Below are positions 1 to 64,000 of a DNA stretch of 64,000 nt, piece by piece. This stretch comes from a virus: the IMG/VR virus record IMGVR_UViG_3300005573_000054, positions 1 through 64,000 of that record; one strand, written 5' to 3'. Both the position numbers and the translations under genes were made by a program. The notes under the pieces were generated by a model. That model had not been told where the DNA came from. It did no database searches and worked only from the letters and a program-made list of their open reading frames with translations. Each line of letters starts with the position of its first letter. Positions within the stretch are counted from its first letter, which is position 1.

Positions 1-2
1 TT

Positions 3-374
3 CCTTACGATAGTTATATTTCCTGTTGTAGGAAAATAACATGTTTAGATATTGATTTGGGGTTTAGTGTAAACCAGCCGTGTGAAATTCATCATACTAA
101 GGTGCTTCGACCAGGCTGTCAGTGGACTCATGAAGGTTGTCGAGCTTTCCTTGTGTGGCAACCTGGTCAGAATGCTTACGACGATTATATCAAGGTCTTT
201 CAACAATTAACACAAGACCTAATAGAAAGTTGGAATCAAGCAGTAGCCGAAGCTGCTACCTCACAAGCAGGTGAGATATATACAGCAACGGTACTTTCTG
301 ATGCGTATTTATTTGAAAAGCAACAGGAGCAAATCAGAAAAACAAAACCTTCACGCAAGGTAAACGTAAGCTAA
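3..374 (+). CDS. Hypothetical protein, 5'-truncated by the window edge; paralog of the next gene
   Basis: Frame is open back to the window edge. It shares CRAFLxW, YxDYIxVF, W-x-x-AV and the KTKPxRxVxVS C-terminus with 474..1025. Confidence 0.75.
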   Translation, partial: PYDSYISCCRKITCLDIDLGFSVNQPCEIHHTKVLRPGCQWTHEGCRAFLVWQPGQNAYDDYIKVFQQLTQDLIESWNQAVAEAATSQAGEIYTATVLSDAYLFEKQQEQIRKTKPSRKVNVS

Positions 375-473
375 AAGTTAATTAAATTGTTTTAGTTTTT
401 TTTTAATATCTGAAGTTCATCTTCTCGCATGTCGAGCACGCTCCCGACTTATAGTGAAAATAGGAGGAATAAA

Positions 474-1025
474 ATGCTAAAAGTTGGATTCAAAATAATG
501 CCAAAACCCCGTGGAAATTTCATGCCTCGACTCGTTGCTTTTCGTCAGTATATTGAAAGTGATGAGTTAAAGTTGTATCCGCACCTCGTCTTTAAAAAAG
601 AGTATCAGTTACCCAACAAGATATATCTTATAGGAGGGAAGAAAGAGTTAAGGTGTGGTGATACTGTATGTAGAACAATCACCACGCTACAGTTTGAAAT
701 TGATGATTATATAAGATACCCACAGCCAGCCCAAACCTGCATCAAAGCGTTTCTTAATAACCGTGTATGTAGTAGCACATGCTCTGATTGCCGTGCTTTT
801 CTTGATTGGCGGACAGGCGATCCACCCGACTACGGTGATTATATTGCAGTTTTTGAGCAAGTTTGTAAGGATATGGTGGTGGCTTGGCAGTGGGCTGTCC
901 AGGAAGCTTACAACTCAGGACCAACAGAACAGATTGATATTGTGTTGTCTTCTGAGTCTTTTAAGCAAGTAAAGATAGAAAAGGAGTTGAAGACTAAACC
1001 ACGTCGTAGAGTGAAAGTTAGTTAA
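474..1025 (+). CDS. Hypothetical protein, tandem paralog of 3..374
   Basis: AGGAGG precedes the ATG at 474, in frame with ORF 429..1025. Similarity to the upstream gene is clear. Confidence 0.8.
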   Translation: MLKVGFKIMPKPRGNFMPRLVAFRQYIESDELKLYPHLVFKKEYQLPNKIYLIGGKKELRCGDTVCRTITTLQFEIDDYIRYPQPAQTCIKAFLNNRVCSSTCSDCRAFLDWRTGDPPDYGDYIAVFEQVCKDMVVAWQWAVQEAYNSGPTEQIDIVLSSESFKQVKIEKELKTKPRRRVKVS

Positions 1026-1147
1026 ACAAAGAAAGGAGGTGATTACTATGTTTACGACACACTGTCGTTAAGAAGGTCTCGATTACCACGGAAATGTATC
1101 TAAGTTACTCTATGGGAGAATCAAAATTCATTTTTTGGAGGTGGTGC

Positions 1148-1534
1148 ATGTTTGAGTTTGGAAAGAATTTGGACACGATATATAAAATCATTGTGTTGGG
1201 TGGAATTCTTGATCAGATTTCACGAGAGAATAAAGTCGTTATTAAAACGAAAAAGGTCAAGGACTCCGATGAAGATAAACCAGTTACTATTGTTTATGGA
1301 CATGGTTCATATCTTGTTATTAGTCAACAAGAAATCAAAAATATTCCCAGAAATGTTCTTGATCTAGTAGTGGGACATATTCCACCACTTATCCTTAAGC
1401 TTTTCCCAGGAATTCTTAAGGCTGTTGGAAATACGCTGGGAGAGACTCCACATCTCTATTTTACAAAAGATGGGAAACTTCCTCCATTTGAGTATGAAGA
1501 GGCTCTTACACTTGTCCAAGATGACGATAAATAA
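1148..1534 (+). CDS. Hypothetical protein
   Basis: GGAGGTG precedes the ATG at 1148, in frame with ORF 1094..1534. Confidence 0.7.
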   Translation: MFEFGKNLDTIYKIIVLGGILDQISRENKVVIKTKKVKDSDEDKPVTIVYGHGSYLVISQQEIKNIPRNVLDLVVGHIPPLILKLFPGILKAVGNTLGETPHLYFTKDGKLPPFEYEEALTLVQDDDK

Positions 1535-1540
1535 ATTTTC

Positions 1541-1574
1541 GAGAGGGGACTGATTTTCTCAGCCCCTCTCTTTT
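1541..1574. terminator. Hairpin terminator between convergent genes
   Basis: GAGAGGGG...CCCCTCTC stem followed by TTTT, lying between the stops of 1148..1534 (+) and the capsid gene (-). Confidence 0.75.
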
Positions 1575-1579
1575 AATAA

Positions 1580-3052
1580 TTATGTGGTTATTTGAAGGAT
1601 AGCGGTTCCGGCAGGTCTTATCACTGCAGTAGCGTACCTCGTCAAGAAGCTCATTGTAGGTACGTTCTGTAGTGGATAAGGATGAATCACAGCGGGGATG
1701 TATGGACAGTAGTAGTAAACTACCTGAGTTTCAATATCAGGTTTAAATACTACTAGTGCCTTCCCTTGTGGACACACAGGAGTTGCATAGACTTTAAACT
1801 TTCCACCTGCCATAGACGCTTCCTTGAATCCAAGCTCTCCTGAAGCATAAGAATCAGTATAAGTATAAATAAAGTCGTCAAGAGCTTCGAATACAGGAGC
1901 ATCAAGAGGATTAATCAAAATGCAATTTCCAACACCCATATTTGTATCAGTGTAGATTGCCGCACTCAAGGAGTTCAACTTAATGGTAACGTTTTTGTAC
2001 CATTCTTTTGGACCCCAAGTAAATGTAGCAGGAGGTGTTAAGCTAAATGTTGCTTTGTGTGAAGCTGGTTGTCCATTAGCTACAGCAAAAAGATGATTGA
2101 CAATTTCTACATCGATATCAAGAGCAATCTGTTGACCAATAATTGCTACAATCTGAGATTGTAGGTCAATGTCATACAGTGCTCTAATATCTTGTTCAAA
2201 CTGTATCGTCCAACGACCTGTGATCTGTCTATCCCTTGCTACCAGCCTAATCTTCTCAAGAGTAAACTCTACTTGAGTTGATGTTAAGTTTTTCTCTTGA
2301 CCAGCAACAAAAGTTACGTTTACACTTTTTACTACACCAGAAGTAGATGATAGAGTGATTGAACCACTCTTAAAATCAATACTACCATGTATAGTATCAG
2401 TGTTAGCACCTATCGTTACATTTGAAGAGAAAAGACCGTCGACAGTAGGAAAGATTGCTACATCGGCGGAGTTACCAGCACCTCCGACATCATCAAAAAT
2501 CTTTGTAATTGATATTGATCCACGTTGTATTGTTGATGTGTCGGGATCAAGACCTATTAGAGTTAATAGATTTACAGAAGCACCTACATTAATAGTAGCA
2601 AAACCACCTGTGGGACCTACTCCTGCTGAAGCGTCAGAATAGACTGGAGCATTGTCATAAGTTGTGCTTCCATACTTCTTAAACTTGGGTTGCAAGAAAC
2701 CTTTAATGACTTCGGGTGCCTTGATAGGAGATACTGTTACAAGATCCCTCGCCACGAGTCTGGGATAAAACACGGACAGAATCGGGAATGTAAGAGTTTC
2801 GTAGTAGTTGATATTTCCTGTTACTGCCTGTTCCAAGAGATGCTTTCTTGTGTTGTGAGCAAGGACTCTAAATTCTGCTGCTGTCCTTGGATCCATTGTC
2901 GATTCGAAAGTAGCTATATACCTTTTCCAGAGATTGTCGTCACTTAACACCATTATAAACTGATTCGGTGTTAGAGGACCTCTTTTCTTCAGACCCCTGA
3001 TATTTGCTTCGAGTATCAGGTGTCTGATGTCGTAAGGTTGAAGATTACTCAT
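1580..3052 (-). CDS. Major capsid protein, T4 gp23-like (HK97 fold)
   Basis: gp23-type motifs: QFEQDIRALYDIDL, IALDIDVEI, YYCPYIP and C-terminal FLTRYA. GGAGGTG precedes the ATG at 3052. Confidence 0.85.
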   Translation of the reverse strand: MSNLQPYDIRHLILEANIRGLKKRGPLTPNQFIMVLSDDNLWKRYIATFESTMDPRTAAEFRVLAHNTRKHLLEQAVTGNINYYETLTFPILSVFYPRLVARDLVTVSPIKAPEVIKGFLQPKFKKYGSTTYDNAPVYSDASAGVGPTGGFATINVGASVNLLTLIGLDPDTSTIQRGSISITKIFDDVGGAGNSADVAIFPTVDGLFSSNVTIGANTDTIHGSIDFKSGSITLSSTSGVVKSVNVTFVAGQEKNLTSTQVEFTLEKIRLVARDRQITGRWTIQFEQDIRALYDIDLQSQIVAIIGQQIALDIDVEIVNHLFAVANGQPASHKATFSLTPPATFTWGPKEWYKNVTIKLNSLSAAIYTDTNMGVGNCILINPLDAPVFEALDDFIYTYTDSYASGELGFKEASMAGGKFKVYATPVCPQGKALVVFKPDIETQVVYYYCPYIPAVIHPYPLQNVPTMSFLTRYATAVIRPAGTAILQITT

Positions 3053-3310
3053 AAACAACACCTCCGTATAAAAGATTTCAAGATTTTTTCAATTTTCCTT
3101 AATTTAGAATACTTTAATCGAGTATTTTTAAGAAACAACGTTAAAAAATACAAAAAATAATTGTAAAGAAGATTACTTTTGAACAAAATATCGTTGAAAA
3201 AGAACAAATGTGAATTGTAGAAAGGAGGTGAAAATGTTGAGAAGTAAAGAAGTTTCTGATCGTTTTTAAAAGTTTTCATCTAACATTTTTCCAAAAAAGG
3301 AGGATAAAAA

Positions 3311-4015
3311 ATGAGAGCATTTGGTAGCATTTACAATTCAAAGTATGGCGTTGTTAATCTTGAGTATGGTCTAAATGGCACGGCGCGATTCGCGTTTTCT
3401 CCGGTATTCCAACCGGTGGAGGCGGCACAAATTGTGAAGGGTATGAAAATCTACGACTATCAAAGTACTAGAGTCTTTTCGCTTTCATTAGATGAATCAA
3501 TCATGTTATATAACCTTATTAAAGAAGCGCCTCAGAAGTCAGTAGATTTAGGAAACACAAAAGTAAACGTTACAGATAACGTGTACTCGTATAGTGTGAC
3601 ACATTATCCTGGGTCTAAAGATGAAAAACAGAGCCATGTAATAGCAGTATCTCAGTTAAGATTAACCGTTGGTAGAGTAAATCCTAACTGTATGTTAGAA
3701 TATTTCTTCTCCAAGAGAATTAATAAAGAGGAAGTAGAAAAGTCACAGATAAAGGTTCCTTTTACTTCTCAACAGCTAGACGTGGTTAAACTGTTCTTAA
3801 AGATGCATCCTACTGCCGTTGCCGTACTTCATATTCTCGATATTTATACGACAGGTCCTCTCAAGAAAGGAAGAGAAGCGAATGGACTATCGGCTTCGAT
3901 TCCTATGGGAAAGAAGGAAGATGATTATTTTTCACCTATAGAAACATCTGATCAACTAGACGTTGTCCCAGATTCAGGAGAAGCTGTAATCTCAGAGGAC
4001 GACTTACCTCTCTGA
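3311..4015 (+). CDS. Hypothetical protein, possible ssDNA-binding protein
   Basis: Strong SD. The acidic C-terminal tail ends EDDLPL, resembling the SSB tail DDDIPF, and the gene is next to the Mre11-like gene. Function is inferred. Confidence 0.45.
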   Translation: MRAFGSIYNSKYGVVNLEYGLNGTARFAFSPVFQPVEAAQIVKGMKIYDYQSTRVFSLSLDESIMLYNLIKEAPQKSVDLGNTKVNVTDNVYSYSVTHYPGSKDEKQSHVIAVSQLRLTVGRVNPNCMLEYFFSKRINKEEVEKSQIKVPFTSQQLDVVKLFLKMHPTAVAVLHILDIYTTGPLKKGREANGLSASIPMGKKEDDYFSPIETSDQLDVVPDSGEAVISEDDLPL

Positions 4016-4026
4016 TTAACTAATAG

Positions 4027-4054
4027 AGGGTGCCTCCAGTGAGAGGTACCCTTT
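4027..4054 (+). terminator. Putative intrinsic terminator/hairpin
   Basis: AGGGTGCCTC...GAGGTACCCT followed by TT. Confidence 0.5.
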
Positions 4055-4070
4055 AACAGGAGGAAAATCT

Positions 4071-5105
4071 ATGAGACTTGTGGTCATTTCAGATCTTCAT
4101 TTTAAGTTAGGAACATGGAGTCCTTTTATAAAAGAGTATGAAGGAATCTATTACCCTAAAATAAATCTACAACACTGTTGCGAAATCGCGAAGAAATACA
4201 ACTGTGATGCGATATTAGTGCTTGGAGATGTTTTTGATAGAAAGATAAATCCTCACTCGATAATAGATATAGTATGTCAAACATTCGAAGAAGTTAGTGT
4301 TGAAAAACCTGTGTATTGTTTGATTGGAAATCACGATTATTTAAGTTTGCCAGTCGAAGATAAAGATTTCTTTACTTCACTGTCTGCCATTAAGAGTGAG
4401 AGCGTCCATATAATTGATACGTATGAAGAAGATATTTTTGGACCTGAGACTGTAGCGGTCTCCTTCCCCTCTCGTAAATTTATCCTGGAGAAGGCAGAAG
4501 AATGGATCGGAAAGACGTTGTTTACGCATATAGGAATAACTGGTTTCCAAATACATAAAGATATGACAATACCTGATGAATTTACGACAGAACAATTATC
4601 ACTATACAAAAGAGTGATTACAGGTCACTATCACATCCCCCAAGAAAAAGATAATATAGTTTTTGTGGGATCACCTTGGCCTCTCAAAAAGGATGAATAC
4701 GATGACGAAAAAAGAATACTAGTAGTTGATACTCTAACAGATGAAATAACATCAATACCTTCTATCTTTACGAAAGTGAGAGAAATCAGTGTTAAGAACG
4801 TAAAGGAGTTCGAACGTCTCTTTGAAAAAATTTCTTCGGATTTGAAAGAAGATTTTCACCAAAAGTTTAAAATCAAGATATCTTCAAAGAGTATTCCCAG
4901 AAGTTTACTCGTAAAACTTCAAGACACTTTTGGGTATCATGTTTATGTTGAAAGACAAGATCAATCCGAAAAACCTGTTCTAGAAATTAGTTCTGATGAA
5001 ACTCTTACAAAGTTGTCTCTTGAAAAAATTCTAGAAGGTTATTTAACGGAAGAAGAAGTAAGTCTTCTTTCTAGGGAGCGTCTTTGGTCGCAGATCTTTC
5101 AGTAA
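4071..5105 (+). CDS. Mre11/SbcD/gp47-like metallophosphoesterase nuclease
   Basis: SDLH, LGDVFD, GNHD, THI and GHYH phosphoesterase motifs. A partner SMC ATPase lies at 9594. Confidence 0.9.
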   Translation: MRLVVISDLHFKLGTWSPFIKEYEGIYYPKINLQHCCEIAKKYNCDAILVLGDVFDRKINPHSIIDIVCQTFEEVSVEKPVYCLIGNHDYLSLPVEDKDFFTSLSAIKSESVHIIDTYEEDIFGPETVAVSFPSRKFILEKAEEWIGKTLFTHIGITGFQIHKDMTIPDEFTTEQLSLYKRVITGHYHIPQEKDNIVFVGSPWPLKKDEYDDEKRILVVDTLTDEITSIPSIFTKVREISVKNVKEFERLFEKISSDLKEDFHQKFKIKISSKSIPRSLLVKLQDTFGYHVYVERQDQSEKPVLEISSDETLTKLSLEKILEGYLTEEEVSLLSRERLWSQIFQ

Positions 5106-5146
5106 TTTTTTGGAACAAACTAGAGAATTGTTAAGGAGACAATATT

Positions 5147-7027
5147 TTGAAACCTCAAGATATACTTAGCCGGTTGAGAAGAGTCGTCTATGGTCGTGAT
5201 CAGGATGAACTCAGAAAAGTCCAAAATGTTATCTCTCTTATAAGAGAAAGATTACCTTCAAGCATACAGAATTACGTAGATATCACTCATTTGCTTCAAG
5301 ATCGTACTCATTTCAGTGTAGAGGAGTTTATCGAGAGGCAAAAGGATTCGTTTTCACCGGAGTGGTCTCGTGTTTTTAGATATAATGAGTATGAGGCAAT
5401 AGTGAAATTTATTCCCTATGCCTCTCGAGCCCTCGAAGTATTAACACAAAACATCTTATCTCCAGATGATTACACAAAAACCGTCTTTAAAAATTTCTCA
5501 AATATAAACATCCAAGATAAGACAGTTACAGAGACCCTAAAGAAAATCTCAGAAAAGTACGACTTCCAAAAGAGGGCATATGGAATAATACATAATACTC
5601 TTTTGTATGGGGATTGGTTTGTTGAGCTTGTAGATGAGACTTCCTTTAAAAAGAATGTAACACAATATATAAGCGAAGGTGATATTAGTCTATCGGCTGA
5701 TGTATATTACGATTTATATGAGGAAACTACCCAGATTGGAGATTTTGAAAATGTTACGAATGGGTGGAAGTCATCAAACTCGAATGATGTTTCAAAGAAA
5801 AATCGTAAAAGTTCTCTAAAACTAGTGGAGTATCACCCTTCAAGAGTTGTTATCCTTGGGAGTGAAGAGATAGTTTTAGGGTACCTTGTGTTTCCACTCT
5901 TTTCTGAAGATCCATATATGGCAAGCGCTCTTCCCAGGTATAATCCTTTCACAAACCTCACAAGTTCTTCGATAAGGCAATACGAAGAAGTAAACACGTT
6001 GAGACAAAACGTATCCAATATAAGCAAACAGTTCTTAAGGAATATTCTTGCGAATCTCTCTAAATCCAAAGGTATTTCTTCGTCAAATATTGACGAGATA
6101 CTCAGAAAATCCGATCCTGTATTACAAGACGTAATCCTTTCACTTATCTTATCAACACAGCAAACATCTCAAAAGATGAATGTGAGATTCGTTCCACCTT
6201 CAAAGATGTGTCATTTCAAACTTACCATGAAAGGAGGTAGAAAACTAGCTCCATATGGGTGTTCACTTCTTTATGGATTGAATCATCAAGCACGAGTGTT
6301 GATATCTCTATCATCAAGTATCGTTATGTATAGATTATCTCGTTCCATAGAGAGAAGAGTCTTTCATGTGGAGACGGGAGTTTCAAGAGATGTTCAGACT
6401 CCAATTCAACAGATTATTAGGTCTCTCTCGAGAAGACGTTACGCATTAACAGATCCTAATATCGGATTGGAAGAAATCCCAAGTCATATCTCATCCTTCG
6501 AAGATATCTTTATACCTATGAAAGCCGGTAAAAGATTTATAGAAACAGATGTGTTGCCCTCGGGAAACTTGAACATCAGTATGGATGATTGGAAGGAGAT
6601 GAGGGATACTTTTATAGCAGGTCTGGGTGTTCCTCCTGCATATTTAAACATAGAACAGAATTATGAAACGAGAGGAACACTTGCTCAAGAAAATATTGTT
6701 TTCGCAATTACAGTCTTAAACTACCAGCTTGAGTTTGGCGAGTGTTTTACCGATATGATTAGAAAGATCTTTAGATGCGTAAAAAACAAAGATTTACCCG
6801 AAGAATTCAAAATTACTTTCAATCCTCCAATGAAACTTCTTCTCGAAAGGTATTCAGAGATGGTTTCAAACTTCAGTCAGCTAGCTGAGGTCGCAAAACA
6901 GATGGGAATTGATCCTAAACAATTATTTGATAAGTTCTTCGGTGAGTTAGCACCTCCCGAAAGTATACAGAAGGCTAGAACGAAGAAGATAGAAGATATA
7001 CTTCTGGGTAGATCAGAAACTGAGTAG
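5147..7027 (+). CDS. Portal protein, T4 gp20-like
   Basis: YRLSRSIERRVFHVETG, EDIFIP, LPSGNL and GLGVPPAYL match gp20-family motifs. TTG start after AAGGAG. Confidence 0.85.
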   Translation: MKPQDILSRLRRVVYGRDQDELRKVQNVISLIRERLPSSIQNYVDITHLLQDRTHFSVEEFIERQKDSFSPEWSRVFRYNEYEAIVKFIPYASRALEVLTQNILSPDDYTKTVFKNFSNINIQDKTVTETLKKISEKYDFQKRAYGIIHNTLLYGDWFVELVDETSFKKNVTQYISEGDISLSADVYYDLYEETTQIGDFENVTNGWKSSNSNDVSKKNRKSSLKLVEYHPSRVVILGSEEIVLGYLVFPLFSEDPYMASALPRYNPFTNLTSSSIRQYEEVNTLRQNVSNISKQFLRNILANLSKSKGISSSNIDEILRKSDPVLQDVILSLILSTQQTSQKMNVRFVPPSKMCHFKLTMKGGRKLAPYGCSLLYGLNHQARVLISLSSSIVMYRLSRSIERRVFHVETGVSRDVQTPIQQIIRSLSRRRYALTDPNIGLEEIPSHISSFEDIFIPMKAGKRFIETDVLPSGNLNISMDDWKEMRDTFIAGLGVPPAYLNIEQNYETRGTLAQENIVFAITVLNYQLEFGECFTDMIRKIFRCVKNKDLPEEFKITFNPPMKLLLERYSEMVSNFSQLAEVAKQMGIDPKQLFDKFFGELAPPESIQKARTKKIEDILLGRSETE

Positions 7028-7036
7028 GAGTTGTGA

Positions 7037-7774
7037 ATGATTGATTTTTCAAAGCTTTTTGAGCAGAGTCTTGAAGATGCCTCTCTTGATGATGCAATGA
7101 AAAGTATTGATTCCTCTGTTCCTGATGTGAATGCAGGTGCTGTTGGAACTAGTCCTGGATTTGGTATGGACACAGGAATGGGAATAGGTGGTGGTTTTGG
7201 TGATATGGGAATGGGAACTACGGGAACTGATTCATTTACCACGAAGCTGTCTCAAGTTCAACAATCTATTTCATCTAGCACAGATATAGGAAGAGTAAAG
7301 ATGTTAACGAATATATCCTCAGTAATAAATGATCTAAGCAACTTTATTTTAGGTGTTATTCACATCTCTAAGAAATTCGCTATACTATACGATAGTCTTC
7401 TTGAAGCCCAGGAGATCTTAGAAACAGTAATCTTAAACCTGGATAAGTTCAAAGAGAAGATCGATGTGATCATCGCACTTTATCAGATGCTAGTCGTTGA
7501 GCATACGAAGATCTTTGTGAGAGAACTGAAAAAAAGAGTGTCTAAAATTCAGAAGAAAAGTTCGAAAATCTCTTTGATGAAAGTTATAAAGAAAGCAGAG
7601 TCGATAATGGAAGACCTTGAAGAAAAAGTAACCGAAGACCTGGAGAAAGCGAAAGAACGAAAGAGGGAAAAGAAAGAAAAGAAGGAAGAAGAATCAAAGG
7701 AAAAGAAAGAAAAGAAGGAAGAGAAACCAAAGGAAGAGAAGACTTCTAAAAAGAAAACCACGGAGGAGTTCTAA
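7037..7774 (+). CDS. Hypothetical protein with Gly/Met-rich segment and K/E-rich tail (possible prohead core/scaffold)
   Basis: Directly follows the portal gene. Low-complexity charged C-terminus. Function inferred from position only. Confidence 0.5.
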   Translation: MIDFSKLFEQSLEDASLDDAMKSIDSSVPDVNAGAVGTSPGFGMDTGMGIGGGFGDMGMGTTGTDSFTTKLSQVQQSISSSTDIGRVKMLTNISSVINDLSNFILGVIHISKKFAILYDSLLEAQEILETVILNLDKFKEKIDVIIALYQMLVVEHTKIFVRELKKRVSKIQKKSSKISLMKVIKKAESIMEDLEEKVTEDLEKAKERKREKKEKKEEESKEKKEKKEEKPKEEKTSKKKTTEEF

Positions 7775-8446
7775 ATGGGAAGCCTCAGACCCTACGAAAG
7801 GTCTAAACTCGTAGTCACATACAAGTACGTGATTTCTCAAGGACCAGTTCACAGGACGTTCAAAGAAGCAATTTCCAGCTGGATTGTAAAACAAGATAGT
7901 TTCTTTACCGTAGGAGGTCAGGGGCTTTTTGTATCTCCTATTTACTTTATGAGTAAAACAGCTACAGGGTTTATCCAACCTCATATCGATCTCGATGGAG
8001 AGCTTAATGAGCAGAACTGGAATTTTATCATGGAGTTCTGTGAAGGGAATAACTTCTTTCCTGTGTTTACCGGGAAGAGGGGAGTACAGTTGTATGGCAG
8101 GTTTCTTATAAGGGTTAACAACTATATGAGGTTAAGTCCCTCGCAGTTGAGAACCACCGTCTTTATGAAAGCAAAAGTTAATCCCGAGTCTTTAGGTCAA
8201 GCAACAGGTCTGAAAGTCGATATCCCTCTCTGTACAACAAAACAGCCAACTCCAAGGATAGGTTGGAGAGTAGATACGAAGACTTTTATGTTTCCAATCC
8301 TCTCTCAGGATTTCAAAGACTGGGAGTTCTTTAATATGATTGTTAATGATCTTCTTCTTGAAGAAAGGTCGCGTAGATTAAAAGAGATGATAAATATAGA
8401 GTCGTATCTGACGAATTTCATCTGTCCACTGAGCTTTACTGGTTAA
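7775..8446 (+). CDS. Possible archaeo-eukaryotic primase (AEP)-fold protein
   Basis: HIDLDG (DxD), FTGKRGVQLY (SGxRGxH-like, with His replaced by Gln) and a downstream D...PRIG. Confidence 0.45.
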   Translation: MGSLRPYERSKLVVTYKYVISQGPVHRTFKEAISSWIVKQDSFFTVGGQGLFVSPIYFMSKTATGFIQPHIDLDGELNEQNWNFIMEFCEGNNFFPVFTGKRGVQLYGRFLIRVNNYMRLSPSQLRTTVFMKAKVNPESLGQATGLKVDIPLCTTKQPTPRIGWRVDTKTFMFPILSQDFKDWEFFNMIVNDLLLEERSRRLKEMINIESYLTNFICPLSFTG

Positions 8447-8491
8447 GTAGAGTTTTTCAAAAATCATTTCGACATATAAGAGGAGGTTATC

Positions 8492-9226
8492 ATGGTTACA
8501 GGTGAAGTAAACACTTCTGTTTTGGGAGTCGTTCAGTTTTGTAACACGTTTCACGGAGAGTTTCCTCTCGTTGGGTATTCTACAACGTTGATACGGTTTG
8601 CTCGGTGTAATTTGAAGTGTAGTTTCTGTGATACAGTGGAGATAATGTCCACTACTCCTCGAGAGCTTACCCCGAGTGAAATCCTCTCGGCTGTAGAGGA
8701 GACTCATGGATTGTTGATAACGGGTGGAGAACCAGGGATGTATAGCGATGAAGTTTACAAGGTTGTCTCTACTGTGATCAGTAGTTATATACCCGTTACC
8801 CATGTAGATATTGAGACGAACGGGCTGTTTATAGACCGGATCGATAAGTTTGTCGATTTTGTGAAGAGTCTCGACTACCTCAACTTCTTAGATCTTCTCA
8901 GAGTGACCTGGAGCCCTAAGTTCTTGAACCCTTCCGAGATAGAGAAGAACTTCAGACGTGTTTACCGCTTGAATAAGTCGTTGTTCAGAGAGAGTGTTTT
9001 CGTCAAGCTCGTGAACGACCCCAGCTTCGGAGAAGCGAACGAGCAGTTCATAAACTTGTTGGAGAGGCTGTACGGACGTGTGTATCTCAGTCATGTGTGT
9101 GTCATGCCTCTTACTGGAGTGTCTCCCGAAGATGACAGAGAGAACGTGAAGAAGACGCTTGAGCTGTGTCATCGCAGATCGCTGAACTTCAGCCCGAGAA
9201 TACACGTTGTATACGAGTTCGCGTAG
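8492..9226 (+). CDS. queE: 7-carboxy-7-deazaguanine synthase (radical SAM)
   Basis: HGEFP...IRFARCNLKCSFCDT, ITGGEP, IETNG, WSPK and SPRIH. folE, queD and queC are also in the window. Confidence 0.85.
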   Translation: MVTGEVNTSVLGVVQFCNTFHGEFPLVGYSTTLIRFARCNLKCSFCDTVEIMSTTPRELTPSEILSAVEETHGLLITGGEPGMYSDEVYKVVSTVISSYIPVTHVDIETNGLFIDRIDKFVDFVKSLDYLNFLDLLRVTWSPKFLNPSEIEKNFRRVYRLNKSLFRESVFVKLVNDPSFGEANEQFINLLERLYGRVYLSHVCVMPLTGVSPEDDRENVKKTLELCHRRSLNFSPRIHVVYEFA

Positions 9227-9243
9227 ATATATATGATATAGAA
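9226..9243 (+). promoter_or_regulatory. Putative promoter element GATATATATGATATAGAA
   Basis: Near-identical to GATATATATAATGATAGAA at 37677. Contains a TATGAT -10-like hexamer ahead of a strong SD. Confidence 0.45.
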
Positions 9244-9271
9244 ATTAGGAAGGAAGGAGGTGACGACGTCG

Positions 9272-9331
9272 ATGTGGCCGGGGCTCGCAATTCTCGGTCT
9301 GACAGTGTTGATACTCTGGGCTAAGTCGTAA
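9272..9331 (+). CDS. 19-aa hydrophobic membrane peptide MWPGLAILGLTVLILWAKS
   Basis: AAGGAGGTG SD. A duplicate at 9411 carries conservative and synonymous changes. Confidence 0.7.
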   Translation: MWPGLAILGLTVLILWAKS

Positions 9332-9410
9332 CCCAGAGTATCGTTGACTCAAGTTCCTCAAGACATTTCAAGTTTTTTTTTAAAAAAAACGAAAGGAGGT
9401 GACGACATCG

Positions 9411-9470
9411 ATGTGGCCAGGTGCAGTGATCCTGGGCCTGACAATACTGATACTCTGGATTAAATCGTGA
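9411..9470 (+). CDS. 19-aa hydrophobic membrane peptide MWPGAVILGLTILILWIKS
   Basis: AAAGGAGGTG SD. Paralog of 9272..9331. Confidence 0.7.
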   Translation: MWPGAVILGLTILILWIKS

Positions 9471-9593
9471 TCCGGAGTGTCAGTGCCCCCGGCTCAAGCT
9501 CCTCAAGACATTTCAAGTCTTTTTAATGACCGGGTGTCGCTCTCACAGTTTCAAGACATCCGGTCAACTCATCCCAATAGGAGGTCACGCTCT

Positions 9594-11555
9594 ATGAAAG
9601 TTGACAGCTTGAAGATCTATCTCGAGAATATCAGAAACATTTCCAGCTACACTGGAGAGTTCTACCCGGGTATCAACTTGATCATTGGCTCTAACGGGTC
9701 AGGAAAAACTACCCTTGTATCATCACTATACCTTGCTCTGTTCGGAAGAACACTTTCTGGTACGTCTCGTCACTCGAGGATCGTCACACAAGGTCAATCG
9801 ACCGGTTTCGTATCAATCAGCATAAACGACTCAATTAACATTGAAAGATCGTTTGGAAAATCTTCTTTTTTCAAAGTCACTATCGACTCAAAGGAAGTCC
9901 CTAATGGAACGCAGATAATTGATAAAGAACTCATCAAGTTAATTTACGTACTTGACCCAAAGATTGATGTTATGAAATTTTTTGATGTCGAGGGGTTCGT
10001 TGAGAAATCGAGAAAGACCTTGAAAAGTTTTTTTAACGAGGTTTACCAACTCGAACTCAAACTCAAGGAAATACAGATAAAGTCGTCTGTACTTAAGGAG
10101 GAGCTTTCAAGAATCGAGAAAGACGAGAACACTATAAGAGAGAAACTAATCCTAAGAATTGAAGACAAGCAGAAGTCTCAAGAACAGATCAAAGGGATTG
10201 ATGAAGCTACTCTTGTCTCGCTAATCGACAAATATAAACAACTAGAATTTCAGATTTCCTTTGAGATTTCCAAGCGACAGACTGCTAACAAGGAATCGTT
10301 TCTCAGACAAATTTCAGACTGGCAACTTCTCGTTAACAACATTACTTCGGCGAAAAACAATGTTTTAGAGGGTCTCTCCTCGCTAGATCGAGATTTGAAA
10401 AAAGAAATATCTCTAGCTAAGTCTGATCTTAATGCTCAGTATTTAAAAGAGTTGTCTTCAAACCAGGAAATTGAAGAGATTTCATCTGAACTATCCGCTA
10501 CTTCTCATATGTTACAAAAGTACCAATCACTATTATTATCAACTGTTGAGGGAAAATGTCCTGTGTGTGGAAATACTATCTCTGAAGATCACATCAGAGA
10601 ACAGATTGAACTACTGATAGCGAAACAACAAGAGTTATCGACTCTCGTAGAGGCAAAAAAATCAAGCTTAAAAGATAAATACAAAACAATCTATCTCGAG
10701 ACAGAGAACTCCCTTAAAGAAAGCTATCAAGAGAAAAGAAAAGTTCTAGAGTCGAAAAAAGCGGAATTAGACCAAGAAGAAAGACGCCTCTATAAAGCAA
10801 AACCTCAACAGAAAGTTTTCTCTGAAGACGAGGAGAGAGAGATTAAAAATGAAGTGTTAAAGAGATCTAACATTCCAGACGGTTTCAACCTTAACGACGC
10901 TCTAAAGAAATTACAAATTTTTGAACACATTCGAGTTATTGAGACAGAAATCAAATACCTTCAAGCTGAACTGGTAAAACTAGAAGATCGAAAACAAGTC
11001 ATCAACAAAGAAATTGATCAGATTTATGATGAAATGCTTCGTTTGGAAACAGAAGTATCAAAGAAGAAAACTATTGAACCAGTCCTGGAGAAATTAACTG
11101 ATACCAGAGAAATCAGACGACATATCCAGAAGAAGATTTCAGGGATAATCAAGTCGTTCTGTGATAAGATAAACGAGAATCTACCCGTAAAGATCTATCC
11201 AGCCCTAACAGAGACAACCACAGGGAGTATCGAACTTTCTTTTTCTGCGAGTAACATCCATGGAGATATCATCCCTATAGATGATCTTTCTCAAGGAGAG
11301 TCAGTACTAGCAAAGATAAGTCTTAATGTAGTTTTAAGAAAATTTGCTGAACTTGCATGTAACGACAAAGACTCTGTGTTTAACACTATTCCAAAGATTG
11401 TAGTTTTAGATGAACAGCTAGATAGACTAGATGATAAGAATGCTGAAGCTATTCTTGAGACACTCTCAAGAGAGCAAGATTATGTTTTCTTGATTGTTAC
11501 TCATAGAGAAGACTTTATGAATGTTTCAGATGCCAATGTAGTCTTCTTGGGTTAA
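9594..11555 (+). CDS. Rad50/SbcC/gp46-like SMC ATPase
   Basis: Walker A GSNGSGKTT, coiled coils, CPVCG zinc hook, signature LSQGE, Walker B VVLDE and IVTH. AGGAGG precedes the ATG at 9594. Confidence 0.9.
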   Translation: MKVDSLKIYLENIRNISSYTGEFYPGINLIIGSNGSGKTTLVSSLYLALFGRTLSGTSRHSRIVTQGQSTGFVSISINDSINIERSFGKSSFFKVTIDSKEVPNGTQIIDKELIKLIYVLDPKIDVMKFFDVEGFVEKSRKTLKSFFNEVYQLELKLKEIQIKSSVLKEELSRIEKDENTIREKLILRIEDKQKSQEQIKGIDEATLVSLIDKYKQLEFQISFEISKRQTANKESFLRQISDWQLLVNNITSAKNNVLEGLSSLDRDLKKEISLAKSDLNAQYLKELSSNQEIEEISSELSATSHMLQKYQSLLLSTVEGKCPVCGNTISEDHIREQIELLIAKQQELSTLVEAKKSSLKDKYKTIYLETENSLKESYQEKRKVLESKKAELDQEERRLYKAKPQQKVFSEDEEREIKNEVLKRSNIPDGFNLNDALKKLQIFEHIRVIETEIKYLQAELVKLEDRKQVINKEIDQIYDEMLRLETEVSKKKTIEPVLEKLTDTREIRRHIQKKISGIIKSFCDKINENLPVKIYPALTETTTGSIELSFSASNIHGDIIPIDDLSQGESVLAKISLNVVLRKFAELACNDKDSVFNTIPKIVVLDEQLDRLDDKNAEAILETLSREQDYVFLIVTHREDFMNVSDANVVFLG

Positions 11556-11660
11556 GTTGTAGTTCAAGTAGTGTAAACCGTCCTTTTTCTCATATCTGAT
11601 CAGTGAGGGGGGTCAGGTAATGTCAACTAAAAATTACGTCAAAAAAGGAGGTGTGTTGCA

Positions 11661-13439
11661 ATGTTAACTATGGATGATGTAAGAAAAGTGTTTGCCGGGG
11701 ACGATGCTTTAGAAAAATTGAACTCCGTGTCTTGTCTTAACTCTATCTTCGAAATAGAGGCTATAGGAGTTCTCTATAAGAAGTTCGAGGAATTTATATT
11801 GAAAGATCCTTACGTTTTGTCTAGGGTAATGTACGTAGATTTTTCCAAGGCTTTCAGAAACGCTTTCTGGTGTTTGCCACACACAGTAGAGAAAATTCCT
11901 AAAAACGTCTATGAAGAAGCCATAAAGTTACTCCAAGAAAATAAACTCTATACTAAGGGTTTAGTGGCAAAATCTCAACGTTCGTCTTTTCAGATTCCCG
12001 AATATGTTATTCTTCCTATTTTAAGAAGACATGATTTGTCTACGTCTTCGAGAGAAGTCTTATTTGAAATTTTATTTCAATATTTGAAAGAAATGCGAGA
12101 ACTATATCTTAAAGGTTTCTCATCATACTTCGCATACCTCACATATTTCAGAAACTATCTTTTGCTTCCTGATTCTAAGTTTGAGATACCGGATAATATT
12201 CTTAATCGACCGGATAGTCTAGATTTAATAGAAATTTTAGTGAGACTATTTTGTCAAGGAGATGGCTTCATAACAGGAGGATTTTTTATCCCTTCCGATT
12301 TCGAAAAATGTAAATCTTACGTCAAGGATTCGAAGACCGGAGATGATAGTTCTCTTTCCTCATTGTTATTATATTTTACCTTTCCTATAAATCCTTATGG
12401 AGTCGTACCTGAAAGAAAGCGTCTTCAGAAACTTTCGAGAACTCTTTTAAACGACTTTATTTTCTGTTGTAATATACGCTTATTCTTCTCGAAAGCTTTT
12501 ACTTATGAGGAACTCTCTAGACATACACTGGAAAACGCTGTTCAAGAATTAAATATTACGCAAGAATTAGAGAAGATACCTCAGGTATTGTATGATTTTT
12601 CGAGATTCTTGTATAAGTCACTTATCCATCCGGAGACCTTTGATGATCAAGAGTATAAGATGTTTCATAAAGATGTAATGGCTCCAAATATCTTCGCTAT
12701 GTTAAGACTTATGAAACGTCTCTATTTGTCATGGTTTCCTTCACGTAGAGCTTATTATTACAAGAAAGCTCTCGACTGGGCGCTTATAGGAAATAAAGCA
12801 ACTTCAAGAGGGCAAAAAGAGATGTCTTTTCAAGAGGAAATCCAGAGATATACTTTAATTTTCTTTACCTCTAGAAGTCTAGGTCTAACAAAATGGGTTT
12901 CAGATGTGCTTTTTCCTCTTCTCATAAAGGAAATTTGTGACAATGTTTCTCATATAGAGCTTATAAGGGCAATATTAAACGTAAAGAAACCCAAAGTAAT
13001 ACCTCTAGAGGTTAGAGTAAACTTTGTAAGATTTATAGATGCACTTTCAAGAGAAGTTGTACAGAAAATAATGACAAATTCTCCAACGTCTATTGAGTTA
13101 ACACGTCTGTTACTCAATCCTTATATACTCGAGTTTATCACTTATGATAAGTATGTTAGACATTTTATTTATGCTCCAAGTATTATTGGGTTTGGGTTTA
13201 GAATGCTTAACAAGAAAATCGATATTCCAGATGAAGTATGTAATAGGCTTACTCCGCAACAAGCGTATGATCTAGTTAAAAACATATATTTTCTAGGGAT
13301 TAACAATAACGTCAAGATTAACAGACGAATTCTTTGGGATAAATGTCTAGTTTTACTAGTTACTAAGCCCGAGTTAGAGACAAGTATAAGGCTTTTTTGT
13401 CAAAACGGTTTTCTAGAAGGAGGTACACCACAATGTTAG
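11661..13439 (+). CDS. Hypothetical protein (592 aa, helical)
   Basis: Long ORF with AAGGAGGTG SD. No motif recognised. Confidence 0.8.
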   Translation: MLTMDDVRKVFAGDDALEKLNSVSCLNSIFEIEAIGVLYKKFEEFILKDPYVLSRVMYVDFSKAFRNAFWCLPHTVEKIPKNVYEEAIKLLQENKLYTKGLVAKSQRSSFQIPEYVILPILRRHDLSTSSREVLFEILFQYLKEMRELYLKGFSSYFAYLTYFRNYLLLPDSKFEIPDNILNRPDSLDLIEILVRLFCQGDGFITGGFFIPSDFEKCKSYVKDSKTGDDSSLSSLLLYFTFPINPYGVVPERKRLQKLSRTLLNDFIFCCNIRLFFSKAFTYEELSRHTLENAVQELNITQELEKIPQVLYDFSRFLYKSLIHPETFDDQEYKMFHKDVMAPNIFAMLRLMKRLYLSWFPSRRAYYYKKALDWALIGNKATSRGQKEMSFQEEIQRYTLIFFTSRSLGLTKWVSDVLFPLLIKEICDNVSHIELIRAILNVKKPKVIPLEVRVNFVRFIDALSREVVQKIMTNSPTSIELTRLLLNPYILEFITYDKYVRHFIYAPSIIGFGFRMLNKKIDIPDEVCNRLTPQQAYDLVKNIYFLGINNNVKINRRILWDKCLVLLVTKPELETSIRLFCQNGFLEGGTPQC

Positions 13440-13541
13440 AAATTCTTTAAGACGGACGTCTAGTCTTATCAAGTAAACTTCCAGGATTACATCAGCTTAG
13501 ACTAATCTAAGTTAAAAAGATCTACTAAAAGGAGGAAGAAA

Positions 13542-14282
13542 ATGAAAAGAGTAATCGTCACTAGGTCACAGAGACCTAATTGGGAAACTTTCTGGAATAA
13601 TCTTCCGGAAACCACAAAGGATTTGGTAAAAACAACTTTTAACAAAACGGTTTTTCTCCATACTCCTGTGGAGGATATCTATGACCTTATGACAAAGTGT
13701 CCTGCTCCATCCTTGTTTATCCATACGGGAAAGGGAGTGTTTAGACATGTTAAAGACCTGAAAACAAAGCAGCTTGAGGTAGATCTAGACGGTCTTAACT
13801 CTCTGAGATTACTCTCAGGAGTAATGTCACGATATGTGTGGAAAGTTCAAGAGATGAAAGTAGCAGCTATAGACGTGTTTGACAATCTCTATATATGCGA
13901 TCTACCTCACTTCGTATCTAACCAAGAACTCTTCGAAAAGTCTCTCCAACTCTTTTCAATAATCATTGAGGATTACAAGAAGCTCGTAGAAGAAGAACCC
14001 TCAATATACTCACAGATAATCAATGAAATCTTAACAATGCCTAACAAGTTATATAAGCTTTCTCCACTAGCAATCAAGCAAGGCTCAGAAGGAGAAAACA
14101 AGATGAAAGGTAGATCCTATTGCTTAATAGAAGTTCCTTATCAACGCTGGATGAAAAGCGTTTTTTCCAAGAATGTCCTTAGATGTATAAAAGAACTTCA
14201 AGATGGATATGAGTATGGAATAAGCCAATATAAACAAAAGTCTCAGAATTCCACTCAGACAACAGAAGGAGAACAGCAATGA
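13542..14282 (+). CDS. Hypothetical protein coupled to MoxR ATPase 1
   Basis: SD present. ATGA overlap with 14279. Confidence 0.8.
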   Translation: MKRVIVTRSQRPNWETFWNNLPETTKDLVKTTFNKTVFLHTPVEDIYDLMTKCPAPSLFIHTGKGVFRHVKDLKTKQLEVDLDGLNSLRLLSGVMSRYVWKVQEMKVAAIDVFDNLYICDLPHFVSNQELFEKSLQLFSIIIEDYKKLVEEEPSIYSQIINEILTMPNKLYKLSPLAIKQGSEGENKMKGRSYCLIEVPYQRWMKSVFSKNVLRCIKELQDGYEYGISQYKQKSQNSTQTTEGEQQ

Positions 14283-15340
14283 CACAGTATACGTTTAGAC
14301 AAGTGTTAGAGGGAGTAATTAACATTCTCAAGGCGGGAAGGACCCCGGCAATCTGGGGTCCCCCGGGGATTGGCAAGTCTTCTCTGGGACGACTCGTCGC
14401 AGAAAGGCTTAAAGCTGAGTTAGTGACTCTTGATGTACCCCTTTTACAGCCCATAGACTATATGGCTGCTGTACCTAACCACGAGATGAAACGAGTAATG
14501 CTTTACCCAAGTGGGTTCATTCCTCAAGAAGGTCCCGCTGTAATCTTAGTGGAAGATCTTACTCATGCAAAACCATACCAGCAGATTCCTATTATGCAGA
14601 TGGTTCTTGATAGGAGAATAGGACCTCTGCAATTCTCCAAGGACGTTTACTTTATTATAACAGGCAACAACGAGGAAGATCTCGCAGGGACTAGTGCTCT
14701 AATCTCTCCGTTGTTAAATAGACTAGTTAATATCGAGATGAAACCAGACCTACAAGAATGGGTTGATTGGGCAAAGGAAAACAATCTTGACGATAGAGTG
14801 ATCGGTTTCGTTCAATCAAACCCACAGTTTTTCCTTCAGTTGCCACAAGAGGGACAAAAAACATGGTCAACACCAAGAACACTACACATGTTAAGTGATA
14901 TCATCAAGGCTACTCAGAAGAATATTCCAGATAGTTTACTCAAGTTTTATGCAAATTGTACAATAGGTCCACAAGCGACTCAGTCTTTCATAATCTGGTG
15001 TAGACATCTTAGAGATGTCAATCCCAAGAAGATAATCGAGGAAGGTCAAGTTCCAGAAGTCGACTCTGATGACAAAGTAAGACAGTTTGCCTTAGTGTTG
15101 TCTGTGGCAAACTATTTGAAACACAAGTCTGATGCAATCAAAAAGTTTGCGAAGAACATTGGTCCATTCTTCGAGATGCTAGTAGGAGAGATGAAAATGG
15201 CTTTTATAAAGGAACTAGCACTTAGTTCAGGGAAGAAGCCAGGTGCTAACTCAAAGCTAATCGAAGATTTCTCACGAGCTTGTCCTTCCGCTATAACGTA
15301 CCTCAAGGAAATCTTCGATGCAACTCCACAGGGAGAATAA
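14279..15340 (+). CDS. MoxR/dynein-related AAA+ ATPase (copy 1)
   Basis: WGPPGIGKS Walker A, ILVEDL Walker B-like, TGN sensor, PLLNRL and STPRTL. Confidence 0.85.
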   Translation: MTQYTFRQVLEGVINILKAGRTPAIWGPPGIGKSSLGRLVAERLKAELVTLDVPLLQPIDYMAAVPNHEMKRVMLYPSGFIPQEGPAVILVEDLTHAKPYQQIPIMQMVLDRRIGPLQFSKDVYFIITGNNEEDLAGTSALISPLLNRLVNIEMKPDLQEWVDWAKENNLDDRVIGFVQSNPQFFLQLPQEGQKTWSTPRTLHMLSDIIKATQKNIPDSLLKFYANCTIGPQATQSFIIWCRHLRDVNPKKIIEEGQVPEVDSDDKVRQFALVLSVANYLKHKSDAIKKFAKNIGPFFEMLVGEMKMAFIKELALSSGKKPGANSKLIEDFSRACPSAITYLKEIFDATPQGE

Positions 15341-15343
15341 GAA

Positions 15344-16588
15344 ATGGACAAGGATGAAGTATTAAAAAGATATAATCGAGCAGTTTCCACGATTTTATGG
15401 TTTTTCCCAGAACTGGGATATGTAACGTATCAGTGGAAAGTTCTGGTACAAGGATACGATCTCACGGTATATAACACAGACACATTTGCCACTTCATATG
15501 ACACATTAGTCATTAACCCAGAATTTTTGAGTACGCTAAAGTTCGAAGAGCTTGTAGGGGTTATCCTTCATGAGATTGCTCATTGCGTGTATCTTCATCC
15601 TACAGAATTGACTAAGCTGGAGGCTGAAGATAAAAACCCTGAAATCTGGAACATATGTCTCGAGATAGTGGCAAATTGTTTTGTTATTTCTCTTTCAAAG
15701 AATTACCCTGATAGGATAAAATTACCAGGAGAACCTCTAGATCCTTTCAAGTTAGATTTTACACAGATCTCATCAAAACCAAAGAATAACATCTATTTCT
15801 TTTCCTACTTGGGATTTTCAAAAACTTCTTCAGAGATTTATCAGCTTCTCAAGGAGGAGTTCAAGAGCCTACAACCTAATGAAAGATCAACAATAAGAAG
15901 TATACTTCCCATGGATGTAATCAAAGATAAAGGTGTTATCGGAGAGAAGAAAGAGGTTTTCGAGGAAAAAGGAGGTATCTTCCCTGAGGAAACCGCAATC
16001 TTCGTTCTAGATAGCTTATCAAAGAGAATCGGGGATCTTCCCATGGAAGCCTCGCATGTTATCTCTAAGTTGACAAAGAGTGACATCCCATGGAAAAGAA
16101 TCCTTTCAAGTTTTATAATGAATATTGTACAAGGAATTGATGACTTTGGGTGGGAAAGGATCAATATGAAGAAGGCGGATGAGATAATCCTCCCTGGTCC
16201 TTTCTCCAGGGAGACAGATCTCCCTGTCGTGGTTGTCGATACTTCAGGATCAACAGTGGGTCTCATAAAGACGTTTGCTTCTGGAGTTGCTCCTCTTTTC
16301 TCTTTCTTCCCCAAAGTCAGATTTATAACAACAGATGTTAGAGTTCATGAAGACCTTTTCATCTCATCTTCAAGAGATATTGTCTCCAAGGTAAAATTTA
16401 TTGGGGGAGGGGGAACCTCTTTTGAAGAAATCTTCCAAAAAGTCAAGTCTTGTCCGTTTATGATCTTCTTTACGGACGGGTACGCCTCTTACCCTAAAAA
16501 CAAGCCAAGGTATCCAGTTCTGTGGGTGTTGTCAAAAGATTGTTCAAAGCCACCTTTTGGAAAAGTAGTTTACATCTTAAACGTTTAA
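15344..16588 (+). CDS. Zincin-like metallopeptidase + vWA protein (DUF2201-like), copy 1
   Basis: HEIAH, WNI, IPWKRIL, MIDAS DTSGS, GGGGTSF, FFTDG and PVLWVL...PPFGKV. Confidence 0.85.
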   Translation: MDKDEVLKRYNRAVSTILWFFPELGYVTYQWKVLVQGYDLTVYNTDTFATSYDTLVINPEFLSTLKFEELVGVILHEIAHCVYLHPTELTKLEAEDKNPEIWNICLEIVANCFVISLSKNYPDRIKLPGEPLDPFKLDFTQISSKPKNNIYFFSYLGFSKTSSEIYQLLKEEFKSLQPNERSTIRSILPMDVIKDKGVIGEKKEVFEEKGGIFPEETAIFVLDSLSKRIGDLPMEASHVISKLTKSDIPWKRILSSFIMNIVQGIDDFGWERINMKKADEIILPGPFSRETDLPVVVVDTSGSTVGLIKTFASGVAPLFSFFPKVRFITTDVRVHEDLFISSSRDIVSKVKFIGGGGTSFEEIFQKVKSCPFMIFFTDGYASYPKNKPRYPVLWVLSKDCSKPPFGKVVYILNV

Positions 16589-16610
16589 CCTAAAGAAAGG
16601 AGAAAGTGGA

Positions 16611-16817
16611 ATGACGAATGTAAAAATTACTCGGGATGGATTCTTCGTGTCAACAGAGTGTCCCTTTGTTAGAGATGTGTTAATTAAAACACTTAGTTTT
16701 GAGGATCTGTGGTCGTTGTCGCTTTATGAATCAACATTCAACAGGTCAATACCTTATTTTGATATCGCAGACTTCCTCGCAAGTACTTTGCTGGTTCCTG
16801 AAACATGTAGCAAATAA
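16611..16817 (+). CDS. Small hypothetical protein
   Basis: AAGGAG SD, 68-aa ORF in operon context. Confidence 0.55.
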   Translation: MTNVKITRDGFFVSTECPFVRDVLIKTLSFEDLWSLSLYESTFNRSIPYFDIADFLASTLLVPETCSK

Positions 16818-16836
16818 AAAAAACAAAGGAGGAAAA

Positions 16837-16998
16837 ATGATGGTAAAAAACGTCGTAAACAAGCCTATTGATTTGTTGAAAAGCCTTATTGAGGGTATAC
16901 TCTCTGCTTTGTTTCCATTTAAAGAACTTAGTAAGTATGATATTTATTGGAGTGGTACAGGAGCTAATAAAAAATTCTCCAATGAGAAAGATTTTTAA
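16837..16998 (+). CDS. Small hypothetical protein
   Basis: AAGGAGG precedes the ATG at 16837, in frame with ORF 16699..16998. Confidence 0.55.
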   Translation: MMVKNVVNKPIDLLKSLIEGILSALFPFKELSKYDIYWSGTGANKKFSNEKDF

Positions 16999-17018
16999 AT
17001 CAAAGAGGAGGTGCGAAA

Positions 17019-17468
17019 ATGAATAGAAAGAAGAGTGTTGATATAGATGAACTCGTACAGATTCATAAGTGTATTGAAAGATTTTATGAATTGAAGCAGC
17101 TTGAAAAAGAAGTATCAGAAGAAATCAACAAAATCAAACAAACCCTTGAAAACTTCTTCCTAAAGAACAATATAACAAGTTATCAAACAGATAAGTTTGA
17201 AGTCCTAAGACAAGTGAGGAAGAATACAACTCTTAAAGACACTATAGAAGTCTTCCTCAAACAAAGAGGTCTATTCGAGCTTGTAGCAGTACCAGATAAG
17301 AGTAAAGTTGAGAACCTCGTTAAAACACATGTCTTAACTGAGGAAGAGCTTAAGCCTCACATCTACGAAAAAGAATCAGTAGCATGGACTGTAAGAAGTA
17401 TCTCAAAGAGTCGGGGGAGTAGTCGAAAGAGTACAACTCTTGAGAACAACGAGTCTTTTTTAGATTAA
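17019..17468 (+). CDS. Hypothetical coiled-coil phage protein
   Basis: GAGGAGGTG SD and an N-terminal coiled coil. Confidence 0.7.
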   Translation: MNRKKSVDIDELVQIHKCIERFYELKQLEKEVSEEINKIKQTLENFFLKNNITSYQTDKFEVLRQVRKNTTLKDTIEVFLKQRGLFELVAVPDKSKVENLVKTHVLTEEELKPHIYEKESVAWTVRSISKSRGSSRKSTTLENNESFLD

Positions 17469-17490
17469 GAGATTGATTTTCCAACGAGAG

Positions 17491-17514
17491 GCCCCCTCCT
17501 TTACGGGAGGGGGC
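17491..17514. terminator. GC-rich hairpin, putative terminator
   Basis: GCCCCCTCC-tttacg-GGAGGGGGC after the stop of 17019..17468. Confidence 0.6.
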
Positions 17515-17574
17515 AATTCACTCAAGTATCATATCAAGTCTACCTAAGCTCAATAAAAAAGGAGGAACTAAACG

Positions 17575-18552
17575 ATGAAAAAAGATATCTTAGATGTTCT
17601 ACGTAGAAAAGATGATCAGTATGGCGACTCTATTAAAAACACTGTAAAAATATTTAGCACTGACCCGATCAAGGTACGACTTTTTGATAAGGTAAGTGAG
17701 TTAATTCAAGTGGTTTCTAAAGACTCTGGAGTTTCCGAAAAGAAAAAAGAGCTTCAAGAAGTGTTGCGAGATATACTTGGGTATTACGTCTTAAAACTTA
17801 GAGTCTTTGGAAAAAACTGTGCTTCCTTAGAGATTTCTAAAATACTAGAGTCTCTTATGAAAACAGACGTAAAGCTATTCAAAACCGAGAGTATCGACTC
17901 GTTTCTCGTTTATTTGGTAAACCAGATCTATTTGGGATTTCTAGATGCTGGTCTTTATGATACCTACATTGTATGTCTTTTAGTAAAAGCACTTTCGTTG
18001 CCTTATTTTGAAGACGTCGAAGAAAAAGAGTCTGAGGAAGAGATCGAGGTTAGAACAGAATCTTTAGTGGAATTTCAGAAGCGTCTAGATGAGATTATTG
18101 AGAAGATTTCTAAAAAAGGAGATAGATATGACGATACCTTCAATAAGACTGTTGATTACTTTGGATCCAGTGTCATGTTTGAAAGGATACACCAGAAACT
18201 TCAAAGGCTTGTTTTCATGTACACAAATAGAGACGAAATTCCAAACTACGAGGAGTCATTTCTCGATACAGTAATTGATATTTTTGGATATAGTTTTCTT
18301 AGTATCGAGAGAATCAGCAAGAGTTTCTTCAAAAAAATGTTACTTCAAGAGAGGAAGAAACGTTTCCAATCATATTATCGTCTTTCTCTTAAAAAACAAC
18401 TTTTATTCGTATTGATACTGTTATTAGTGAGAGAGATTTATTATCTTATTCTGGAGTCAAAAACACAGTCTCGAAACAAGATATTATTAGCTCATTTAGA
18501 AGAAATTTGTGGGATTTGCTCAACTATAATATCTCATGTAGCGTATAAGTAG
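17575..18552 (+). CDS. Tandem DUF1599/Nmad1-like (nucleotide-modification-associated) domains
   Basis: Two copies of the K..YGD/YDD...R...K..RL/EL...D(I)xGY pattern: KDDQYGDS..RLFDKVSEL..DILGY and KGDRYDDT..RIHQKLQRL..DIFGY. Confidence 0.6.
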   Translation: MKKDILDVLRRKDDQYGDSIKNTVKIFSTDPIKVRLFDKVSELIQVVSKDSGVSEKKKELQEVLRDILGYYVLKLRVFGKNCASLEISKILESLMKTDVKLFKTESIDSFLVYLVNQIYLGFLDAGLYDTYIVCLLVKALSLPYFEDVEEKESEEEIEVRTESLVEFQKRLDEIIEKISKKGDRYDDTFNKTVDYFGSSVMFERIHQKLQRLVFMYTNRDEIPNYEESFLDTVIDIFGYSFLSIERISKSFFKKMLLQERKKRFQSYYRLSLKKQLLFVLILLLVREIYYLILESKTQSRNKILLAHLEEICGICSTIISHVAYK

Positions 18553-18673
18553 AAGACGTCAAAGACTAAAAGAACAAAACAAAAACACAAACAAAAGTCT
18601 GTGGAAGAGAGTAACATAGATGTTATAACCTAAAGGAGGCTCTTAAAGGAGCCTCACTGAAAGGAGAAGAGCG

Positions 18674-19225
18674 ATGAGTTACTACAACAGGCATCATCCC
18701 AATCTATTTCATACCACGATTTTTGCCGTCTGTCTTATTCTACCTCTAGTAATAACTTGGCCGTCACTATGTTATAACCCCCATACAGTAGTCTACGTCA
18801 TACCCGAAAAGGAGATCCAACAAGAAATTTCGTCTCGAGTTGACTTTCTCCAGAAGTATACAGGGCTTCCTAAAAAACTACTTCTTACTCTTGAGAGAGA
18901 GTGTACGTTACATCAAATTGATCCTTTTTTATTTGTAGCCCTTATGGAGACAGAGAGCAACTTTAAAGCCGAAGCCAGATCGGAGTTAGGGTACTATGGA
19001 CTTAGTCAGATTCCCTGGGATATTCCTTGGACGGACCTAAATATCATAATCGGAGTTAGAATCTTTGCGGAAAAGGTCAAGAAATCGAAGGGAAATATCA
19101 GGGAAGCAATCAAGAGGTATAAGGGATTTTCAACTAATAATGCGAACTCATGGAAAGCCACTAAAAAAGTCATAGAACGGTATTCACATTTGAAAAAACT
19201 ATATGAAAAACAAGTGAATACCTAG
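18674..19225 (+). CDS. Soluble lytic transglycosylase (SLT domain) with N-terminal membrane anchor
   Basis: ALMETESNF catalytic Glu, GLSQI, NIIIG and AIKRY. Confidence 0.85.
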   Translation: MSYYNRHHPNLFHTTIFAVCLILPLVITWPSLCYNPHTVVYVIPEKEIQQEISSRVDFLQKYTGLPKKLLLTLERECTLHQIDPFLFVALMETESNFKAEARSELGYYGLSQIPWDIPWTDLNIIIGVRIFAEKVKKSKGNIREAIKRYKGFSTNNANSWKATKKVIERYSHLKKLYEKQVNT

Positions 19226-19231
19226 AAGGTA

Positions 19232-21001
19232 ATGAAACGTCAATATTTCAGAAAAAGAAGCATCACTAATACTTCAGTACCTACTTATCCTCCAGAGATA
19301 TCTCCTGAATTTGTTGCTCGTGAAATCCTCGCTTGTAAACGTAACTTTTTCTACTTTCTAAAATACTGCTTCGTTACTCTGGGTGGTCGTGATGTCTCTA
19401 TGAGAGATATTCTTTACCCTGCCCAGCAAAACTTGATCAACTCAATTCTTGAAAGTCATTATTGTATTGTTCTCAAATCTCGTCAGATCGGGATATCTAC
19501 AATCCTCCAATGTTTCTCTGTCTGGTTAGTGTTATTCAATCCATCGTACCAGGTAGGAGTAATAAGTAGAAAAGCTCCCGAAGCAACAGATTTTAACAGA
19601 AAGATTATGAAGATAATCCAGAAAGTCCCTTTATGGTTAACAGGTCACAAGAAGATTAACGATAGGTTCAAAAAGTTCACAGAGCAAACATTTATCTTGG
19701 AAAATGACTCAAGCGTAGTCTGTGAGGCAGTTCCTAGATCAGATCCAGAAAACGTCCTTAGAGGAAAAACCTCCCACTTCCTAATTATCGATGAAGCCGC
19801 TTTTATTCCTAAAGCAGACAAGGCTTATGCTGCAGTAGCTCCTACGTGTTTCAAAGGTCACGAGGAGATGAAAAGCGAAAACATGCACTACGGTATTGCA
19901 ATTGTCTCTACTCCTAATGGTACAGCAGGTACAGGAAGATGGTTTTACGAGATGTGGATTCAATCTCTTAGAGATGAAACCTTGTATACACCAAGTAAGA
20001 TCCACTATTCTCAAGCTCCATTTGCTACAGATGAATGGGTAAGTAGATTAAGAAAGCTTATGACAAAGTCTGAGTGGGATCAGGAGATGGAGCTTGTGTT
20101 TGTAACTCCAGAGGATAGTCTTATCGAATCAGATATTTTACAGTGTTTGAAAGAAGATGTGTTACAGCAGTACACTCAGGAAAAACTCTTCTTTAGTCTT
20201 AACGAGACTACATTTACAGCAAATTACAAAAAATGGTACAACCACCCAACTGAACTACTTTCTGATGCGACGTTTATGGGAGTGATAGTTGGTTTAGATG
20301 TTGCATCAGCATTTGGAGGAACGTCTAATACCGCAGTAGAAGTTGTAGCTGTCTATAAAGAAATAACTCAGCAGGTAAAGTTGGTTCAGATCGGAGAGAT
20401 ATTAGCTAAAATCCCTCTCTCGTGCCTTCAGGAATTGCTGTATAATCTCATTATGAAAGAATTCGAAGTCATTCCAAATAGGATGCTGGTGTTCGAAAAC
20501 AACAGCTACGCTCAGTCTCTTGCGGAAAAACTCCCATCTGTACTTCCTCTAGAACATCTCTTTTGGCAACCCTCTCAACATCTTCCTGGAGTATCAACAA
20601 ATTCAAAGACGAAGACGTTGATGCTTGAGTCTTTATACTGGTATCTGTCATCAAAGCAACTCAAAATAAAGAGCGAAGTCGTCTTTAACGAGCTTTCATC
20701 GATAAAAAAAGTATCAGGAAAAGTCCCAGATAGTTGTATGTCATTGGCGTTCATTTGCTATGTTATTAACAATTTTCCTGATACTATAATCTACTGGAGT
20801 TCTTCTAGAGAAAAGAATGATATTCAAAACGTCTCCGAATTTCTTTCGATAATAAATAACTATCAGCAGAGAAAAGCGTTATTTACCAGTCCTTTTGAGA
20901 AGAAGCGGGAAGAGGAAGAGAGGATTAAACGAATCATTGAAGGAGAAAATCCTGATTTAATTGATAATCCTTCTAAGTACATACTTGACATGTTAAAGTA
21001 A
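19232..21001 (+). CDS. Terminase large subunit, T4 gp17-like
   Basis: LYPAQ, KSRQIGIST, IIDEAAF, VSTPNG, QEME, GLDVA nuclease motif and ENN. Confidence 0.92.
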   Translation: MKRQYFRKRSITNTSVPTYPPEISPEFVAREILACKRNFFYFLKYCFVTLGGRDVSMRDILYPAQQNLINSILESHYCIVLKSRQIGISTILQCFSVWLVLFNPSYQVGVISRKAPEATDFNRKIMKIIQKVPLWLTGHKKINDRFKKFTEQTFILENDSSVVCEAVPRSDPENVLRGKTSHFLIIDEAAFIPKADKAYAAVAPTCFKGHEEMKSENMHYGIAIVSTPNGTAGTGRWFYEMWIQSLRDETLYTPSKIHYSQAPFATDEWVSRLRKLMTKSEWDQEMELVFVTPEDSLIESDILQCLKEDVLQQYTQEKLFFSLNETTFTANYKKWYNHPTELLSDATFMGVIVGLDVASAFGGTSNTAVEVVAVYKEITQQVKLVQIGEILAKIPLSCLQELLYNLIMKEFEVIPNRMLVFENNSYAQSLAEKLPSVLPLEHLFWQPSQHLPGVSTNSKTKTLMLESLYWYLSSKQLKIKSEVVFNELSSIKKVSGKVPDSCMSLAFICYVINNFPDTIIYWSSSREKNDIQNVSEFLSIINNYQQRKALFTSPFEKKREEEERIKRIIEGENPDLIDNPSKYILDMLK

Positions 21002-21026
21002 AGCATCTTCAATCAAAGGAGGAACC

Positions 21027-22331
21027 ATGGAAGAGTTACTCTCGACCAGTGATTTCTGTAGGGTCCTGTTATTGGAGAAAAACCAAGATATTACGAGTTT
21101 TCTTAGATCAAGAATAGATACGACAAGGAAGCTCCTTTACAATACGAGCTTTAACGCAGTAGCAGAAGTATCTCAACTCGTTGACGAAATCATAAGGATA
21201 CTAGAAAATGTCGATGTTGTTTTTCCCGAAGAAGAATTTCAATCAAGTAGCAATGAAATACTTGGTAGTTCATTTCATAATTTCCTAACTCAAAACTGTA
21301 GAAATATCAATGTAACTGACTCTACTATGTTTTCAGAGCTAAAACAAGTTAAATTAGCAGATTTTTTAAAGAAATCTGTCTATAGTTTTATTACGAATTT
21401 TATTTACAGTAATATATTAACTAAACTTATACTCTCTAAGACTTTGGTTAGAAGTATTACTTTTAATAAGAAAGAAGTTTTATCGATATTAATGTTCTTT
21501 TGGAGTAAAGATCAGATTTCCAGGTTTTTTTCTTTAGAAGATTCTTTAACTTTAACAAACAATTATCCAACACTTAACGAAGAATCCCTTTCAAAACACG
21601 CAGCTATATGTTTCTCACAGATACCCATACTTAAAGAAGTGTTACCTAAAAAATCGAAGATATTCGATTTCATCACTCCTGGATTTCTCGATTTTATTGG
21701 GTATCTAAACTGCGTTGTAAAACCCACTGTAGATGGTTCACTGGAATCAATAATTCACCACGATACTTTCCAGCTTATAGCCTCTTCTTATTTCATCTAT
21801 AGGGAGGTTAATTCCTCAGAGAAGACAAAAAAGGAAATAAAAAACATCTTAGAGACATTTAAAAAGTATGAGTACTTTTCCACCAATGATACTCTCTCAA
21901 ATATTATGAGTATCGACCCTGAGATAGTTATCGACGCTATTCAAAAGACTTATTACATCGTCTCCGATAAAGAGAGTTTTCGTAAAAATGTGATTGGTTA
22001 TCGCAAGGCCAACGCTCTTCATAGTAGCATCTTTCCTCACTTTGAGAAACTTTCTTGGATCTGTCCCTCAGTTAGTGGGGACGTGATTATAAAGGTTATT
22101 CCTGAAATCACTCAGCTTATAAAAGAGCTCCATCTCAAAAAGGTAAAGCTTCCAGAAACATTGGAGAAATTTATATTTGATAAGAAAACGATAGTGGACC
22201 TAAAAGATTTAGACAGTGTAATATTTTCTTATAACTTAAAGGCGAAAGAGATAATTGAGGATAGGAAACATCAGGAGTTATCGATAAGATTACTCGACTT
22301 TTTACTCAAATCAAAGGAGGTAGACAAATGA
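21027..22331 (+). CDS. Hypothetical protein
   Basis: 434-aa ORF with SD. Confidence 0.8.
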   Translation: MEELLSTSDFCRVLLLEKNQDITSFLRSRIDTTRKLLYNTSFNAVAEVSQLVDEIIRILENVDVVFPEEEFQSSSNEILGSSFHNFLTQNCRNINVTDSTMFSELKQVKLADFLKKSVYSFITNFIYSNILTKLILSKTLVRSITFNKKEVLSILMFFWSKDQISRFFSLEDSLTLTNNYPTLNEESLSKHAAICFSQIPILKEVLPKKSKIFDFITPGFLDFIGYLNCVVKPTVDGSLESIIHHDTFQLIASSYFIYREVNSSEKTKKEIKNILETFKKYEYFSTNDTLSNIMSIDPEIVIDAIQKTYYIVSDKESFRKNVIGYRKANALHSSIFPHFEKLSWICPSVSGDVIIKVIPEITQLIKELHLKKVKLPETLEKFIFDKKTIVDLKDLDSVIFSYNLKAKEIIEDRKHQELSIRLLDFLLKSKEVDK

Positions 22332-24436
22332 AGGGGTATATGAGTAATTTAAGAGACATTGAATTAGAGAGTCTCTTTCTTTCTCTTGGAACAGTTTCAG
22401 ATTTATTTCCAAGAAAATTAGCGAGACTTGATTCAATACCTATTGAAGTCTCTGACAAAATTAGCGTTGACAGGTATCTTTCAAAACCTGTAATACCTCA
22501 GAATTTATACAGTCTCTCAATTCCTGAAGTCTTTACATCGCTTCAAGTTAGAAAGACAGTTGAAACGATATCGAAGAGAGTAACGAGTTTAAACAACATA
22601 GATTTAAGCGACGTTCCACGAAAAATTAGAATCTTCCAAGAAAAGATAAGTGGCTTGAAAGTGGATCTAGACGGCTCTATAAGGATACACGATCCACTTG
22701 AACTTTCTGATCTAGATAGATTTTTAACTTATGTGTCTGTTTCCAAGGTCAACGAACTCTCCTCTACTTTCCAAGAGATTTACAAAGCGGCTCAAGAACA
22801 GCTAGATGAAAACACTCTCAAAGAGTTTGCTTCAACAACAAAAAACTTAACATCATCATTTCAAGATAGTGTATATGAACTTGTCGTGGTTTTAACAAGT
22901 TTAATTCATGATGAAATATCAAGCTCTCTACCTTCTACTTTAAATAGTCCTATAGTTACAGACATTGAGTATCTCTTTAACAACGACTCTCTGGAGAACG
23001 CCCAGAGGCTTATATGGTTAACAAAGCTGTGTCTCGATCTTCATGGTAAAGATGATCCAACGACGATCCAGACGTCCGTAATTACTAGAAGACTTAGAGC
23101 ACTAAAGTATTGTTTGGAAGTTCAAGATTTTGAAAGACTTAAGTCCTATTTATCTTTTAGATTAATCCCATTCTTGATTGTAGAATACTTTTCAGCCCTT
23201 CAGAGTTCTATAGACACTTCGTATATATTTAGTTTTAACAGCTGGCTCTATCTTGCTTTAAGCAAGATAGCCGCGTTTCTTGACACTGTAGGACTCTTCC
23301 ACGACATTGTAAACTTTAAGTTAGAAAACGTCTTTGAGGAATTTCAGCGTAAGGTTCCAAACAAAGAGTTTATAGAGAAAGTTAACAAGATGATTCTTAA
23401 CAGTGATGTCCTCTCTACTCCATTACTGAAGATATACGAGTCGTACCAAGATGGTAAACTTCCAACGAGACAATTTCTAGAAGACATCTTGAAAGACACA
23501 AACTCCAACATCTTAATGAAGCTAGCGAGAAGAAGTCTCAAGGACTTCATCACTTTAAACAATGTTGAATTCTGGTTTAGTTACATGGGACTTTTTGTAT
23601 TCGATCATCTTGATGCGTACAAGAGAATCTCGGAAATTACCCAGAACCTAGAGTCTTTTAAAGACGTGATCGAGAGGCTCTTCAACCAGTTTCAAGAAAA
23701 GATCCTAGATAACAGTATATTCCTCTACGAAGTTGATGAACTGGATGAAAAAGACTCATTTCATCCACTTCTTAAAAACCAACTTTTCCTAAGTGGTTAC
23801 CCTGTAGCAGGATGCACTATTCCTGTGTTTGGTATTCCTTTTCTTGTATTCGATGAGATACTCTATAGTATCGAAGACGAAATCGAAGGATCAAATTTCA
23901 GAGATATTTACAATAAGTTTATCGAATATAAGACGTTCTTTCAAACAGTAACGTACTCTTCTTCAGTAGACGTTTTTAGAGAAAACTTCTCCAATTCTCT
24001 TAAGAGAGATCATATACTTTACAGTCTCGAGTTCAAACAAGAAGGAGGAAAGAAAAACATGAATCTAGATCTTCAAAGTTCAGTCTTAAGTGAATTAGAA
24101 CAAATGCCTATCGACACGTCGATACCAGATGAAATTAAAGATGAGATTATTCAAGAGCGGAAGTCAAGGCCTTCGGAAGATTTGACGTATTGTTATGACA
24201 AAGAAGAGATTATAGAAGAAAACGAGGCTCCTGCAAGTAACCTCGTGGATCTCTTGAAAAAGAAATTCTCTGGAAACAACAAAGTTAACATTGAAATCAT
24301 AGTTCACGGAAAAGTAAAAGACTCACAAATCCTCACAGAGCTTGTCAAGAAGATCGACGACTTCTCCAAGTCAATTAAATCCGAAGAGATCAACGTCGAA
24401 GTATCTTTAGGAATAAAGATTCAAGGGAGTAACTGA
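22328..24436 (+). CDS. Hypothetical protein (possible internal start at 24059)
   Basis: 702-aa ORF with ATGA overlap. In-frame AAGGAGG-n9-ATG at 24059. Confidence 0.8.
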   Translation: MKGYMSNLRDIELESLFLSLGTVSDLFPRKLARLDSIPIEVSDKISVDRYLSKPVIPQNLYSLSIPEVFTSLQVRKTVETISKRVTSLNNIDLSDVPRKIRIFQEKISGLKVDLDGSIRIHDPLELSDLDRFLTYVSVSKVNELSSTFQEIYKAAQEQLDENTLKEFASTTKNLTSSFQDSVYELVVVLTSLIHDEISSSLPSTLNSPIVTDIEYLFNNDSLENAQRLIWLTKLCLDLHGKDDPTTIQTSVITRRLRALKYCLEVQDFERLKSYLSFRLIPFLIVEYFSALQSSIDTSYIFSFNSWLYLALSKIAAFLDTVGLFHDIVNFKLENVFEEFQRKVPNKEFIEKVNKMILNSDVLSTPLLKIYESYQDGKLPTRQFLEDILKDTNSNILMKLARRSLKDFITLNNVEFWFSYMGLFVFDHLDAYKRISEITQNLESFKDVIERLFNQFQEKILDNSIFLYEVDELDEKDSFHPLLKNQLFLSGYPVAGCTIPVFGIPFLVFDEILYSIEDEIEGSNFRDIYNKFIEYKTFFQTVTYSSSVDVFRENFSNSLKRDHILYSLEFKQEGGKKNMNLDLQSSVLSELEQMPIDTSIPDEIKDEIIQERKSRPSEDLTYCYDKEEIIEENEAPASNLVDLLKKKFSGNNKVNIEIIVHGKVKDSQILTELVKKIDDFSKSIKSEEINVEVSLGIKIQGSN

Positions 24437-25917
24437 TGCCTCAGTTCCAGTCGACTCACTATTTACTCGAATACACTCATTACAGTGTTGGAGTTCTCAT
24501 TGACTCTCTTAAACACTATATAACCACTGAAGTTTTTCCGATTTTCAGGACTTCAGTGGTTACAACTTACAATAAATTTATCGCAGCTCTCCAAGGAAAG
24601 ACTCTTATAGAGTCGCCCTCTAATCTAAAAGAGACTGCAGTTATTGGTTCTGAGACTGTCGCAACACCAGCTTTAGCTCTTGATCCGACAGCAATAGAAC
24701 CTGACGAAAGTGTGACTCCTTTCTTCTGGAATTTTCCAGCGATGTGTTCGTTGATGGAGACTGTAACAAGTAAGAGTTCAAAGATGCACGTTGAAAAAGA
24801 TATGGCAGTATACTTACAAAGAACTTATATCAAGGTAACTGTAGATTGTCATGCACTCTTTGAGTCAGTGTATCAGAAACTTGACTTCGATTACAGTCTC
24901 CTCCTTCACTTCAAGGGACTCAATAGGATTGTAGAGCCTTACAAAGTGGATGCATTAATCCCACTTCCATATAGACTACTCGAAGATTACCCATCAACAG
25001 ATTGGAATACTGTGTTTCCTGGATCTGTGGTAAAAGTAGTTAATCAGACAGGAGAGTCAAGACCTCACTTAAGATTTAATATTGCTCCTAAAATTACACT
25101 AACAGCGTTAACGGAGGAGTCAGAGAAACTAGGTTCTGATAAGCTTCCCATGTTTAAATCAGGGTTTTCTTTTATTGTAGAGGGCTTCTGTCTCTCTTCT
25201 ATAGTAGTAATCCCTCTTCTTGGAACGAGTCAGTTCTTTACAATACTTTCTACGGGTAATCCTCCTCAACTTATGAATCTTACTTATATGTTTTTACAGT
25301 TGATCTTACAACTTCTTAGCGGTTTAGCATATTTTGACTATGGACGTCAAGTGCTTATCATTAAGAAAACCCTTTCTAACACCCAGATCGAAATCTCTCT
25401 TGAAGAACTTTCTCAAGCCATACTCGATCTAGCCAGAAGACTTGGAATAAGTGTTGAGCAACTTTTTACACTCATCTTAAAATTCATACAAGGAGGTCTT
25501 GATCTAGAGGAGGCGTTAAGATTACTCACAGAGATTGCTTCAGTTCTACGTCTTCTCTTACAGATCTCAAACCTTCCTATCTGGTTGATAGAAGAGGCGT
25601 TAAGGCAAATATTCAAAAATATGGGAGGAAAATCCTTTGTTCCAGCAACTCATAGAGGTTTAAGACCTCCTTCCTTCTCGTTCACACTTGGTAGAATATG
25701 TCAGTACGATGTAACAGAGACAAGTGTTATCGAGTATAGAGTTCCTCGAGACGTAACTATCGACGAAACTCTGGTTATCCCAAATAGCGTCTACACAGGT
25801 TTAAAACCTATCACTGTGTTTGGAACAGCGTATGGTTTTGAAATTCAGTCAAATCAGATTGTTGTTAACGGTCCACTCTCCAATGGTCAAATATTATCGA
25901 TTTTAGTTGAGAAGTAA
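24436..25917 (+). CDS. Hypothetical protein, possibly virion structural
   Basis: 493-aa ORF with TGATG overlap. No firm motif. Confidence 0.7.
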   Translation: MPQFQSTHYLLEYTHYSVGVLIDSLKHYITTEVFPIFRTSVVTTYNKFIAALQGKTLIESPSNLKETAVIGSETVATPALALDPTAIEPDESVTPFFWNFPAMCSLMETVTSKSSKMHVEKDMAVYLQRTYIKVTVDCHALFESVYQKLDFDYSLLLHFKGLNRIVEPYKVDALIPLPYRLLEDYPSTDWNTVFPGSVVKVVNQTGESRPHLRFNIAPKITLTALTEESEKLGSDKLPMFKSGFSFIVEGFCLSSIVVIPLLGTSQFFTILSTGNPPQLMNLTYMFLQLILQLLSGLAYFDYGRQVLIIKKTLSNTQIEISLEELSQAILDLARRLGISVEQLFTLILKFIQGGLDLEEALRLLTEIASVLRLLLQISNLPIWLIEEALRQIFKNMGGKSFVPATHRGLRPPSFSFTLGRICQYDVTETSVIEYRVPRDVTIDETLVIPNSVYTGLKPITVFGTAYGFEIQSNQIVVNGPLSNGQILSILVEK

Positions 25918-25966
25918 GCAAGATGAACAAATTAGACAGATTATCAGGTGTTAATGGAGGGCTCTG

Positions 25967-26629
25967 GTGAAACAAAAGATTGAATCGCGTTACCTACAGT
26001 TTTTAAGACCTGTTAAACTCAGATACCAAGAAGGCGACGCATATGAGTGTCTCGCAAAAGACCTTGTAAGCGTAAACCAGTATATAAGAGTTAGAAATAA
26101 AGACTATAAAGTTGTCAACATCTTCATCTATGGAACAATGCAGAGTAGGTACGCGTTTCCTGGAGAACCCTGTGTTGTCGTCATTAGAAGAACTCATCCG
26201 TATGAAAAATTACAAAAAGACCTCTTTGGAAGAATCCCCGAAAGTTTAACTTTTGCTGAATATGTTGATAATAGACGGAGAGTTCGTGAGCAAAACGAAG
26301 GAAATATCTCTACAATTTACTCAAAAGTCTTTGAAACCCTAAAAACAGAAGTCCACAAGACCTTGAGTATGAAGGGAATACCTTCTGAGACGAAGATCCG
26401 TCTTCTAAAAACTATCGTTGCGAAACACTCTAACGAACTACGTCAAATTCTAGAAAAACTTATTCCTAACGACGACCCTCAAAAACGTCAGAAAATTAAT
26501 CAATACTTAGACTCTTTTCAACAATTTCTAAATATATCTCAACAGCAAGTTCTTCAGTCTGAAGAAAATATAACAAGAAGAACTGCTGAAGTTATCGTTC
26601 CAGCTAAGACTACTGCTACAGTAAAGTAG
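25967..26629 (+). CDS. Hypothetical protein
   Basis: GGAGG + GTG start, preceded by a GAACAAA motif. Confidence 0.7.
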   Translation: MKQKIESRYLQFLRPVKLRYQEGDAYECLAKDLVSVNQYIRVRNKDYKVVNIFIYGTMQSRYAFPGEPCVVVIRRTHPYEKLQKDLFGRIPESLTFAEYVDNRRRVREQNEGNISTIYSKVFETLKTEVHKTLSMKGIPSETKIRLLKTIVAKHSNELRQILEKLIPNDDPQKRQKINQYLDSFQQFLNISQQQVLQSEENITRRTAEVIVPAKTTATVK

Positions 26630-26681
26630 TTTTCACCTCCAGACTAGTTTTTTATTTCTTTAAAGGAGGTAATATCATGAG

Positions 26682-27089
26682 ATGACTGTGCAACACTCTT
26701 TTAAAGGGATTCATCACATCATTGATTGCTTCGGCTGTAACAATACAAAGATCGATGATCAAATCTTTATGCGTGATCTTCTTATCAATCTTTGTAACAA
26801 GTATAGCCTTTGTGTACTCAACTTTTTTGTGTATAAGTTTCATCCTTGTGGTCTTACTACTGGAGTTATTATCTCTGAGTCACATATCACAGTTCATACG
26901 TGGCCTGAAGATAGTTATGTGTCTTTAGACGTGTATACATGCAACAACTACAATCAGAATAACAAACACGACACAATACAAAAAACCTACGAGATTTGCA
27001 AAGAGATTATCACATCACTAGAAGCAAGCTCGTATAAGATAACGTCTATAGAAAGAGGTACTCATGAACTTCTACGAGAAGTAGAGTAA
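26682..27089 (+). CDS. speD: S-adenosylmethionine decarboxylase proenzyme
   Basis: GIHHIID, FHPCGLT, ISESHITVHTWPE (pyruvoyl-forming ES) and DVYTC. Confidence 0.92.
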   Translation: MTVQHSFKGIHHIIDCFGCNNTKIDDQIFMRDLLINLCNKYSLCVLNFFVYKFHPCGLTTGVIISESHITVHTWPEDSYVSLDVYTCNNYNQNNKHDTIQKTYEICKEIITSLEASSYKITSIERGTHELLREVE

Positions 27090-27117
27090 AAACCACTAAA
27101 CGAAGGAGGTAAACATC

Positions 27118-27612
27118 ATGCCATTTACTATTAAGAAAACCTATGAATTTGAAGCAGCCCATTGTATTAACACACAATCCGAAAAAGTTCAAGGAACACC
27201 TTGTAAGTTCATTCATGGTCACTCGTTCAAGGTAGAAGTTGAGCTTGAAAGCAACGATGTTGACCCTAAAACTGGAATGGTGGTTGATTTCTATTTTTTA
27301 AACGACATTATCCAGCCTCTTATTAAGAGTTTAGATCATACACTTATCTTACACTCAGAAGTTGCAAAAGATTTCAGAGTGTTAAAAAAGAAACTCTGTG
27401 AAGATTCCACAGATAATAATAACAATTTCTTCTGTAATTACATCAAGATTGTAGAAATTTCATTCCCTCCAACAGCAGAGAATATGGCGAAATTCTTCTA
27501 TGATTATATCAATTTAAACATCGCCGAGAAAGAAGAATTCCGAAGGGTAAGAGTTAAAAGTGTTACGTTTTGGGAGACCTCTAAATCGTGTGCAACTTTT
27601 TCTGATGATTGA
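27118..27612 (+). CDS. queD: 6-carboxytetrahydropterin synthase
   Basis: FEAAH, CxxIHGHSF, GMVVDF, LDH, PTAEN and WET. Confidence 0.92.
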   Translation: MPFTIKKTYEFEAAHCINTQSEKVQGTPCKFIHGHSFKVEVELESNDVDPKTGMVVDFYFLNDIIQPLIKSLDHTLILHSEVAKDFRVLKKKLCEDSTDNNNNFFCNYIKIVEISFPPTAENMAKFFYDYINLNIAEKEEFRRVRVKSVTFWETSKSCATFSDD

Positions 27613-27650
27613 ACAAACAAGAAGTGTTCTAAAAGAAGGAGGATAAAAGT

Positions 27651-28307
27651 TTGTTTCTAATAGTTGAGTCACCGTCTCGGGGAATACGACTAAAAAGCCA
27701 AACAGGTAACAGAAAAGTCGTTTTTGAAGCAATCTTTCATACTTCTGATATTCCTAATCGAAATGGGAGAGTCTACCCTTTAGAAGTCATGAAACAGGCT
27801 GTTTCGTCTATTAAACCTCGTCTCAAAGAGAAAAACTTCGGGGGAGAGCTCGATCATCCTCTTCCTTCTTCTGATGAATACGGATCAAGTATCCGTCATA
27901 TCACTTTAAAATTCAAAGAAATGTCCCACGCAATTACGGATCTTTGGTTTGAAGGAAAGACTTTAGTAGGGCGCGCAGAGACATTGGACACACCAAACGG
28001 TCAAATCCTTTGTAATCTCATAAAAGACGGAGTCCAAGTTGGATTCTCAATAAGAGCAATAGCAGAAAATTTGAGGAATGATGGAAAATACGATGTGGTA
28101 GAACCTCCCATTACATTAATTGCAGTCGATGCTGTTAGCGTACCTTCACATGATGATGCGAAGATACAACGCGTTCGTTCAATAGAACAGAGTATTGTCA
28201 CAGAAGCAGACCCAGAGACAGTAAAGATCCTCGAGAACCATTTCAACCTCCGTCACTATTTCAAAGCTGAAAGTCTTTTCAAGACGTATACTGTTTACGA
28301 CTTCTAA
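27651..28307 (+). CDS. Prohead core protease, T4 gp21-like
   Basis: NRNGRVYP, GELDHP, SHAI, DTPNG, GFSIRA and DAVSVPS. Confidence 0.9.
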   Translation: MFLIVESPSRGIRLKSQTGNRKVVFEAIFHTSDIPNRNGRVYPLEVMKQAVSSIKPRLKEKNFGGELDHPLPSSDEYGSSIRHITLKFKEMSHAITDLWFEGKTLVGRAETLDTPNGQILCNLIKDGVQVGFSIRAIAENLRNDGKYDVVEPPITLIAVDAVSVPSHDDAKIQRVRSIEQSIVTEADPETVKILENHFNLRHYFKAESLFKTYTVYDF

Positions 28308-28319
28308 AGGAGACCACTA

Positions 28320-29168
28320 ATGTTTTTTACAGAGGAAATTTGTAGACGTCTAGAACAGAAGTTAGTACTCGAGAATTATTTTCACAACAATCAAAATCCT
28401 AAATTCCTCCAAGAGTATTACAAAGGCTTTTGCTCGTTTCTAAGAGAGGCAAAGGATCTAGATTCGAAGACAGTGCTAAACGAATTTTTGTCGAGTTTAT
28501 CAACTCCTCAGAAAATCCAAGAAGTCGTTTCCTCCGAACATTTTAAAGAAAATATCGACAACGTCTCTTATGATGCGAACTCAAAGGAACTCGTTCTTAA
28601 CAATATCAAAGTTACAAACGTCACCAAAAGAATTGCTCTAGTATGGATAATTATATTCTATATTCTTTCTCAAGATGAACGTCTTCAAAAAGTCAACACT
28701 CCTTTTATCAGTAAGGCTAAGGAAGTGCTAAGAGCAGAGTTTACAAAGAGAAGTATGTTGTCAGAGATCAACATCAACACTGACTTGTTATACGAAACTT
28801 TCGAGAAAACCTTAGACAAGTTTCCTCTTATCGGTTGTCTCTGTTACGTCGCAGCAAATATCATTCTTTCACCTAATATAGCTTTCGTGAGAGCACTCCT
28901 TACCACTCTTAAGAACACTCTTAAAAGCACAGAAGATATGTTTGCTCAATACTTGTATTACTTCTTTCTCAAGTCTCAGAAAATTTTTGGAAAATCTGTT
29001 TATACAGAATTTCTTGCGGAGGAGGTATACAACAACTTATTTGCTTTAGGTGTGGCTTCAGAGTCATTACAGGTTTTGAAGGCTAAACTGGTTTCTCCGC
29101 CTACAGAGGAGAAATTACCTAAACATGAAGAGAACCCACAGAAGAGTAACGAAAAGATAAGTTCGTAG
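28320..29168 (+). CDS. Hypothetical protein
   Basis: 282-aa ORF with SD, following the protease gene. Confidence 0.75.
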   Translation: MFFTEEICRRLEQKLVLENYFHNNQNPKFLQEYYKGFCSFLREAKDLDSKTVLNEFLSSLSTPQKIQEVVSSEHFKENIDNVSYDANSKELVLNNIKVTNVTKRIALVWIIIFYILSQDERLQKVNTPFISKAKEVLRAEFTKRSMLSEININTDLLYETFEKTLDKFPLIGCLCYVAANIILSPNIAFVRALLTTLKNTLKSTEDMFAQYLYYFFLKSQKIFGKSVYTEFLAEEVYNNLFALGVASESLQVLKAKLVSPPTEEKLPKHEENPQKSNEKISS

Positions 29169-29313
29169 AGTAATTTGATCGAACTTAGAACAAACCTAAG
29201 AAATAGACTATTTTTAATGTTTTGTTTTTTTAGTCTCGTTATCTCTAGAACAAAAAAATTGCTTTTTTTCTGAAAAAAAGTATTATATATAAAAACAGAG
29301 AAAGGAGGTAGCC

Positions 29314-30627
29314 ATGGACATAACCAATCTTCCAAAAGTTACATCATCAAAGTTATTCATCAGACACGGCAAGTCAACTAAGTTCCATCCCGAAGGTTTA
29401 TATAGCGAGCAGATCTTCGGACCACTCGAGAGTTGGACATGTTGGTGTAATGACTACGTCTTCAAAAAGGAGGGAGAAAAGTGTCCCAAGTGTGGAATCC
29501 CATACACCACATCTCTTCTTCGAAGGAATCAACACGCAGTTATTGAGCTAAGTCAAGAAATAATTAGTGGGTTAACGTACATTCTTATCAAGAGAGGACC
29601 CAAACTTATAAAGAATCTATACACATCTATTAAGTCTAATAATGCGGTGATTTTTAATAAAGCCAACATGACACCTAAACAAGTTATTAAACTTGTAGAT
29701 CTAGAAGACGATATCGAAGAGAAAGATGACGAATTAGTAGTCAAGTCCCTTTTAGATATACCTAAAGCTTTAGAAGTTTTAAAAGATATACATTCCTATC
29801 AGAAAAACGAGATCGTCCAAACCCTGTATAGACTAGTAGAAATAGGTCGCTTCTTTTGTAAACATGTTATTGTAATACCTCCTGATTTAAGACCAATTAT
29901 CAGCGAGAATATTATCGATGAAATTTCAGTAAAATACCAAGCGATCGTCTTACATGAAGAATTGACCAAGAATCAAGTCAAGGGTAAGTTAATCACAGAG
30001 ATTTCAAGAAATTCACTTCAAAACGCAGTAGATGACTTAAGAGATGTAATTATCGAAAAACTCAAAGGAAAGGAGGGTTTACTAAGAGGTGCAGCAGGTA
30101 AAAGATGTGACTGGACAGGAAGGGCTACAATAGTCCCTTCTCTGAATGAAAGTTTCAAGATAAGTATGCCTTATGTTATGGCTCTTGAGATTTTTAGAAT
30201 GGATATCACGAAAAGCTTAACAAACAAACTACAACTTCCCTTTAACTCAATTATCGAGTATATCAACGAAGTCAAAAACGATCCTAACACTGATAAAGTT
30301 CCAAGAGAGATAAAAGAGAAGATTAAGCAAACACTTAACCGTCTTCTCGAAAAGGAGATCTTTATTATTAACAGACAACCTACGTTGCATAGAGGTTCTA
30401 TGTTTGCTGTGAGAGCTGAAACATGGGACCATCTATCAATAGGACTTCCCAGAACATTATGTGATCCAATGAACGCTGATTTTGATGGTGACTCAGTTGT
30501 AGGAACAGTAACACTCTACAACGAAGAAGGTAAAGAAGTTTTTAAAGGGCATCTTAGTAAGCTTTTCGAGCAACACTGCCAAACATTATCACATCATTTA
30601 AACAAAACAACAGAGAGGAGGAGTTAA
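29314..30627 (+). CDS. RNA polymerase beta' N-terminal half fused to split-intein N fragment
   Basis: GLYSEQIFGP, CWC..CPKCG zinc ribbon, VIPPDLRP, KGKEGLLR, GKRCDWTGR, NRQPTLHR and NADFDGD, followed by 44 non-RNAP residues. Confidence 0.92.
   Translation: MDITNLPKVTSSKLFIRHGKSTKFHPEGLYSEQIFGPLESWTCWCNDYVFKKEGEKCPKCGIPYTTSLLRRNQHAVIELSQEIISGLTYILIKRGPKLIKNLYTSIKSNNAVIFNKANMTPKQVIKLVDLEDDIEEKDDELVVKSLLDIPKALEVLKDIHSYQKNEIVQTLYRLVEIGRFFCKHVIVIPPDLRPIISENIIDEISVKYQAIVLHEELTKNQVKGKLITEISRNSLQNAVDDLRDVIIEKLKGKEGLLRGAAGKRCDWTGRATIVPSLNESFKISMPYVMALEIFRMDITKSLTNKLQLPFNSIIEYINEVKNDPNTDKVPREIKEKIKQTLNRLLEKEIFIINRQPTLHRGSMFAVRAETWDHLSIGLPRTLCDPMNADFDGDSVVGTVTLYNEEGKEVFKGHLSKLFEQHCQTLSHHLNKTTERRS
30493..30624 (+). 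other. Split intein N fragment (44 aa, Ser1)
   Basis: SVVGTVTLYNEEG...KGHLSKLFE begins exactly after DFDGD, where beta' homology stops. It resembles intein block A plus the IxEL-type segment. Confidence 0.75.
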
Positions 30628-30629
30628 AG

Positions 30630-31268
30630 ATGGATGTATTTATCTTTGTCTCAGAGACAGACCAGACTCAGGCTATTAACGAGGCATTTAAAACACAAAA
30701 CACTGAGTTTGTAGTAGTTCCAGTGACTCAGTTACCGCACCACGTAATAGTAAACAAAATTTATGAGAAAGAGAATGATGGTGCTTTTTTGAAAATCCTC
30801 AGTGATACGATTTTGTTAAACGACCTTAGAATCAATGTATTAAAAGGTTTAAAGTCCAAAATTAACAACATAGCGTTTTCACTCTTTCCATTTGGAAAGA
30901 TTAATAGTAAAGACTTGGACTTTATTATCAGATCATTCATTAAAATTCAACTGGAAGATTTTATTGATGAAATCGAAGATCTCTTTGATGAAACTATTGT
31001 GTTCTGGTTTATACAAGTAAATCCTAATACTCAAAACTACAAGATATCATATAGCTATACCGATTCTATTAACTTCGCAAAGTGTAATTATAACATTTCT
31101 GATCTTCTTAAAGGTATCTTTGAAAAAGTTGAAAATACAGTCGACGAAGAAGATGTTTTAGATGAAGAAGACGAGTCAAGTGAGCCTCAAGATGAAGAAG
31201 TAAGTAGCAAAGAAAAAGATGAATCGGAGGCGAGCAATGAACAACGAGATTTGGTTTCGTCAGACTAA
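30630..31268 (+). CDS. Hypothetical protein with acidic tail, inserted between the split beta' halves
   Basis: GAGGAGGAG SD, 2 nt after the upstream stop, overlapping the downstream start. No HNH, GIY-YIG or LAGLIDADG motif seen. Confidence 0.8.
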   Translation: MDVFIFVSETDQTQAINEAFKTQNTEFVVVPVTQLPHHVIVNKIYEKENDGAFLKILSDTILLNDLRINVLKGLKSKINNIAFSLFPFGKINSKDLDFIIRSFIKIQLEDFIDEIEDLFDETIVFWFIQVNPNTQNYKISYSYTDSINFAKCNYNISDLLKGIFEKVENTVDEEDVLDEEDESSEPQDEEVSSKEKDESEASNEQRDLVSSD

Positions 31269-31701
31269 GTTCGTGGAACATAAGGATGGAAGAGTAGTTC
31301 TACACTATACACCACTCAAAAAATTATACATCGATTCAATCAACCTCGAGACAGGAGAAGTTTCGAAGAAAAGAATTCTTGAGTTTACTGTTCACCAAAA
31401 TGTTGAATTATATAGCATATCAAAAACAAATTCCAAAAAGTGGAAACCTCTATACGGGACTAAGGATCATGGGTATATAGTGTTTGATAGACGTGATAGA
31501 TCTTATAAAAGAGTGTCACTGTTCGACATCGATAAAGAAAATCACTTCTTCGTAATGATTTCCCCGAGGTCTTCTAAAGTCAGACTTGTTAGTCTCGATG
31601 ACCTAAAAATAGAACTATATGATCAACATGGAACTGCTTTCGATTTTACCGTAGAAGACAACTTTACTTTTGCTGTAAATAATGGACTTTTTGTCTTTGA
31701 C
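31237..31701 (+). other. Split intein C fragment (155 aa, ends Phe-Asp; +1 Thr)
   Basis: Block B YGTKDHGY (TxxH), block F AFDFTVEDNFTFAVNNG and block G LFVFD|T. Beta' homology resumes at TVSL. Confidence 0.8.
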
Positions 31702-33237
31702 ACAGTAAGCTTAATAAGAGTGTTTGATAACAAACAAGATGTTTGGCAGAAGATGTCACCTGCCTCAAAAACTGCGTGTATTAACTTTCAAAATGGATCT
31801 AGTTACCAGTTCGTTCCTAAACAAGACATCGTTTATGGGCTATACCTTCTTTCGAAGACTCCAGAGGGTCGAAAGAAAATAGAGTCGATAGTAGGAAAGC
31901 CAATAGGTGACGAACCACTAACGAAAAAACGTCTAGCACAGTTACTATCAGAGATTAGTGATATCACAGTAACTGATAAGTTGTGTAAACTTGCTGATAA
32001 ACAGATCATTCGAAATCCTATTACTCTTTCACTTCTAGATTTTATGTATGATAAGAATGGTCAATTGATGGAAGATAAGTTTCTAATAGATGACTCAAAT
32101 GATTACCTTGAAGTCATGAAAAAGCTCAATGATATGGAAGAGTATCTCAAAGAAAATTTTAACAAGAGAGATATTATACTTTCTGGAGCTCGTGGTGATT
32201 TTTCTCAAGTTAGACAGATAAGTATGGCAAGAGGATTTGTGACCGATTTTAGGGGTCGAGTTGTTCAGACTCCTGTGAAAAGTTCGTATCTAAGAGGACT
32301 CAAACCAGAGGAAACGTTTATATCTGCGAAGGGTACAAGAAAGGCTCTTATCGATACAATATCTTCGATAAGCAAGTCGGGATATATGTTTAGAAAACTT
32401 GCTTTTACAGCATGTAATGCCTTATTGAATCTTAACATAGACGATTGTTCCTATAAGAAAGAACCGTCTTTTATAAAACTTGAAAATGTCGATGAAAAAC
32501 TTGCAAGGGCACTTCTAAAACGATATTACACAGACGAAGACCCTAAGAAAAACAACGTCGTTCTTAAACAAGTAGTCAACCCCCAAGAAATCGTTGGTAA
32601 AGACATCTGGTTAAGAAGTCCTCTTACCTGTAAGAGTATACAAAAAGGTATCTGTAGAACATGTTACCCTTTTAATCCATCCTCAAAATTTATTGGAATA
32701 ATAGCCGCTCAAAGTATTTCAGAGAGAACAACTCAGCTAACTCTAAGAACTTTTCACACGGGAGGTGTAGCCAAGGATTTAAAAGGTACAGGTAAGTCAG
32801 AAGACGTAACAAATACTCTTAGAGATGTTATTAAGTACTTCGATTCATCAAAAGTTTATAGAAGTGTAGATTCAGTCTTTAGTGATATGTTGACCATCTG
32901 GAGACATTATTCGGAATTATCAAACATCCAACTAATTCATTTCGAAATCGTTACAATGGAAAGGTTATATGTGAGACTGAAAGATAGTAGTAATGGTCAG
33001 GTTACAGAAGTTTCGTGGAAACATTATCTTTCCTTGGAAAACAAGCCGGAAATTTCTTCGTTAGTCCTTTACTCAGTCAAGCAGATACCTACAAAGAAGA
33101 GTAAGACTCTTGGACTGTTGTTTGAGAATCCAGTCTTGGCCCTGAAAAACATTATTGTTGAACAGTTTCTAGAGAATAAGCTTAAACAGAACAAGTTGAC
33201 ACCACTTGATGGAATTTACTTGTTTTTGAGTCTTTAA
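31237..33237 (+). CDS. Split-intein C fragment fused to RNA polymerase beta' C-terminal half
   Basis: After the intein: PKQDIVYGLYLL, SGARG, SSYLRGL, GTRKALIDT, SGYMFRKL, RSPLTC..GICRTCY and AAQSISERTTQLTLRTFHTGG. GGAGG precedes the ATG at 31237. Confidence 0.92.
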   Translation: MNNEIWFRQTKFVEHKDGRVVLHYTPLKKLYIDSINLETGEVSKKRILEFTVHQNVELYSISKTNSKKWKPLYGTKDHGYIVFDRRDRSYKRVSLFDIDKENHFFVMISPRSSKVRLVSLDDLKIELYDQHGTAFDFTVEDNFTFAVNNGLFVFDTVSLIRVFDNKQDVWQKMSPASKTACINFQNGSSYQFVPKQDIVYGLYLLSKTPEGRKKIESIVGKPIGDEPLTKKRLAQLLSEISDITVTDKLCKLADKQIIRNPITLSLLDFMYDKNGQLMEDKFLIDDSNDYLEVMKKLNDMEEYLKENFNKRDIILSGARGDFSQVRQISMARGFVTDFRGRVVQTPVKSSYLRGLKPEETFISAKGTRKALIDTISSISKSGYMFRKLAFTACNALLNLNIDDCSYKKEPSFIKLENVDEKLARALLKRYYTDEDPKKNNVVLKQVVNPQEIVGKDIWLRSPLTCKSIQKGICRTCYPFNPSSKFIGIIAAQSISERTTQLTLRTFHTGGVAKDLKGTGKSEDVTNTLRDVIKYFDSSKVYRSVDSVFSDMLTIWRHYSELSNIQLIHFEIVTMERLYVRLKDSSNGQVTEVSWKHYLSLENKPEISSLVLYSVKQIPTKKSKTLGLLFENPVLALKNIIVEQFLENKLKQNKLTPLDGIYLFLSL

Positions 33238-33256
33238 TCTCAAAAAGGAGGTTGTT

Positions 33257-34567
33257 ATGTTTACAGTGCTTCCTGAGCGTCCTATTAATACACCACAGTT
33301 CCTAAAGTATAAACCTGACAGATTGAAGGAGAAGATTATAAAAGCTTGTACATCTGTAGCTAGTTATTTAGGACTTGATTTTTCTTATAATGAGATAATG
33401 AAGCAAAATGACGTGATAAAAAATACTTACATCTCTGATTTCATTGTCTTATCGTTTAAAACTAAACAACAAGATGTAAACTTTACAGTAGAGTATGAAT
33501 TTCCTATACTAAAGAAGCTCAACAATGGAGCGTTCTTTATAAAAGGTTATGAATACTTTATTGTAAAATGTATTAGAGAAACTCTTTGGGATGATAAAAC
33601 AGTCTGTGTCCGAACAAGAATGATCGATCTTGATATCGATCTTTATGTGGATCGTAATCTTAATTTTGGGACAAGGTATAAGGGTGATTCACTTATAGAG
33701 TATCTTACTTATCTCTGTTCCAAGAGACCAGAGCTGTTCGAAAAACACAAGGATAAGCTTAAAGAAATGGGTATTAGAGAGCTTTATGATAAGAAGCAAA
33801 TTATAAAAATGGAGAAATCAGAGAATCTAAATTTTAATAATTCCGTTCTTGTTTGTAGTTTGAGCCTGTGTGATTATGTAAAAGAGTATTGTGAAGATAT
33901 AGTAGATCTTCTTATAAAAACTACGTCCGTGGCCTGTTCGAGCATCAAAATAACTAACTTAAAGCCATCGAAAGAGCTTGAGTCGTTAGAATATGACACT
34001 GAGTCTGGTGTAACCCTTAGACATAAAAAGATCGTCAATGAAGAAGAAATACTATATAACGCGGCAGTAAAGGATATCATCAAAGATATCCTTACGAAAC
34101 ACAGGAAGTTCACGAAAACTAAAAAAGAAGTAAGGTCGAGAGTAGAACTCGATCCATCCGTTTACATGTACAATTATATTCAGCTTGAACAATTTCTTTC
34201 TCCGACAGCTTTCACTGCAAATAAAAACAAAGTTACAATATTAACTTCGAATGGAGCCCAACATTCGTCTTCTGTTCACACAGGTGGAACTCAAACAAGC
34301 TACACAGCAAAAGAGCTTGATGAATTTTACAGGGATATTCATTCGTCACAGATTTTTTATCTAGATCCAATCACTACTCCAGATAAAGATAAGACTGGTA
34401 TCAACTTGTGGCCTTCCGTTGATATACAACTTGATTCGTACGGAAGGTTTAAAGGAGTACTCAATGAGGAATACAAACATCTTTCAAGAGTTTTTGAAAG
34501 TGGTTTCGAGAATTTACTAAGAATCATTAGACAACGAGAAAAAGGAGGTACAATAAATGGGGATTAA
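33257..34567 (+). CDS. RNA polymerase beta subunit, N-terminal part (divergent)
   Basis: FFIKGYE (FxINGxE-like) and RDIHSSQIFYLDPITTPDKDKTGIN (RDVH..CPIETPEG..GL-like). Confidence 0.75.
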   Translation: MFTVLPERPINTPQFLKYKPDRLKEKIIKACTSVASYLGLDFSYNEIMKQNDVIKNTYISDFIVLSFKTKQQDVNFTVEYEFPILKKLNNGAFFIKGYEYFIVKCIRETLWDDKTVCVRTRMIDLDIDLYVDRNLNFGTRYKGDSLIEYLTYLCSKRPELFEKHKDKLKEMGIRELYDKKQIIKMEKSENLNFNNSVLVCSLSLCDYVKEYCEDIVDLLIKTTSVACSSIKITNLKPSKELESLEYDTESGVTLRHKKIVNEEEILYNAAVKDIIKDILTKHRKFTKTKKEVRSRVELDPSVYMYNYIQLEQFLSPTAFTANKNKVTILTSNGAQHSSSVHTGGTQTSYTAKELDEFYRDIHSSQIFYLDPITTPDKDKTGINLWPSVDIQLDSYGRFKGVLNEEYKHLSRVFESGFENLLRIIRQREKGGTINGD

Positions 34568-36491
34568 TCCATTAACTTTACATCTATCTTTAACACCGTT
34601 CGCCAACTTTAATGATGGGAATAGGCTACAGATGTCAGCCTCTCAGTTAAGACAACAACTTTCCCTTAACAAACCCGAAATCCCTTGGGTTGTTACGGGA
34701 TACGAGAAAGCTATTCTTGATTCGTATAGACTCATGAAAAGTGGAACAGTTAAGTTTATACATGATTCATTCATAATCTTAGAAACAGACACAGGGGAAT
34801 GGGAGTTTATCAAGCTATCGCCTCATGAAGAGGCTTTCTGTGAGGTGGGTCAACATGTAGAAGAAGACGATATTATAGTTGTTCCTCGAGGATTTACCGC
34901 CTGGGGAGACGTTGAAAAAGTAGTTGCTTTTGGTATCAACGTGTATACAAGTATTATGAGTCATCCACTTGCTTACGAGGATGGATATGTCATTTCATCT
35001 CATGTTACCCCAAGATTTTCAAGTTTTAAAGTCAGAGAAGAAATAATAATCCTAAAAGACAATGAGTTTATAGTCCCTTCTCATAAAAACGGTTTTTGGC
35101 TTCCACAGCCTGATAGCGTTTTTCCTAAATTTTCTAAAGTTTTGGAGATTATAGATTTATCGCTTAGAAAGAGAAAAGTAGTGTTCGAGACTGATATCCA
35201 GATCATCTATAGTGATATAATCCCTAATAAGAAGATCAACCCTGATCTTCCTGGTCCATTTAGAGGTTTTCTTGCAAGGAAGCTTAAAGAAAAAGAAGAT
35301 ATCGTTGAGTTTTTGAGGAATAAAGGAGTTGATGAGAAAACCCTGTTTGATGTGTCGTGTGTTCTGGGATTACAGGGTGATTTGGCAGATAAACAGAAGG
35401 ATTGGTCGGCAGTAATCAAGATAGTTTGCAAAGAAAAACATGATAACATCTCCATCGGGGATAAGATTACGAATAGACATGCAGGAAAAGGTGTGGTTTC
35501 TCTGATATGCGAAGAGGATACGATGCCCATCTGTTATCCCGATTTTCAGAGGACTGAGGTCATCTTAAATCCTATGAGCATTATCAGTAGAATGAACGTT
35601 GGAACATTTTATGAACTTATTACGTCACGAATAATATATTATTTCAACAAAAAGATCTCGAAATTAGTAAAGAGTGGAAACATAGAACAACTCTTTCAAG
35701 AATTAATTACATTCTACAGTACAATTGATTACTCCGACTCTAAATTTATTTCAAAATATATTATGAACGTAATTGAAGACCTTAGAGAATCAGCTCAAAA
35801 GAGACCGTCTGAAACTGAAGAATTTCTAAAAAGAACTTGGTGGCCATTCGTTGCCCCACCTTATGAGTGCCCTCCACTAGAGATAATTGAAAACTTGGCT
35901 TTCAAGTACATTCCAAATTGTTATTTTGTCGAAGAGTTTATCGAGACACCTAACAAGAGTGATTTTAACGTGTATTCACTTTCTGCTTCTAAGCGAGAAG
36001 TAGAAGTAAATATCGAGTATATCAAAGATATATTTTCTCTGAGCGAGGAGAATATACTTGAGAAGTATCATGTGAGGAAAACGCATCCTTTTATCGAGAT
36101 CTGTAGGAATCCCAAGACAGGAACGTTTCATTTCTTAAATAGTGGCTGGCTTTATTATATGAAACTTGTCCATCTTGCCGAGTATAAGATCTCCGCTAGA
36201 TCCGTGGGGAAACTATCAAGTAAGTACTTGCAACCCAAGAGGGAGTTCAAAGACACTGGTCAGCGCGTCGGAGAGATGGAAACTCTCTGCTTGATCTCTT
36301 ATGATTCTTTGCCGTTGTTGTATGATATCCTTACGAAGCAGAGTGATGATTTCGTCGGAAAGATGGGATTGATCTTTAACACGCTTTTTGACTCGAATAC
36401 AAAGCATCTTAAGGGAACTACAGCTACTCTTGAGTTGATCCAGTCGTATTTAAATGTGTTTGACCCGTCTCTTAAATCTATTTTGCCATAG
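34557..36491 (+). CDS. RNA polymerase beta subunit, C-terminal part
   Basis: PFANFNDGNRLQMSASQLRQ, YEDG, GDKITNRHAGKGVVS, LNPMSIISRMNVG, YYMKLVH and GQRVGEME. Confidence 0.92.
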   Translation: MGINPLTLHLSLTPFANFNDGNRLQMSASQLRQQLSLNKPEIPWVVTGYEKAILDSYRLMKSGTVKFIHDSFIILETDTGEWEFIKLSPHEEAFCEVGQHVEEDDIIVVPRGFTAWGDVEKVVAFGINVYTSIMSHPLAYEDGYVISSHVTPRFSSFKVREEIIILKDNEFIVPSHKNGFWLPQPDSVFPKFSKVLEIIDLSLRKRKVVFETDIQIIYSDIIPNKKINPDLPGPFRGFLARKLKEKEDIVEFLRNKGVDEKTLFDVSCVLGLQGDLADKQKDWSAVIKIVCKEKHDNISIGDKITNRHAGKGVVSLICEEDTMPICYPDFQRTEVILNPMSIISRMNVGTFYELITSRIIYYFNKKISKLVKSGNIEQLFQELITFYSTIDYSDSKFISKYIMNVIEDLRESAQKRPSETEEFLKRTWWPFVAPPYECPPLEIIENLAFKYIPNCYFVEEFIETPNKSDFNVYSLSASKREVEVNIEYIKDIFSLSEENILEKYHVRKTHPFIEICRNPKTGTFHFLNSGWLYYMKLVHLAEYKISARSVGKLSSKYLQPKREFKDTGQRVGEMETLCLISYDSLPLLYDILTKQSDDFVGKMGLIFNTLFDSNTKHLKGTTATLELIQSYLNVFDPSLKSILP

Positions 36492-36500
36492 GAGGATGAA

Positions 36501-37166
36501 ATGGATAAGAAAAGTCGTATCGAGAAGCTGTTCTGTGATATTTTTGATGTTATCTTTGAAGGTTCGGGAGAAAACTGGAGAGATGATCAGCACCTAGTTG
36601 AGACTCCAAGTAGGTTGTCTAAGATGTTTCTAGATGAGATCTTCATGAGGGTTTCGGGAACTGTAAATGAAACTCGGAATTCGAAGACGTTGTTCGATAA
36701 CAGAAGTAAGAATACAGTTGTTGAAGTGAAGAATCTTGTTGTGAAGGCATTCTGTGCTCATCATCTTGCTCCTTTTGTTGGTCATGCACGTGTCAGGTAC
36801 CTCCCTAAAAACTGGATTTTAGGGCTTTCCAAATTTCAAAGACTTCTCTCTGATCAGTGTGGAAGACCTTCCGTTCAAGAAGAGCTTACGTATAACTTTG
36901 CGAGGTCGCTTATAGAGTTGCTTGATCCTATCTTTCTTAATGTTAAGATGGCTTGTGTACATACGTGCATGGTCTCAAGGGGAGTGAAGCTTGACCAAGC
37001 TGTTACTGTTACAGAGTTTGATTACAATGAGAGTAGAGGGCTTCGATTCCTGCTAAACGAGGCCGATATTACTGAAGTTTACCCTCGTTTAGGTGAGACG
37101 ATGGAGAAAGAGATCTATGAGATTATGGAAAATCTCAAAACTGATTCAAGTAGGAGAACAAGTTAG
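36501..37166 (+). CDS. folE: GTP cyclohydrolase I
   Basis: ETPSR, FCAHHLAPF, GLSKFQR, VQE and HTCMVSRG. Confidence 0.92.
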   Translation: MDKKSRIEKLFCDIFDVIFEGSGENWRDDQHLVETPSRLSKMFLDEIFMRVSGTVNETRNSKTLFDNRSKNTVVEVKNLVVKAFCAHHLAPFVGHARVRYLPKNWILGLSKFQRLLSDQCGRPSVQEELTYNFARSLIELLDPIFLNVKMACVHTCMVSRGVKLDQAVTVTEFDYNESRGLRFLLNEADITEVYPRLGETMEKEIYEIMENLKTDSSRRTS

Positions 37167-37656
37167 TGGTGATGTAGTTTTCCCTAGCTTCTGGACAGAT
37201 TTTCGGAAGAGATTTCAACATCTTTCCATAAGTGAACCTTCTTTAGGATTCGAGTTCCTCCCATCTAGTCTGGTGAGCACTGTTGAGTGTGAGCCAGTGC
37301 TTGAGGCGAGGAATGGTATGGAACTCGTGAAAGTGAAGGGGAGTACCGAGAAAGAAGTATTCGTGTTTGCGTGGGGGTTCATCTTTGTGACGACGTTGAA
37401 GGGAGGAGGTATCTACAGGAGCATCCCTGTAGATCTGTTGAAGCTGATTGTCGATGCGAGAAGGGGTAGTGTGTCTGTGACCTCCGCTGTTCAGAAGTGT
37501 TTGGCTTATCTGAGGGAAGACGTAGTGGAGACGCCTTGGAAGGTCGATCACGTTCTAACGAGAGAGGGAGAGCTTGTGAGACCCGTCTTTCTCGAGAGAC
37601 GTGACCTCTGTGATGAATTCTACTACTCTCTTGTAGTCTGGAGCATTGTAGTGTGA
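37093..37656 (+). CDS. Hypothetical protein (start uncertain)
   Basis: 187-aa ORF overlapping the end of folE. Confidence 0.55.
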   Translation: MRRWRKRSMRLWKISKLIQVGEQVSGDVVFPSFWTDFRKRFQHLSISEPSLGFEFLPSSLVSTVECEPVLEARNGMELVKVKGSTEKEVFVFAWGFIFVTTLKGGGIYRSIPVDLLKLIVDARRGSVSVTSAVQKCLAYLREDVVETPWKVDHVLTREGELVRPVFLERRDLCDEFYYSLVVWSIVV

Positions 37657-37659
37657 ACT

Positions 37660-37695
37660 GTGAGAAGTGACGTCTGGATATATATAATGATAGAA
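37660..37695 (+). promoter_or_regulatory. Putative sigma70-type/early promoter
   Basis: GTGAGA-17 nt-TATAAT, embedded in GATATATATAATGATAGAA, which is shared with 9226. Confidence 0.5.
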
Positions 37696-37770
37696 GTCCG
37701 GCTGGCCGGAGGAGGTAAAGGGGGCGCCTCCTCCGTGCCGATAACAAGCCCCCACAAGTGAGGAGAGGCC

Positions 37771-38070
37771 ATGGAAGGAAAAAAGAGGAGAATTGAACTC
37801 CGGGGGTTAAAGGCCACACTTTTAAGAAGCATTATTGACACCACTGGAGTCAAATTGACTCCAGTGGAAGAAACAGCATCCGACTGGCCCGTATTATCAG
37901 TTACCGGTGGTTACGTCGAGCTGCGTCCGGGAGCTGTCTTAAACTTAAAGAAACCAGCAGTAAGGATGAATTTATTCTACATACAGGGTCTGGGACCAGT
38001 AGATCTTGTCCCGGATACGCACGATCCCCTTAGGGCTAAAATCATCAGGCGTTGGAAATTTAGATTCTAA
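37771..38070 (+). CDS. Hypothetical protein (99 aa)
   Basis: GAGGAGAGG SD. Flanked by a promoter and a terminator. Confidence 0.65.
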   Translation: MEGKKRRIELRGLKATLLRSIIDTTGVKLTPVEETASDWPVLSVTGGYVELRPGAVLNLKKPAVRMNLFYIQGLGPVDLVPDTHDPLRAKIIRRWKFRF

Positions 38071-38091
38071 TTTCCGCGTCTGACCTCGCAC

Positions 38092-38127
38092 GCCCCTCCC
38101 GAGCCGGACGGGAGGGGCACTTTTTTT
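38092..38127 (+). terminator. Intrinsic terminator
   Basis: GCCCCTCCCG...CGGGAGGGGC stem followed by T7. Confidence 0.85.
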
Positions 38128-38131
38128 AAAA

Positions 38132-38166
38132 ACCCTATAGAGTAGCGGGGGGATGCTCTATAGGGT
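38132..38166. promoter_or_regulatory. 11-bp inverted repeat at the start of the CAAG-rich operon
   Basis: ACCCTATAGAG-13 nt-CTCTATAGGGT. Confidence 0.5.
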
Positions 38167-38200
38167 AATGATAAACCCCTTAAACCAAAAGGAGGTTGTC

Positions 38201-39202
38201 ATGCTTATAGTAAAAGACTTGTTTCAAGTCCTCCAAGAAGTTCTCCAAGATGTAGACAAGCTTCTCATAAGTGGATCTCCAGGAATCGGCAAGTCAGAAA
38301 TTATCTATCAAGTGTGTAACAAGTTGAATCTCAAGGTATACGAAACAAGACTATATGAACAAGGGGAGTCGGCAGCAGGGCTCCCGAGAAGTCAAGACGG
38401 TATAACAAGATTTGACAAGCCATTCTGGCTAGATGAGCTGATCAAGGGTGGATATCAAGTTCTGTTTCTAGATGACTTCCATCTAGTCCCATCACAAGTA
38501 CAGCGTTTTCTTTACAAGCTCCTCACACACAAGGAACTTCACGATTACAAGGTACCCCAAGATCTCAAAGTGATTCTAGCAGGAAACTTCAAGATTGATT
38601 CTGCAGACTCAAGTGAAGTCCAGTCACCGATTATGTCAAGACTCCATCTAGCTATCGAATACGAGCCCGATCCAGAGGTATTCCTCAAGTTTGCAAGATC
38701 TCAACAAGACAGATTTGATTCAAGAGTCATTGCGTTTATTCAAGCAAATCCAGATTTGCTTTATACCAAGGAGCCTCCAACAAGTGAAATGTTCCCGTGT
38801 CCGAGGACATGGGAATACGCTTCAAGACTGCTGTCCAAGACTAATGATCCAAGGTTCCTTCTAGGTGTTGTAGGCACAAGAGCAGGATCAATCTTTCAAG
38901 AATTCTGGAATTTACTGAATCAAGATTTTAACACGATAGTCAAGACAGTGTCATATAAGTCAAGTATTAAAGATCAAGTTATAGCAAGCTTAATTTCTGC
39001 TCAAGAGTATTGTAAAGAACAAGATGTGTCAAGAAAGTCCAACATCTTCAAGTACGTTGAACAGTTCAAGGACGAGATCAAGTTCTTATTCGCAAGAAGG
39101 TGTTTTGAGGTCAAGGAGATGGAGTTCATACAAGAACTTAAAGTCAAGAGTCCAGATATATACAAGACTATCATAGAACTAGGTAAGGAGCTTACAAGAT
39201 GA
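38201..39202 (+). CDS. MoxR/dynein-related AAA+ ATPase (copy 2)
   Basis: SGSPGIGKS, LFLDDF, AGN, PIMSRL and FPCPRTWE. AAGGAGG precedes the ATG at 38201. Confidence 0.85.
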   Translation: MLIVKDLFQVLQEVLQDVDKLLISGSPGIGKSEIIYQVCNKLNLKVYETRLYEQGESAAGLPRSQDGITRFDKPFWLDELIKGGYQVLFLDDFHLVPSQVQRFLYKLLTHKELHDYKVPQDLKVILAGNFKIDSADSSEVQSPIMSRLHLAIEYEPDPEVFLKFARSQQDRFDSRVIAFIQANPDLLYTKEPPTSEMFPCPRTWEYASRLLSKTNDPRFLLGVVGTRAGSIFQEFWNLLNQDFNTIVKTVSYKSSIKDQVIASLISAQEYCKEQDVSRKSNIFKYVEQFKDEIKFLFARRCFEVKEMEFIQELKVKSPDIYKTIIELGKELTR

Positions 39203-40479
39203 ATACAAGTACGCTTAGTGAAGACAAGTTGATAAGTGTACTCAAGGTACAGGCATTCAAGTACACTTCAATGAATAGAATTCTAGAATATGAAATCAAG
39301 TTGGAAGATCTGAAACAAGTGGCCCCGCAAATTGCGGGGTATATTGACGACAAGCACAAGATTGTTATTGACAAGAGTTTAACAAGGGATGAACAAGTAG
39401 CAGTATTAATACACGAGGCATTACACGATGTTCTAGATCACATCAAGAGAGGTATGCGTCTAGAAGTATTCAACCAGCAACGAGATCAAGCTTTATGGAA
39501 TCTAGCGACAGACTACGTGATTAACAAGATAATATTAAGTTTAAACCTCAAGAAACATCCAGAAATACTTAAGAATGTGATACAAGTAGTTGACAAGTTT
39601 AGACCTGATCCAGAAAGCGATACAAGCGCAGAAGCCTTGTATAGGCTTCTCAAGAACAAGACCGAAGTCCAAGTGGAGAAACTAGAAGTTCAAATTCCAG
39701 GACAGAATCAAGGTCAAGGAGAACCAGATTCAATCGAGATTGTCAAGACAAGCGTAATTAACAAGGAAACAGGAGAAGTATTACAAGAGTCAGTACAAGT
39801 CCTCATCAGCAAGGAAGAAGCACAAGAGAGAAGCGAAAATCAACAAGAGGGAAAACAAGTGGATATCTTCAAGCTTCAAGAAAGTTTGAAACAAGCGGGG
39901 AACTCGTCTTCCCAGATGCTTCAAGAAATCACAGCAGCAAAATCAAGACTTAGTCTCAAGAATGAGTTGTCAAGTTATTTCGACAACCTCAAAACTCAAG
40001 GTCTTGATATAAGTTTCTTCGCAAGATCACCAAGAAGTACCGTTATCTCCTCAAGTTGTGGGTATAATGTTCCAGCATACGTCAATCCAAGGACGAAGAT
40101 TCTAGTTGCAATTGATTCAAGTGGATCAATAAGCAACAAGGAGTACTCGGAGTTTCTAGGGGTTTTAAGGAGAAACCTCAAGTACATTTATGGAAAACTA
40201 GTGTTATTCGACACAGAAGCTCAAGTTTATGATTTAGATTCAAGAGCAGTAGAAACACTAGAAAGAAAAGGGACTTTCAAGAGGGTTTTCTGTGGAGGCA
40301 CAAGTTTACGAGAGACCTTTAAGATTATTGAACAAGAGAAATTCAAACTAGCAATTATCATGACGGATCTAGAAGTTACTATTCCAGAGAAACCTAAGAA
40401 GCTTTCCAAGGTGTTGTGGATCGTCCCGTCGATTGACGGGACAAAGTTGCCAAGTTATGGAAAGGTTATTCAAGTGTAA
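39199..40479 (+). CDS. Zincin-like metallopeptidase + vWA protein (DUF2201-like), copy 2
   Basis: HEALH, WNLATDYVIN, SAEALY, DSSGSI, GGTSL, IMTDL and VLWIV..PSYGKV. Confidence 0.85.
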   Translation: MNTSTLSEDKLISVLKVQAFKYTSMNRILEYEIKLEDLKQVAPQIAGYIDDKHKIVIDKSLTRDEQVAVLIHEALHDVLDHIKRGMRLEVFNQQRDQALWNLATDYVINKIILSLNLKKHPEILKNVIQVVDKFRPDPESDTSAEALYRLLKNKTEVQVEKLEVQIPGQNQGQGEPDSIEIVKTSVINKETGEVLQESVQVLISKEEAQERSENQQEGKQVDIFKLQESLKQAGNSSSQMLQEITAAKSRLSLKNELSSYFDNLKTQGLDISFFARSPRSTVISSSCGYNVPAYVNPRTKILVAIDSSGSISNKEYSEFLGVLRRNLKYIYGKLVLFDTEAQVYDLDSRAVETLERKGTFKRVFCGGTSLRETFKIIEQEKFKLAIIMTDLEVTIPEKPKKLSKVLWIVPSIDGTKLPSYGKVIQV

Positions 40480-40506
40480 TAAGAAAATAAAGAAAGGAGG
40501 TAGGAA

Positions 40507-41748
40507 ATGAAAACGCCTACCTTCGAACAAGTAGTTGCTCAAGTACATGAAGGCAAGTTCTTTGAAGACAAGGAAATTCTTATGTTGAGAGACCAGTATG
40601 AAACAAGTATAGCTCACGAACAAGCTAGACAAGGTTGGACAACGAACGACAAGGAAATTCTCATGTTACAAGACAGAGTGGGGCGATCAGTCGCCCATAT
40701 TCAAGCAGAACGAGGTTGGACAACTGAAGACAAGGAAATTCTCGCGTTACAAGATGTAACAGGGCGAACAGTCGCCCACGAACAAGCTAGACAAGGTTGG
40801 ACAACCGAAGACAAGGAAATACTCGAGTTTGAAGATAATGGGAGACGAACAGTCGCCCATACTCAAGCAGAACGAGGTTGGATCACAGAAGACAAGAAGA
40901 TTCTCAAGCTTTACGACAGAAGTGGTACAAGTGTGGCTCACACTCAAGCTAGACAAGGATGGATTACTGAAGACAAGGAGATACTCGAGTTGAAAAACAC
41001 AAGCGGGTGGACAGTTGTCCACGAACAAGCAGAACAAGGGTGGACAACGGAAGACAAGGAGATGCTCAAGCTGAAGGATTACTATGGGCGATCAGTCGCC
41101 CATATTCAAGCTAAACGAGGGTGGACAACCGAAGACAAGGAAATACTCAAGTTGAAAGATAAGTATGGTACAAGTGTGGCTCATATTCAAGCAGAACGAG
41201 GCTGGATTATAGAAGACAAGGAAATACTCAAGTTAGAGAACAATCATGGTACAAGTGTGGCTCATATTCAAGCAGAACGAGGTTGGATAACAGAAGATCC
41301 AGAAATTCTCAAGCTTCACGATAAGAGTGGTACAAGTGTAGCTCATATTCAAGCAAAACAAGGATGGACTACTGAAGACAAGGAAATACTCAAGTTGAAA
41401 GATACAAGTGGGTGGAGTGTTGCCCACCAACAAGCAGATCAAGGATGGTCAACAGAAGACAAGGAAATCCTCAAGTTGGACAACGACCATGGTACAAGTG
41501 TAGCTCATATTCAAGCAGAACGAGGTTGGGTGTTTGAAGATCCAGAGATTCTAGTTTTGATCATTCGAGGCGGCTTGACGGTCGCCGAAGTTCAAGCACG
41601 TTATTCAGGTTGGACTCCAGGGGAAGAAGTCAAGGAAAAGTTCATACAAGAACTTCGGAAAAACTTTCCAGAAGAGAGAGTACAAGAAATACTTTACAAT
41701 GTTGATAATCTAGCGAAAGAATACTTCAAGAAAATCCTATCGAAATAG
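40507..41748 (+). CDS. Ankyrin-like repeat protein 1 (12 repeats + terminal repeat, type I C-cap)
   Basis: N-cap TFEQVVAQVxEGKFF, 27-aa repeats and a C-cap. Confidence 0.9.
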   Translation: MKTPTFEQVVAQVHEGKFFEDKEILMLRDQYETSIAHEQARQGWTTNDKEILMLQDRVGRSVAHIQAERGWTTEDKEILALQDVTGRTVAHEQARQGWTTEDKEILEFEDNGRRTVAHTQAERGWITEDKKILKLYDRSGTSVAHTQARQGWITEDKEILELKNTSGWTVVHEQAEQGWTTEDKEMLKLKDYYGRSVAHIQAKRGWTTEDKEILKLKDKYGTSVAHIQAERGWIIEDKEILKLENNHGTSVAHIQAERGWITEDPEILKLHDKSGTSVAHIQAKQGWTTEDKEILKLKDTSGWSVAHQQADQGWSTEDKEILKLDNDHGTSVAHIQAERGWVFEDPEILVLIIRGGLTVAEVQARYSGWTPGEEVKEKFIQELRKNFPEERVQEILYNVDNLAKEYFKKILSK

Positions 41749-41757
41749 GAGGTGAGA

Positions 41758-42273
41758 ATGAAAGTGTATACTTTCGAACAAGTAGTCGCTCAAGTGAATG
41801 AAGGCAAGTTCTTTGAAGATAAGGAAATCCTCAAGCTTTGCGACAAGAACGGGTGGACAGTCGCCCATGAACAAGCTTCTCAAGGCTGGACAACGGAAGA
41901 CAAGGAGATACTCAAGCTTTGTGATAAGAATGGTACAAGTGTGGCACATTTACAAGCGCTTCACAAGTGGACAACGAACGACAAGGAAATACTCAAGCTT
42001 TGTGACGAGTTCAAGGTGAGTGTTGCTCACGAACAAGCGTTTCGAGGATGGGTAACAGAAGATCCAGAAATTCTAGCTTTAGCTACCACAAGTAACTTCC
42101 TAGTAGCGAAAATTCAAGCATACTATTCGGGTTGGACTCCAGAAGGAGAAACTAGAGAAAAGTTTGTACAAGAACTTCAAAAGAATTTCCCAGTGGAGAA
42201 AGTACAAGAAATACTTTACGATATTGATGGTCTAGCAAAAGAGTATTTCAAGAAAATCTTATTCGGGAGGTAG
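41758..42273 (+). CDS. Ankyrin-like repeat protein 2 (3 repeats, type I C-cap)
   Basis: Same architecture. AGGAGGTG precedes the ATG at 41758. Confidence 0.9.
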   Translation: MKVYTFEQVVAQVNEGKFFEDKEILKLCDKNGWTVAHEQASQGWTTEDKEILKLCDKNGTSVAHLQALHKWTTNDKEILKLCDEFKVSVAHEQAFRGWVTEDPEILALATTSNFLVAKIQAYYSGWTPEGETREKFVQELQKNFPVEKVQEILYDIDGLAKEYFKKILFGR

Positions 42274-42276
42274 GAG

Positions 42277-43593
42277 ATGGAGATGTGTACTTTTAAGCAA
42301 GCAATTACTCAAGTAAATGAGGGTAAGTTCTTTGAAGACCCAGAAATCCTCAAGTTATATAATGTCTTCGGGCGGACAATCGCCCATGAACAAGCTTCTC
42401 AAGGCTGGATAACGGAAGACAAGGAGATACTCAAGTTAAAGGATGATCATGGTACAAGTGTAGCTCACGTTCAAGCAGAACATGGATGGACAACGGAAGA
42501 CAAGGAGATACTCAAGCTTCAAAATAACAGTGGGCTGACTGTTGCCCACAAACAAGCAGAACAAGGATGGACAACTGAAGATCCAGAGATTCTTAAGTTG
42601 TCCGACTGGTCAAGCTGGAGTGTTGCTCACACTCAAGCTAGACAAGGATGGACCACTGAAGACAAGGAGATACTCAAGTTACATAATATGTATGGGTGGG
42701 CGGTTGCCCACGAACAAGCTAAACAAGGTTGGATAACAGAAGACAAGGAAATTCTCAAGCTTCGCGACAAGAGTGGCACAAGCGTAGCTCATACACAAGC
42801 ATCTCGAGGATGGACTACAGAAGACAAGGAAATACTCATGTTACAAGACAGAATGGGGCGAACAGTCGCCCACGTTCAAGCAGATCAAGGTTGGACTACG
42901 GAAGACAAGGAAATTCTCAAGCTTCGCGACAAGAGTGGCACAAGCGTAGCTCATGTACAAGCATCTCGAGGATGGACAACGGAAGACAAGGAAATTCTCA
43001 TGTTGAAAGATAAGCATAATACAAGTGTAGCACATCTACAAGCAGAACGAGGATGGTCAACTGAAGACAAGGAGATACTCAAGTTAGAAGACGATCATGG
43101 TACAAGTGTTGCGTATAAACAAGCTAGACAAGGATGGATCACGAATGACGAGGAAATTCTCAAGCTTTGCGATGGGGGTGGCTGGTCCATCGCCCATAGA
43201 CAAGCTTCTCAAGGCTGGATAACTAATAACAAGGAGATACTCAAGTTGAAAGATAGATATGGTACAAGTGTAGCGCATTTACAAGCAGAACGAGGTTGGA
43301 CAACAGATGACAAGGAAATACTCAAGCTTCAAAATAACAGTGGGCTGACTGTTGCCCACAAACAAGCAGAACAAGGATGGACAACTGAAGATCCAGAGAT
43401 TCTTCTCCTCACGGAAAAACTAGGAGTCACTGTAGCCGAAGTTCAAGCAAGCTATTCAGGTTGGATATTAAGCGAAGACATTCAAGAAAAACTACGCCAA
43501 GAACCTTATAAGCTTAGTAAAGAGAAGCTTAACAAGTTAATATCATCAGTTAACGAAGCTTCAAGGCGATTCTTCAAGAATGCTCTAAAATAA
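42277..43593 (+). CDS. Ankyrin-like repeat protein 3 (13 repeats, type II C-cap)
   Basis: Same architecture as the rest of the array. Confidence 0.9.
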   Translation: MEMCTFKQAITQVNEGKFFEDPEILKLYNVFGRTIAHEQASQGWITEDKEILKLKDDHGTSVAHVQAEHGWTTEDKEILKLQNNSGLTVAHKQAEQGWTTEDPEILKLSDWSSWSVAHTQARQGWTTEDKEILKLHNMYGWAVAHEQAKQGWITEDKEILKLRDKSGTSVAHTQASRGWTTEDKEILMLQDRMGRTVAHVQADQGWTTEDKEILKLRDKSGTSVAHVQASRGWTTEDKEILMLKDKHNTSVAHLQAERGWSTEDKEILKLEDDHGTSVAYKQARQGWITNDEEILKLCDGGGWSIAHRQASQGWITNNKEILKLKDRYGTSVAHLQAERGWTTDDKEILKLQNNSGLTVAHKQAEQGWTTEDPEILLLTEKLGVTVAEVQASYSGWILSEDIQEKLRQEPYKLSKEKLNKLISSVNEASRRFFKNALK

Positions 43594-43607
43594 AAGGAGG
43601 TGGGAAA

Positions 43608-44366
43608 ATGGGAGTATGTGTCACTTTCGAACAAGTAGTCGCTCAAGTGAATGAAGGCAAGTTCTTCGAAGACCCAGAAATCCTCAAGCTTTATAACGAG
43701 AACGGGTGGAGTGTTGCCCATGAACAAGCGGATCAAGGATGGATAACGGAAGACAAGGAAATACTCAAATTAAAAAACAAGTATAACATAAGTGTAGCTT
43801 ATGTTCAAGCGTTCCGAGGATGGACAACAGAGGATCCAGAAATACTCAAGATTCAGGACAAGAACGGGTGGACTATCGCCCACGAACAAGCGGTTCGAGG
43901 ATGGACAACTGAAGACAAGGAAATACTTATGTTAAAAGATAAGTTTGGAACAAGTGTTGCCCATGAACAAGCGAAACAAGATTGGGTAACTGAAGACAAG
44001 GAAATACTTATGTTAAAAGACCAACACGGAACAAGTGTTGCTTATATTCAAGCTAGACGAGGATGGACAACTGAAGACAAGGAAATACTTAAACTAGAAG
44101 ACGATCAAGGTGTAACTGTAGCTCATGTTCAAGCAGAGCAAGGTTGGACGACAGAAGATCCAGAGATTCTAGTCTTGGCCACTTATGATGGCGTAACAGT
44201 GGCCGAAGTTCAAGCAGAACATTCAGGATGGGAGCTAGAAGGAGAGACCAGGGAAAGGTTTATTCAAGAGCTTCAAAAGAACTTTTCAAAGAGAAAAGCG
44301 CAAGAAGTACTTCACAATGTTGACAAGATGAGGAAAAAGTACTTCAAGGAAGCTCTGTTGGAATAA
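43608..44366 (+). CDS. Ankyrin-like repeat protein 4 (6 repeats, type I C-cap)
   Basis: Same architecture as the rest of the array. Confidence 0.9.
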   Translation: MGVCVTFEQVVAQVNEGKFFEDPEILKLYNENGWSVAHEQADQGWITEDKEILKLKNKYNISVAYVQAFRGWTTEDPEILKIQDKNGWTIAHEQAVRGWTTEDKEILMLKDKFGTSVAHEQAKQDWVTEDKEILMLKDQHGTSVAYIQARRGWTTEDKEILKLEDDQGVTVAHVQAEQGWTTEDPEILVLATYDGVTVAEVQAEHSGWELEGETRERFIQELQKNFSKRKAQEVLHNVDKMRKKYFKEALLE

Positions 44367-44370
44367 TAAG

Positions 44371-44460
44371 ATGAGACGAGACAATGTTCCAATATACAAT
44401 CAAGTAGTCACTCAAGTAAACAAGAAACACACAAGAGAAGATTTAATCTCAAGCCCTTAA
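44371..44460 (+). pseudogene. N-cap-only remnant of an array gene
   Basis: MRRDNVPIYNQVVTQVNKKHTREDLISSP* resembles MNRNDTLMYKQVIAQVNKGK of 48674. Confidence 0.6.
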
Positions 44461-44484
44461 TTTTTCTGTTAAGAGGTAGAGAAC

Positions 44485-44919
44485 ATGAAAGCGTGTCTTT
44501 TTGAACAAGTAGTTGCTCAAGTAAATGAAGGTAAGTTTTTTGAAGACAAAGAGATACTCAAGCTTCACGACGAGGACGGACGAACAGTTGCCCACGTTCA
44601 AGCAGAACAAGGTTGGATTACAGAAGACAAGGAAATACTCAAGTTGAAAGATATAAGCGGGTGGACAGTTGCCCACCAACAAGTGGTTCGAAGATGGATA
44701 ACAGAAGACCCAGAGATTCTAGTTTTGGCTACCATAAGAAACATCCTAGTGGCAGAAGTTCAAGCATGTTATTCAGGTTGGACCCCAGAAGAGGAAACCA
44801 GGGAAAAGTTCGTGCAAGAACTTCGGAAGAATTTTCCAGAGGAGAAAGCACAAGAGATACTTCACAATGTTGATAGTCTAGCAAAAGAGTATTTCAAGAA
44901 AATCTTATTCGGGAGGTAG
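44485..44919 (+). CDS. Ankyrin-like repeat protein 5 (2 repeats, type I C-cap)
   Basis: Same architecture as the rest of the array. Confidence 0.9.
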   Translation: MKACLFEQVVAQVNEGKFFEDKEILKLHDEDGRTVAHVQAEQGWITEDKEILKLKDISGWTVAHQQVVRRWITEDPEILVLATIRNILVAEVQACYSGWTPEEETREKFVQELRKNFPEEKAQEILHNVDSLAKEYFKKILFGR

Positions 44920-44922
44920 GAG

Positions 44923-45678
44923 ATGGAGATGTGTACTTTTAAGCAAGCAATTACTCAAGTAAATGAGGGTAAGTTCTTTGAAGATAAAGAGATACTCAAG
45001 CTTTGCAACGGGAACGGGTGGAGTGTTGCCCATGAACAAGCATTTCGAGGATGGACAACAGAAGACAAGGAAATCCTCATGTTGTATGATGATACTGGGT
45101 GGACTGTCGCCCATGAACAAGCTTCTCAAGGTTGGACAACAGAGGATCCAGAAATTCTCAAGTTTTGCGATGATGTTGGACAGACTGTCGCCCACGTTCA
45201 AGCATCTCGAGGATGGACAACCGAAGACAAGGAAATACTCAAGCTTCAAAATGACAGTGGGTGGACAGTCGCCCATGAACAAGCAAGCAGAAGATGGACA
45301 ACGAACGACGAGGAAATCCTCAAGTTAAAAGACAACCACGAGTGGACTGTTGCCCATATTCAAGCTAGACGAGGATGGATAACTGAAAACAAGGAAATAC
45401 TCAAGTTGAAAGACGATCGTGGTACAAGTGTAGCTTATGTTCAAGCATCTCAAGGATGGATAACAGAAGATCCAGAAATTCTAGTCTTGGCCACTCACGA
45501 TGACATAACAGTAGCCGAGGTTCAAGCTAAATACTCAGGATGGGAACCAGAAGGGGAAGTCAAGGAAAAGTTTGTGCAAGAACTCCAGAAAAACTTTTCA
45601 AAGAAGAAGATACAAGAAATACTTCAGGATATCAACGAGTTGAGGAAAAAGTATTTCGAGAGAATCTTATTAGTGTAA
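44923..45678 (+). CDS. Ankyrin-like repeat protein 6 (6 repeats, type I C-cap)
   Basis: Same architecture. N-cap identical to that of 42277. Confidence 0.9.
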   Translation: MEMCTFKQAITQVNEGKFFEDKEILKLCNGNGWSVAHEQAFRGWTTEDKEILMLYDDTGWTVAHEQASQGWTTEDPEILKFCDDVGQTVAHVQASRGWTTEDKEILKLQNDSGWTVAHEQASRRWTTNDEEILKLKDNHEWTVAHIQARRGWITENKEILKLKDDRGTSVAYVQASQGWITEDPEILVLATHDDITVAEVQAKYSGWEPEGEVKEKFVQELQKNFSKKKIQEILQDINELRKKYFERILLV

Positions 45679-45817
45679 CGAGATAAATCAAGATAAACAA
45701 ACAAGAAATATCAAAGAAAGAACCATTATAATTGTTTAATAAGTTTTTTCGTGTTGAAGTTACAAGAAAATTTTTCCAAAAATATCTCAAAAAATCTTAT
45801 AGACGGGAGGTGAGGAA

Positions 45818-46810
45818 ATGGAAGCGTATACTTTTGAACAAGCAATCACTCAAGTGAATGAAGGTAAGTTTTTCGAAGACAAGGAGATACTTAAACTTCA
45901 CGATGAGAATGGGTGGACTGTTGCCCATGAACAAGCTAAACGAGGGTGGACAACTGAAGATAAGGAGATCCTCAAGCTTCACGATAAATCATGGCGAAGT
46001 GTAGCCCATGAACAAGCGAAACGAGGATGGACAACAAATAACAAGGAGATACTCATGTTACGTGACACTTTCAGATGGTCTGTTGCTCATATTCAAGCAG
46101 AACATGGGTGGACAACTGAAAATAGAGAGATTCTCAAGTTGTTCGACTGGTCCAACTGGACTGTCGCCCATGAACAAGCAAGACGAGGGTGGACAACTGA
46201 AGACAAGGAAATTCTTAGACTTTATAGCGACTATGGATATACTGTAGCTTATATCCAAGCAAAACATGGATGGATAACAAATGACAAAGAAATACTCAAA
46301 TCGAAAGATAAGTATGATACAAGTGTAGCGCATCTACAAGCAAAACATGGCTGGACCACCGAAGATAAGGAGATACTCAAGCTTTATGATAAGAATAAGT
46401 GGTCTGTTGCTCATGAACAGGCAAGACAAGGATGGACTACTGAAGATAAGGAAATCCTCAAGTTAGAAGACAATTGTGGTACAAGTGTCGCTCATATTCA
46501 GGCAGAACAAGGATGGACAACTAAAGATAAGGAGATACTCAAGTTGCATGATGTCTGTGGGTGGACAGTCGCCCATGAACAAGCTAAACGTGGTTGGATA
46601 ACTGAAGATCCAGAGATTCTTCTTTTCGCAGAAAGACTGGGAGTCACTGTTGCAGAAATTCAGGTAGAATATTCAGGCTGGACACTAAGCGAAGACATCC
46701 AAGAAAAACTACGGCAAGAACCTTACAGACTCAGTGAAGAGGAGTTTAACAAGTTAATGTCGTCAATCAACGAAGCTTCAAGACGGTTCTTCAAGAATAC
46801 TCTAAGATAG
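45818..46810 (+). CDS. Ankyrin-like repeat protein 7 (9 repeats, type II C-cap)
   Basis: Same architecture as the rest of the array. Confidence 0.9.
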   Translation: MEAYTFEQAITQVNEGKFFEDKEILKLHDENGWTVAHEQAKRGWTTEDKEILKLHDKSWRSVAHEQAKRGWTTNNKEILMLRDTFRWSVAHIQAEHGWTTENREILKLFDWSNWTVAHEQARRGWTTEDKEILRLYSDYGYTVAYIQAKHGWITNDKEILKSKDKYDTSVAHLQAKHGWTTEDKEILKLYDKNKWSVAHEQARQGWTTEDKEILKLEDNCGTSVAHIQAEQGWTTKDKEILKLHDVCGWTVAHEQAKRGWITEDPEILLFAERLGVTVAEIQVEYSGWTLSEDIQEKLRQEPYRLSEEEFNKLMSSINEASRRFFKNTLR

Positions 46811-46824
46811 AAGGAGGCGGGAAA

Positions 46825-47817
46825 ATGGAAGCGTATACTTTCGAACAAGCAATCACTCAAGTGAATGAAGGCAAGTTCTTCGAAGATAAGGAGATACTCA
46901 AACTTCACAATAAGAATGGGTGGACTGTAGCCCATGAACAAGCGGAGCATGGTTGGACAACTGAAGACAAGGAGATACTTAGACTTTGCGACAAGAATGG
47001 GTGGACTGTGGCCCATGAGCAAGCTAGACGAGGGTGGACTACTGAAGACAAAGAGATACTCAAGTTGAGAGATCAGTACGGAGTAAGTGTCGCTCATATT
47101 CAAGCAGAACGAGGATGGACAACCGAAGACAAGGAGATACTCATGTTACGTAATATTTATGGGTGGACTGTTGCCCATGAGCAAGCTAGACAAGGGTGGA
47201 CAACTGAAGACCCAGAGATTCTTTTTCTCGTAGATAGACTAGAAATCACTGTAGCTGAAATACAAGCAAAACATGGATGGATGACAAATGATAAAGAAAT
47301 ACTCAAATTGAAAGATATGTACGGCACAAGTGTAGCACATTTTCAAGCAGAACATGGTTGGACTACAGAAGACAAGGAGATACTCAAGCTTTGTGATAAG
47401 AATAACTGGTTTGTTGCTCACGAACAAGCGAAACGAGGATGGACGACTGAAGACAAAGAGATACTCAAGTTAGATGACGATCAAGGTGTAAGTGTCGCTC
47501 ATATTCAAGCAGAACGAGGATGGACAACTGAAGACAAAGAGATACTCATGTTGCGTAATATCTATGGGTGGACTGTTGCCCATGAACAAGCTAGACAAGG
47601 GTGGACAACTGAAGATCCAGAGATTCTAGTCTTAGCCACTCGTGATAACTTAATGGTAGCCGAAGTTCAAGCAAGCTATTCAGGCTGGACACTAAGCGAA
47701 GACATTCAAGAAAAACTGCGACAAGAACCTTATAGACTTAGTGAAGAGGAGCTTAACAAGTTAATGTCGTCAATCAACGAAGCTTTAAGACGGTTCTTTA
47801 AGAATGTTCTAAGATAA
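46825..47817 (+). CDS. Ankyrin-like repeat protein 8 (9 repeats, type II C-cap)
   Basis: Same architecture, with an internal terminal-type repeat. Confidence 0.9.
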   Translation: MEAYTFEQAITQVNEGKFFEDKEILKLHNKNGWTVAHEQAEHGWTTEDKEILRLCDKNGWTVAHEQARRGWTTEDKEILKLRDQYGVSVAHIQAERGWTTEDKEILMLRNIYGWTVAHEQARQGWTTEDPEILFLVDRLEITVAEIQAKHGWMTNDKEILKLKDMYGTSVAHFQAEHGWTTEDKEILKLCDKNNWFVAHEQAKRGWTTEDKEILKLDDDQGVSVAHIQAERGWTTEDKEILMLRNIYGWTVAHEQARQGWTTEDPEILVLATRDNLMVAEVQASYSGWTLSEDIQEKLRQEPYRLSEEELNKLMSSINEALRRFFKNVLR

Positions 47818-47831
47818 AAGGAGGTGAGAAA

Positions 47832-48677
47832 ATGGAAACATATACTTTTGAACAAGCGATTGCCCAAGTGGATAAAGGTAAGTTTTTCGAAGACAAGGAG
47901 ATACTTAAACTTCACGACGAAAACGGGTGGACTGTTGCCCATAAACAAGCTAAGTATGGTTGGACAACTGAAAACAAGGAGATACTCAAGTTAAAGGATA
48001 ACCGTGGTATAAGTGTAGCCCATGAACAAGCTAAACGAGGGCGGACAACAGAAGACCCAGAGATTCTTAAGTTGTCCGACTGGTCCAGATGGACTGTTGC
48101 TCATATTCAAACAGAACATGGGTGGACAACTGAAGACAAGGAAATACTCAAGTTAAACGACAAATGGGAACGGGCTGTGGCCTACATTCAAGCTAGATAT
48201 GGATGGACTACAGAAGACAAGGAAATACTCAAGTTAAGAGACAACCATGGGCGGTCTGTTGCCCACGAACAAGCGGAGCTAGGATGGACAACGGAAGACA
48301 AGGAAATTCTCAAACTTTGTAACAAGAGCGGTACAAGCGTAGCACATTTACAAGCGGAACAAGGATGGACTACAGAAGACCCAGAAATCCTCAAGCTTTG
48401 CAATAAGTACGGTGTAAGTGTAGCTCATGAACAAGCTAAACGTGGTTGGATAACTGAAGATCCAGAGATCCTAGTTTTAGCCGCCACAGGAAACTTCCTA
48501 GTAGCAGAAGTTCAAGCAGAGTATTCAGGTTGGAAACCAGCGGAGGAAGTCGAGGAAAAGTTCGTGCGAGAACTTCAGAAGAATTTTCCAGAGGAGAAAG
48601 TACAAGAAATACTTCATAATATTGATGATCTAGCAAAAAATATTTCGAGAAAATCTTGTTTGGGAGGTAGGAGATGA
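47832..48677 (+). CDS. Ankyrin-like repeat protein 9 (7 repeats, type I C-cap with frameshifted tail)
   Basis: Same architecture. Ends LAKNISRKSCLGGRR instead of LAKxYFxKILFGR. Confidence 0.88.
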   Translation: METYTFEQAIAQVDKGKFFEDKEILKLHDENGWTVAHKQAKYGWTTENKEILKLKDNRGISVAHEQAKRGRTTEDPEILKLSDWSRWTVAHIQTEHGWTTEDKEILKLNDKWERAVAYIQARYGWTTEDKEILKLRDNHGRSVAHEQAELGWTTEDKEILKLCNKSGTSVAHLQAEQGWTTEDPEILKLCNKYGVSVAHEQAKRGWITEDPEILVLAATGNFLVAEVQAEYSGWKPAEEVEEKFVRELQKNFPEEKVQEILHNIDDLAKNISRKSCLGGRR

Positions 48678-49834
48678 ATCGAAACGACACTCTAATGTAT
48701 AAACAAGTAATTGCTCAAGTAAATAAGGGTAAGCTCTTCGAAGACAAGGAGATACTCAAGCTTTGTGATAAGTACGGTACAAGTGTAGCTCACGTTCAGA
48801 CAGAACGAGGGTGGACAACCGAAGATAAGGAAATTCTTACACTTCATAAAAAGTCTGGATGGACTGTTGCCCATCAACAGGCAGAACGTGGATGGACAAC
48901 AAATAACAAGGAGATACTCAAGCTTTGCAACAAAAGCGGTATAAGTGTAGCTCACGTTCAAGCTAAACATGGGTGGACAACTGAAGACAAGGAAATACTC
49001 AAGCTTCATGATGACTTTGGGCGGACTGTAGCTCATGAACAAGCTAAACAAGGATGGACCACTGAAGACAAAGAAATACTCGAACTTTGTGATGTCACTG
49101 GATGGACTGTAGCTCATGAACAAGCTAAACAAGGATGGACTACTGAAGACAAAGAAATACTCGAACTTTGTGATGATTCTGTATGGACTGTAGCTCATGA
49201 ACAAGCTAAACAAGGATGGACTACTGAAGACAAGGAAATACTCGAACTTTGTAATGACGATGGATGGTTTGTTGCCCATGAACAAGCTAAACATGGGTGG
49301 ACAACTGAAGACAAGGAAATACTCAAGCTTCATGATGACTCTGGATGGACTGTAGCTCATGAACAAGCTAAACAAGGATGGACTACTGAAGACAAGGAGA
49401 TACTTAAACTATGTAACAACCCTGGATGGACTGTAGCTCATGAACAAGCTAAACAAGGATGGACTACTGAAGACAAGGAGATACTCAAGTTAAGAAACCA
49501 GTATGATCGGACTGTTGCTCATGAACAAGCTTCTCACGGATGGACGATAGAAAACAAGAAAATACTTAAGTTGAAAGATAAACATGGTACAAGTGTAGCA
49601 CATTTACAGGCAGAGCAAGGATGGACAACAGAAGATCCAGAAATCCTTTTACTCACAGATAAATCAGGGACTACCGTCGCAGAAATTCAAGCAAGGCGTT
49701 CAGGTTGGTTACCAAGTGAAGACACTCAAGAAAAGATACGGCAAGAGCTCTGTAAATCTGCGGTAAGGAGGTTCAACAGTTTAATAACAGCTGCTTCGAA
49801 AAAGTTTTTCCAACAGACTCTGAAAGGAGAGTAA
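48674..49834 (+). CDS. Ankyrin-like repeat protein 10 (11 repeats, type II C-cap)
   Basis: Same architecture, with a run of near-identical recent repeats at ~49020-49480. Confidence 0.9.
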   Translation: MNRNDTLMYKQVIAQVNKGKLFEDKEILKLCDKYGTSVAHVQTERGWTTEDKEILTLHKKSGWTVAHQQAERGWTTNNKEILKLCNKSGISVAHVQAKHGWTTEDKEILKLHDDFGRTVAHEQAKQGWTTEDKEILELCDVTGWTVAHEQAKQGWTTEDKEILELCDDSVWTVAHEQAKQGWTTEDKEILELCNDDGWFVAHEQAKHGWTTEDKEILKLHDDSGWTVAHEQAKQGWTTEDKEILKLCNNPGWTVAHEQAKQGWTTEDKEILKLRNQYDRTVAHEQASHGWTIENKKILKLKDKHGTSVAHLQAEQGWTTEDPEILLLTDKSGTTVAEIQARRSGWLPSEDTQEKIRQELCKSAVRRFNSLITAASKKFFQQTLKGE

Positions 49835-49867
49835 TATAGAAACCACAACCTAAATGAGGTAAAGAAA

Positions 49868-50461
49868 ATGAAAGTATTTACTTTTAAGCAAGCGGTTGCC
49901 CAAGTAACTAAAGGTAAGTTCTTTGAAGATAAAAAAATCCTCAAGCTTCACGACAAGAACGGGTGGACTGTTGCCCATGAACAAGCGAAGCGAGGATGGA
50001 CCACCGAAGACAAGGAAATACTCAAGCTTTGTGATAAGTACGGAGTGAGTGTAGCCTATGAACAAGCGAGACATGGCTGGACCACTGAAGACAAGGAAAT
50101 TCTCAAGCTTTGCAACAAAAGCGGTACAAGTGTAGCTCATATACAAGCGAGATATGGCTGGACTACTGAAGATAAGGAGATACTCAAGCTTCGTAATAAG
50201 TACGGTACAAGTGTAGCACACGAACAAGCGTACCGAGGATGGGTAACAGAAGACCCTGAGATTCTAGTTTTAACTACCATAAGTAACTTCCTAGTAGCAA
50301 AAGTTCAAGCATGTTATTCAGGTTGGACTCCTGAAGGGGAAACCAGAGAAAAGTTCGTACAAGAACTCCAAAAGAATTTCCCAGTGGAGAAAGTACAAGA
50401 AATACTTTACGATATTGATGATCTAGCAAAAAAGTATTTCAAGAAAATTTTGTTAGAATAG
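49868..50461 (+). CDS. Ankyrin-like repeat protein 11 (4 repeats, type I C-cap)
   Basis: C-cap nearly identical to that of 41758. Confidence 0.9.
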   Translation: MKVFTFKQAVAQVTKGKFFEDKKILKLHDKNGWTVAHEQAKRGWTTEDKEILKLCDKYGVSVAYEQARHGWTTEDKEILKLCNKSGTSVAHIQARYGWTTEDKEILKLRNKYGTSVAHEQAYRGWVTEDPEILVLTTISNFLVAKVQACYSGWTPEGETREKFVQELQKNFPVEKVQEILYDIDDLAKKYFKKILLE

Positions 50462-50472
50462 GAGGTGAGAAA

Positions 50473-51384
50473 GTGGAGTCGTATACTTTTGAACAAGCGT
50501 TTATTCAAGTACTTAGTGGCAAATTTTTCCAGGACAAAGAAATACTTAAATTATATAACGAAGATGGACGGACTATTGCTCATGAACAAGTAAGACAAGG
50601 ATGGAGAACAGAAGATAAAGAGATACTCAATTTATATGACAAAGATAGATGGACTGTTGCCCATCAACAGGCAGAACGTGGATGGACAACAAATAACAAG
50701 GAGATACTCAAGCTTTGTGATAAGTACGGTACAAGTGTAGCTCACGTTCAAGCAGAACACAGATGGACTACTGAAGACAAGGAAATACTCAGGCTTTGCA
50801 ACGACTCTGGACGAACAGTCGCTCATATTCAAGCATCTCATGGATGGACTACAGAAGACCTAGAAATCCTCAAGCTTTGTGGTAATCTTGAATGGACTGT
50901 CGCTCATGAACAAGCAAAACAAGGATGGACAACAGAAGATCCAGAAATCCTCAAGCTTTGCGACAAGAACGGGTGGACTGTGGCTCATGAACAAGCACGC
51001 CAAGGATGGACTACTGAAGACAAGGAGATACTCAAACTTCGCGACAAGACCGGGTGGACTGTTGCTCACGAACAAGCAGATCGAGGTTGGACAACAGATG
51101 ACAAGGAGATACTCAAGTTATGTAATATCTTTGGTCGGTTTATCGCTCATGTACAAGCGCTTCGAGGATGGACCACAGAGGATCCAGAGATTCTAGTCTT
51201 GGCCGCTTTTAACAACTTAACAGTAGCAGAAGTTCAAGCAGAACATTCAGGATGGGAACCGGAAGGAGAAGTCAAGGAAAAGTTCGTACAAGAACTTCAG
51301 GAGAACTTTCCTAAGGAAATAGTACAAGAAATACTCTGTAACATTGATAAGTTGAGGAAAAAGTATTTCAAGAGAATCTTATAA
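50473..51384 (+). CDS. Ankyrin-like repeat protein 12 (8 repeats, type I C-cap)
   Basis: Same architecture. GTG start after AGGAGGTG. Confidence 0.9.
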   Translation: MESYTFEQAFIQVLSGKFFQDKEILKLYNEDGRTIAHEQVRQGWRTEDKEILNLYDKDRWTVAHQQAERGWTTNNKEILKLCDKYGTSVAHVQAEHRWTTEDKEILRLCNDSGRTVAHIQASHGWTTEDLEILKLCGNLEWTVAHEQAKQGWTTEDPEILKLCDKNGWTVAHEQARQGWTTEDKEILKLRDKTGWTVAHEQADRGWTTDDKEILKLCNIFGRFIAHVQALRGWTTEDPEILVLAAFNNLTVAEVQAEHSGWEPEGEVKEKFVQELQENFPKEIVQEILCNIDKLRKKYFKRIL

Positions 51385-51399
51385 ACGGGAGGTGAGAAA

Positions 51400-51588
51400 A
51401 TGGAAACATATATTTTTAAGGAAGTAATCATTCAGGCAAAACGCTCAGGATGGATGTTGAATGAAGATATTCAAGAAAAACTACAACAAGAACCTTGTAA
51501 ATTTAACGAAGAAAGATATAATAAATTAGTATTATCAACTAATAAAGCTTCAAGACAATTCTTCCAAAATATCCTAAAAAAAGAGTAA
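51400..51588 (+). CDS. Repeat-less array member (N-cap fused directly to type II C-cap)
   Basis: METYIFKEVIIQA|KRSGWMLNEDIQEKLQQEP..., with an intact SD. Confidence 0.7.
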   Translation: METYIFKEVIIQAKRSGWMLNEDIQEKLQQEPCKFNEERYNKLVLSTNKASRQFFQNILKKE

Positions 51589-51593
51589 CAAAA

Positions 51594-52472
51594 ATGAATA
51601 TAAGAAACTATAATCTAAGCGACGAAGAAATTCTAGAATTACCTATTGAGAAACAACGTCTAGTTGCGTATGCCCAAGTTCAACGTGGGTGGACCACAGA
51701 AAACAAAACAATCCTCCAACTCTCTTTATACTGGGGACGAACAATAGCTCATGAACAAGCCAGACAAGGATGGACAACAGAAGATAAAGAAATACTTACA
51801 ACAGTAGATATTTTTGGAGAATATGTAGCTCATATTCAAGCGCAGAATGGCTGGGTTACGGAAGATCCAGAGATTCTTAAACTTGCTAACAAAGAAAAAC
51901 AAACAGTTGCTCATATTCAAGCAGAACAAGGATGGACAACAAATAACAAGGAAATTCTCAAACTTTGTAACTCTAGAAAATGGACTGTTGCCCATATTCA
52001 AGCTAGACGAGGATGGACAACTGAAGACATAGAAATCCTCAAGTTAACTAACAAGCTTGGTCAGTCCGTCGCTTTTTTCCAGGCAATGAATGGATGGACT
52101 ACAGAGAATCTAGAAATACTCAAACTTCACGATAAAAATGGGTGGACTGTTGCCCATGAACAAGCTAGACGTGGATGGACTACAGAAAATTTCAAGATTC
52201 TTAAACTAGCTGACAAAAATGGATGGACTGTTGCTCATGAACAAGCTAAGCGTGGATGGATTACAAGAGATTTAAGAGTTCTTACTATCAAAGATATGAG
52301 AAACAATACAGTAGCTGAAATACAAGCAAAACACTCTGGATGGACTCCTGATGATGAACTCGAGAAGAAGTTACTTCAAAAGCTTCGAAAACGTTCTGTA
52401 GAAGAAGCATCAAGAGTGTTGAAATCAATAAACGATTTATCTCTAGAGTTTTTTAGAAACGCCTTTAGATAG
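51594..52472 (+). CDS. Ankyrin-like repeat protein 13 (divergent caps)
   Basis: About 8 repeats with the same consensus. Confidence 0.88.
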   Translation: MNIRNYNLSDEEILELPIEKQRLVAYAQVQRGWTTENKTILQLSLYWGRTIAHEQARQGWTTEDKEILTTVDIFGEYVAHIQAQNGWVTEDPEILKLANKEKQTVAHIQAEQGWTTNNKEILKLCNSRKWTVAHIQARRGWTTEDIEILKLTNKLGQSVAFFQAMNGWTTENLEILKLHDKNGWTVAHEQARRGWTTENFKILKLADKNGWTVAHEQAKRGWITRDLRVLTIKDMRNNTVAEIQAKHSGWTPDDELEKKLLQKLRKRSVEEASRVLKSINDLSLEFFRNAFR

Positions 52473-52486
52473 TAAGGAGGTATAAA

Positions 52487-53335
52487 ATGGATGAAGATCG
52501 GTCTCAAATTCAAATTATGGAAAAGAAGTATCCTAAAAAGAAACTTCTAGAAATTGTTGATGAGACTCTGAAGAAAACTCTTGCACATGAGTTAGCCATC
52601 CAAGGAATGATTACAACTTCAAGAAAGATTTTACTTACCGCTGATAGAAATGGGAGAACTGTTGCCCATTATCAAGCTCTCTCTGGATATGTAGTTACAG
52701 AATCAGATATTTTAAAACTTGCTGATCTATGTGGAACGACGGTTGCACATCTACAGGCAAGTAAGGGATGGACTACAAAATCAAAAAAGATCTTAAAACT
52801 AGCTGATATAGATGGATGGTCAGTAGCTCATGAAATAGCTAGCAAAGGACACTTTTTTCCAGAAACTCAAAAGGAAGTTTTAAAAATCAGCGATATAAGC
52901 GGGTGGACTGTTGCCCATGAACAGGCAAGTAGAGGATGGATAACAAACGACAAGGAAATCCTCAGTCTTTCTACTCTTAGGGGATGGACTGTTGCTCATG
53001 AACAAGCAAAACATAAATGGACCACAGAAGATCCAGAGATACTAATGTTGAGAGATAAAGAGAAGTGGTCTGTGGCACATGAGCAAGCGTATCAAGGATG
53101 GACTACAAATGATATTAATATCCTTAAAATACGTGATGCTCTTGGAGTGTGTGTGTCTATGGTTCAGATCGAAGTTTCTGGGTGGATTTATCCTTCCAGT
53201 TTGGAAGAAAAGTTTTCCCGAGATTGTTTGTCTCTTATGAAGAAGATTTACACCAAAAAGGGTATTAATATGTTCCCGGAGGAGGAAAAAGATGGAAAGG
53301 AAGTTAAAACCAAGACAAGTAGTTTGCTCTTGTAA
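52487..53335 (+). CDS. Ankyrin-like repeat protein 14 (most divergent)
   Basis: D..GWTVAHEQA..GW repeats, more degenerate than the others. Confidence 0.88.
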   Translation: MDEDRSQIQIMEKKYPKKKLLEIVDETLKKTLAHELAIQGMITTSRKILLTADRNGRTVAHYQALSGYVVTESDILKLADLCGTTVAHLQASKGWTTKSKKILKLADIDGWSVAHEIASKGHFFPETQKEVLKISDISGWTVAHEQASRGWITNDKEILSLSTLRGWTVAHEQAKHKWTTEDPEILMLRDKEKWSVAHEQAYQGWTTNDINILKIRDALGVCVSMVQIEVSGWIYPSSLEEKFSRDCLSLMKKIYTKKGINMFPEEEKDGKEVKTKTSSLLL

Positions 53336-53609
53336 AAACTGTGGAGTAACATTTTCTTATGAAACAATATCAGGAACTCGTAGAAAATACTGTTCAGAAA
53401 AATGTAGAAAAGAGTCATTTGAAAGACGTCTTCAAAATAGAGTTTCCAGACCAAGAAAAAAGTCACTCGAGAACAAAAAAATATTTATCTGTCCTAAGTG
53501 TAGAAAGAAACATAATGATGGATACAAAGATTATAAAAACTCTTTAGAAAAACCTAAGTGGAAGTACTGTTATGAATGTAAAAGATTAGTCTCACAGTAT
53601 AACTTATGA
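53292..53609 (+). CDS. Cys-rich zinc-ribbon protein
   Basis: CKNC..YCSEKC and CPKC..CYEC, with a GGAGG SD. Confidence 0.7.
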   Translation: MERKLKPRQVVCSCKNCGVTFSYETISGTRRKYCSEKCRKESFERRLQNRVSRPRKKSLENKKIFICPKCRKKHNDGYKDYKNSLEKPKWKYCYECKRLVSQYNL

Positions 53610-53634
53610 AATAACTTTAAGAAAGGAGGTTAAG

Positions 53635-53952
53635 ATGTTCGAAAGCTTTGTAGAAGAGTTTGTTAAGAAACTCTGTGAAGTCATTCCTGGTCTTGCGTAT
53701 ACTTATGAAACATCAACCACGACTTACACTCTTAAACATAGTTCACGATCTCTTAAAGACGTCGATCCTGTATATAGCTTCATGCTAAGTTTTGTTTTAA
53801 AGAGATGTTTTCCTGAGGAATCTCATGTAAAAGTAGACGTGGATCACGAAATATACATCATAAATGAAGAAGTAAGAGAAATACTCAGTCTATGTGAAAA
53901 GTTACAAGTACAAGAAACCAAAAAAGAACAAACAAAGAGTAAGGAGACGTAA
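53635..53952 (+). CDS. Hypothetical protein
   Basis: AAAGGAGGT SD, 105 aa. Confidence 0.7.
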   Translation: MFESFVEEFVKKLCEVIPGLAYTYETSTTTYTLKHSSRSLKDVDPVYSFMLSFVLKRCFPEESHVKVDVDHEIYIINEEVREILSLCEKLQVQETKKEQTKSKET

Positions 53953-53974
53953 AACACTCGGGCGTGCCTCCACT

Positions 53975-54052
53975 CGTTGCACCTCCTTTCATGACTACTA
54001 ACATCTTCTTCTGAGTGGTAGATTGACCAAGATGTCACTACCACTCGATTTT
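53975..54052 (+). ncRNA. Putative small RNA/regulatory unit, copy 1 (anti-SD + hairpin)
   Basis: CACCTCCTTT followed by stem GAGTGGTAG/CTACCACTC and a T-rich tail. Duplicated 146 nt downstream. Confidence 0.45.
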
Positions 54053-54120
54053 CATATCTCGAATAAAAATGAGCTGCCATAGGTTCCCCCACGACTTATG
54101 GTACCTGTCACACTTTTTTC

Positions 54121-54199
54121 CGTTGTACCTCCTTTGATGGTCTTAACGACTTCTCCAGAGTGGTGGATTGACCAAGATGTCACCACCACTCGTTTTTTT
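54121..54199 (+). ncRNA. Putative small RNA/regulatory unit, copy 2
   Basis: TACCTCCTTT followed by stem GAGTGGTGG/CCACCACTC (compensatory pair relative to copy 1) and T7. Confidence 0.45.
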
Positions 54200-54235
54200 C
54201 ATTTAAGGAAAACTTAAACGGTAAGGAGGACTTAA

Positions 54236-54604
54236 ATGGACAAATATAGAATATGGGACAAACATGAAAAGAGATGGCTTGTAAGAAATGCTACAATCTG
54301 GGACCTAGTTACTTTATTCCAAAATAACCCAGTGTTTACAGAACCTACTGAGTCGCTTAAGAAACGTCTAGTCTTTCAGAGGTCCACGAGAATCACAGAC
54401 TTGAAAAGAAGAGAAATCTTCGAAGGTGACATAATCAAAGATATGAGAGGTCAGAGGTGTGTGATCGTCTATGAATCAAGTATTGATCAAGCAGGTTTTG
54501 TAGCAGAGGAGATCTCGAAAAACACCGAGAAAACCAAACAGTGGTACTGGATGGGTCTGGTTATCGGAAACGTCTTTGAGAACGAGGAACTGCTCAAGCC
54601 GTGA
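54236..54604 (+). CDS. YopX-family protein
   Basis: KYRIWDK, QRSTRITDLKRREIFEGDII and VIGNVFENEELL. Confidence 0.85.
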   Translation: MDKYRIWDKHEKRWLVRNATIWDLVTLFQNNPVFTEPTESLKKRLVFQRSTRITDLKRREIFEGDIIKDMRGQRCVIVYESSIDQAGFVAEEISKNTEKTKQWYWMGLVIGNVFENEELLKP

Positions 54605-54622
54605 TGTGTATCATCTCCAGCA

Positions 54623-55172
54623 AGTGACTCACCACATAAAAAACGATACCGCAAAACTCCGCAGACGGTCTAGCGAGTTCTGAGATCACGTGGGCTATAT
54701 ATTTACATAGCGACGACAAAAAATGAATTTTTCACCCAAGACTTAAAACTCAACATTTAAAAACGACACCACTTCAGAAAGAGATTCTCGAGTAACTCGA
54801 GTTGCACTCCAGACACTTAAAACAAGTCAACCTCAAGACAACTCAAACCGTATACCAAAACACCAGTGACTCACCACATAAAAAACGATACCGCAAAACT
54901 CCGCAGACGGTCTAGCGAGTTCTGAGATCACGTGGGCTATATATTTACATAGCGACGACAAAAAATGAATTTTTTTACCTAAGCATCAACGTAGTTGTCC
55001 TGATATTCTGAGATTACAAGGGTAATATTCTCTCAAAGATGAGTCGAGAAGCAACAGAGGAACAAGAAGATCCAGTGATTCACCACATAAAAAACGATAC
55101 CGCAAAACTCCGCAGACGGTCTAGCGAGTTCTGAGATCACGTGGGCTATGTATTTACATAGCGACGACAAAA
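54623..55172. repeat. Three ~100-110 bp direct repeats (54623-54732, 54865-54974, 55074-55172)
   Basis: AGTGACTCACCACATAAAAAACGATACCGCAAAACTCCGCAGACGGTCTAGCGAGTTCTGAGATCACGTGGGCTAT...GACAAAA. The core recurs near 57273 and 58103. Confidence 0.95.
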
Positions 55173-55307
55173 GAAGTTACAAATTTCCCATATAGGTCTA
55201 ACACAGACTCGATAGAACCCCAAGTCTACCATCACTGTATTTAATATACTATCCATATATTTATTTAGAAGAGTGATATATATCCGCGGGGAGAAAGCCC
55301 TCCTTTA

Positions 55308-55334
55308 AGCTACAACTCTTCCAGAGTTGTAGCT
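55308..55334. repeat. Perfect 12-bp inverted repeat
   Basis: AGCTACAACTCT-tcc-AGAGTTGTAGCT. Confidence 0.85.
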
Positions 55335-55410
55335 AATGTTATATAAATTATTATATAATCGTTATATAAGTTATCGTCATATAGACTACTATCCTGTAAT
55401 CTAGGAGATT

Positions 55411-55721
55411 GCTATCCCACAATATAAGAGATTGCTATATCCCAATATAAGCTATCGTTATACACTTCGATATAAGAAATCGCTATCCCACAATATAAGA
55501 GATTGCTATATCCCAATATAAGCTATCGTTATACACTTCGATATAAGAAATCGCTATCCCGCAATATAAGAGAGTGCTATATCCCAATATAAGCTATCGT
55601 TATACACTTCGATATAAGAAATCGCTATCCCGCAATATAAGAGAGTGCTATATCCCAATATAAGCTATCGTTATATACCTCGATATAAGAAATCGCTATC
55701 CCACAATATGAGAGACTGCTA
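55411..55721. repeat. 71-bp tandem repeat, 4 full copies plus a partial copy
   Basis: Units start at 55411, 55482, 55553, 55624 and 55695. Confidence 0.95.
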
Positions 55722-56545
55722 TTATACGCTATTACTTATACGCACTACTGCTATACAAGCTGCTGTTATAGAGACTACTGCTATATAAGCTGCTGCTATA
55801 TAATATAAGCCGCTGCTATATAATCGTCTATATAATGCGAGCTACTATTGTATAGACTGCTGCTATATAGACTGCTGCTTGTGTAATCCCTAAATATTAT
55901 CTAAAGATAATTTGGAGATGTGACATTAAGATTGCGAGAAGAAACCCTCTATTAGACAGCAGCTATATAAGCTGCTGCTGTATAAGTTGCTGTCATGACA
56001 TTATATCTTCATACTATTCCAAAAATATTCGAGAGTATTTGGAATTGACGACTATTATAGATTGCAGGGAAATCCCTTATTATGTAGTAGTTTGCATAAA
56101 CTGCTATTGTATGATCGTTTATATAATCGTCTATATAATGCGAGCTATCACTATATAAGCTGCTGCTATATATGCTACTGCGATTATATGCTATCGCCTA
56201 TATAAGCTGCTGCTATATATGCTACTGCTATATAATCGTCTATATAATGCGAGCCATCACTATATAAGCTACTGCTATATATGCTATCGCTTATATAAGC
56301 TGCTGCTATATATGCTATCGCCTATATAAGCTGCTGCTATAGAGACTACTGCTATATATGCTACTGCTTATATATGCTACTGCTATATAAGCTGCTGCTA
56401 TATATGCTACTGCTATATAATCGTCTATATAATGCGAGCTACTGCTATAGAGACTACTGTTATATAAGCTGCTGCTATATAAGCTGCTACTATATATGCT
56501 ACTGCTTATATAAGCTGCTGCTATACAGTATAAACTGCTGTTATA
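55722..56545. repeat. Degenerate ~15-bp minisatellite (TATATAAGCTGCTGC / TATATATGCTACTGC)
   Basis: Dozens of GCT(A/G)CTGCTATATA units. TATATAATCGTCTATATAATGCGAGC recurs at ~55817, 56120, 56229 and 56414. Confidence 0.9.
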
Positions 56546-56734
56546 TAGTTATCACATTATCGCTTTTCTATCTATCATTCCAAATATTATATTAATATTA
56601 GTATATAATTAATAACATGATAAAGAGCGATAATATTAATAACAAATAACAGTAGTTCACCCTACTATCTTTATTGCGGGTTCCCTGTAGGTTGTGCTGT
56701 AGGTTTACAGTTTCTCTTAGCGGACAATAATCTT

Positions 56735-56998
56735 TTAAAAGAGGGTAGAGCTCACCGTTACATCTTCTCCGTCGTCTATACCGGTCTCTAGAACATGCCC
56801 TCTCGGGGAGTGAATCCTCGTCGACTCTGAAGCAGGCCCGAGTGTGGTGACGATCAGGTCTTTCCTTATCATCTCTAAATATATCACTTTATATACGGAG
56901 TAGGGAAATGATGTTAGCAAAGATGTAAGCAGCACCAGTAGAGATGTAAGTGTACCATTCACCTTCCTCGATCTTGCTCTTTTTGACTTCGATTTCAC
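56735..56998 (-). CDS. Possible small exported/membrane protein
   Basis: AAGGAG upstream of the GTG at 56998, with a basic N-terminus then a hydrophobic stretch. May be spurious. Confidence 0.3.
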   Translation of the reverse strand: MKSKSKRARSRKVNGTLTSLLVLLTSLLTSFPYSVYKVIYLEMIRKDLIVTTLGPASESTRIHSPRGHVLETGIDDGEDVTVSSTLF

Positions 56999-57419
56999 TC
57001 TCTCCAATTCTCCTTTTTTAGGACTGTTCTAGCGGACACGTTTACAGCGCGACGTGAGGCGTCGTCAGACGCATGTAGACGTATGATCTTCAATTTTTAT
57101 TCTCTGATAGGGGTTGGATTGAGGACTTTTTAAGTTTTCGAGTGACTCAAGTTATATATCAACAGTGTCGAGAGAGACGATATTATCAAGTGACTCAAGT
57201 AAGTGTACTAGACGTTTAAGACAACTCGAGTTACGTGTGAGAGTACAAGGGAAAAGTTTGAGATTCACGATTTAAAAACGATACCGCAGAATTTCTGAGA
57301 CGGTCTCGCTGGTTCTAGGACTACAAGGGTAATTATTCTTCTATTAGAGTGGATCAAGAGTACAAGTTTCTTCATAAGTGGTTTATCTAAAAAAATTCCA
57401 AAACGAAGGAGGATTGGCT

Positions 57420-57938
57420 ATGAAAAGGGTTATCGTAGGTTTGGTAGTGGCTATGGTGTTAGGGGTTGCTTCTTTTAGTTGTGCTATCGAACCCGTATTT
57501 TTTGCAGGAACAGGGATACATCTTGGAGAGGCAACGAAGGAGCAGGTTCTTAAACAGGTCAGGAAAGAATCACCGAGAAGTAGAATACAATGTAAACGGG
57601 TAGATTCTTCTGATGTTGAGATTTGTAGTGTGAACGATTTTATTTGGAGGAAGTCTCGTCTTGAGGTGAAGTTTAAGTCAGGTCGTCTTGCTCATACTCA
57701 GTCTTTTATTGCTGATTTACCGAGAAAAGATGTCGATAAGATTTTCGATATTTTGAAAAACGTCTTTAAAGACCCTGATGAAGTTACTACAGAAAAGAGA
57801 CCTATGTTGAATGTTATCACGTGTAGGTGGTATCTGGAGAAGTATGATACGTTGATACAGTTTTTGACAACTGAACCTCATTCAGGGACAATAGCTATAT
57901 CTTATACGTATTTGCCTTTAAGTGAAGATCAAGAGTAG
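57420..57938 (+). CDS. Exported/lipoprotein-like protein, paralog A
   Basis: AAGGAGG SD. Signal peptide MKRVIVGLVVAMVLGVASFSCA. Confidence 0.8.
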   Translation: MKRVIVGLVVAMVLGVASFSCAIEPVFFAGTGIHLGEATKEQVLKQVRKESPRSRIQCKRVDSSDVEICSVNDFIWRKSRLEVKFKSGRLAHTQSFIADLPRKDVDKIFDILKNVFKDPDEVTTEKRPMLNVITCRWYLEKYDTLIQFLTTEPHSGTIAISYTYLPLSEDQE

Positions 57939-57963
57939 TTGAGATGTGACTAACTAAATTCCT

Positions 57964-58000
57964 ATTTTTGAAGGAATAGATCATCTATTCCTTCAAAAAT
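57964..58000. repeat. 18-bp perfect inverted repeat with 1-nt centre
   Basis: ATTTTTGAAGGAATAGAT-C-ATCTATTCCTTCAAAAAT. Confidence 0.9.
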
Positions 58001-58232
58001 GTAACCGTAAGATTTCTGAGGCCGAGAGAGTTTATAATGTGATTCGAGTGACTCAAGTTGTGTATCAAGGATACAAGAAAAAAATCAGAGACTCACTGTC
58101 CTAAAAACGATACCGCAAAACTCCGCAGACGGTCTAGCGAGTTCTGAGACTACAAGGGCAATAACTTTATATTCGCTGATTAAAACTGGAAACTTTACAC
58201 AGATTCCAACTTAAACTAAAGGAGGATTGATT

Positions 58233-58757
58233 ATGAAGAAGATTATTATGAGTTTGATAGTGGTTATAGTATTAGGGGTTGCTTCTTTTAGTTGTGCTAT
58301 CGAACCCCTATTTTTGATGGAATCAGGAACTCACTTTGGAGAAGCTACAAAAGAGCAGGTTTTAAAACAACTTAAGAAACATTCTCCGAGATGTAGAATT
58401 GAATGTCCTAAACGGGTGGGTTCTTCCAGTATGGAAGTTTGTAACGCAAGTGGTTTTCCCTGGAAAGGATCAGAGTTTGAGGTGAAGTTTAAGTCGGGGC
58501 GTCTCGCATATACTCAGAACCTTGTTACTCAAGTTGCAGAAAAAGACATTGAGTTAATCATTGCTGTTATTTCTAAACAACTGGGAGATCCTGTGCAAAT
58601 CACTAAGGATAGAAAGCCTATGTTAGACGTTATTACTTATGTGTGGTTTTCTGAAGAAGATGGTATAGTAGTTCAGCTTTTGAGAACAAGTCCTCACACA
58701 GAGACAGTGGCTGTAGTCTATACATACTTACCTCTAATGAGTGAAGAGGACAGATAA
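58233..58757 (+). CDS. Exported/lipoprotein-like protein, paralog B
   Basis: Shares VLGVASFSCAIEP, GEATKEQVLKQ, EVKFKSGRLA and YTYLPL with paralog A. Confidence 0.8.
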   Translation: MKKIIMSLIVVIVLGVASFSCAIEPLFLMESGTHFGEATKEQVLKQLKKHSPRCRIECPKRVGSSSMEVCNASGFPWKGSEFEVKFKSGRLAYTQNLVTQVAEKDIELIIAVISKQLGDPVQITKDRKPMLDVITYVWFSEEDGIVVQLLRTSPHTETVAVVYTYLPLMSEEDR

Positions 58758-58777
58758 AACTAAAAAACAGAGGCCAT

Positions 58778-59665
58778 TTGATGAACGTTGAAGTAAAGTT
58801 TAGAAGGGAAAATCCAGTTTTTCGAGCTAGTTACAAGAGTAATAATCAAGGAAAGAAACGCTTGACTATACAAGAGATTCTATCAAGGATCCAAAAACAG
58901 GAATTCTTTGAAGACGAAGAGTATCTGAAGGTAAGATTCAAAGGAAAAGGTGGATGGACTGTCGCTCATGAACAAGCTAGACGGCATTGGAAACCTGAAA
59001 ATTCTCTTCCAAAACACATTCTTGAAATGAGAACACAGTCTGGATGGACAGTGGCTCATCAGATGGCTCGAGCAGGACTTTTTACAAACGACAAGGAAGT
59101 TCTTCTACTTCGTGATAAAAGCAATAATACAGTTGCTCATGTACAAGCTGGTCGTGGGTGGATTACAGAAGATCCAGAGATTCTCAGACTTGCTGATAAG
59201 AGTGGATGGACTGTTGCCCATGAGCAAGTAGAACAAGGATGGATAACAGAAAACAAGGAGGTACTCAAGTTACGTGATAAGTATGGATGGACCGTCGCCC
59301 ATAGACAAGCAAGGTATGGGTGGACGACAAATGACAAAGAGATACTCAGATTATATAACGAGGATGGATGGACTGTCGCTCATGAACAAGTTAGACGGGG
59401 ATGGATAACTGAAGACAAGGAGGTGCTCATGTTGCGTGATATCTATGGTTGGACTGTAGCTCATGAACAAGCAAAATTTGGATGGGTAACTGGAGATAAA
59501 GAAATTCTTAGACTGTCTGATAATACCGGATGGACTGTTGCTCACGTCCAGGCGGAGTCTGGGTGGATGACAGATGACTCTGAGATACTAAATCTTTCCG
59601 ACAAGGACGGAACTACTGTCTCTGAAGTTATAGATAGATTTGTCGCAAAGACGCTATCGTTTTGA
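58778..59665 (+). CDS. Outlying ankyrin-like repeat protein (same 27-aa repeat)
   Basis: DKxGWTVAHEQxxxGWIT repeats with different caps. Confidence 0.88.
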   Translation: MMNVEVKFRRENPVFRASYKSNNQGKKRLTIQEILSRIQKQEFFEDEEYLKVRFKGKGGWTVAHEQARRHWKPENSLPKHILEMRTQSGWTVAHQMARAGLFTNDKEVLLLRDKSNNTVAHVQAGRGWITEDPEILRLADKSGWTVAHEQVEQGWITENKEVLKLRDKYGWTVAHRQARYGWTTNDKEILRLYNEDGWTVAHEQVRRGWITEDKEVLMLRDIYGWTVAHEQAKFGWVTGDKEILRLSDNTGWTVAHVQAESGWMTDDSEILNLSDKDGTTVSEVIDRFVAKTLSF

Positions 59666-59694
59666 GAGATTGATCAAAGGGAGATAAGACTTCA

Positions 59695-60123
59695 ATGAAA
59701 TACTATGGTACAAGATTTATCTTCAAGTTTATCCCTGTTCCTGTGTTTATAACTAACAAGTTAAGACACAAGCAATTTCAAGGTGAAAGTTGGGTGTTTT
59801 TTGTCCTTATTAGGCCTTCAGTGCTTGAACAACATAGAGAACCTCTTATCACACATGAGCTTACTCATTGTAAATAAGCCTGGAAGTATGGAATCATTCC
59901 TTTTAAACTATTATACTGGTATTCGTCGAAATGGAGACTTAAATTTGAAATTGAAGGGTATACTACTCAATTAGTTGCTCTTTCTTTAGATGTCAGTCTA
60001 AGAAAACTAGCAATACAAGAAATGGTAAAAAGTATGTATGAGAAGTATGATCTTGGAATGTCTTATGAGGAAATTTACGATAAGTTTACTCAATACTTAA
60101 GAGAAAGAAACATTGAATTTTGA
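59695..60123 (+). pseudogene. HExxH zinc-peptidase-like gene interrupted by one in-frame TAA (59875-59877)
   Basis: LITHELTHCK*AWKYGIIPFKLLYWYSSKWRLKFEIEGY... The frame stays open for 81 more codons to the TGA at 60123. Confidence 0.75.
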
Positions 60124-60167
60124 TTTACATGTGACTTTATAATTACACACATAGAGGAGGTTTACTC

Positions 60168-60452
60168 ATGAAGCTTAGTAGATTGGAACTTTTTTTCTTG
60201 AAGTCTTTTTCAAAAAACGTTAATATTTTTATTCCAAAAAACAACTCAATGGAGTGGAAAGTGATTTCTTTCGAACCAACTATTATAGGAAAAGATCCTG
60301 AGAATGAAGAGGCTTTTAGGAAGTCTCGGAGCTTGATTAACGATATGATTAGAACATATCTTGAGACGAATTCTGAGTACTCGACTCAAGAACTAAGAAA
60401 CTTTCTTTCAGAAGAGATAAAGAAGTTGGAGAAAGGAGAACAAACCCGATGA
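60168..60452 (+). CDS. Hypothetical protein
   Basis: GAGGAGG SD. Confidence 0.7.
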   Translation: MKLSRLELFFLKSFSKNVNIFIPKNNSMEWKVISFEPTIIGKDPENEEAFRKSRSLINDMIRTYLETNSEYSTQELRNFLSEEIKKLEKGEQTR

Positions 60453-61246
60453 AATCAGAGTACATATTCAATTCACAAGAGTGGAGTTTATTTCACGGTC
60501 TTCTATCTTCTTTCAAGGACGATTTCACGGATATCATTATCCAGAAGAACAAGATTTCTCTCTACAATGATACAAATACAGGACTATATATCGTATATCC
60601 TGTTATCCCAAGTTTCGACGAAAATTTTAATTTAACTCTTAATAGTATAAGACAACTTGTTCCCATTTTTGATATTTTTAAAGGAAGTGATGAAATACGA
60701 TTAGTAGTGGATCCATCTCTTAAACAATATGTTGTTTCTGATGATATGACAAAAATTTCAATAAGATACACAGATACTATTTACAATATCAAAGCAGATA
60801 ATAGCTTCTTTTCTCATATAGAAGAGTTCAAGGATCTAAGTTTTTCCCTTCCTTCAAAGTTGTTTGGAAGAGTTATAACAATAAGCGAGAATTTCAAGAC
60901 TCCTGAAATTATTATGAAACAAGATGTTTCGTCGTTGAAGTTTAGAATCGAGTCAAATGCTAAGTATAGACACGGAGAGATCACTCTTAGAAATAGCATT
61001 ACGAAAAGGGTTCTTGATGAGATATTTGGGTCTTCTAATAAAGATGAGACAGTATTTTCTGTTATTCCGTTTATAACGATTTACTCAATAAATCCAGAGC
61101 AGGATCTCATGATAGATATTATTAAGAAACGAGACGGGACAGATGACAATGGAAAGATGCTTTTAAAACTTTCTACAGAGTCTCTGGAAAGAAAATTTTC
61201 TGTGTTTGTGTTTCAGACTTTGAGAGGGATGTTCGAAACGTTCTAA
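60449..61246 (+). CDS. Possible sliding clamp (gp45/PCNA-like)
   Basis: 265 aa with a two-fold helix/strand pattern (LNSIRQLVPIFD, SFSLPSKLFGRVI). Weak evidence. Confidence 0.4.
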   Translation: MKSEYIFNSQEWSLFHGLLSSFKDDFTDIIIQKNKISLYNDTNTGLYIVYPVIPSFDENFNLTLNSIRQLVPIFDIFKGSDEIRLVVDPSLKQYVVSDDMTKISIRYTDTIYNIKADNSFFSHIEEFKDLSFSLPSKLFGRVITISENFKTPEIIMKQDVSSLKFRIESNAKYRHGEITLRNSITKRVLDEIFGSSNKDETVFSVIPFITIYSINPEQDLMIDIIKKRDGTDDNGKMLLKLSTESLERKFSVFVFQTLRGMFETF

Positions 61247-61456
61247 ATGAAGTTGCTTATTACTTTTCTAGTTTTTCTTTTTAATATACTATCAAAGGGA
61301 ATCGTTGTCGGTTTATTACTGAAACGACTCTTGTTGACATACCTGAATGTTGATTTCCAAATTTTTGATGGTATTATTCTTGTTTTGATTTGTAATCTTC
61401 TTTTCTCTCCAGGACCTATTAACGTAGAAGACGAAAACGACGAAGGAAAGTGTTGA
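61247..61456 (+). CDS. Small two-TM membrane protein
   Basis: Two hydrophobic segments. Abuts the upstream stop. Confidence 0.55.
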   Translation: MKLLITFLVFLFNILSKGIVVGLLLKRLLLTYLNVDFQIFDGIILVLICNLLFSPGPINVEDENDEGKC

Positions 61457-61468
61457 GAAGGAGGTTCT

Positions 61469-62158
61469 ATGCAATCGACTCATAAGGGAATCTTTATTGA
61501 TTCTTACCCGATTAGTTTCGATACAGAAGAGTCTCAACATACTACAATGACATTTTTTACAACAAGATGCGAGCTGGATTGTTACGGATGTCATAACAAG
61601 ACTTCTTGGGAAAGAGACCCTAAAATTTTACAAAAAATACTAACTCCAAAAAAAGTCTTAGAAAAAGTAATTTTTTCGAGAGAAGTCCTGGGTGTTGACA
61701 TGATTTCTCTTTCTGGGGGAGAATGTACGTTGGAGCAAGAAGATATTGTTCTCTATAACAAGATGTTTTACGACGAGGGTCTTAAAGTAAGGATAGAGAC
61801 AAACGGTCAACACCCTATATCGTTGTTCTATATTCTTGAAAACTCTCCAGTGTATAAAGTTGTTATGGATGTCAAGATTTCTCCTTCGATGGACCCTGTG
61901 AAAGTTCTTAATATTCTCAAGGGAAGGAAGATACGTTTCGAGGAAAACGAGGAGAATATACGGAAAGGTTTAAAGCTTAAAGAGATCTATTTTAAACATC
62001 TTGAAAGATCTTATCTCTTTTGTCTAAAGTATTTTTGTCCTGTTTCTTTTAGAACTGTAAAATATCCACTTCTAGAAGAAAATGAAATAAGCGAAATTGA
62101 AGAGTGGTGTAAGCAAAGAAAAGCTCCGTGGAAGTTAAATAACTTTATAGAAGTTTGA
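61469..62158 (+). CDS. Radical SAM protein, probable anaerobic RNR activase (NrdG-like)
   Basis: CELDCYGCHN, SLSGGE, IETNG, MDVK and FRTV. NrdD lies two genes downstream. Confidence 0.75.
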   Translation: MQSTHKGIFIDSYPISFDTEESQHTTMTFFTTRCELDCYGCHNKTSWERDPKILQKILTPKKVLEKVIFSREVLGVDMISLSGGECTLEQEDIVLYNKMFYDEGLKVRIETNGQHPISLFYILENSPVYKVVMDVKISPSMDPVKVLNILKGRKIRFEENEENIRKGLKLKEIYFKHLERSYLFCLKYFCPVSFRTVKYPLLEENEISEIEEWCKQRKAPWKLNNFIEV

Positions 62159-62249
62159 ATTAATTCAAAGTTTTAGGTTAATTGTTTAATACTTTTTGTT
62201 AAGAGTCTGGAATTTTCATCTTTAGACAGAAAAAATAAGGAGGATAGGG

Positions 62250-63689
62250 ATGAGTAGTTTTCTGACTGTTTTTGAGTTTAGGAATAATTCTGAGGCTGAT
62301 CCTGTGACACGAAAGACGATATCAGACAAGTTTATCGAGTTCTTCGAGAAGATCGATTTCCGAGGAAGGGATCTTTTCAAATTCGTCTTTATCGACTCTT
62401 ACTCGGAAATCCACAAGGAATACAAAGATAAAGAAGAGCTTAAGAATCTTTGCAAAGATTTCTTCTCATCTCCTTCTTTTCTTGATGGTAAACCACCCTT
62501 TTTTATGGGGATCATAGGTAGCTCCATTTCTGCCTATGATTTCTATTCCAAAAATACTTCTACAGGAGTTATTAGAGCGGGGTTCGGACAGTGTATTATC
62601 TACGACGGTCTTAACGATCTTTACAAGACTGACAAGAAGACTCGACTTTTTACTGATGTGAATTTCAGAATGGAGAGTGTTTCGGGTAACTTCTGTTTTT
62701 CTGCGTACAACAGAAGAGAGGAGATGTTAATCTACGGGACAAATTATATGGAGCTCTACTCTAGACAAGATGATCATTGTATGTTTGTAACAAACGTCTA
62801 TCAGGAAGATTTTTCAAAGGTTGATATTTACACCATAAACAGAATTACTTCGACAGGGCAATCCTTTAAGGTATCTGGTCAACAACTACTTTTTGCGGAT
62901 AGAGTTATGTGTGTCTTAAGCGGGGGTCTGGACTCTACGATAGCTTTAACTTTATGTAAAAGACTTGGTTATAACGTTCACGCTGTTCATTTTAGCTATG
63001 GACAGCATTCTCAAGAAGTTGAAGTTGAATGTAGTAAAAAATTATGTCAACACTTTAATGTTCCATTGATTGTCTGTGATGTGGATAGTGTCTTTAAGAA
63101 ATTTGGATCCTCCGTTATTACTGACCTCGATTTTGTTGTTGATAGAGCTACAGATCTTGATACAATGGTTAGCTATGTTCCAGCAAGAAACACTATATTT
63201 GCTTCAATAGCTTGTGGGTTGTCTGAGAAAGCGGGGTGTTCTAAAATAGTATATGGTGCAACAATGGATGACTCGTTTACAGATTCAAGTCAAGGATTCT
63301 TCCTAAACTTAAATAAACTCTTTAAGTATTCTTCGGATGCCTTTAAAACTATTACTGTTTTAACTCCTTTTATTAACCTAACAAAGAAAGAGATTCTTCA
63401 TATTGGATACTCAATAGGTGCTCCGATTGATCTTTCGATCTCATGTTACAACCCACAGAAAATCGACGGTGTCTGGTATCAATGTGGAAACTGTGCGAGT
63501 GATGCCTTAAGAGAGTACTCACATAAACTTCTCGGTATTGTAGATCCAGTACCTTACCTAACGAAGCCGTTTTCTGAATACTATAAGTCTGTTAAAGAGG
63601 TTTATCCGGATTGGGAATCTTTAAGAAATTCTCCCCTTTCTTTGATAAATAGACAAAGCATTCCCTTCTATAAGTACCTCTCTTTATAA
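62250..63689 (+). CDS. queC: QueC (preQ0 synthase) fused to a degenerate N-terminal glutamine-amidotransferase-like domain
   Basis: VLSGGLDST, FSYGQ, SYVPARNTIF, PFINLTKKEI and SCY..CGNCASD. The ~215-aa N-terminal extension has RGRD and GNFCFS, but Ser in place of the Ntn Cys. Confidence 0.85.
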   Translation: MSSFLTVFEFRNNSEADPVTRKTISDKFIEFFEKIDFRGRDLFKFVFIDSYSEIHKEYKDKEELKNLCKDFFSSPSFLDGKPPFFMGIIGSSISAYDFYSKNTSTGVIRAGFGQCIIYDGLNDLYKTDKKTRLFTDVNFRMESVSGNFCFSAYNRREEMLIYGTNYMELYSRQDDHCMFVTNVYQEDFSKVDIYTINRITSTGQSFKVSGQQLLFADRVMCVLSGGLDSTIALTLCKRLGYNVHAVHFSYGQHSQEVEVECSKKLCQHFNVPLIVCDVDSVFKKFGSSVITDLDFVVDRATDLDTMVSYVPARNTIFASIACGLSEKAGCSKIVYGATMDDSFTDSSQGFFLNLNKLFKYSSDAFKTITVLTPFINLTKKEILHIGYSIGAPIDLSISCYNPQKIDGVWYQCGNCASDALREYSHKLLGIVDPVPYLTKPFSEYYKSVKEVYPDWESLRNSPLSLINRQSIPFYKYLSL

Positions 63690-63713
63690 CTAACTGTGGA
63701 GGTTTTTTCTCAA

Positions 63714-64000
63714 ATGGCGGATAGTTTTGATAGGTTCAAGAGACTGATTGACGAGTTCATAAAAAACGCGGATATAGCGAAGCAAAATGCTAACTTTGTT
63801 AGGAGTATTCCAGTATTAGAACATATTTTGGTTAGTGAAATTTGTAAAGAATATCTTTTTTCAGAAATATGTTCCACTATTCCTCTGAGTGATCTTCACA
63901 GAGAAGGATGGGTCTACGTTCATCAGACACATAAACTTAGTCCGTATTGTCTTGGGTTGAGTTCAAGAGATATAGCTGAGTGGGGTCTTTTCTCTCTCGC
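63714..64000 (+). CDS. nrdD: Class III (anaerobic) ribonucleotide reductase, 3'-truncated by the window edge
   Basis: My translation gives MADSFDRFKRLIDEF..QNANF..DLHREGWVYVHQTHKLSPYC, matching NrdD ENAN / H..G.IxxH...PYC. GGAGG SD. Confidence 0.75.
   Translation, partial: MADSFDRFKRLIDEFIKNADIAKQNANFVRSIPVLEHILVSEICKEYLFSEICSTIPLSDLHREGWVYVHQTHKLSPYCLGLSSRDIAEWGLFSL

Follow-up and report, generated by a model that had tools for sequence, protein, structure and literature searches.

The DNA analysed here, called the window below, is a stretch of 64,000 nucleotides (positions 1 to 64,000) of the 159,483-bp virus record IMGVR_UViG_3300005573_000054. An earlier note on this sequence had drawn attention to an unusual abundance of the tetranucleotide CAAG. 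We use the term islands for the CAAG-rich blocks and the term code for the dense use of this word on their coding strand. The relevant features of the window are as follows.

14279..15340, + strand: paralogous AAA/MoxR gene with a weak code (BLASTP, 27% identity to the island copy)
37677..37688, + strand: promoter-like element GATATATATAAT, found by a pattern scan of the whole record
37771..38070, + strand: gene for a 99-aa basic protein, between the promoter-like element and the terminator
38092..38127, + strand: strong intrinsic terminator (hairpin and T-run), directly 5' of the island
38133-38166: 11-bp inverted repeat, after the terminator
38201..39202, + strand: AAA+/MoxR-like ATPase gene (Pfam AAA/AAA_5, PHROG 1297)
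39199..40479, + strand: vWA-like/putative metallopeptidase gene (Pfam DUF2201_N and DUF2201)
40507..51384, + strand: twelve tandem paralogous genes of 27-aa ankyrin-like repeats in 81-bp units (from ORFs, translations and tandem repeats)
51594..53335, + strand: two further repeat genes, whose code declines almost to background (18 and 13 CAAG/kb)
54013..54046, + strand: terminator-like hairpin with a U-tail, copy 1 of 2, with CAAG in its 6-nt loop
54158..54191, + strand: CAAG-loop hairpin, copy 2, whose stem differs from that of copy 1 by compensatory changes
58778..59665, + strand: orphan gene of the repeat family with a weak code (19 CAAG/kb)

The true start of the AAA+/MoxR gene, whose homologues are 333 aa long, is the ATG at 38201, preceded by the Shine-Dalgarno sequence AAGGAGG. 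Its leader (37690-38200) has a folding z of -6.1. The promoter-like element, the 99-aa protein, the terminator hairpin and the 11-bp inverted repeat are all kept in the relative L002; the sole distant relative of the 99-aa protein is a domain of which a 5692-aa protein contains 16 repeats. GATATATATAAT occurs in four copies and one variant in 159 kb. Two of the copies stand before the two CAAG islands of the record, and the regions downstream of the two remaining ones (92.6 and 98.5 kb) are without the code. The anti-Shine-Dalgarno sequence ACCTCCTTT lies before the first CAAG-loop hairpin.

Between positions 38153 and 51384 we counted 475 CAAG and 9 copies of the reverse complement CTTG, whose near-absence from the block had been correctly described. 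CAAG density is 25-52 per kb at 38-51 kb, compared with 0-18 (median about 7) in the remaining window, while CTTG occurs 0-3 times per kb within the block and about 4.5 times outside it. The local counts of the earlier note were reproduced exactly (17 CAAG and no CTTG at 38221-38520, 5 and 1 at 14281-14580, 2 and 0 at 5161-5460), as were the positions of gaCAAG, ctCAAG, aCAAGt and CAAGc in the 81-bp unit and the fading of the code toward 52-53 kb, which we observed at 51.4-53.3 kb. The remark that CTTG is common upstream fared less well: the 11 copies per kb found at 36-37 kb do not differ significantly from the baseline of 4.5 after multiple testing. Only two islands exist in the whole record, at 38.2-52.5 kb and from 157.57 kb (base 157,574) to the contig end, the second containing an AAA gene and an MJ1673/CARF-like gene and no repeats. 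Together they carry about 540 CAAG, one per 21-30 bp. In the rest of the 159-kb record the two words occur at 6.0 (CAAG) and 4.5 (CTTG) per kb; neither the enrichment nor the polarity is thus a genome-wide trait.

The densest genes are unique ones: MoxR, which ranks first with 52 sites (about 52/kb), vWA (55 sites, saturated), the AAA gene of island 2 and a 122-aa ORF. The twelve repeat genes follow with 26-46 CAAG/kb; their 81-bp unit carries 4-5 copies of the word. For individual genes we counted, by codon phase, the CAAG used relative to the synonymous opportunities for CAAG. In MoxR these values are 17/17, 15/19 and 20/28 (71-100%), which bears out the claim that the word occurs in all three phases; in the vWA gene they are 19/20, 14/19 and 22/36, and in the AAA gene of island 2 they are 16/17, 14/18 and 15/32, against background fractions of 0.72, 0.17 and 0.08. 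With phases 1 and 2 combined, the twelve repeat genes realise 0.38-0.67 of their opportunities per gene and the weakly coded MoxR paralogue 10/25 (background 0.11). At the borders of the island, the 99-aa gene, 130 nt upstream, uses none of its 7 potential sites, and the two repeat genes at the downstream end realise 4/19 and 2/19 in phase 2, compared with 12/23 in the gene before them.

When amino acids were held fixed and genome-typical codon usage was assumed, the four non-repeat island genes contained 165 CAAG against 50.6 expected (z about 21), so that the excess persists under a synonymous-codon control; in the same calculation CAAG was the top outlier of all 4-mers. Its one-letter neighbours CAAA, CAAC, CAAT, TAAG, GAAG and AAAG are at baseline or lower. 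The choice of a codon depends on the codon that follows: C-ending codons make up 82% before AAG and 19-25% elsewhere (75% before AAG and 25% before AAA in the twelve repeat genes), NCA codons make up 94% before AGN, and CAA is the codon used in 36 of 37 cases before G. This coupling of adjacent codons is confined to the islands. Moreover, the protein sequence itself is bent toward the CAAG motif. Dipeptides of Gln followed by a residue with a G-starting codon reach 0.045-0.051 per codon in island genes and 0.002-0.014 in orthologues (about 4-8-fold), and the Gln content of island proteins is approximately 1.5-4 times higher than in orthologues. The codon-context coupling, the saturated synonymous opportunities and the altered amino-acid composition strongly support the view that protein sequence alone does not explain the pattern.

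The code is kept in a relative of 85% nucleotide identity, where 45 of the 52 MoxR sites are common to both genomes and 7 are private to each. Synonymous changes between the two affect 27 of 170 motif codons and 103 of 325 other codons (Fisher p = 1.5e-4). Syntenic orthologues at 42-51% identity, on the other hand, show no CAAG enrichment, so that the test in orthologous regions places the code at 85% nucleotide identity and not at 52% or below. Homologues of the 27-aa repeat, from a Deferribacter plasmid and another phage, are written with GAT/GAC AAA ... TTA and realise NNC-AAG in only 1 of 137 cases (about 0-1 of 126 in four Deferribacter plasmid genes). By these comparisons the code is recent rather than inherited, and belongs to one young lineage of an uncultured giant phage.

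These data bear directly on the possibility that CAAG is a by-product of codon or codon-pair usage, repeat amplification, a foreign block or context-dependent mutation bias, and carries no signal at all. The block does have a composition of its own (61% purines, T depleted), amplification would have multiplied the sites present in each repeat unit, and 30 of the 52 MoxR sites survive synonymous shuffling within the gene. However, a second-order Markov model with the block's own composition predicts 289 CAAG, not 475. The equal use of three codon phases, the altered amino acids and the island-only coupling led us to reject codon usage and codon-pair bias, and a motif inherited with the repeats was rejected since unique genes are the densest and homologous repeats elsewhere are without the code. 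T|A codon junctions are not generally avoided (C-ending codons stay at 23-25% before AAA/AAN), no single mutation type yields CAAG from all of its neighbours, and synonymous sites change more slowly within the motif. Since orthologues of the MoxR-vWA pair occur in synteny without the code, the block is not foreign. Taken together, the presence of the code in the 85% relative and its absence from orthologues at 52% or below and from the Deferribacter repeats rule out that the pattern stems from protein sequence, from inheritance with the repeats, from a foreign origin or from ordinary codon bias, and the by-product explanation is largely refuted, with next to no probability left to it.

We conclude, with a probability of about 0.9, that CAAG (4-nt core, or 6 nt with its weak preferred A/T flanks, WCAAGW) is a positively selected, strand-specific signal recently written into two accessory-gene operons, and that CTTG is counter-selected there. 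The avoidance of the reverse complement is visible in codon choice: in the islands CTT is avoided specifically before G (4/39 vs 28/107, and 3/53 vs 85/249), whereas elsewhere in the genome its share is 36% in either context. Such avoidance, together with the uniform orientation, is also what orientation-based evasion of defence would produce, were CAAG or AAG a Type III or Type ISP restriction site, or a PAM, kept on the sense strand. A host system that depends on inverted sites, or one that fixes the orientation of its spacers, would then be unable to attack or to acquire useful spacers. The EcoP15I sites of T7 are co-oriented and provide a precedent, and the MJ1673/CARF-like gene of island 2 suggests a conflict with cyclic-oligonucleotide CRISPR signalling. 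Evasion would account for avoidance, but not for the stronger positive selection (an approximately 8-fold rise from 6 to 50 sites per kb, with altered proteins), nor for the spacing of the sites and their restriction to two operons; we regard it as highly improbable.

The spacing of the sites is regular. Pairs of CAAG no more than 10 nt apart number 14, compared with 29.9 +/- 3.3 when the same number of sites is drawn from the potential ones, and 56% of the unused potential sites, but 17% of the used ones, have a used CAAG no farther than 10 nt away. The minimum distance is about 11 nt centre-to-centre, with a first peak at 11-14 nt, although the repeat genes often have a spacing of 9 nt (Q-A-x-Q-G), contrary to this rule. 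The proposal that the block offers a DNA- or RNA-binding factor a dense series of oriented sites is strongly supported, and the arguments for it include conservation in the relative, a minimum distance between sites and active avoidance of CTTG.

The sites also respect gene starts. Both islands begin 21-26 nt past the first start codon, behind the rare promoter-like element, and around 16 start codons there are 2 CAAG at -20..+19 and 28 at +20..+39. The MoxR and 122-aa genes leave CAAG opportunities unused, and even contain CTTG, in their first 20 nt. CAAG occurs at -4 and +8 of the vWA gene, although translation of this gene is coupled to the gene before it. The evidence that ribosome-binding regions are spared comes from only 3-4 independent genes, and generic selection at 5' ends could also account for the sparing. 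The CAAG found in apparently intergenic spacers sit in decayed coding remnants and so give no proof of independence from translation.

Spacing and reverse-complement avoidance are equally expected of a protein that coats CAAG-bearing double-stranded DNA head-to-tail, acting as an operon-wide silencer, a roadblock or a means of compaction, e.g. in the temporal shut-off of early accessory genes. The minimum spacing and the first peak at 11-14 bp are close to one helical turn, the uniform orientation and avoided reversed sites suit a cooperative filament, and the boundaries are limited to operons. Ribbon-helix-helix proteins such as ParG and omega bind arrays of 4-bp boxes, and may serve as a precedent, although to our knowledge no 13-kb array within coding DNA has been described for proteins of this type. 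A coat of this kind gives no reason for sparing 5' UTRs and the first 20 or so nucleotides of coding sequence, and no candidate DNA-binding gene was found. We therefore consider it quite unlikely.

A polar signal acting on DNA, either a Chi-like attenuator of the host RecBCD/AddAB or a KOPS/SRS-like guide for a DNA pump, has to be weighed as well. Such a signal would be read on one strand by an enzyme passing along the region, and would protect or orient this DNA. Extreme polarity (475:9) and local clustering are in its favour. The KOPS of FtsK and the SRS of SpoIIIE are likewise strand-polarised words whose reverse orientation is counter-selected, and they are read by a directional machine; they are, however, 8-mers distributed chromosome-wide and polarised toward dif, whereas CAAG is a local, operon-limited tetranucleotide of 100-1000 times higher density. 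As the 159-kb record has just two local islands and the polarity does not extend genome-wide, a guide of the KOPS/SRS type was rejected. Chi can be short, the Chi of B. subtilis being a 5-mer. The lambdoid phages LLS and MD8 and phage P1 are saturated with Chi (Zheng et al. 2025, PMC12315714), and such Chi-rich phages, in which Chi is clustered terminally (PMC12315714), are a known precedent: here, too, a short asymmetric word is co-oriented, clustered locally and selected within genes. Chi sites, however, are 5-8 nt long and number in the tens, compared with a core of just 4 nt and some 540 sites, and one site per 21-30 bp over 13 kb far exceeds any need, given that the effect of Chi saturates after a few recognitions. 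Island 1 is internal to the contig, flanked by core genes, and its density peaks at the end far from the entry of an enzyme of matching orientation. In addition, this phage has a RecA-like gene (L013, PF00154, RecA_N), while Chi-rich phages are without recombination modules. Nor does the logic of Chi predict avoidance of the reverse orientation, an 11-nt minimum, spared ribosome-binding regions, boundaries at start codons or confinement to two operons. A polar DNA signal is accordingly unlikely in our judgement. Two functions proposed earlier find no support here. Sites that stimulate recombination and array shuffling are not supported, as density is greatest in the ATPase and vWA genes, which are not repeated, and a second island is free of repeats. 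For a guide or coat on first-entering DNA there is no evidence, the island lying inside the contig between core genes.

Strand-specific DNA modification of CAAG, for instance by a phage DpdA placing 7-deazaguanine at the G, or by another enzyme, would make the islands regions in which one strand is modified at very high density. It would find its substrate pathway in the record, which encodes the preQ0-pathway proteins FolE (5e-36) and QueC (6.5e-46), the latter extended at its N-terminus, and a radical-SAM protein resembling QueE. Phage DpdA enzymes are indeed motif-specific, but the motifs known for them, GA and GGC (PMC10484667, PMC7544227), differ from CAAG. A putative TGT/DpdA-like ORF (record positions 74,395-75,843) has no Pfam or PHROG match, PF01702 is absent from the record, and no DNA methyltransferase family was found in it. 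Restriction to two operons, the sparing of ribosome-binding regions and the spacing of at least 11 nt would stay unexplained, which makes modification very unlikely.

Among the functions that the earlier note had listed, a signal at the level of mRNA fits best, as the code begins about 20 nt after starts and spares ribosome-binding regions; its overall interpretation is thus partly supported. From the observed selection, polarity, spacing and boundaries we infer RNA rather than DNA as the acting molecule, a protein as the reader, and a purpose. Our preferred reading, held tentatively and at somewhat less than even odds, is that the sites act on the single sense strand, most probably in mRNA, for a putative factor that would coat or mark these transcripts, or be titrated by them. 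CAAG would be arrayed densely and at even intervals along the sense strand (centres at least about 11 nt apart), where a sequence-specific single-strand-binding factor may bind, leaving free the ribosome-binding region of every independently initiated gene. The effect would be additive per site, which would explain why nearly all usable opportunities are filled, and might consist of protection from RNases or RNA-targeting defence, blocking of Rho, or localisation. The two CAAG-loop hairpins, 0.6 kb downstream of the island, provide a possible lead toward an RNA-level reader and might serve the same factor as high-affinity or decoy sites. The predicted unpaired probability is 0.58-0.65 at CAAG and 0.43-0.44 elsewhere, although it is not significantly higher than in controls in which the other codons were shuffled (z = -0.4, 1.7 and 1.6). 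The Pfam profiles KH_1, CSD, S1 and CsrA had no match in the 159-kb record, which is about 50% complete, and the reader could also be a host factor.

RNA ligands with multiple sites are well known: CsrB/CsrC bound by CsrA (GGA in loops), the 11 (G/U)AG repeats of TRAP, the UAG triplets of HutP and the YCAY clusters of NOVA. In these systems many copies of a 3-4-nt motif, spaced to match a footprint, act additively or cooperatively on one RNA, and the CAAG array, if it acts in RNA as proposed, would resemble them in being restricted to the sense strand, with pairs within 10 nt depleted twofold and a first peak at 11-14 nt; the GGA of CsrB loops recalls the CAAG of the two nearby hairpin loops. 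Known arrays, however, comprise 3-22 sites in untranslated RNA, while CAAG occurs hundreds of times in 13 kb of coding DNA, at a cost to protein sequence. The endoribonuclease RegB of T4 is a phage factor that reads a 4-nt word, GGAG, specifically in early transcripts; its sites are few, lie in Shine-Dalgarno regions and lead to destruction of the mRNA, whereas CAAG avoids such regions and is maximised in number. The array is a directional nucleic-acid signal, clearly selected, which no described system matches.

A more specific and rather unlikely version of the mRNA reading is a private coat code for transcripts, in which a lineage-specific or virion-delivered single-strand-binding protein would recognise WCAAGW every 11-30 nt or so and polymerise along early accessory and anti-defence mRNAs. 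The operons concerned would be those encoding the AAA+/vWA proteins, a repertoire of ankyrin-like binders and the CARF-like protein, and their mRNAs might be shielded from RNA-targeting immunity or RNases, or directed to a site of translation, with ribosome-binding sites left open. If true, such a coat code would be the counterpart, in a prokaryotic virus, of sequence-coded mRNP packaging, and its sites would be embedded in coding DNA at a cost to the protein.

At 38-51 kb CAAG reaches 25-52 copies per kb (median elsewhere, about 7), and its reverse complement CTTG falls to 0-3 per kb. Between 38153 and 51384 there are 475 CAAG and 9 CTTG, whereas 289 and 42 are expected under a second-order Markov model based on the composition of the block itself; the CAAG and CTTG counts of the earlier note were reproduced exactly on recount. 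Genome-wide uniformity, which that note had proposed to look for, was not found: the whole 159,483-bp record, which opens with the 64-kb window, is estimated to be about 50% complete and carries 109 of its 110 ORFs of at least 150 aa on the + strand, and it contains only two CAAG islands, at 38.2-52.5 kb and from 157,574 to the contig end. Throughout the record CAAG is the sole strong local tetranucleotide peak in non-repetitive coding DNA, the other strong local peaks being simple tandem or low-complexity repeats. The islands and the region preceding the first are organized as follows.

37677, + strand: promoter-like element of island 1
37690-38200: structured leader after the promoter-like element, folding with z = -6.1
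37771-38070: gene of a 99-aa basic protein, 0/7 CAAG sites
38092-38127: strong terminator, then an 11-bp inverted repeat, a Shine-Dalgarno sequence and the ATG at 38201
Island 1 (38.2-52.5 kb): AAA/MoxR gene, vWA-metallopeptidase-like (DUF2201) gene and 12 tandem 27-aa ankyrin-like repeat genes, followed by two further repeat genes in which the code fades; first CAAG at +26 from the start codon
Island 2 (157,574 to contig end): genes of a SpoVK/Vps4-type AAA+ ATPase and of an MJ1673/CARF-like protein of 122 aa, plus the beginning of a third gene; first CAAG at +21 from the start codon

The downstream fading described earlier was also seen. In phases 1 and 2 taken together, roughly 0.6-0.7 of the potential CAAG sites are realised as far as 44.4 kb and roughly 0.4-0.5 from there to 51.4 kb; beyond that point the fraction is near background, with phase-2 realisation declining from 12/23 to 4/19 and 2/19 over consecutive repeat genes. 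CAAG density also drops at the larger spacers of island 1. No tRNAs were found in the window.

A within-gene version of the synonymous shuffle proposed in the earlier note is too weak a control, because it retains the already biased codon pool of the gene. It was replaced by potential-versus-realised counts, codon-context tests and resampling from genome-wide codon usage. For the counts, every dipeptide able to encode CAAG was listed for each codon phase, and the fraction actually encoding CAAG was determined.

Realised/potential CAAG sites by codon phase (for the rest of the genome, realised fraction)
Gene; phase 0; phase 1; phase 2
AAA/MoxR, island 1; 17/17; 15/19; 20/28
vWA, island 1; 19/20; 14/19; 22/36
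AAA, island 2; 16/17; 14/18; 15/32
Rest of genome; 0.72; 0.17; 0.08

In the islands, and only there, the choice of one codon is linked to the codon next to it. C-ending codons are used at 82% before AAG, 23% before AAA and 19% elsewhere (rest of the genome, 18% and 17%), values which reject a general avoidance of T|A junctions or of AAA as the cause; NCA codons reach 94% before AGN versus 41% otherwise, and CAA was chosen 36 of 37 times before G. The excess persists when codons are resampled from genome-wide usage for an unchanged protein sequence (165 CAAG in the four non-repeat island genes against 50.6 expected, z ~21), which bears out the earlier claim that protein sequence does not explain the enrichment. 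The top tetranucleotide outlier of this resampling is CAAG and the top pentanucleotides are TCAAG and ACAAG, all one-letter neighbours of CAAG being at or below baseline. The flanks favour A/T at -1 (79%, p = 2.5e-9) and +4 (74%, p = 0.002), and no information was found at positions beyond these. What is selected is the tetranucleotide itself, and neither the codons nor the proteins. The idea that the code is a compositional by-product is refuted by the codon-context, protein-fixed resampling and homologue evidence, and can be set aside almost entirely.

Amino acid usage differs as well: the frequency of Gln before a codon starting with G is 0.045-0.051 per codon in this lineage versus 0.002-0.014 in orthologues, Gln-(G..) dipeptides are up 4-8 fold, and Gln content is about 1.5-4 times higher than in the orthologues. 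CTTG is actively avoided in the islands, where Leu is written CTT before G in 4/39 and 3/53 cases versus 28/107 and 85/249 otherwise; the rest of the genome is without such an effect. Orientation-based evasion of restriction or CRISPR would account for this avoidance, but only for this, and is highly improbable as the origin of the code. A separate observation concerns CTAG, and especially TCTAG, which is enriched 3-4 times in the non-repeat island genes (38201-40479 and record 157,574-159,483): CTAG occurs there at 7.9 and 6.3 per kb versus 2.0, and TCTAG 20 times against 4.5 expected (z = 7.6). CTAG might represent a secondary variant of the CAAG motif, or a degenerate one (CWAG).

The sites are also spaced. 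Only 14 neighbouring pairs in the non-repeat genes lie at most 10 nt apart, against 29.9 +/- 3.3 if sites were drawn from the available opportunities, and 56% of unused opportunities fall within 10 nt of a used site, versus 17% of used ones. Given this short-range avoidance, essentially all non-redundant opportunities are filled. Spacings peak first at 11-14 nt; in the repeat genes a 9-nt spacing is common, and a Fourier test for CAAG periodicity gave no convincing peak. Three conclusions are firm: site number is under positive selection, strandedness is strict with the complement counter-selected, and the spacing resembles a footprint. Together they point towards many copies of a factor bound side by side in one orientation. 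A head-to-tail coat on duplex DNA would fit the spacing and the orientation but would leave the sparing of ribosome-binding regions unexplained, and we regard it as distinctly unlikely.

At the 16 start codons of the islands, positions -20 to +19 contain 2 CAAG in all, against ~23 expected at island density, and positions +20 to +39 contain 28; many of these genes are paralogous, so that the independent cases number 3-4. The first 20 nt of the MoxR and 122-aa genes include unused opportunities, and even CTTG. Intergenic CAAGs were withdrawn as proof of independence from translation, the spacers being decayed coding remnants. Both islands lie behind the rare promoter-like element GATATATATAAT, of which 4 copies and 1 variant, always on the + strand, occur in 159 kb; two further copies head regions without the code. 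The leader of the 99-aa gene, the terminator and the 11-bp inverted repeat are kept in a relative of 85% identity. The 99-aa protein matches, in 16 stretches and at 27% identity, a homologous domain that is present 16 times in a 5692-aa protein; a role as a lambda-N-like regulator is unsupported, its single distant relative being this repeated domain and the Atlas model poor.

The explanation that we rank first, tentatively and with a probability of about 0.4, is that the islands form a sense-RNA array of binding sites for a coat- or sponge-type single-strand-binding factor. A transcript is favoured over duplex DNA because the code starts just outside the ribosome initiation footprint, sparing 5' UTRs and ribosome-binding regions, because its 5' boundary is a terminator, promoter or start codon and not an arbitrary point, and because CUUG, the sole word able to pair with the motif, has been removed, so that CAAG is predicted to be mostly unpaired. 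The factor would coat sense transcripts at CAAG sites, or be sponged by them; possible purposes include shielding from RNases or RNA-targeting defence, a block to Rho, localisation, and titration of a host factor. Predicted unpaired probability is 0.58-0.65 at CAAG versus 0.43 elsewhere. Relative to shuffled-rest controls the gain in accessibility is slight (z = -0.4 to 1.7), and the RNA of the islands was not found to be less structured than shuffled controls. We found no antisense partner rich in CTTG in the record, no Rfam families in 36-58 kb, and, by profile searches of the ~50%-complete genome, no KH, CSD, S1 or CsrA candidates for the reader of the code.

A polar DNA signal of the Chi or KOPS type is the best placed of the alternatives, although unlikely. 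Its polarity fits and Chi-rich phages offer a precedent (PMC12315714), but it fails on density, word length and internal position, leaves the start-codon-linked features unaccounted for, and is further disfavoured by the RecA-like gene present in this phage. CAAG as the target of a one-strand DNA modification is improbable: the phage does encode FolE, a QueE-like protein and QueC, but the candidate DpdA ORF (record 74,395-75,843; 396-1844 of locus L021) has no Pfam or PHROG match, PF01702 was negative across the record, and no DNA methyltransferase was found in the ~50%-complete genome. Moreover, CAAG is not among the known DpdA motifs, GA and GGC (PMC10484667, PMC7544227). Despite the three preQ0-pathway proteins named, deazaguanine insertion into this phage's DNA is unconfirmed.

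A protein search returned one near-identical copy, one relative at 86% and then none above 52%; blastn against phage GenBank and scans of IMG/VR gave no match for the MoxR protein or the repeat DNA word. The 86% relative, known from two independent JGI metagenomes (L002, L003) and ~85% identical in nucleotide sequence, has an equal CAAG density beginning at the same start codon, and CAAG stands at 30-60 per kb along the whole of its repeat-gene contigs (L017, L018). The two lineages have 45 of 52 MoxR sites in common, with 7 private on each side, and synonymous differences affect 27/170 motif-touching codons versus 103/325 others (p = 1.5e-4). The comparison with relatives suggested in the earlier note thus found the code at this distance, but no CAAG enrichment in the orthologues at 42-51% identity in syntenic phages (RNA polymerase beta and GTP cyclohydrolase upstream, vWA downstream). 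Therefore, the genes are vertical and were recoded recently, and a foreign origin is ruled out. The 77% relative of the island 2 AAA gene (L014) shows weak bias only, and the adjacent 122-aa gene has 0/13 sites there versus 13/16 here.

Genes of the 27-aa repeat family are also clustered on the Deferribacter desulfuricans SSM1 megaplasmid, and the family occurs in another phage (L019). The EDKEILKL motif is written there GAT/GAC AAA GAA ATA TTA, and NNC-AAG is realised 1/126 times in four plasmid genes (1/137 when the L019 gene is added). Repeat inheritance, foreign origin and Deferribacter-like codon adaptation are therefore all excluded, and the first is also rejected by the non-repeat genes that carry the code. 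The plasmid locus (AP011530, 124771-137520) contains at least 4 paralogous genes of the same ankyrin-like repeat (GWTVAHEQA..GWITEDKEILKL), a clue to the lineage of the host and to where the phage's repeat repertoire came from. Taking into account the repeat homologues and the hydrothermal/sediment origin of related matches, a Deferribacter-like thermophile is at most a lead for the host.

Several neighbouring features were recorded. A second MoxR-vWA operon (13542-16588), whose proteins share just 27% identity with the island copies, has a weak code (phases 1+2 realised 5/20, 10/25 and 10/43 versus a background of 0.11). In phages with orthologous MoxR-vWA pairs, the place of the repeat array is taken by an RVT_1 reverse transcriptase or Mtd_N-domain gene (L004, 14999-15979; L009, 5035-5640); these are probably parts of diversity-generating retroelements, and the site of the array may thus be a hotspot of variable binders. 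At 53975-54200, 0.6 kb downstream of island 1, lie two elements 146 nt apart, each with an anti-SD ACCTCCTTT, a long hairpin and a U-tail. Both terminator-like hairpins display CAAG in a 6-nt loop (CAAGAU), the copies differ by compensatory stem changes, and the region folds with z = -4.2; the elements may represent a small RNA tied to the code. The 2.8 kb at 54600-57400, 2 kb downstream of the island, are devoid of ORFs of at least 100 aa and contain tandem arrays (periods 71, 48 and 23 bp) of GCTGCTATATAAG-like units. TATATAAT occurs there 11 times, and three identical terminator-like hairpins lie on the minus strand; candidate interpretations of the stretch are a replication origin and an array of promoters or of small RNAs. 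The 122-aa protein (record 158,992-159,360) falls in the MJ1673 family, with CARF-like, CRISPR-associated TIGR02221 relatives (Atlas feature score 0.91, structural TM 0.75), which suggests that it might act as an anti-CRISPR or signal sponge. Three assemblies stop at the same base after island 2 (L013, the RecA-like gene locus of this phage, and L014), and ~130 nt at this break are identical in a second phage of the same sample, whose AAA gene is just 77% identical; such identity suggests a shared mobile or recombining segment, or an assembly-breaking repeat.

No published account of coding DNA saturated like this with a tetranucleotide was found, nor, with Chi-rich phages included in the comparison, any bacterial or phage system in which nucleic-acid selection overrides protein selection as it does here. 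Chi-saturated phages, KOPS-type polar words and the multi-site ligands of small RNA-binding proteins (CsrB, TRAP, HutP, NOVA clusters) each resemble the CAAG code in one respect, but their defining features are absent from it. With CAAG filling 71-100% of synonymous opportunities, Gln-(G..) increased and a single strand used, selection on the nucleic acid overrides that on the protein across 15 kb, and we rate the code as a new kind of feature. It is a sharp, testable object with a motif, a footprint of ~11 nt and exact boundaries, for which a sister lineage with the code, and orthologues and repeat homologues without it, serve as natural controls. Identifying its reader would bring to light either a new type of RNA or DNA binder that could be employed as an orthogonal tag, or a hitherto unrecognised level of conflict between phage and host, centred on early accessory genes.

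Follow-up and report, generated by a model that had tools for sequence, protein, structure and literature searches.

Tandem mini-ankyrin genes directly downstream of an ATPase/vWA-peptidase pair in an uncultured hot-spring phage

Do repeat genes that directly follow an ATPase/protease pair act with that pair, or do they only lie beside it? An uncultured large hot-spring phage raises this question, since 14 to 16 tandem, fast-changing mini-ankyrin genes are found directly 3' of such a pair. An initial annotation of the locus had read the repeat proteins as interchangeable adaptors that deliver host targets to a phage unfoldase/peptidase. We followed up this proposal in a window of 64,000 nucleotides (positions 1 to 64,000 of IMG/VR record IMGVR_UViG_3300005573_000054), which is the whole stretch of DNA that was analyzed, and in related loci.

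RESULTS

A co-directional block of 16 genes

The block consists of 16 genes on the + strand, namely, an AAA+ ATPase gene (38201 to 39202), a zincin/vWA gene (39199 to 40479) that overlaps the ATPase stop codon by 4 nt, and 14 repeat genes (R1 to R14, 40507 to 53335). The successive intergenic gaps are -4, 27, 3, 3, 14, 118, 3, 139, 14, 14, -4, 33, 11, 209, and 14 nt, which agrees with the short gaps and overlaps that had been described, and a GGAGG-type ribosome-binding site is present at nearly every gene. A strong intrinsic terminator on the + strand (38092 to 38118; a 10-bp GC stem and then a T run) closes the upstream unit just ahead of the ATPase gene, which therefore opens a new transcription unit. 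Past this terminator, our scan detected a single weak + strand hairpin (at 44022) before 55308, and the next clear candidate for a + strand terminator is at ~55.3 kb, so the block indeed has no obvious internal terminator. The pair and the array probably form one phage transcription unit.

A CAAG signature shared across the block had also been noted. CAAG is enriched (505 copies versus ~84 expected), but it derives from codons of the 81-bp repeat unit (GAC-AAG, CTC-AAG, CAA-GCA, and CAA-GGA) and is therefore not a separate signal.

The ATPase and vWA-peptidase form a known core phage module

The first gene encodes a MoxR-like AAA+ ATPase of the N4 gp24/phrog_1297 family (phrog_1297 match, 1.9e-43). 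Position 38201 is its most likely start, since an AGGAGG precedes it by 5 nt and the alignment of the L015 homologue begins at the same Met. The protein carries the Walker A motif GSPGIGKSE and the Walker B motif LFLDD, with DD rather than DE in the latter. It scored 23.8 bits against Pfam AAA_5 (cut-off, 22) and 26 against AAA; there was no AAA_3 match in this search, and the L017 homologue gave a weak one. The second gene encodes a zincin-like metallopeptidase domain (DUF2201_N, HEALH) fused to a vWA domain (DUF2201, MIDAS DSSGS), a combination like that of N4 gp25/phrog_1314. Both domains scored above their Pfam cut-offs (43.8 and 50.3 bits, respectively), and H72, E73, H76, D306, S308, S310, T368, and D390 are invariant in the alignment.

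The pair is thus the known N4 gp24/gp25-type module, a core module of phages. N4 gp24 (ATPase) and gp25 (vWFA) are a core gene pair of N4-like phages (PMC4193335), and group 2.2 jumbo phages encode a MoxR AAA+ protein paired with a vWA protein that has an N-terminal metallopeptidase (Iyer et al. 2021, PMC7824862); these authors proposed a role in virion assembly and processing for the phage peptidase-vWA form. The pair in the window shares phrog_1297, phrog_1314, and DUF2201_N plus DUF2201 with these systems, as well as the gene order, the tight coupling, and the position downstream of phage RNA polymerase genes, whereas the Walker B DD and the repeat array set it apart. The ATPase matched 702 phage records and was present in 69 of 80 related viral loci.

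The array encodes shortened ankyrin-type solenoids

The repeat genes, all on the + strand, differ in repeat number and in their C-caps, of which the array has at least two classes. Class A caps close R1 (40507 to 41748; 413 aa, 13 repeat anchors), R2 (41752 to 42273; 173 aa, 4 anchors), R4 (43608 to 44366; 252 aa, 7 anchors), R5 (44485 to 44919; 144 aa, 3 anchors), R6 (44923 to 45678; 251 aa, 7 anchors), R9 (47832 to 48677; 281 aa, 8 anchors), R11 (49868 to 50461; 197 aa, 5 anchors), and R12 (50473 to 51384; 303 aa, 9 anchors); in R9 the frame is apparently shifted over the last ~12 codons. Class B caps close R3 (42277 to 43593; 438 aa, 14 anchors), R7 (45818 to 46810; 330 aa, 10 anchors), and R8 (46825 to 47817; 330 aa, 10 anchors), the last of which contains an internal 405-bp (5-unit) duplication. 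The C-cap is divergent in R10 (48674 to 49834; 386 aa, 12 anchors), and both N- and C-caps are divergent in R13 (51594 to 52472; 292 aa, 9 anchors). R14 (52487 to 53335; 282 aa, ~7 anchors) diverges most from the other members and ends in a C-tail of its own. The 209-nt gap is filled by a mini-gene (51400 to 51588, + strand; 62 aa) in which an N-cap is fused straight to a class B C-cap with zero repeats and which has its own GGAGG. An orphan member, R15 (58778 to 59665, + strand; 295 aa, 8 anchors), lies 5.4 kb 3' of the array and has no C-cap.

The canonical ankyrin period of 33 aa had been assigned to these proteins, but the measured period is 27 aa (81 bp in DNA). It is strict in 13 of the 15 proteins, the exceptions being one 29-residue interval in R14 and one 30-residue interval in R15, and the number of repeats per protein ranges from 3 to 14. 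We modeled the structure of R11 with AF2 (pLDDT, 97). When this model was searched against the PDB with Foldseek, the top matches were all ankyrins or DARPins (E ~1e-4; TM, 0.45 to 0.5), and ankyrin families were likewise the closest Atlas clusters, both in features and in structure (best score, 0.95). By these models, the array proteins have a shortened ankyrin solenoid fold, with a unit 6 residues shorter than the canonical one and a second helix of ~4 residues in R11. The C-cap is a two-helix tail specific to this phage lineage.

Pfam Ank models did not match the window's repeat proteins even at E values up to 10, although Ank_4 or Ank_2 matched 15 of 61 long distant members of the 27-aa family, which comprises ~940 cluster representatives. 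No genuine family was returned for the array proteins by Pfam and NCBIfam searches, and we found no Pfam model or description for the 27-residue unit. These searches and a reading of the translations, in which we saw no N-terminal hydrophobic stretch, agree with the annotated lack of a signal peptide or catalytic domain. The part identities given at the outset also held up. The pair consists of an AAA+ ATPase and a vWA protein with an attached HExxH peptidase domain, and the array proteins are ankyrin-like, with caps that are conserved and surfaces that vary.

Variation centers on eight positions of the repeat, and the array turns over rapidly

Within the unit, variation centers on positions 4, 7, 8, 19, 21, 23, 24, and 26, which map to the first helix and hairpin loop. 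Synonymous sites are saturated between units (pS ~0.7), and pN/pS is ~0.02 to 0.1 at framework positions and ~0.5 to 1.5 at the variable positions, a contrast that marks the framework as held by strong purifying selection. The units of R10 are the most alike (81% DNA identity), which suggests a recent repeat expansion in that gene.

Comparison with a sister phage (L003) revealed 82% DNA identity over the ATPase/vWA genes and at most 72% over the array. The gene sizes of the two arrays are unlike, without one-to-one orthology, and the sister phage contains frameshifted repeat-gene copies. The array was also considered as the target of a diversity-generating retroelement; we rejected this candidate on finding no RVT_1 in the 159-kb record (~50% complete), while control genomes did match.

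The pair and the repeat family occur apart in most lineages

If the three components made up one system, they would be expected to stay linked in other genomes, as the initial annotation had suggested. This linkage was not conserved. The ATPase/vWA pair is found in hundreds of phages without arrays; such arrays were absent from the neighborhood of the pair in all 80 IMG/VR loci, the gp24/gp25 pair of an N4-like phage had no repeat neighbors, and the repeat protein had no match among cultured phages. In one locus that shares the backbone of the window (L020; RNAP, FolE, ATPase, and vWA), there are nevertheless no repeats 3' of the vWA gene, and the gene content at this position varies between lineages. 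Over equal DNA lengths in the 80 loci, two strongly periodic ORFs fell within 4 kb and three fell farther away, in a screen that senses well-conserved repeats only and would miss divergent solenoids near other vWA genes.

Conversely, at least 12 lineages carry the 27-aa family without the pair. The Deferribacter megaplasmid pDF308 has the family in at least 39 places, including a 7-gene tandem cluster; DUF2201 was not found on it (control genomes did match), and neither the ATPase nor the vWA-peptidase was found anywhere on the megaplasmid. A 199-kb phage contig (L055) has four family genes with neither a vWA nor an ATPase gene within 10 kb of them, and at least 10 more lineages are pair-less, with L008 to L014 among the pair-less loci. 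Tandem arrangement of the family is frequent both in pair-less phages and on pDF308.

The ATPase, the vWA gene, and the 27-aa family occur all together in sister phages only. The same repeat family does lie 0.2 to 2.2 kb downstream of a distant vWA-peptidase (~30% identity) in L040, L048, and L145; the L040 and L048 contigs begin inside the vWA gene, so that just this gene and the family repeat gene are visible there, and their repeat proteins have no C-cap. Downstream of the pair in L015 lies a repeat protein of another kind, with 26-aa repeats. These two or three recurrences of a vWA gene with repeats are more than we would expect by pure chance. Occurrence of the array independently of MoxR-vWA in relatives, which the initial annotation had named as evidence against its proposal, is largely what we observed (pDF308, L055, and at least 10 lineages), with the adjacency in L040 and L048 as the counterexample. 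It is unlikely that the C-cap serves generally as a docking site, given that this tail is lineage-specific and missing both from R15 and from the repeat proteins of the other vWA-linked lineage.

Complex prediction lends weak support to contact with the pair

The proposed contact of an adaptor with the vWA or MoxR protein was addressed by predicting the complex of the ATPase, the vWA-peptidase, and R5 as partner chain. The complex scored 0.57, compared with 0.15 for the best control, in a three-chain job with shallow alignments that was unlike the calibration, and the score dropped to 0.15 once the vWA chain was replaced. Contact agreement between runs was at least 94%, and the partner pLDDT was at least 85. 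Of the solved complexes in the calibration, 58 of 80 reached the mark, as against 2 of 110 mismatched pairs; with scores of 0.60 or under, 7 of the 80 solved complexes did so, along with both passing mismatches. The prediction thus lends weak support to a contact between R5 and the pair, in a score range that includes those mismatches. Since ankyrin-type proteins are frequent in solved complexes, the pass may be a memory of that likeness.

DISCUSSION

The explanation that we favor, to which we give about an even chance, is that the array is a family of binders that act on their own and diversify rapidly, located in an accessory island beside the pair. Two separate things would then lie side by side, a core gp24/gp25-type module and an accessory island of cytoplasmic mini-ankyrins, and their adjacency would reflect a variable hot spot just 3' of the vWA gene. 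Each paralog would be a stand-alone stoichiometric binder in which ~8 positions per repeat vary while the framework stays fixed, and unequal recombination among 81-bp units and between genes would change the number of repeats and genes. The resulting panel could act on different host proteins by blocking, sequestering, or relocating them, with defense proteins or other takeover targets the likeliest. Host-protein binding and the choice of targets are what we infer from just the fold and the variation.

Direct contact of the array proteins with the vWA-peptidase is possible, and several observations would suit a model in which they dock on this protein or on the ATPase and present host proteins for ATP-driven unfolding and cleavage: the tightly spaced, co-directional block without a clear internal terminator, the complex score that was lost on the vWA chain swap, the invariant HExxH and MIDAS residues, the renewed adjacency in the distant L040/L048/L145 lineage, and the other repeat protein 3' of the pair in L015. 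We nevertheless regard this model as unlikely, because the majority of family members, tandem arrays included, are pair-less and because array-less phages, N4-like ones and others, have the pair among their core genes (PMC4193335). The would-be C-cap handle is confined to one lineage, the complex prediction may echo the ankyrins in solved complexes, and the Walker B DD of the ATPase also argues against it. We are slightly more doubtful that the paralogs are interchangeable substrate receptors of the pair, which would turn it into a programmable machine for the ATP-driven degradation of host proteins; we treat a protease supplied by a library of adaptors as no more than a possibility. The same complex result could also arise if the array proteins touched the pair as clients to be folded, assembled, or processed, or as its inhibitors or regulators, and MoxR/vWA pairs have been described as chaperone/co-chaperone systems, the phage form having been proposed for virion assembly/processing (PMC7824862). 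This seems improbable to us, as family members elsewhere manage without the pair and a small, idealized solenoid (pLDDT, 97) is unlikely to require a dedicated chaperone. The zero-repeat mini-gene, the shifted C terminus of R9, and the frameshifted copies in the sister phage might instead indicate a tandem amplification that is selfish or in decay and currently serves no role. We consider this very improbable: the framework is under strong purifying selection despite saturated synonymous sites, 14 open reading frames have stayed intact, with GGAGG sites, and the family is kept in ~940 cluster representatives.

The usual separation of pair and array cautions against claiming a three-part system from adjacency alone. 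If the contact with the vWA-peptidase were real, it would hint at what the widespread, unexplained gp24/gp25 module does, and if the substrate-receptor reading were true, it would provide a first function for this core phage module. Under the independent-binder explanation, large phages and megaplasmids would keep a changing panel of binder genes, which offers a handle on how thermophile phages take over or disarm their hosts.

Other systems combine some of the same parts. The MoxR-vWA ternary conflict systems (bpMoxR, PF20030) also join a MoxR-like AAA+ ATPase and a vWA protein to a repeat protein as third part, but the match in the window was 16.2 bits, far below the 27-bit cut-off, with no beta-propeller, and the locus here is a phage module rather than a host defense locus. 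The poxvirus ANK/PRANC proteins, with their F-box-like C terminus, are the model for a variable binder plus a constant docking handle; they too are a viral multigene family, in which ankyrin-type repeats that vary are combined with a short, conserved helical domain at the C terminus, although their repeat is 33 aa, not 27. We rejected a PRANC/F-box adaptor identity on the grounds that the array proteins have no PRANC or F-box Pfam match and that their C-cap is the two-helix, lineage-specific tail. To our knowledge, the SCF ligase is absent from bacterial hosts.

The hypothetical proteins of Deferribacter desulfuricans SSM1 pDF308 (DEFDS_P111, P112, P139, P147, P154, P155, and P201) belong to the same 27-aa family and share the N-cap (GHFFEDK..ILKL), with 36 to 60% identity, whereas their C-terminal regions are different and longer. 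Among solved structures, gankyrin (3aji) and a DARPin (6moj) are among the best matches and have the same type of solenoid, in which (T/S)VAH here occupies the place of TPLH. The array resembles designed ankyrin binders in a natural, heat-adapted form with a shorter, 27-residue unit, and it is a possible new compact binder scaffold; its variation on the first helix and hairpin loop falls at the positions that are randomized in DARPins.

A known ATPase/peptidase module adjoins an apparently undescribed ankyrin-type family

The AAA+ ATPase (38201-39202) and the adjacent zincin-peptidase/vWA fusion (39199-40479), both on the plus strand, are a module that is already known. Matches to the ATPase include phrog_1297 and 702 phage records, most of them N4-like. 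The second protein combines DUF2201_N (HExxH) with DUF2201 (vWA), its catalytic and MIDAS residues being invariant. The pair follows RNAP2 in an N4-like roseophage, where its members carry the annotations gp24-like and gp25-like; gp24 and gp25 are core genes of N4-like phages, function unknown (PMC4193335). In jumbo phages, a MoxR/vWA-metallopeptidase pair was described by Iyer et al., who suggested that it acts in virion assembly (PMC7824862). The components proposed in the initial annotation are real and correctly named. Neither the ATPase nor the vWA-peptidase matched a solved structure in sequence searches, NCBIfam gave no meaningful match, and an IMG/VR scan with the vWA protein as a single-protein query returned none. 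The AlphaFold2 (AF2) model of the vWA-peptidase, built on a 6-sequence alignment, had a pLDDT of 54 and so was not good enough for searching by fold.

The array (R1 to R14, 40507-53335) encodes proteins with a strict 27-aa (81-bp) period and 3 to 14 units each, for ~118 units, flanked by conserved N-cap and C-cap segments. AF2 modeled R11 very confidently (pLDDT 97), predicting units in which a loop joins a 7-residue helix to a 4-residue helix and a hairpin-like turn follows, with a two-helix C-cap at the C-terminal end. All top Foldseek matches of this model in the PDB were ankyrin proteins or DARPins, with modest TM scores because the 27-aa unit is shorter, and its ESM Atlas neighbors were ankyrin clusters, one of them viral. 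A profile search collected 941 cluster representatives of the family, and one-quarter of the long ones matched Pfam Ank_4 or Ank_2; no Pfam model matched the repeat proteins of the window. Based on the model, the structural neighbors, and these Pfam matches, the family is a branch of the ankyrin superfamily that has a shortened repeat and is apparently undescribed. Many small Pfam matches on the repeat proteins (Ig_NUP210, zf-C3HC, and others) were artifacts inflated by the repeats, and the UniRef label DUF4116 on one protein of the Deferribacter megaplasmid pDF308 was not reproduced.

Variation is concentrated at 8 positions per unit, in the first helix and the hairpin, and the remainder is almost fixed. 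Between units, synonymous sites are saturated and framework-codon pN/pS is 0.02 to 0.1, which argues at the sequence level that the array genes are old and functional rather than recent junk. A diversity-generating retroelement was considered as the source of the variability, but a reverse transcriptase was not found in the virus record (~50% complete). Neither a tblastn search of cultured phages nor a single-protein IMG/VR scan with R11 yielded a match, and literature searches turned up nothing that describes the repeat family or a pair followed by such an array. Among virus-encoded ankyrin-type multigene families, the array represents a new variant.

Linkage and predicted contact of the pair and the array

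In sister phages (vWA 83% identical), the ATPase, vWA, and array genes stay together. The DNA identity of the array is at most 72%, versus 82% for the backbone; array gene sizes differ, and some copies are frameshifted. In one distant lineage (L040, L048, and L145; vWA ~30% identical), a family member again lies 0.2 to 2.2 kb 3' of the vWA gene, and both the canonical N-cap and C-cap are absent from these repeat proteins. Elsewhere the family occurs apart from the pair: pDF308 carries a 7-gene cluster, and family members at no fewer than 39 places, without the ATPase or DUF2201, and a 199-kb phage contig carries four family genes. Singletons are also found on archaeal plasmid-like contigs or next to RtcB and further RNA-repair genes. 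On AT-rich, phage-like contigs L008 to L010 (10001-11930), a lone member shares 8 nt with the start of the RtcB RNA ligase gene, with Ro60/TROVE and CCA-adding enzyme genes nearby; RtcB lies ~13 kb from the pDF308 cluster.

From the pair side, we surveyed 80 IMG/VR loci that encode a DUF2201 protein; the ATPase was present in 69. Strongly periodic open reading frames (ORFs) were not enriched near DUF2201 (2 within 4 kb versus 3 farther away, over equal DNA lengths). In L020, a phage with the same backbone, vWA is directly followed by other genes, and in L015, the nearest nonsister relative of the pair, it is followed by an unrelated 26-aa tryptophan-rich repeat protein. The latter (L015:2492-3683; WWDP..F.W...WALA.YC) precedes another repetitive protein, neither having a Pfam match, and hhalign with the array profile showed no relation. 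No longer contigs were found for the L048 and L015 lineages. Across all lineages, the genes 3' of vWA vary (an M16 peptidase, ThyX, dCMP deaminase, and a nuclease), a pattern that fits a variable hot spot at this position.

The pair and array had been read as a three-part machine in which array proteins deliver host targets to the ATPase and vWA-peptidase. Comparative genomics does not support such a machine, although one complex prediction hints weakly at it. The three-chain prediction of the ATPase, vWA-peptidase, and R5 scored 0.57, versus 0.15 for the best control, on alignments that were shallow, unlike those of the calibration. In the calibration, 58 of 80 solved complexes passed the complex-score mark, as did 2 of 110 mismatched pairs; a pass with a score ≤0.60 came from only 7 of those 80 complexes and from both passing mismatches. 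Contacts agreed by at least 94% between runs, partner pLDDT was at least 85, and replacing the vWA chain dropped the score to 0.15. Since neither the alignments nor the use of three chains matched the calibration, and many solved structures are ankyrin complexes, we take the prediction to raise the odds of contact modestly and not as evidence of binding. Weighing these observations, we regard it as an even bet that the array proteins are independent binders. That they serve as adaptors for the pair is unlikely, and that they are its clients or regulators is less probable still, to the point of being improbable.

Layout and transcription signals of the locus

All genes of the pair and array occupy the positions first annotated, on the plus strand; they overlap or are separated by short gaps, and their ribosome-binding sites are of the GGAGG type. 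A strong terminator (38092-38118) precedes the ATPase gene, which probably starts at 38201. As originally proposed, no clear terminator separates the array genes: our scan detected no such plus-strand site before ~55.3 kb. The leader between the terminator and 38201 contains a 10-bp inverted repeat, CCCTATAGAG ... CTCTATAGGG (38133-38165), with a G-run and an upstream ATG in its loop. A promoter-like motif 5' of the ATPase gene was rejected as a shared element, having no second copy elsewhere in the window. The CAAG signature ascribed to these genes is enriched six-fold, but it is a product of the codons of the 81-bp unit rather than a separate signal, and we rejected it as a regulatory code.

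The three larger intergenic gaps in the array are not empty spacers. One contains a 62-aa gene (51400-51588) with its own GGAGG site, in which the N-cap is fused straight to a class B C-cap with zero repeats, as if recombination had ended by removing all the units. Another gap holds a short leftover of gene-junction sequence, and the third a possible N-cap remnant recognized by reading, which BLAST did not confirm. R9 ends in ..LAKNISRKSCLGGRR (48630-48677), where its relatives have ..LAKEYFKKILFGR, suggesting that the frame shifts by 1 nt close to its 3' end. Long minus-strand ORFs cross the array (44905-45282, 46723-47103, 48692-49375, and 49850-50227); they most likely stem from the absence of stop codons in the reverse frame of the 81-bp unit and are not genes.

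Genome setting

The virus record comprises 159,483 bp (37.7% GC; estimated ~50% complete), and the window covers its first 64 kb. Genes for a split multisubunit RNA polymerase lie 5' of the region, and the accessory island is preceded by GTP cyclohydrolase I (36501-37166) and followed by a radical-SAM (QueE-like) protein (61469-62158) and QueC (62250-63689). Given this gene content, the source is a large uncultured phage, and the latter three genes suggest a 7-deazaguanine DNA-modification pathway. A series of JGI metagenomes supplied its nearest relatives; megablast of positions 30 to 40.5 kb against phage records gave no match.

The gene-poor stretch at 54600-57300 may be a replication origin or regulatory region. 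It contains a 71-bp tandem repeat (55411-55722; 4.4 copies, 97% matches), ~24 copies of a 15-bp repeat (56151-56525), and three copies of the minus-strand hairpin CTGCGGAGTTTTGCGG (54664, 54906, and 55115). Beyond it lies an additional family member, R15 (58778-59665), just 3' of a paralogous gene pair (57378-57938 and 58227-58757) with lipoprotein-like signal peptides (..GVASFSC AIEP..).
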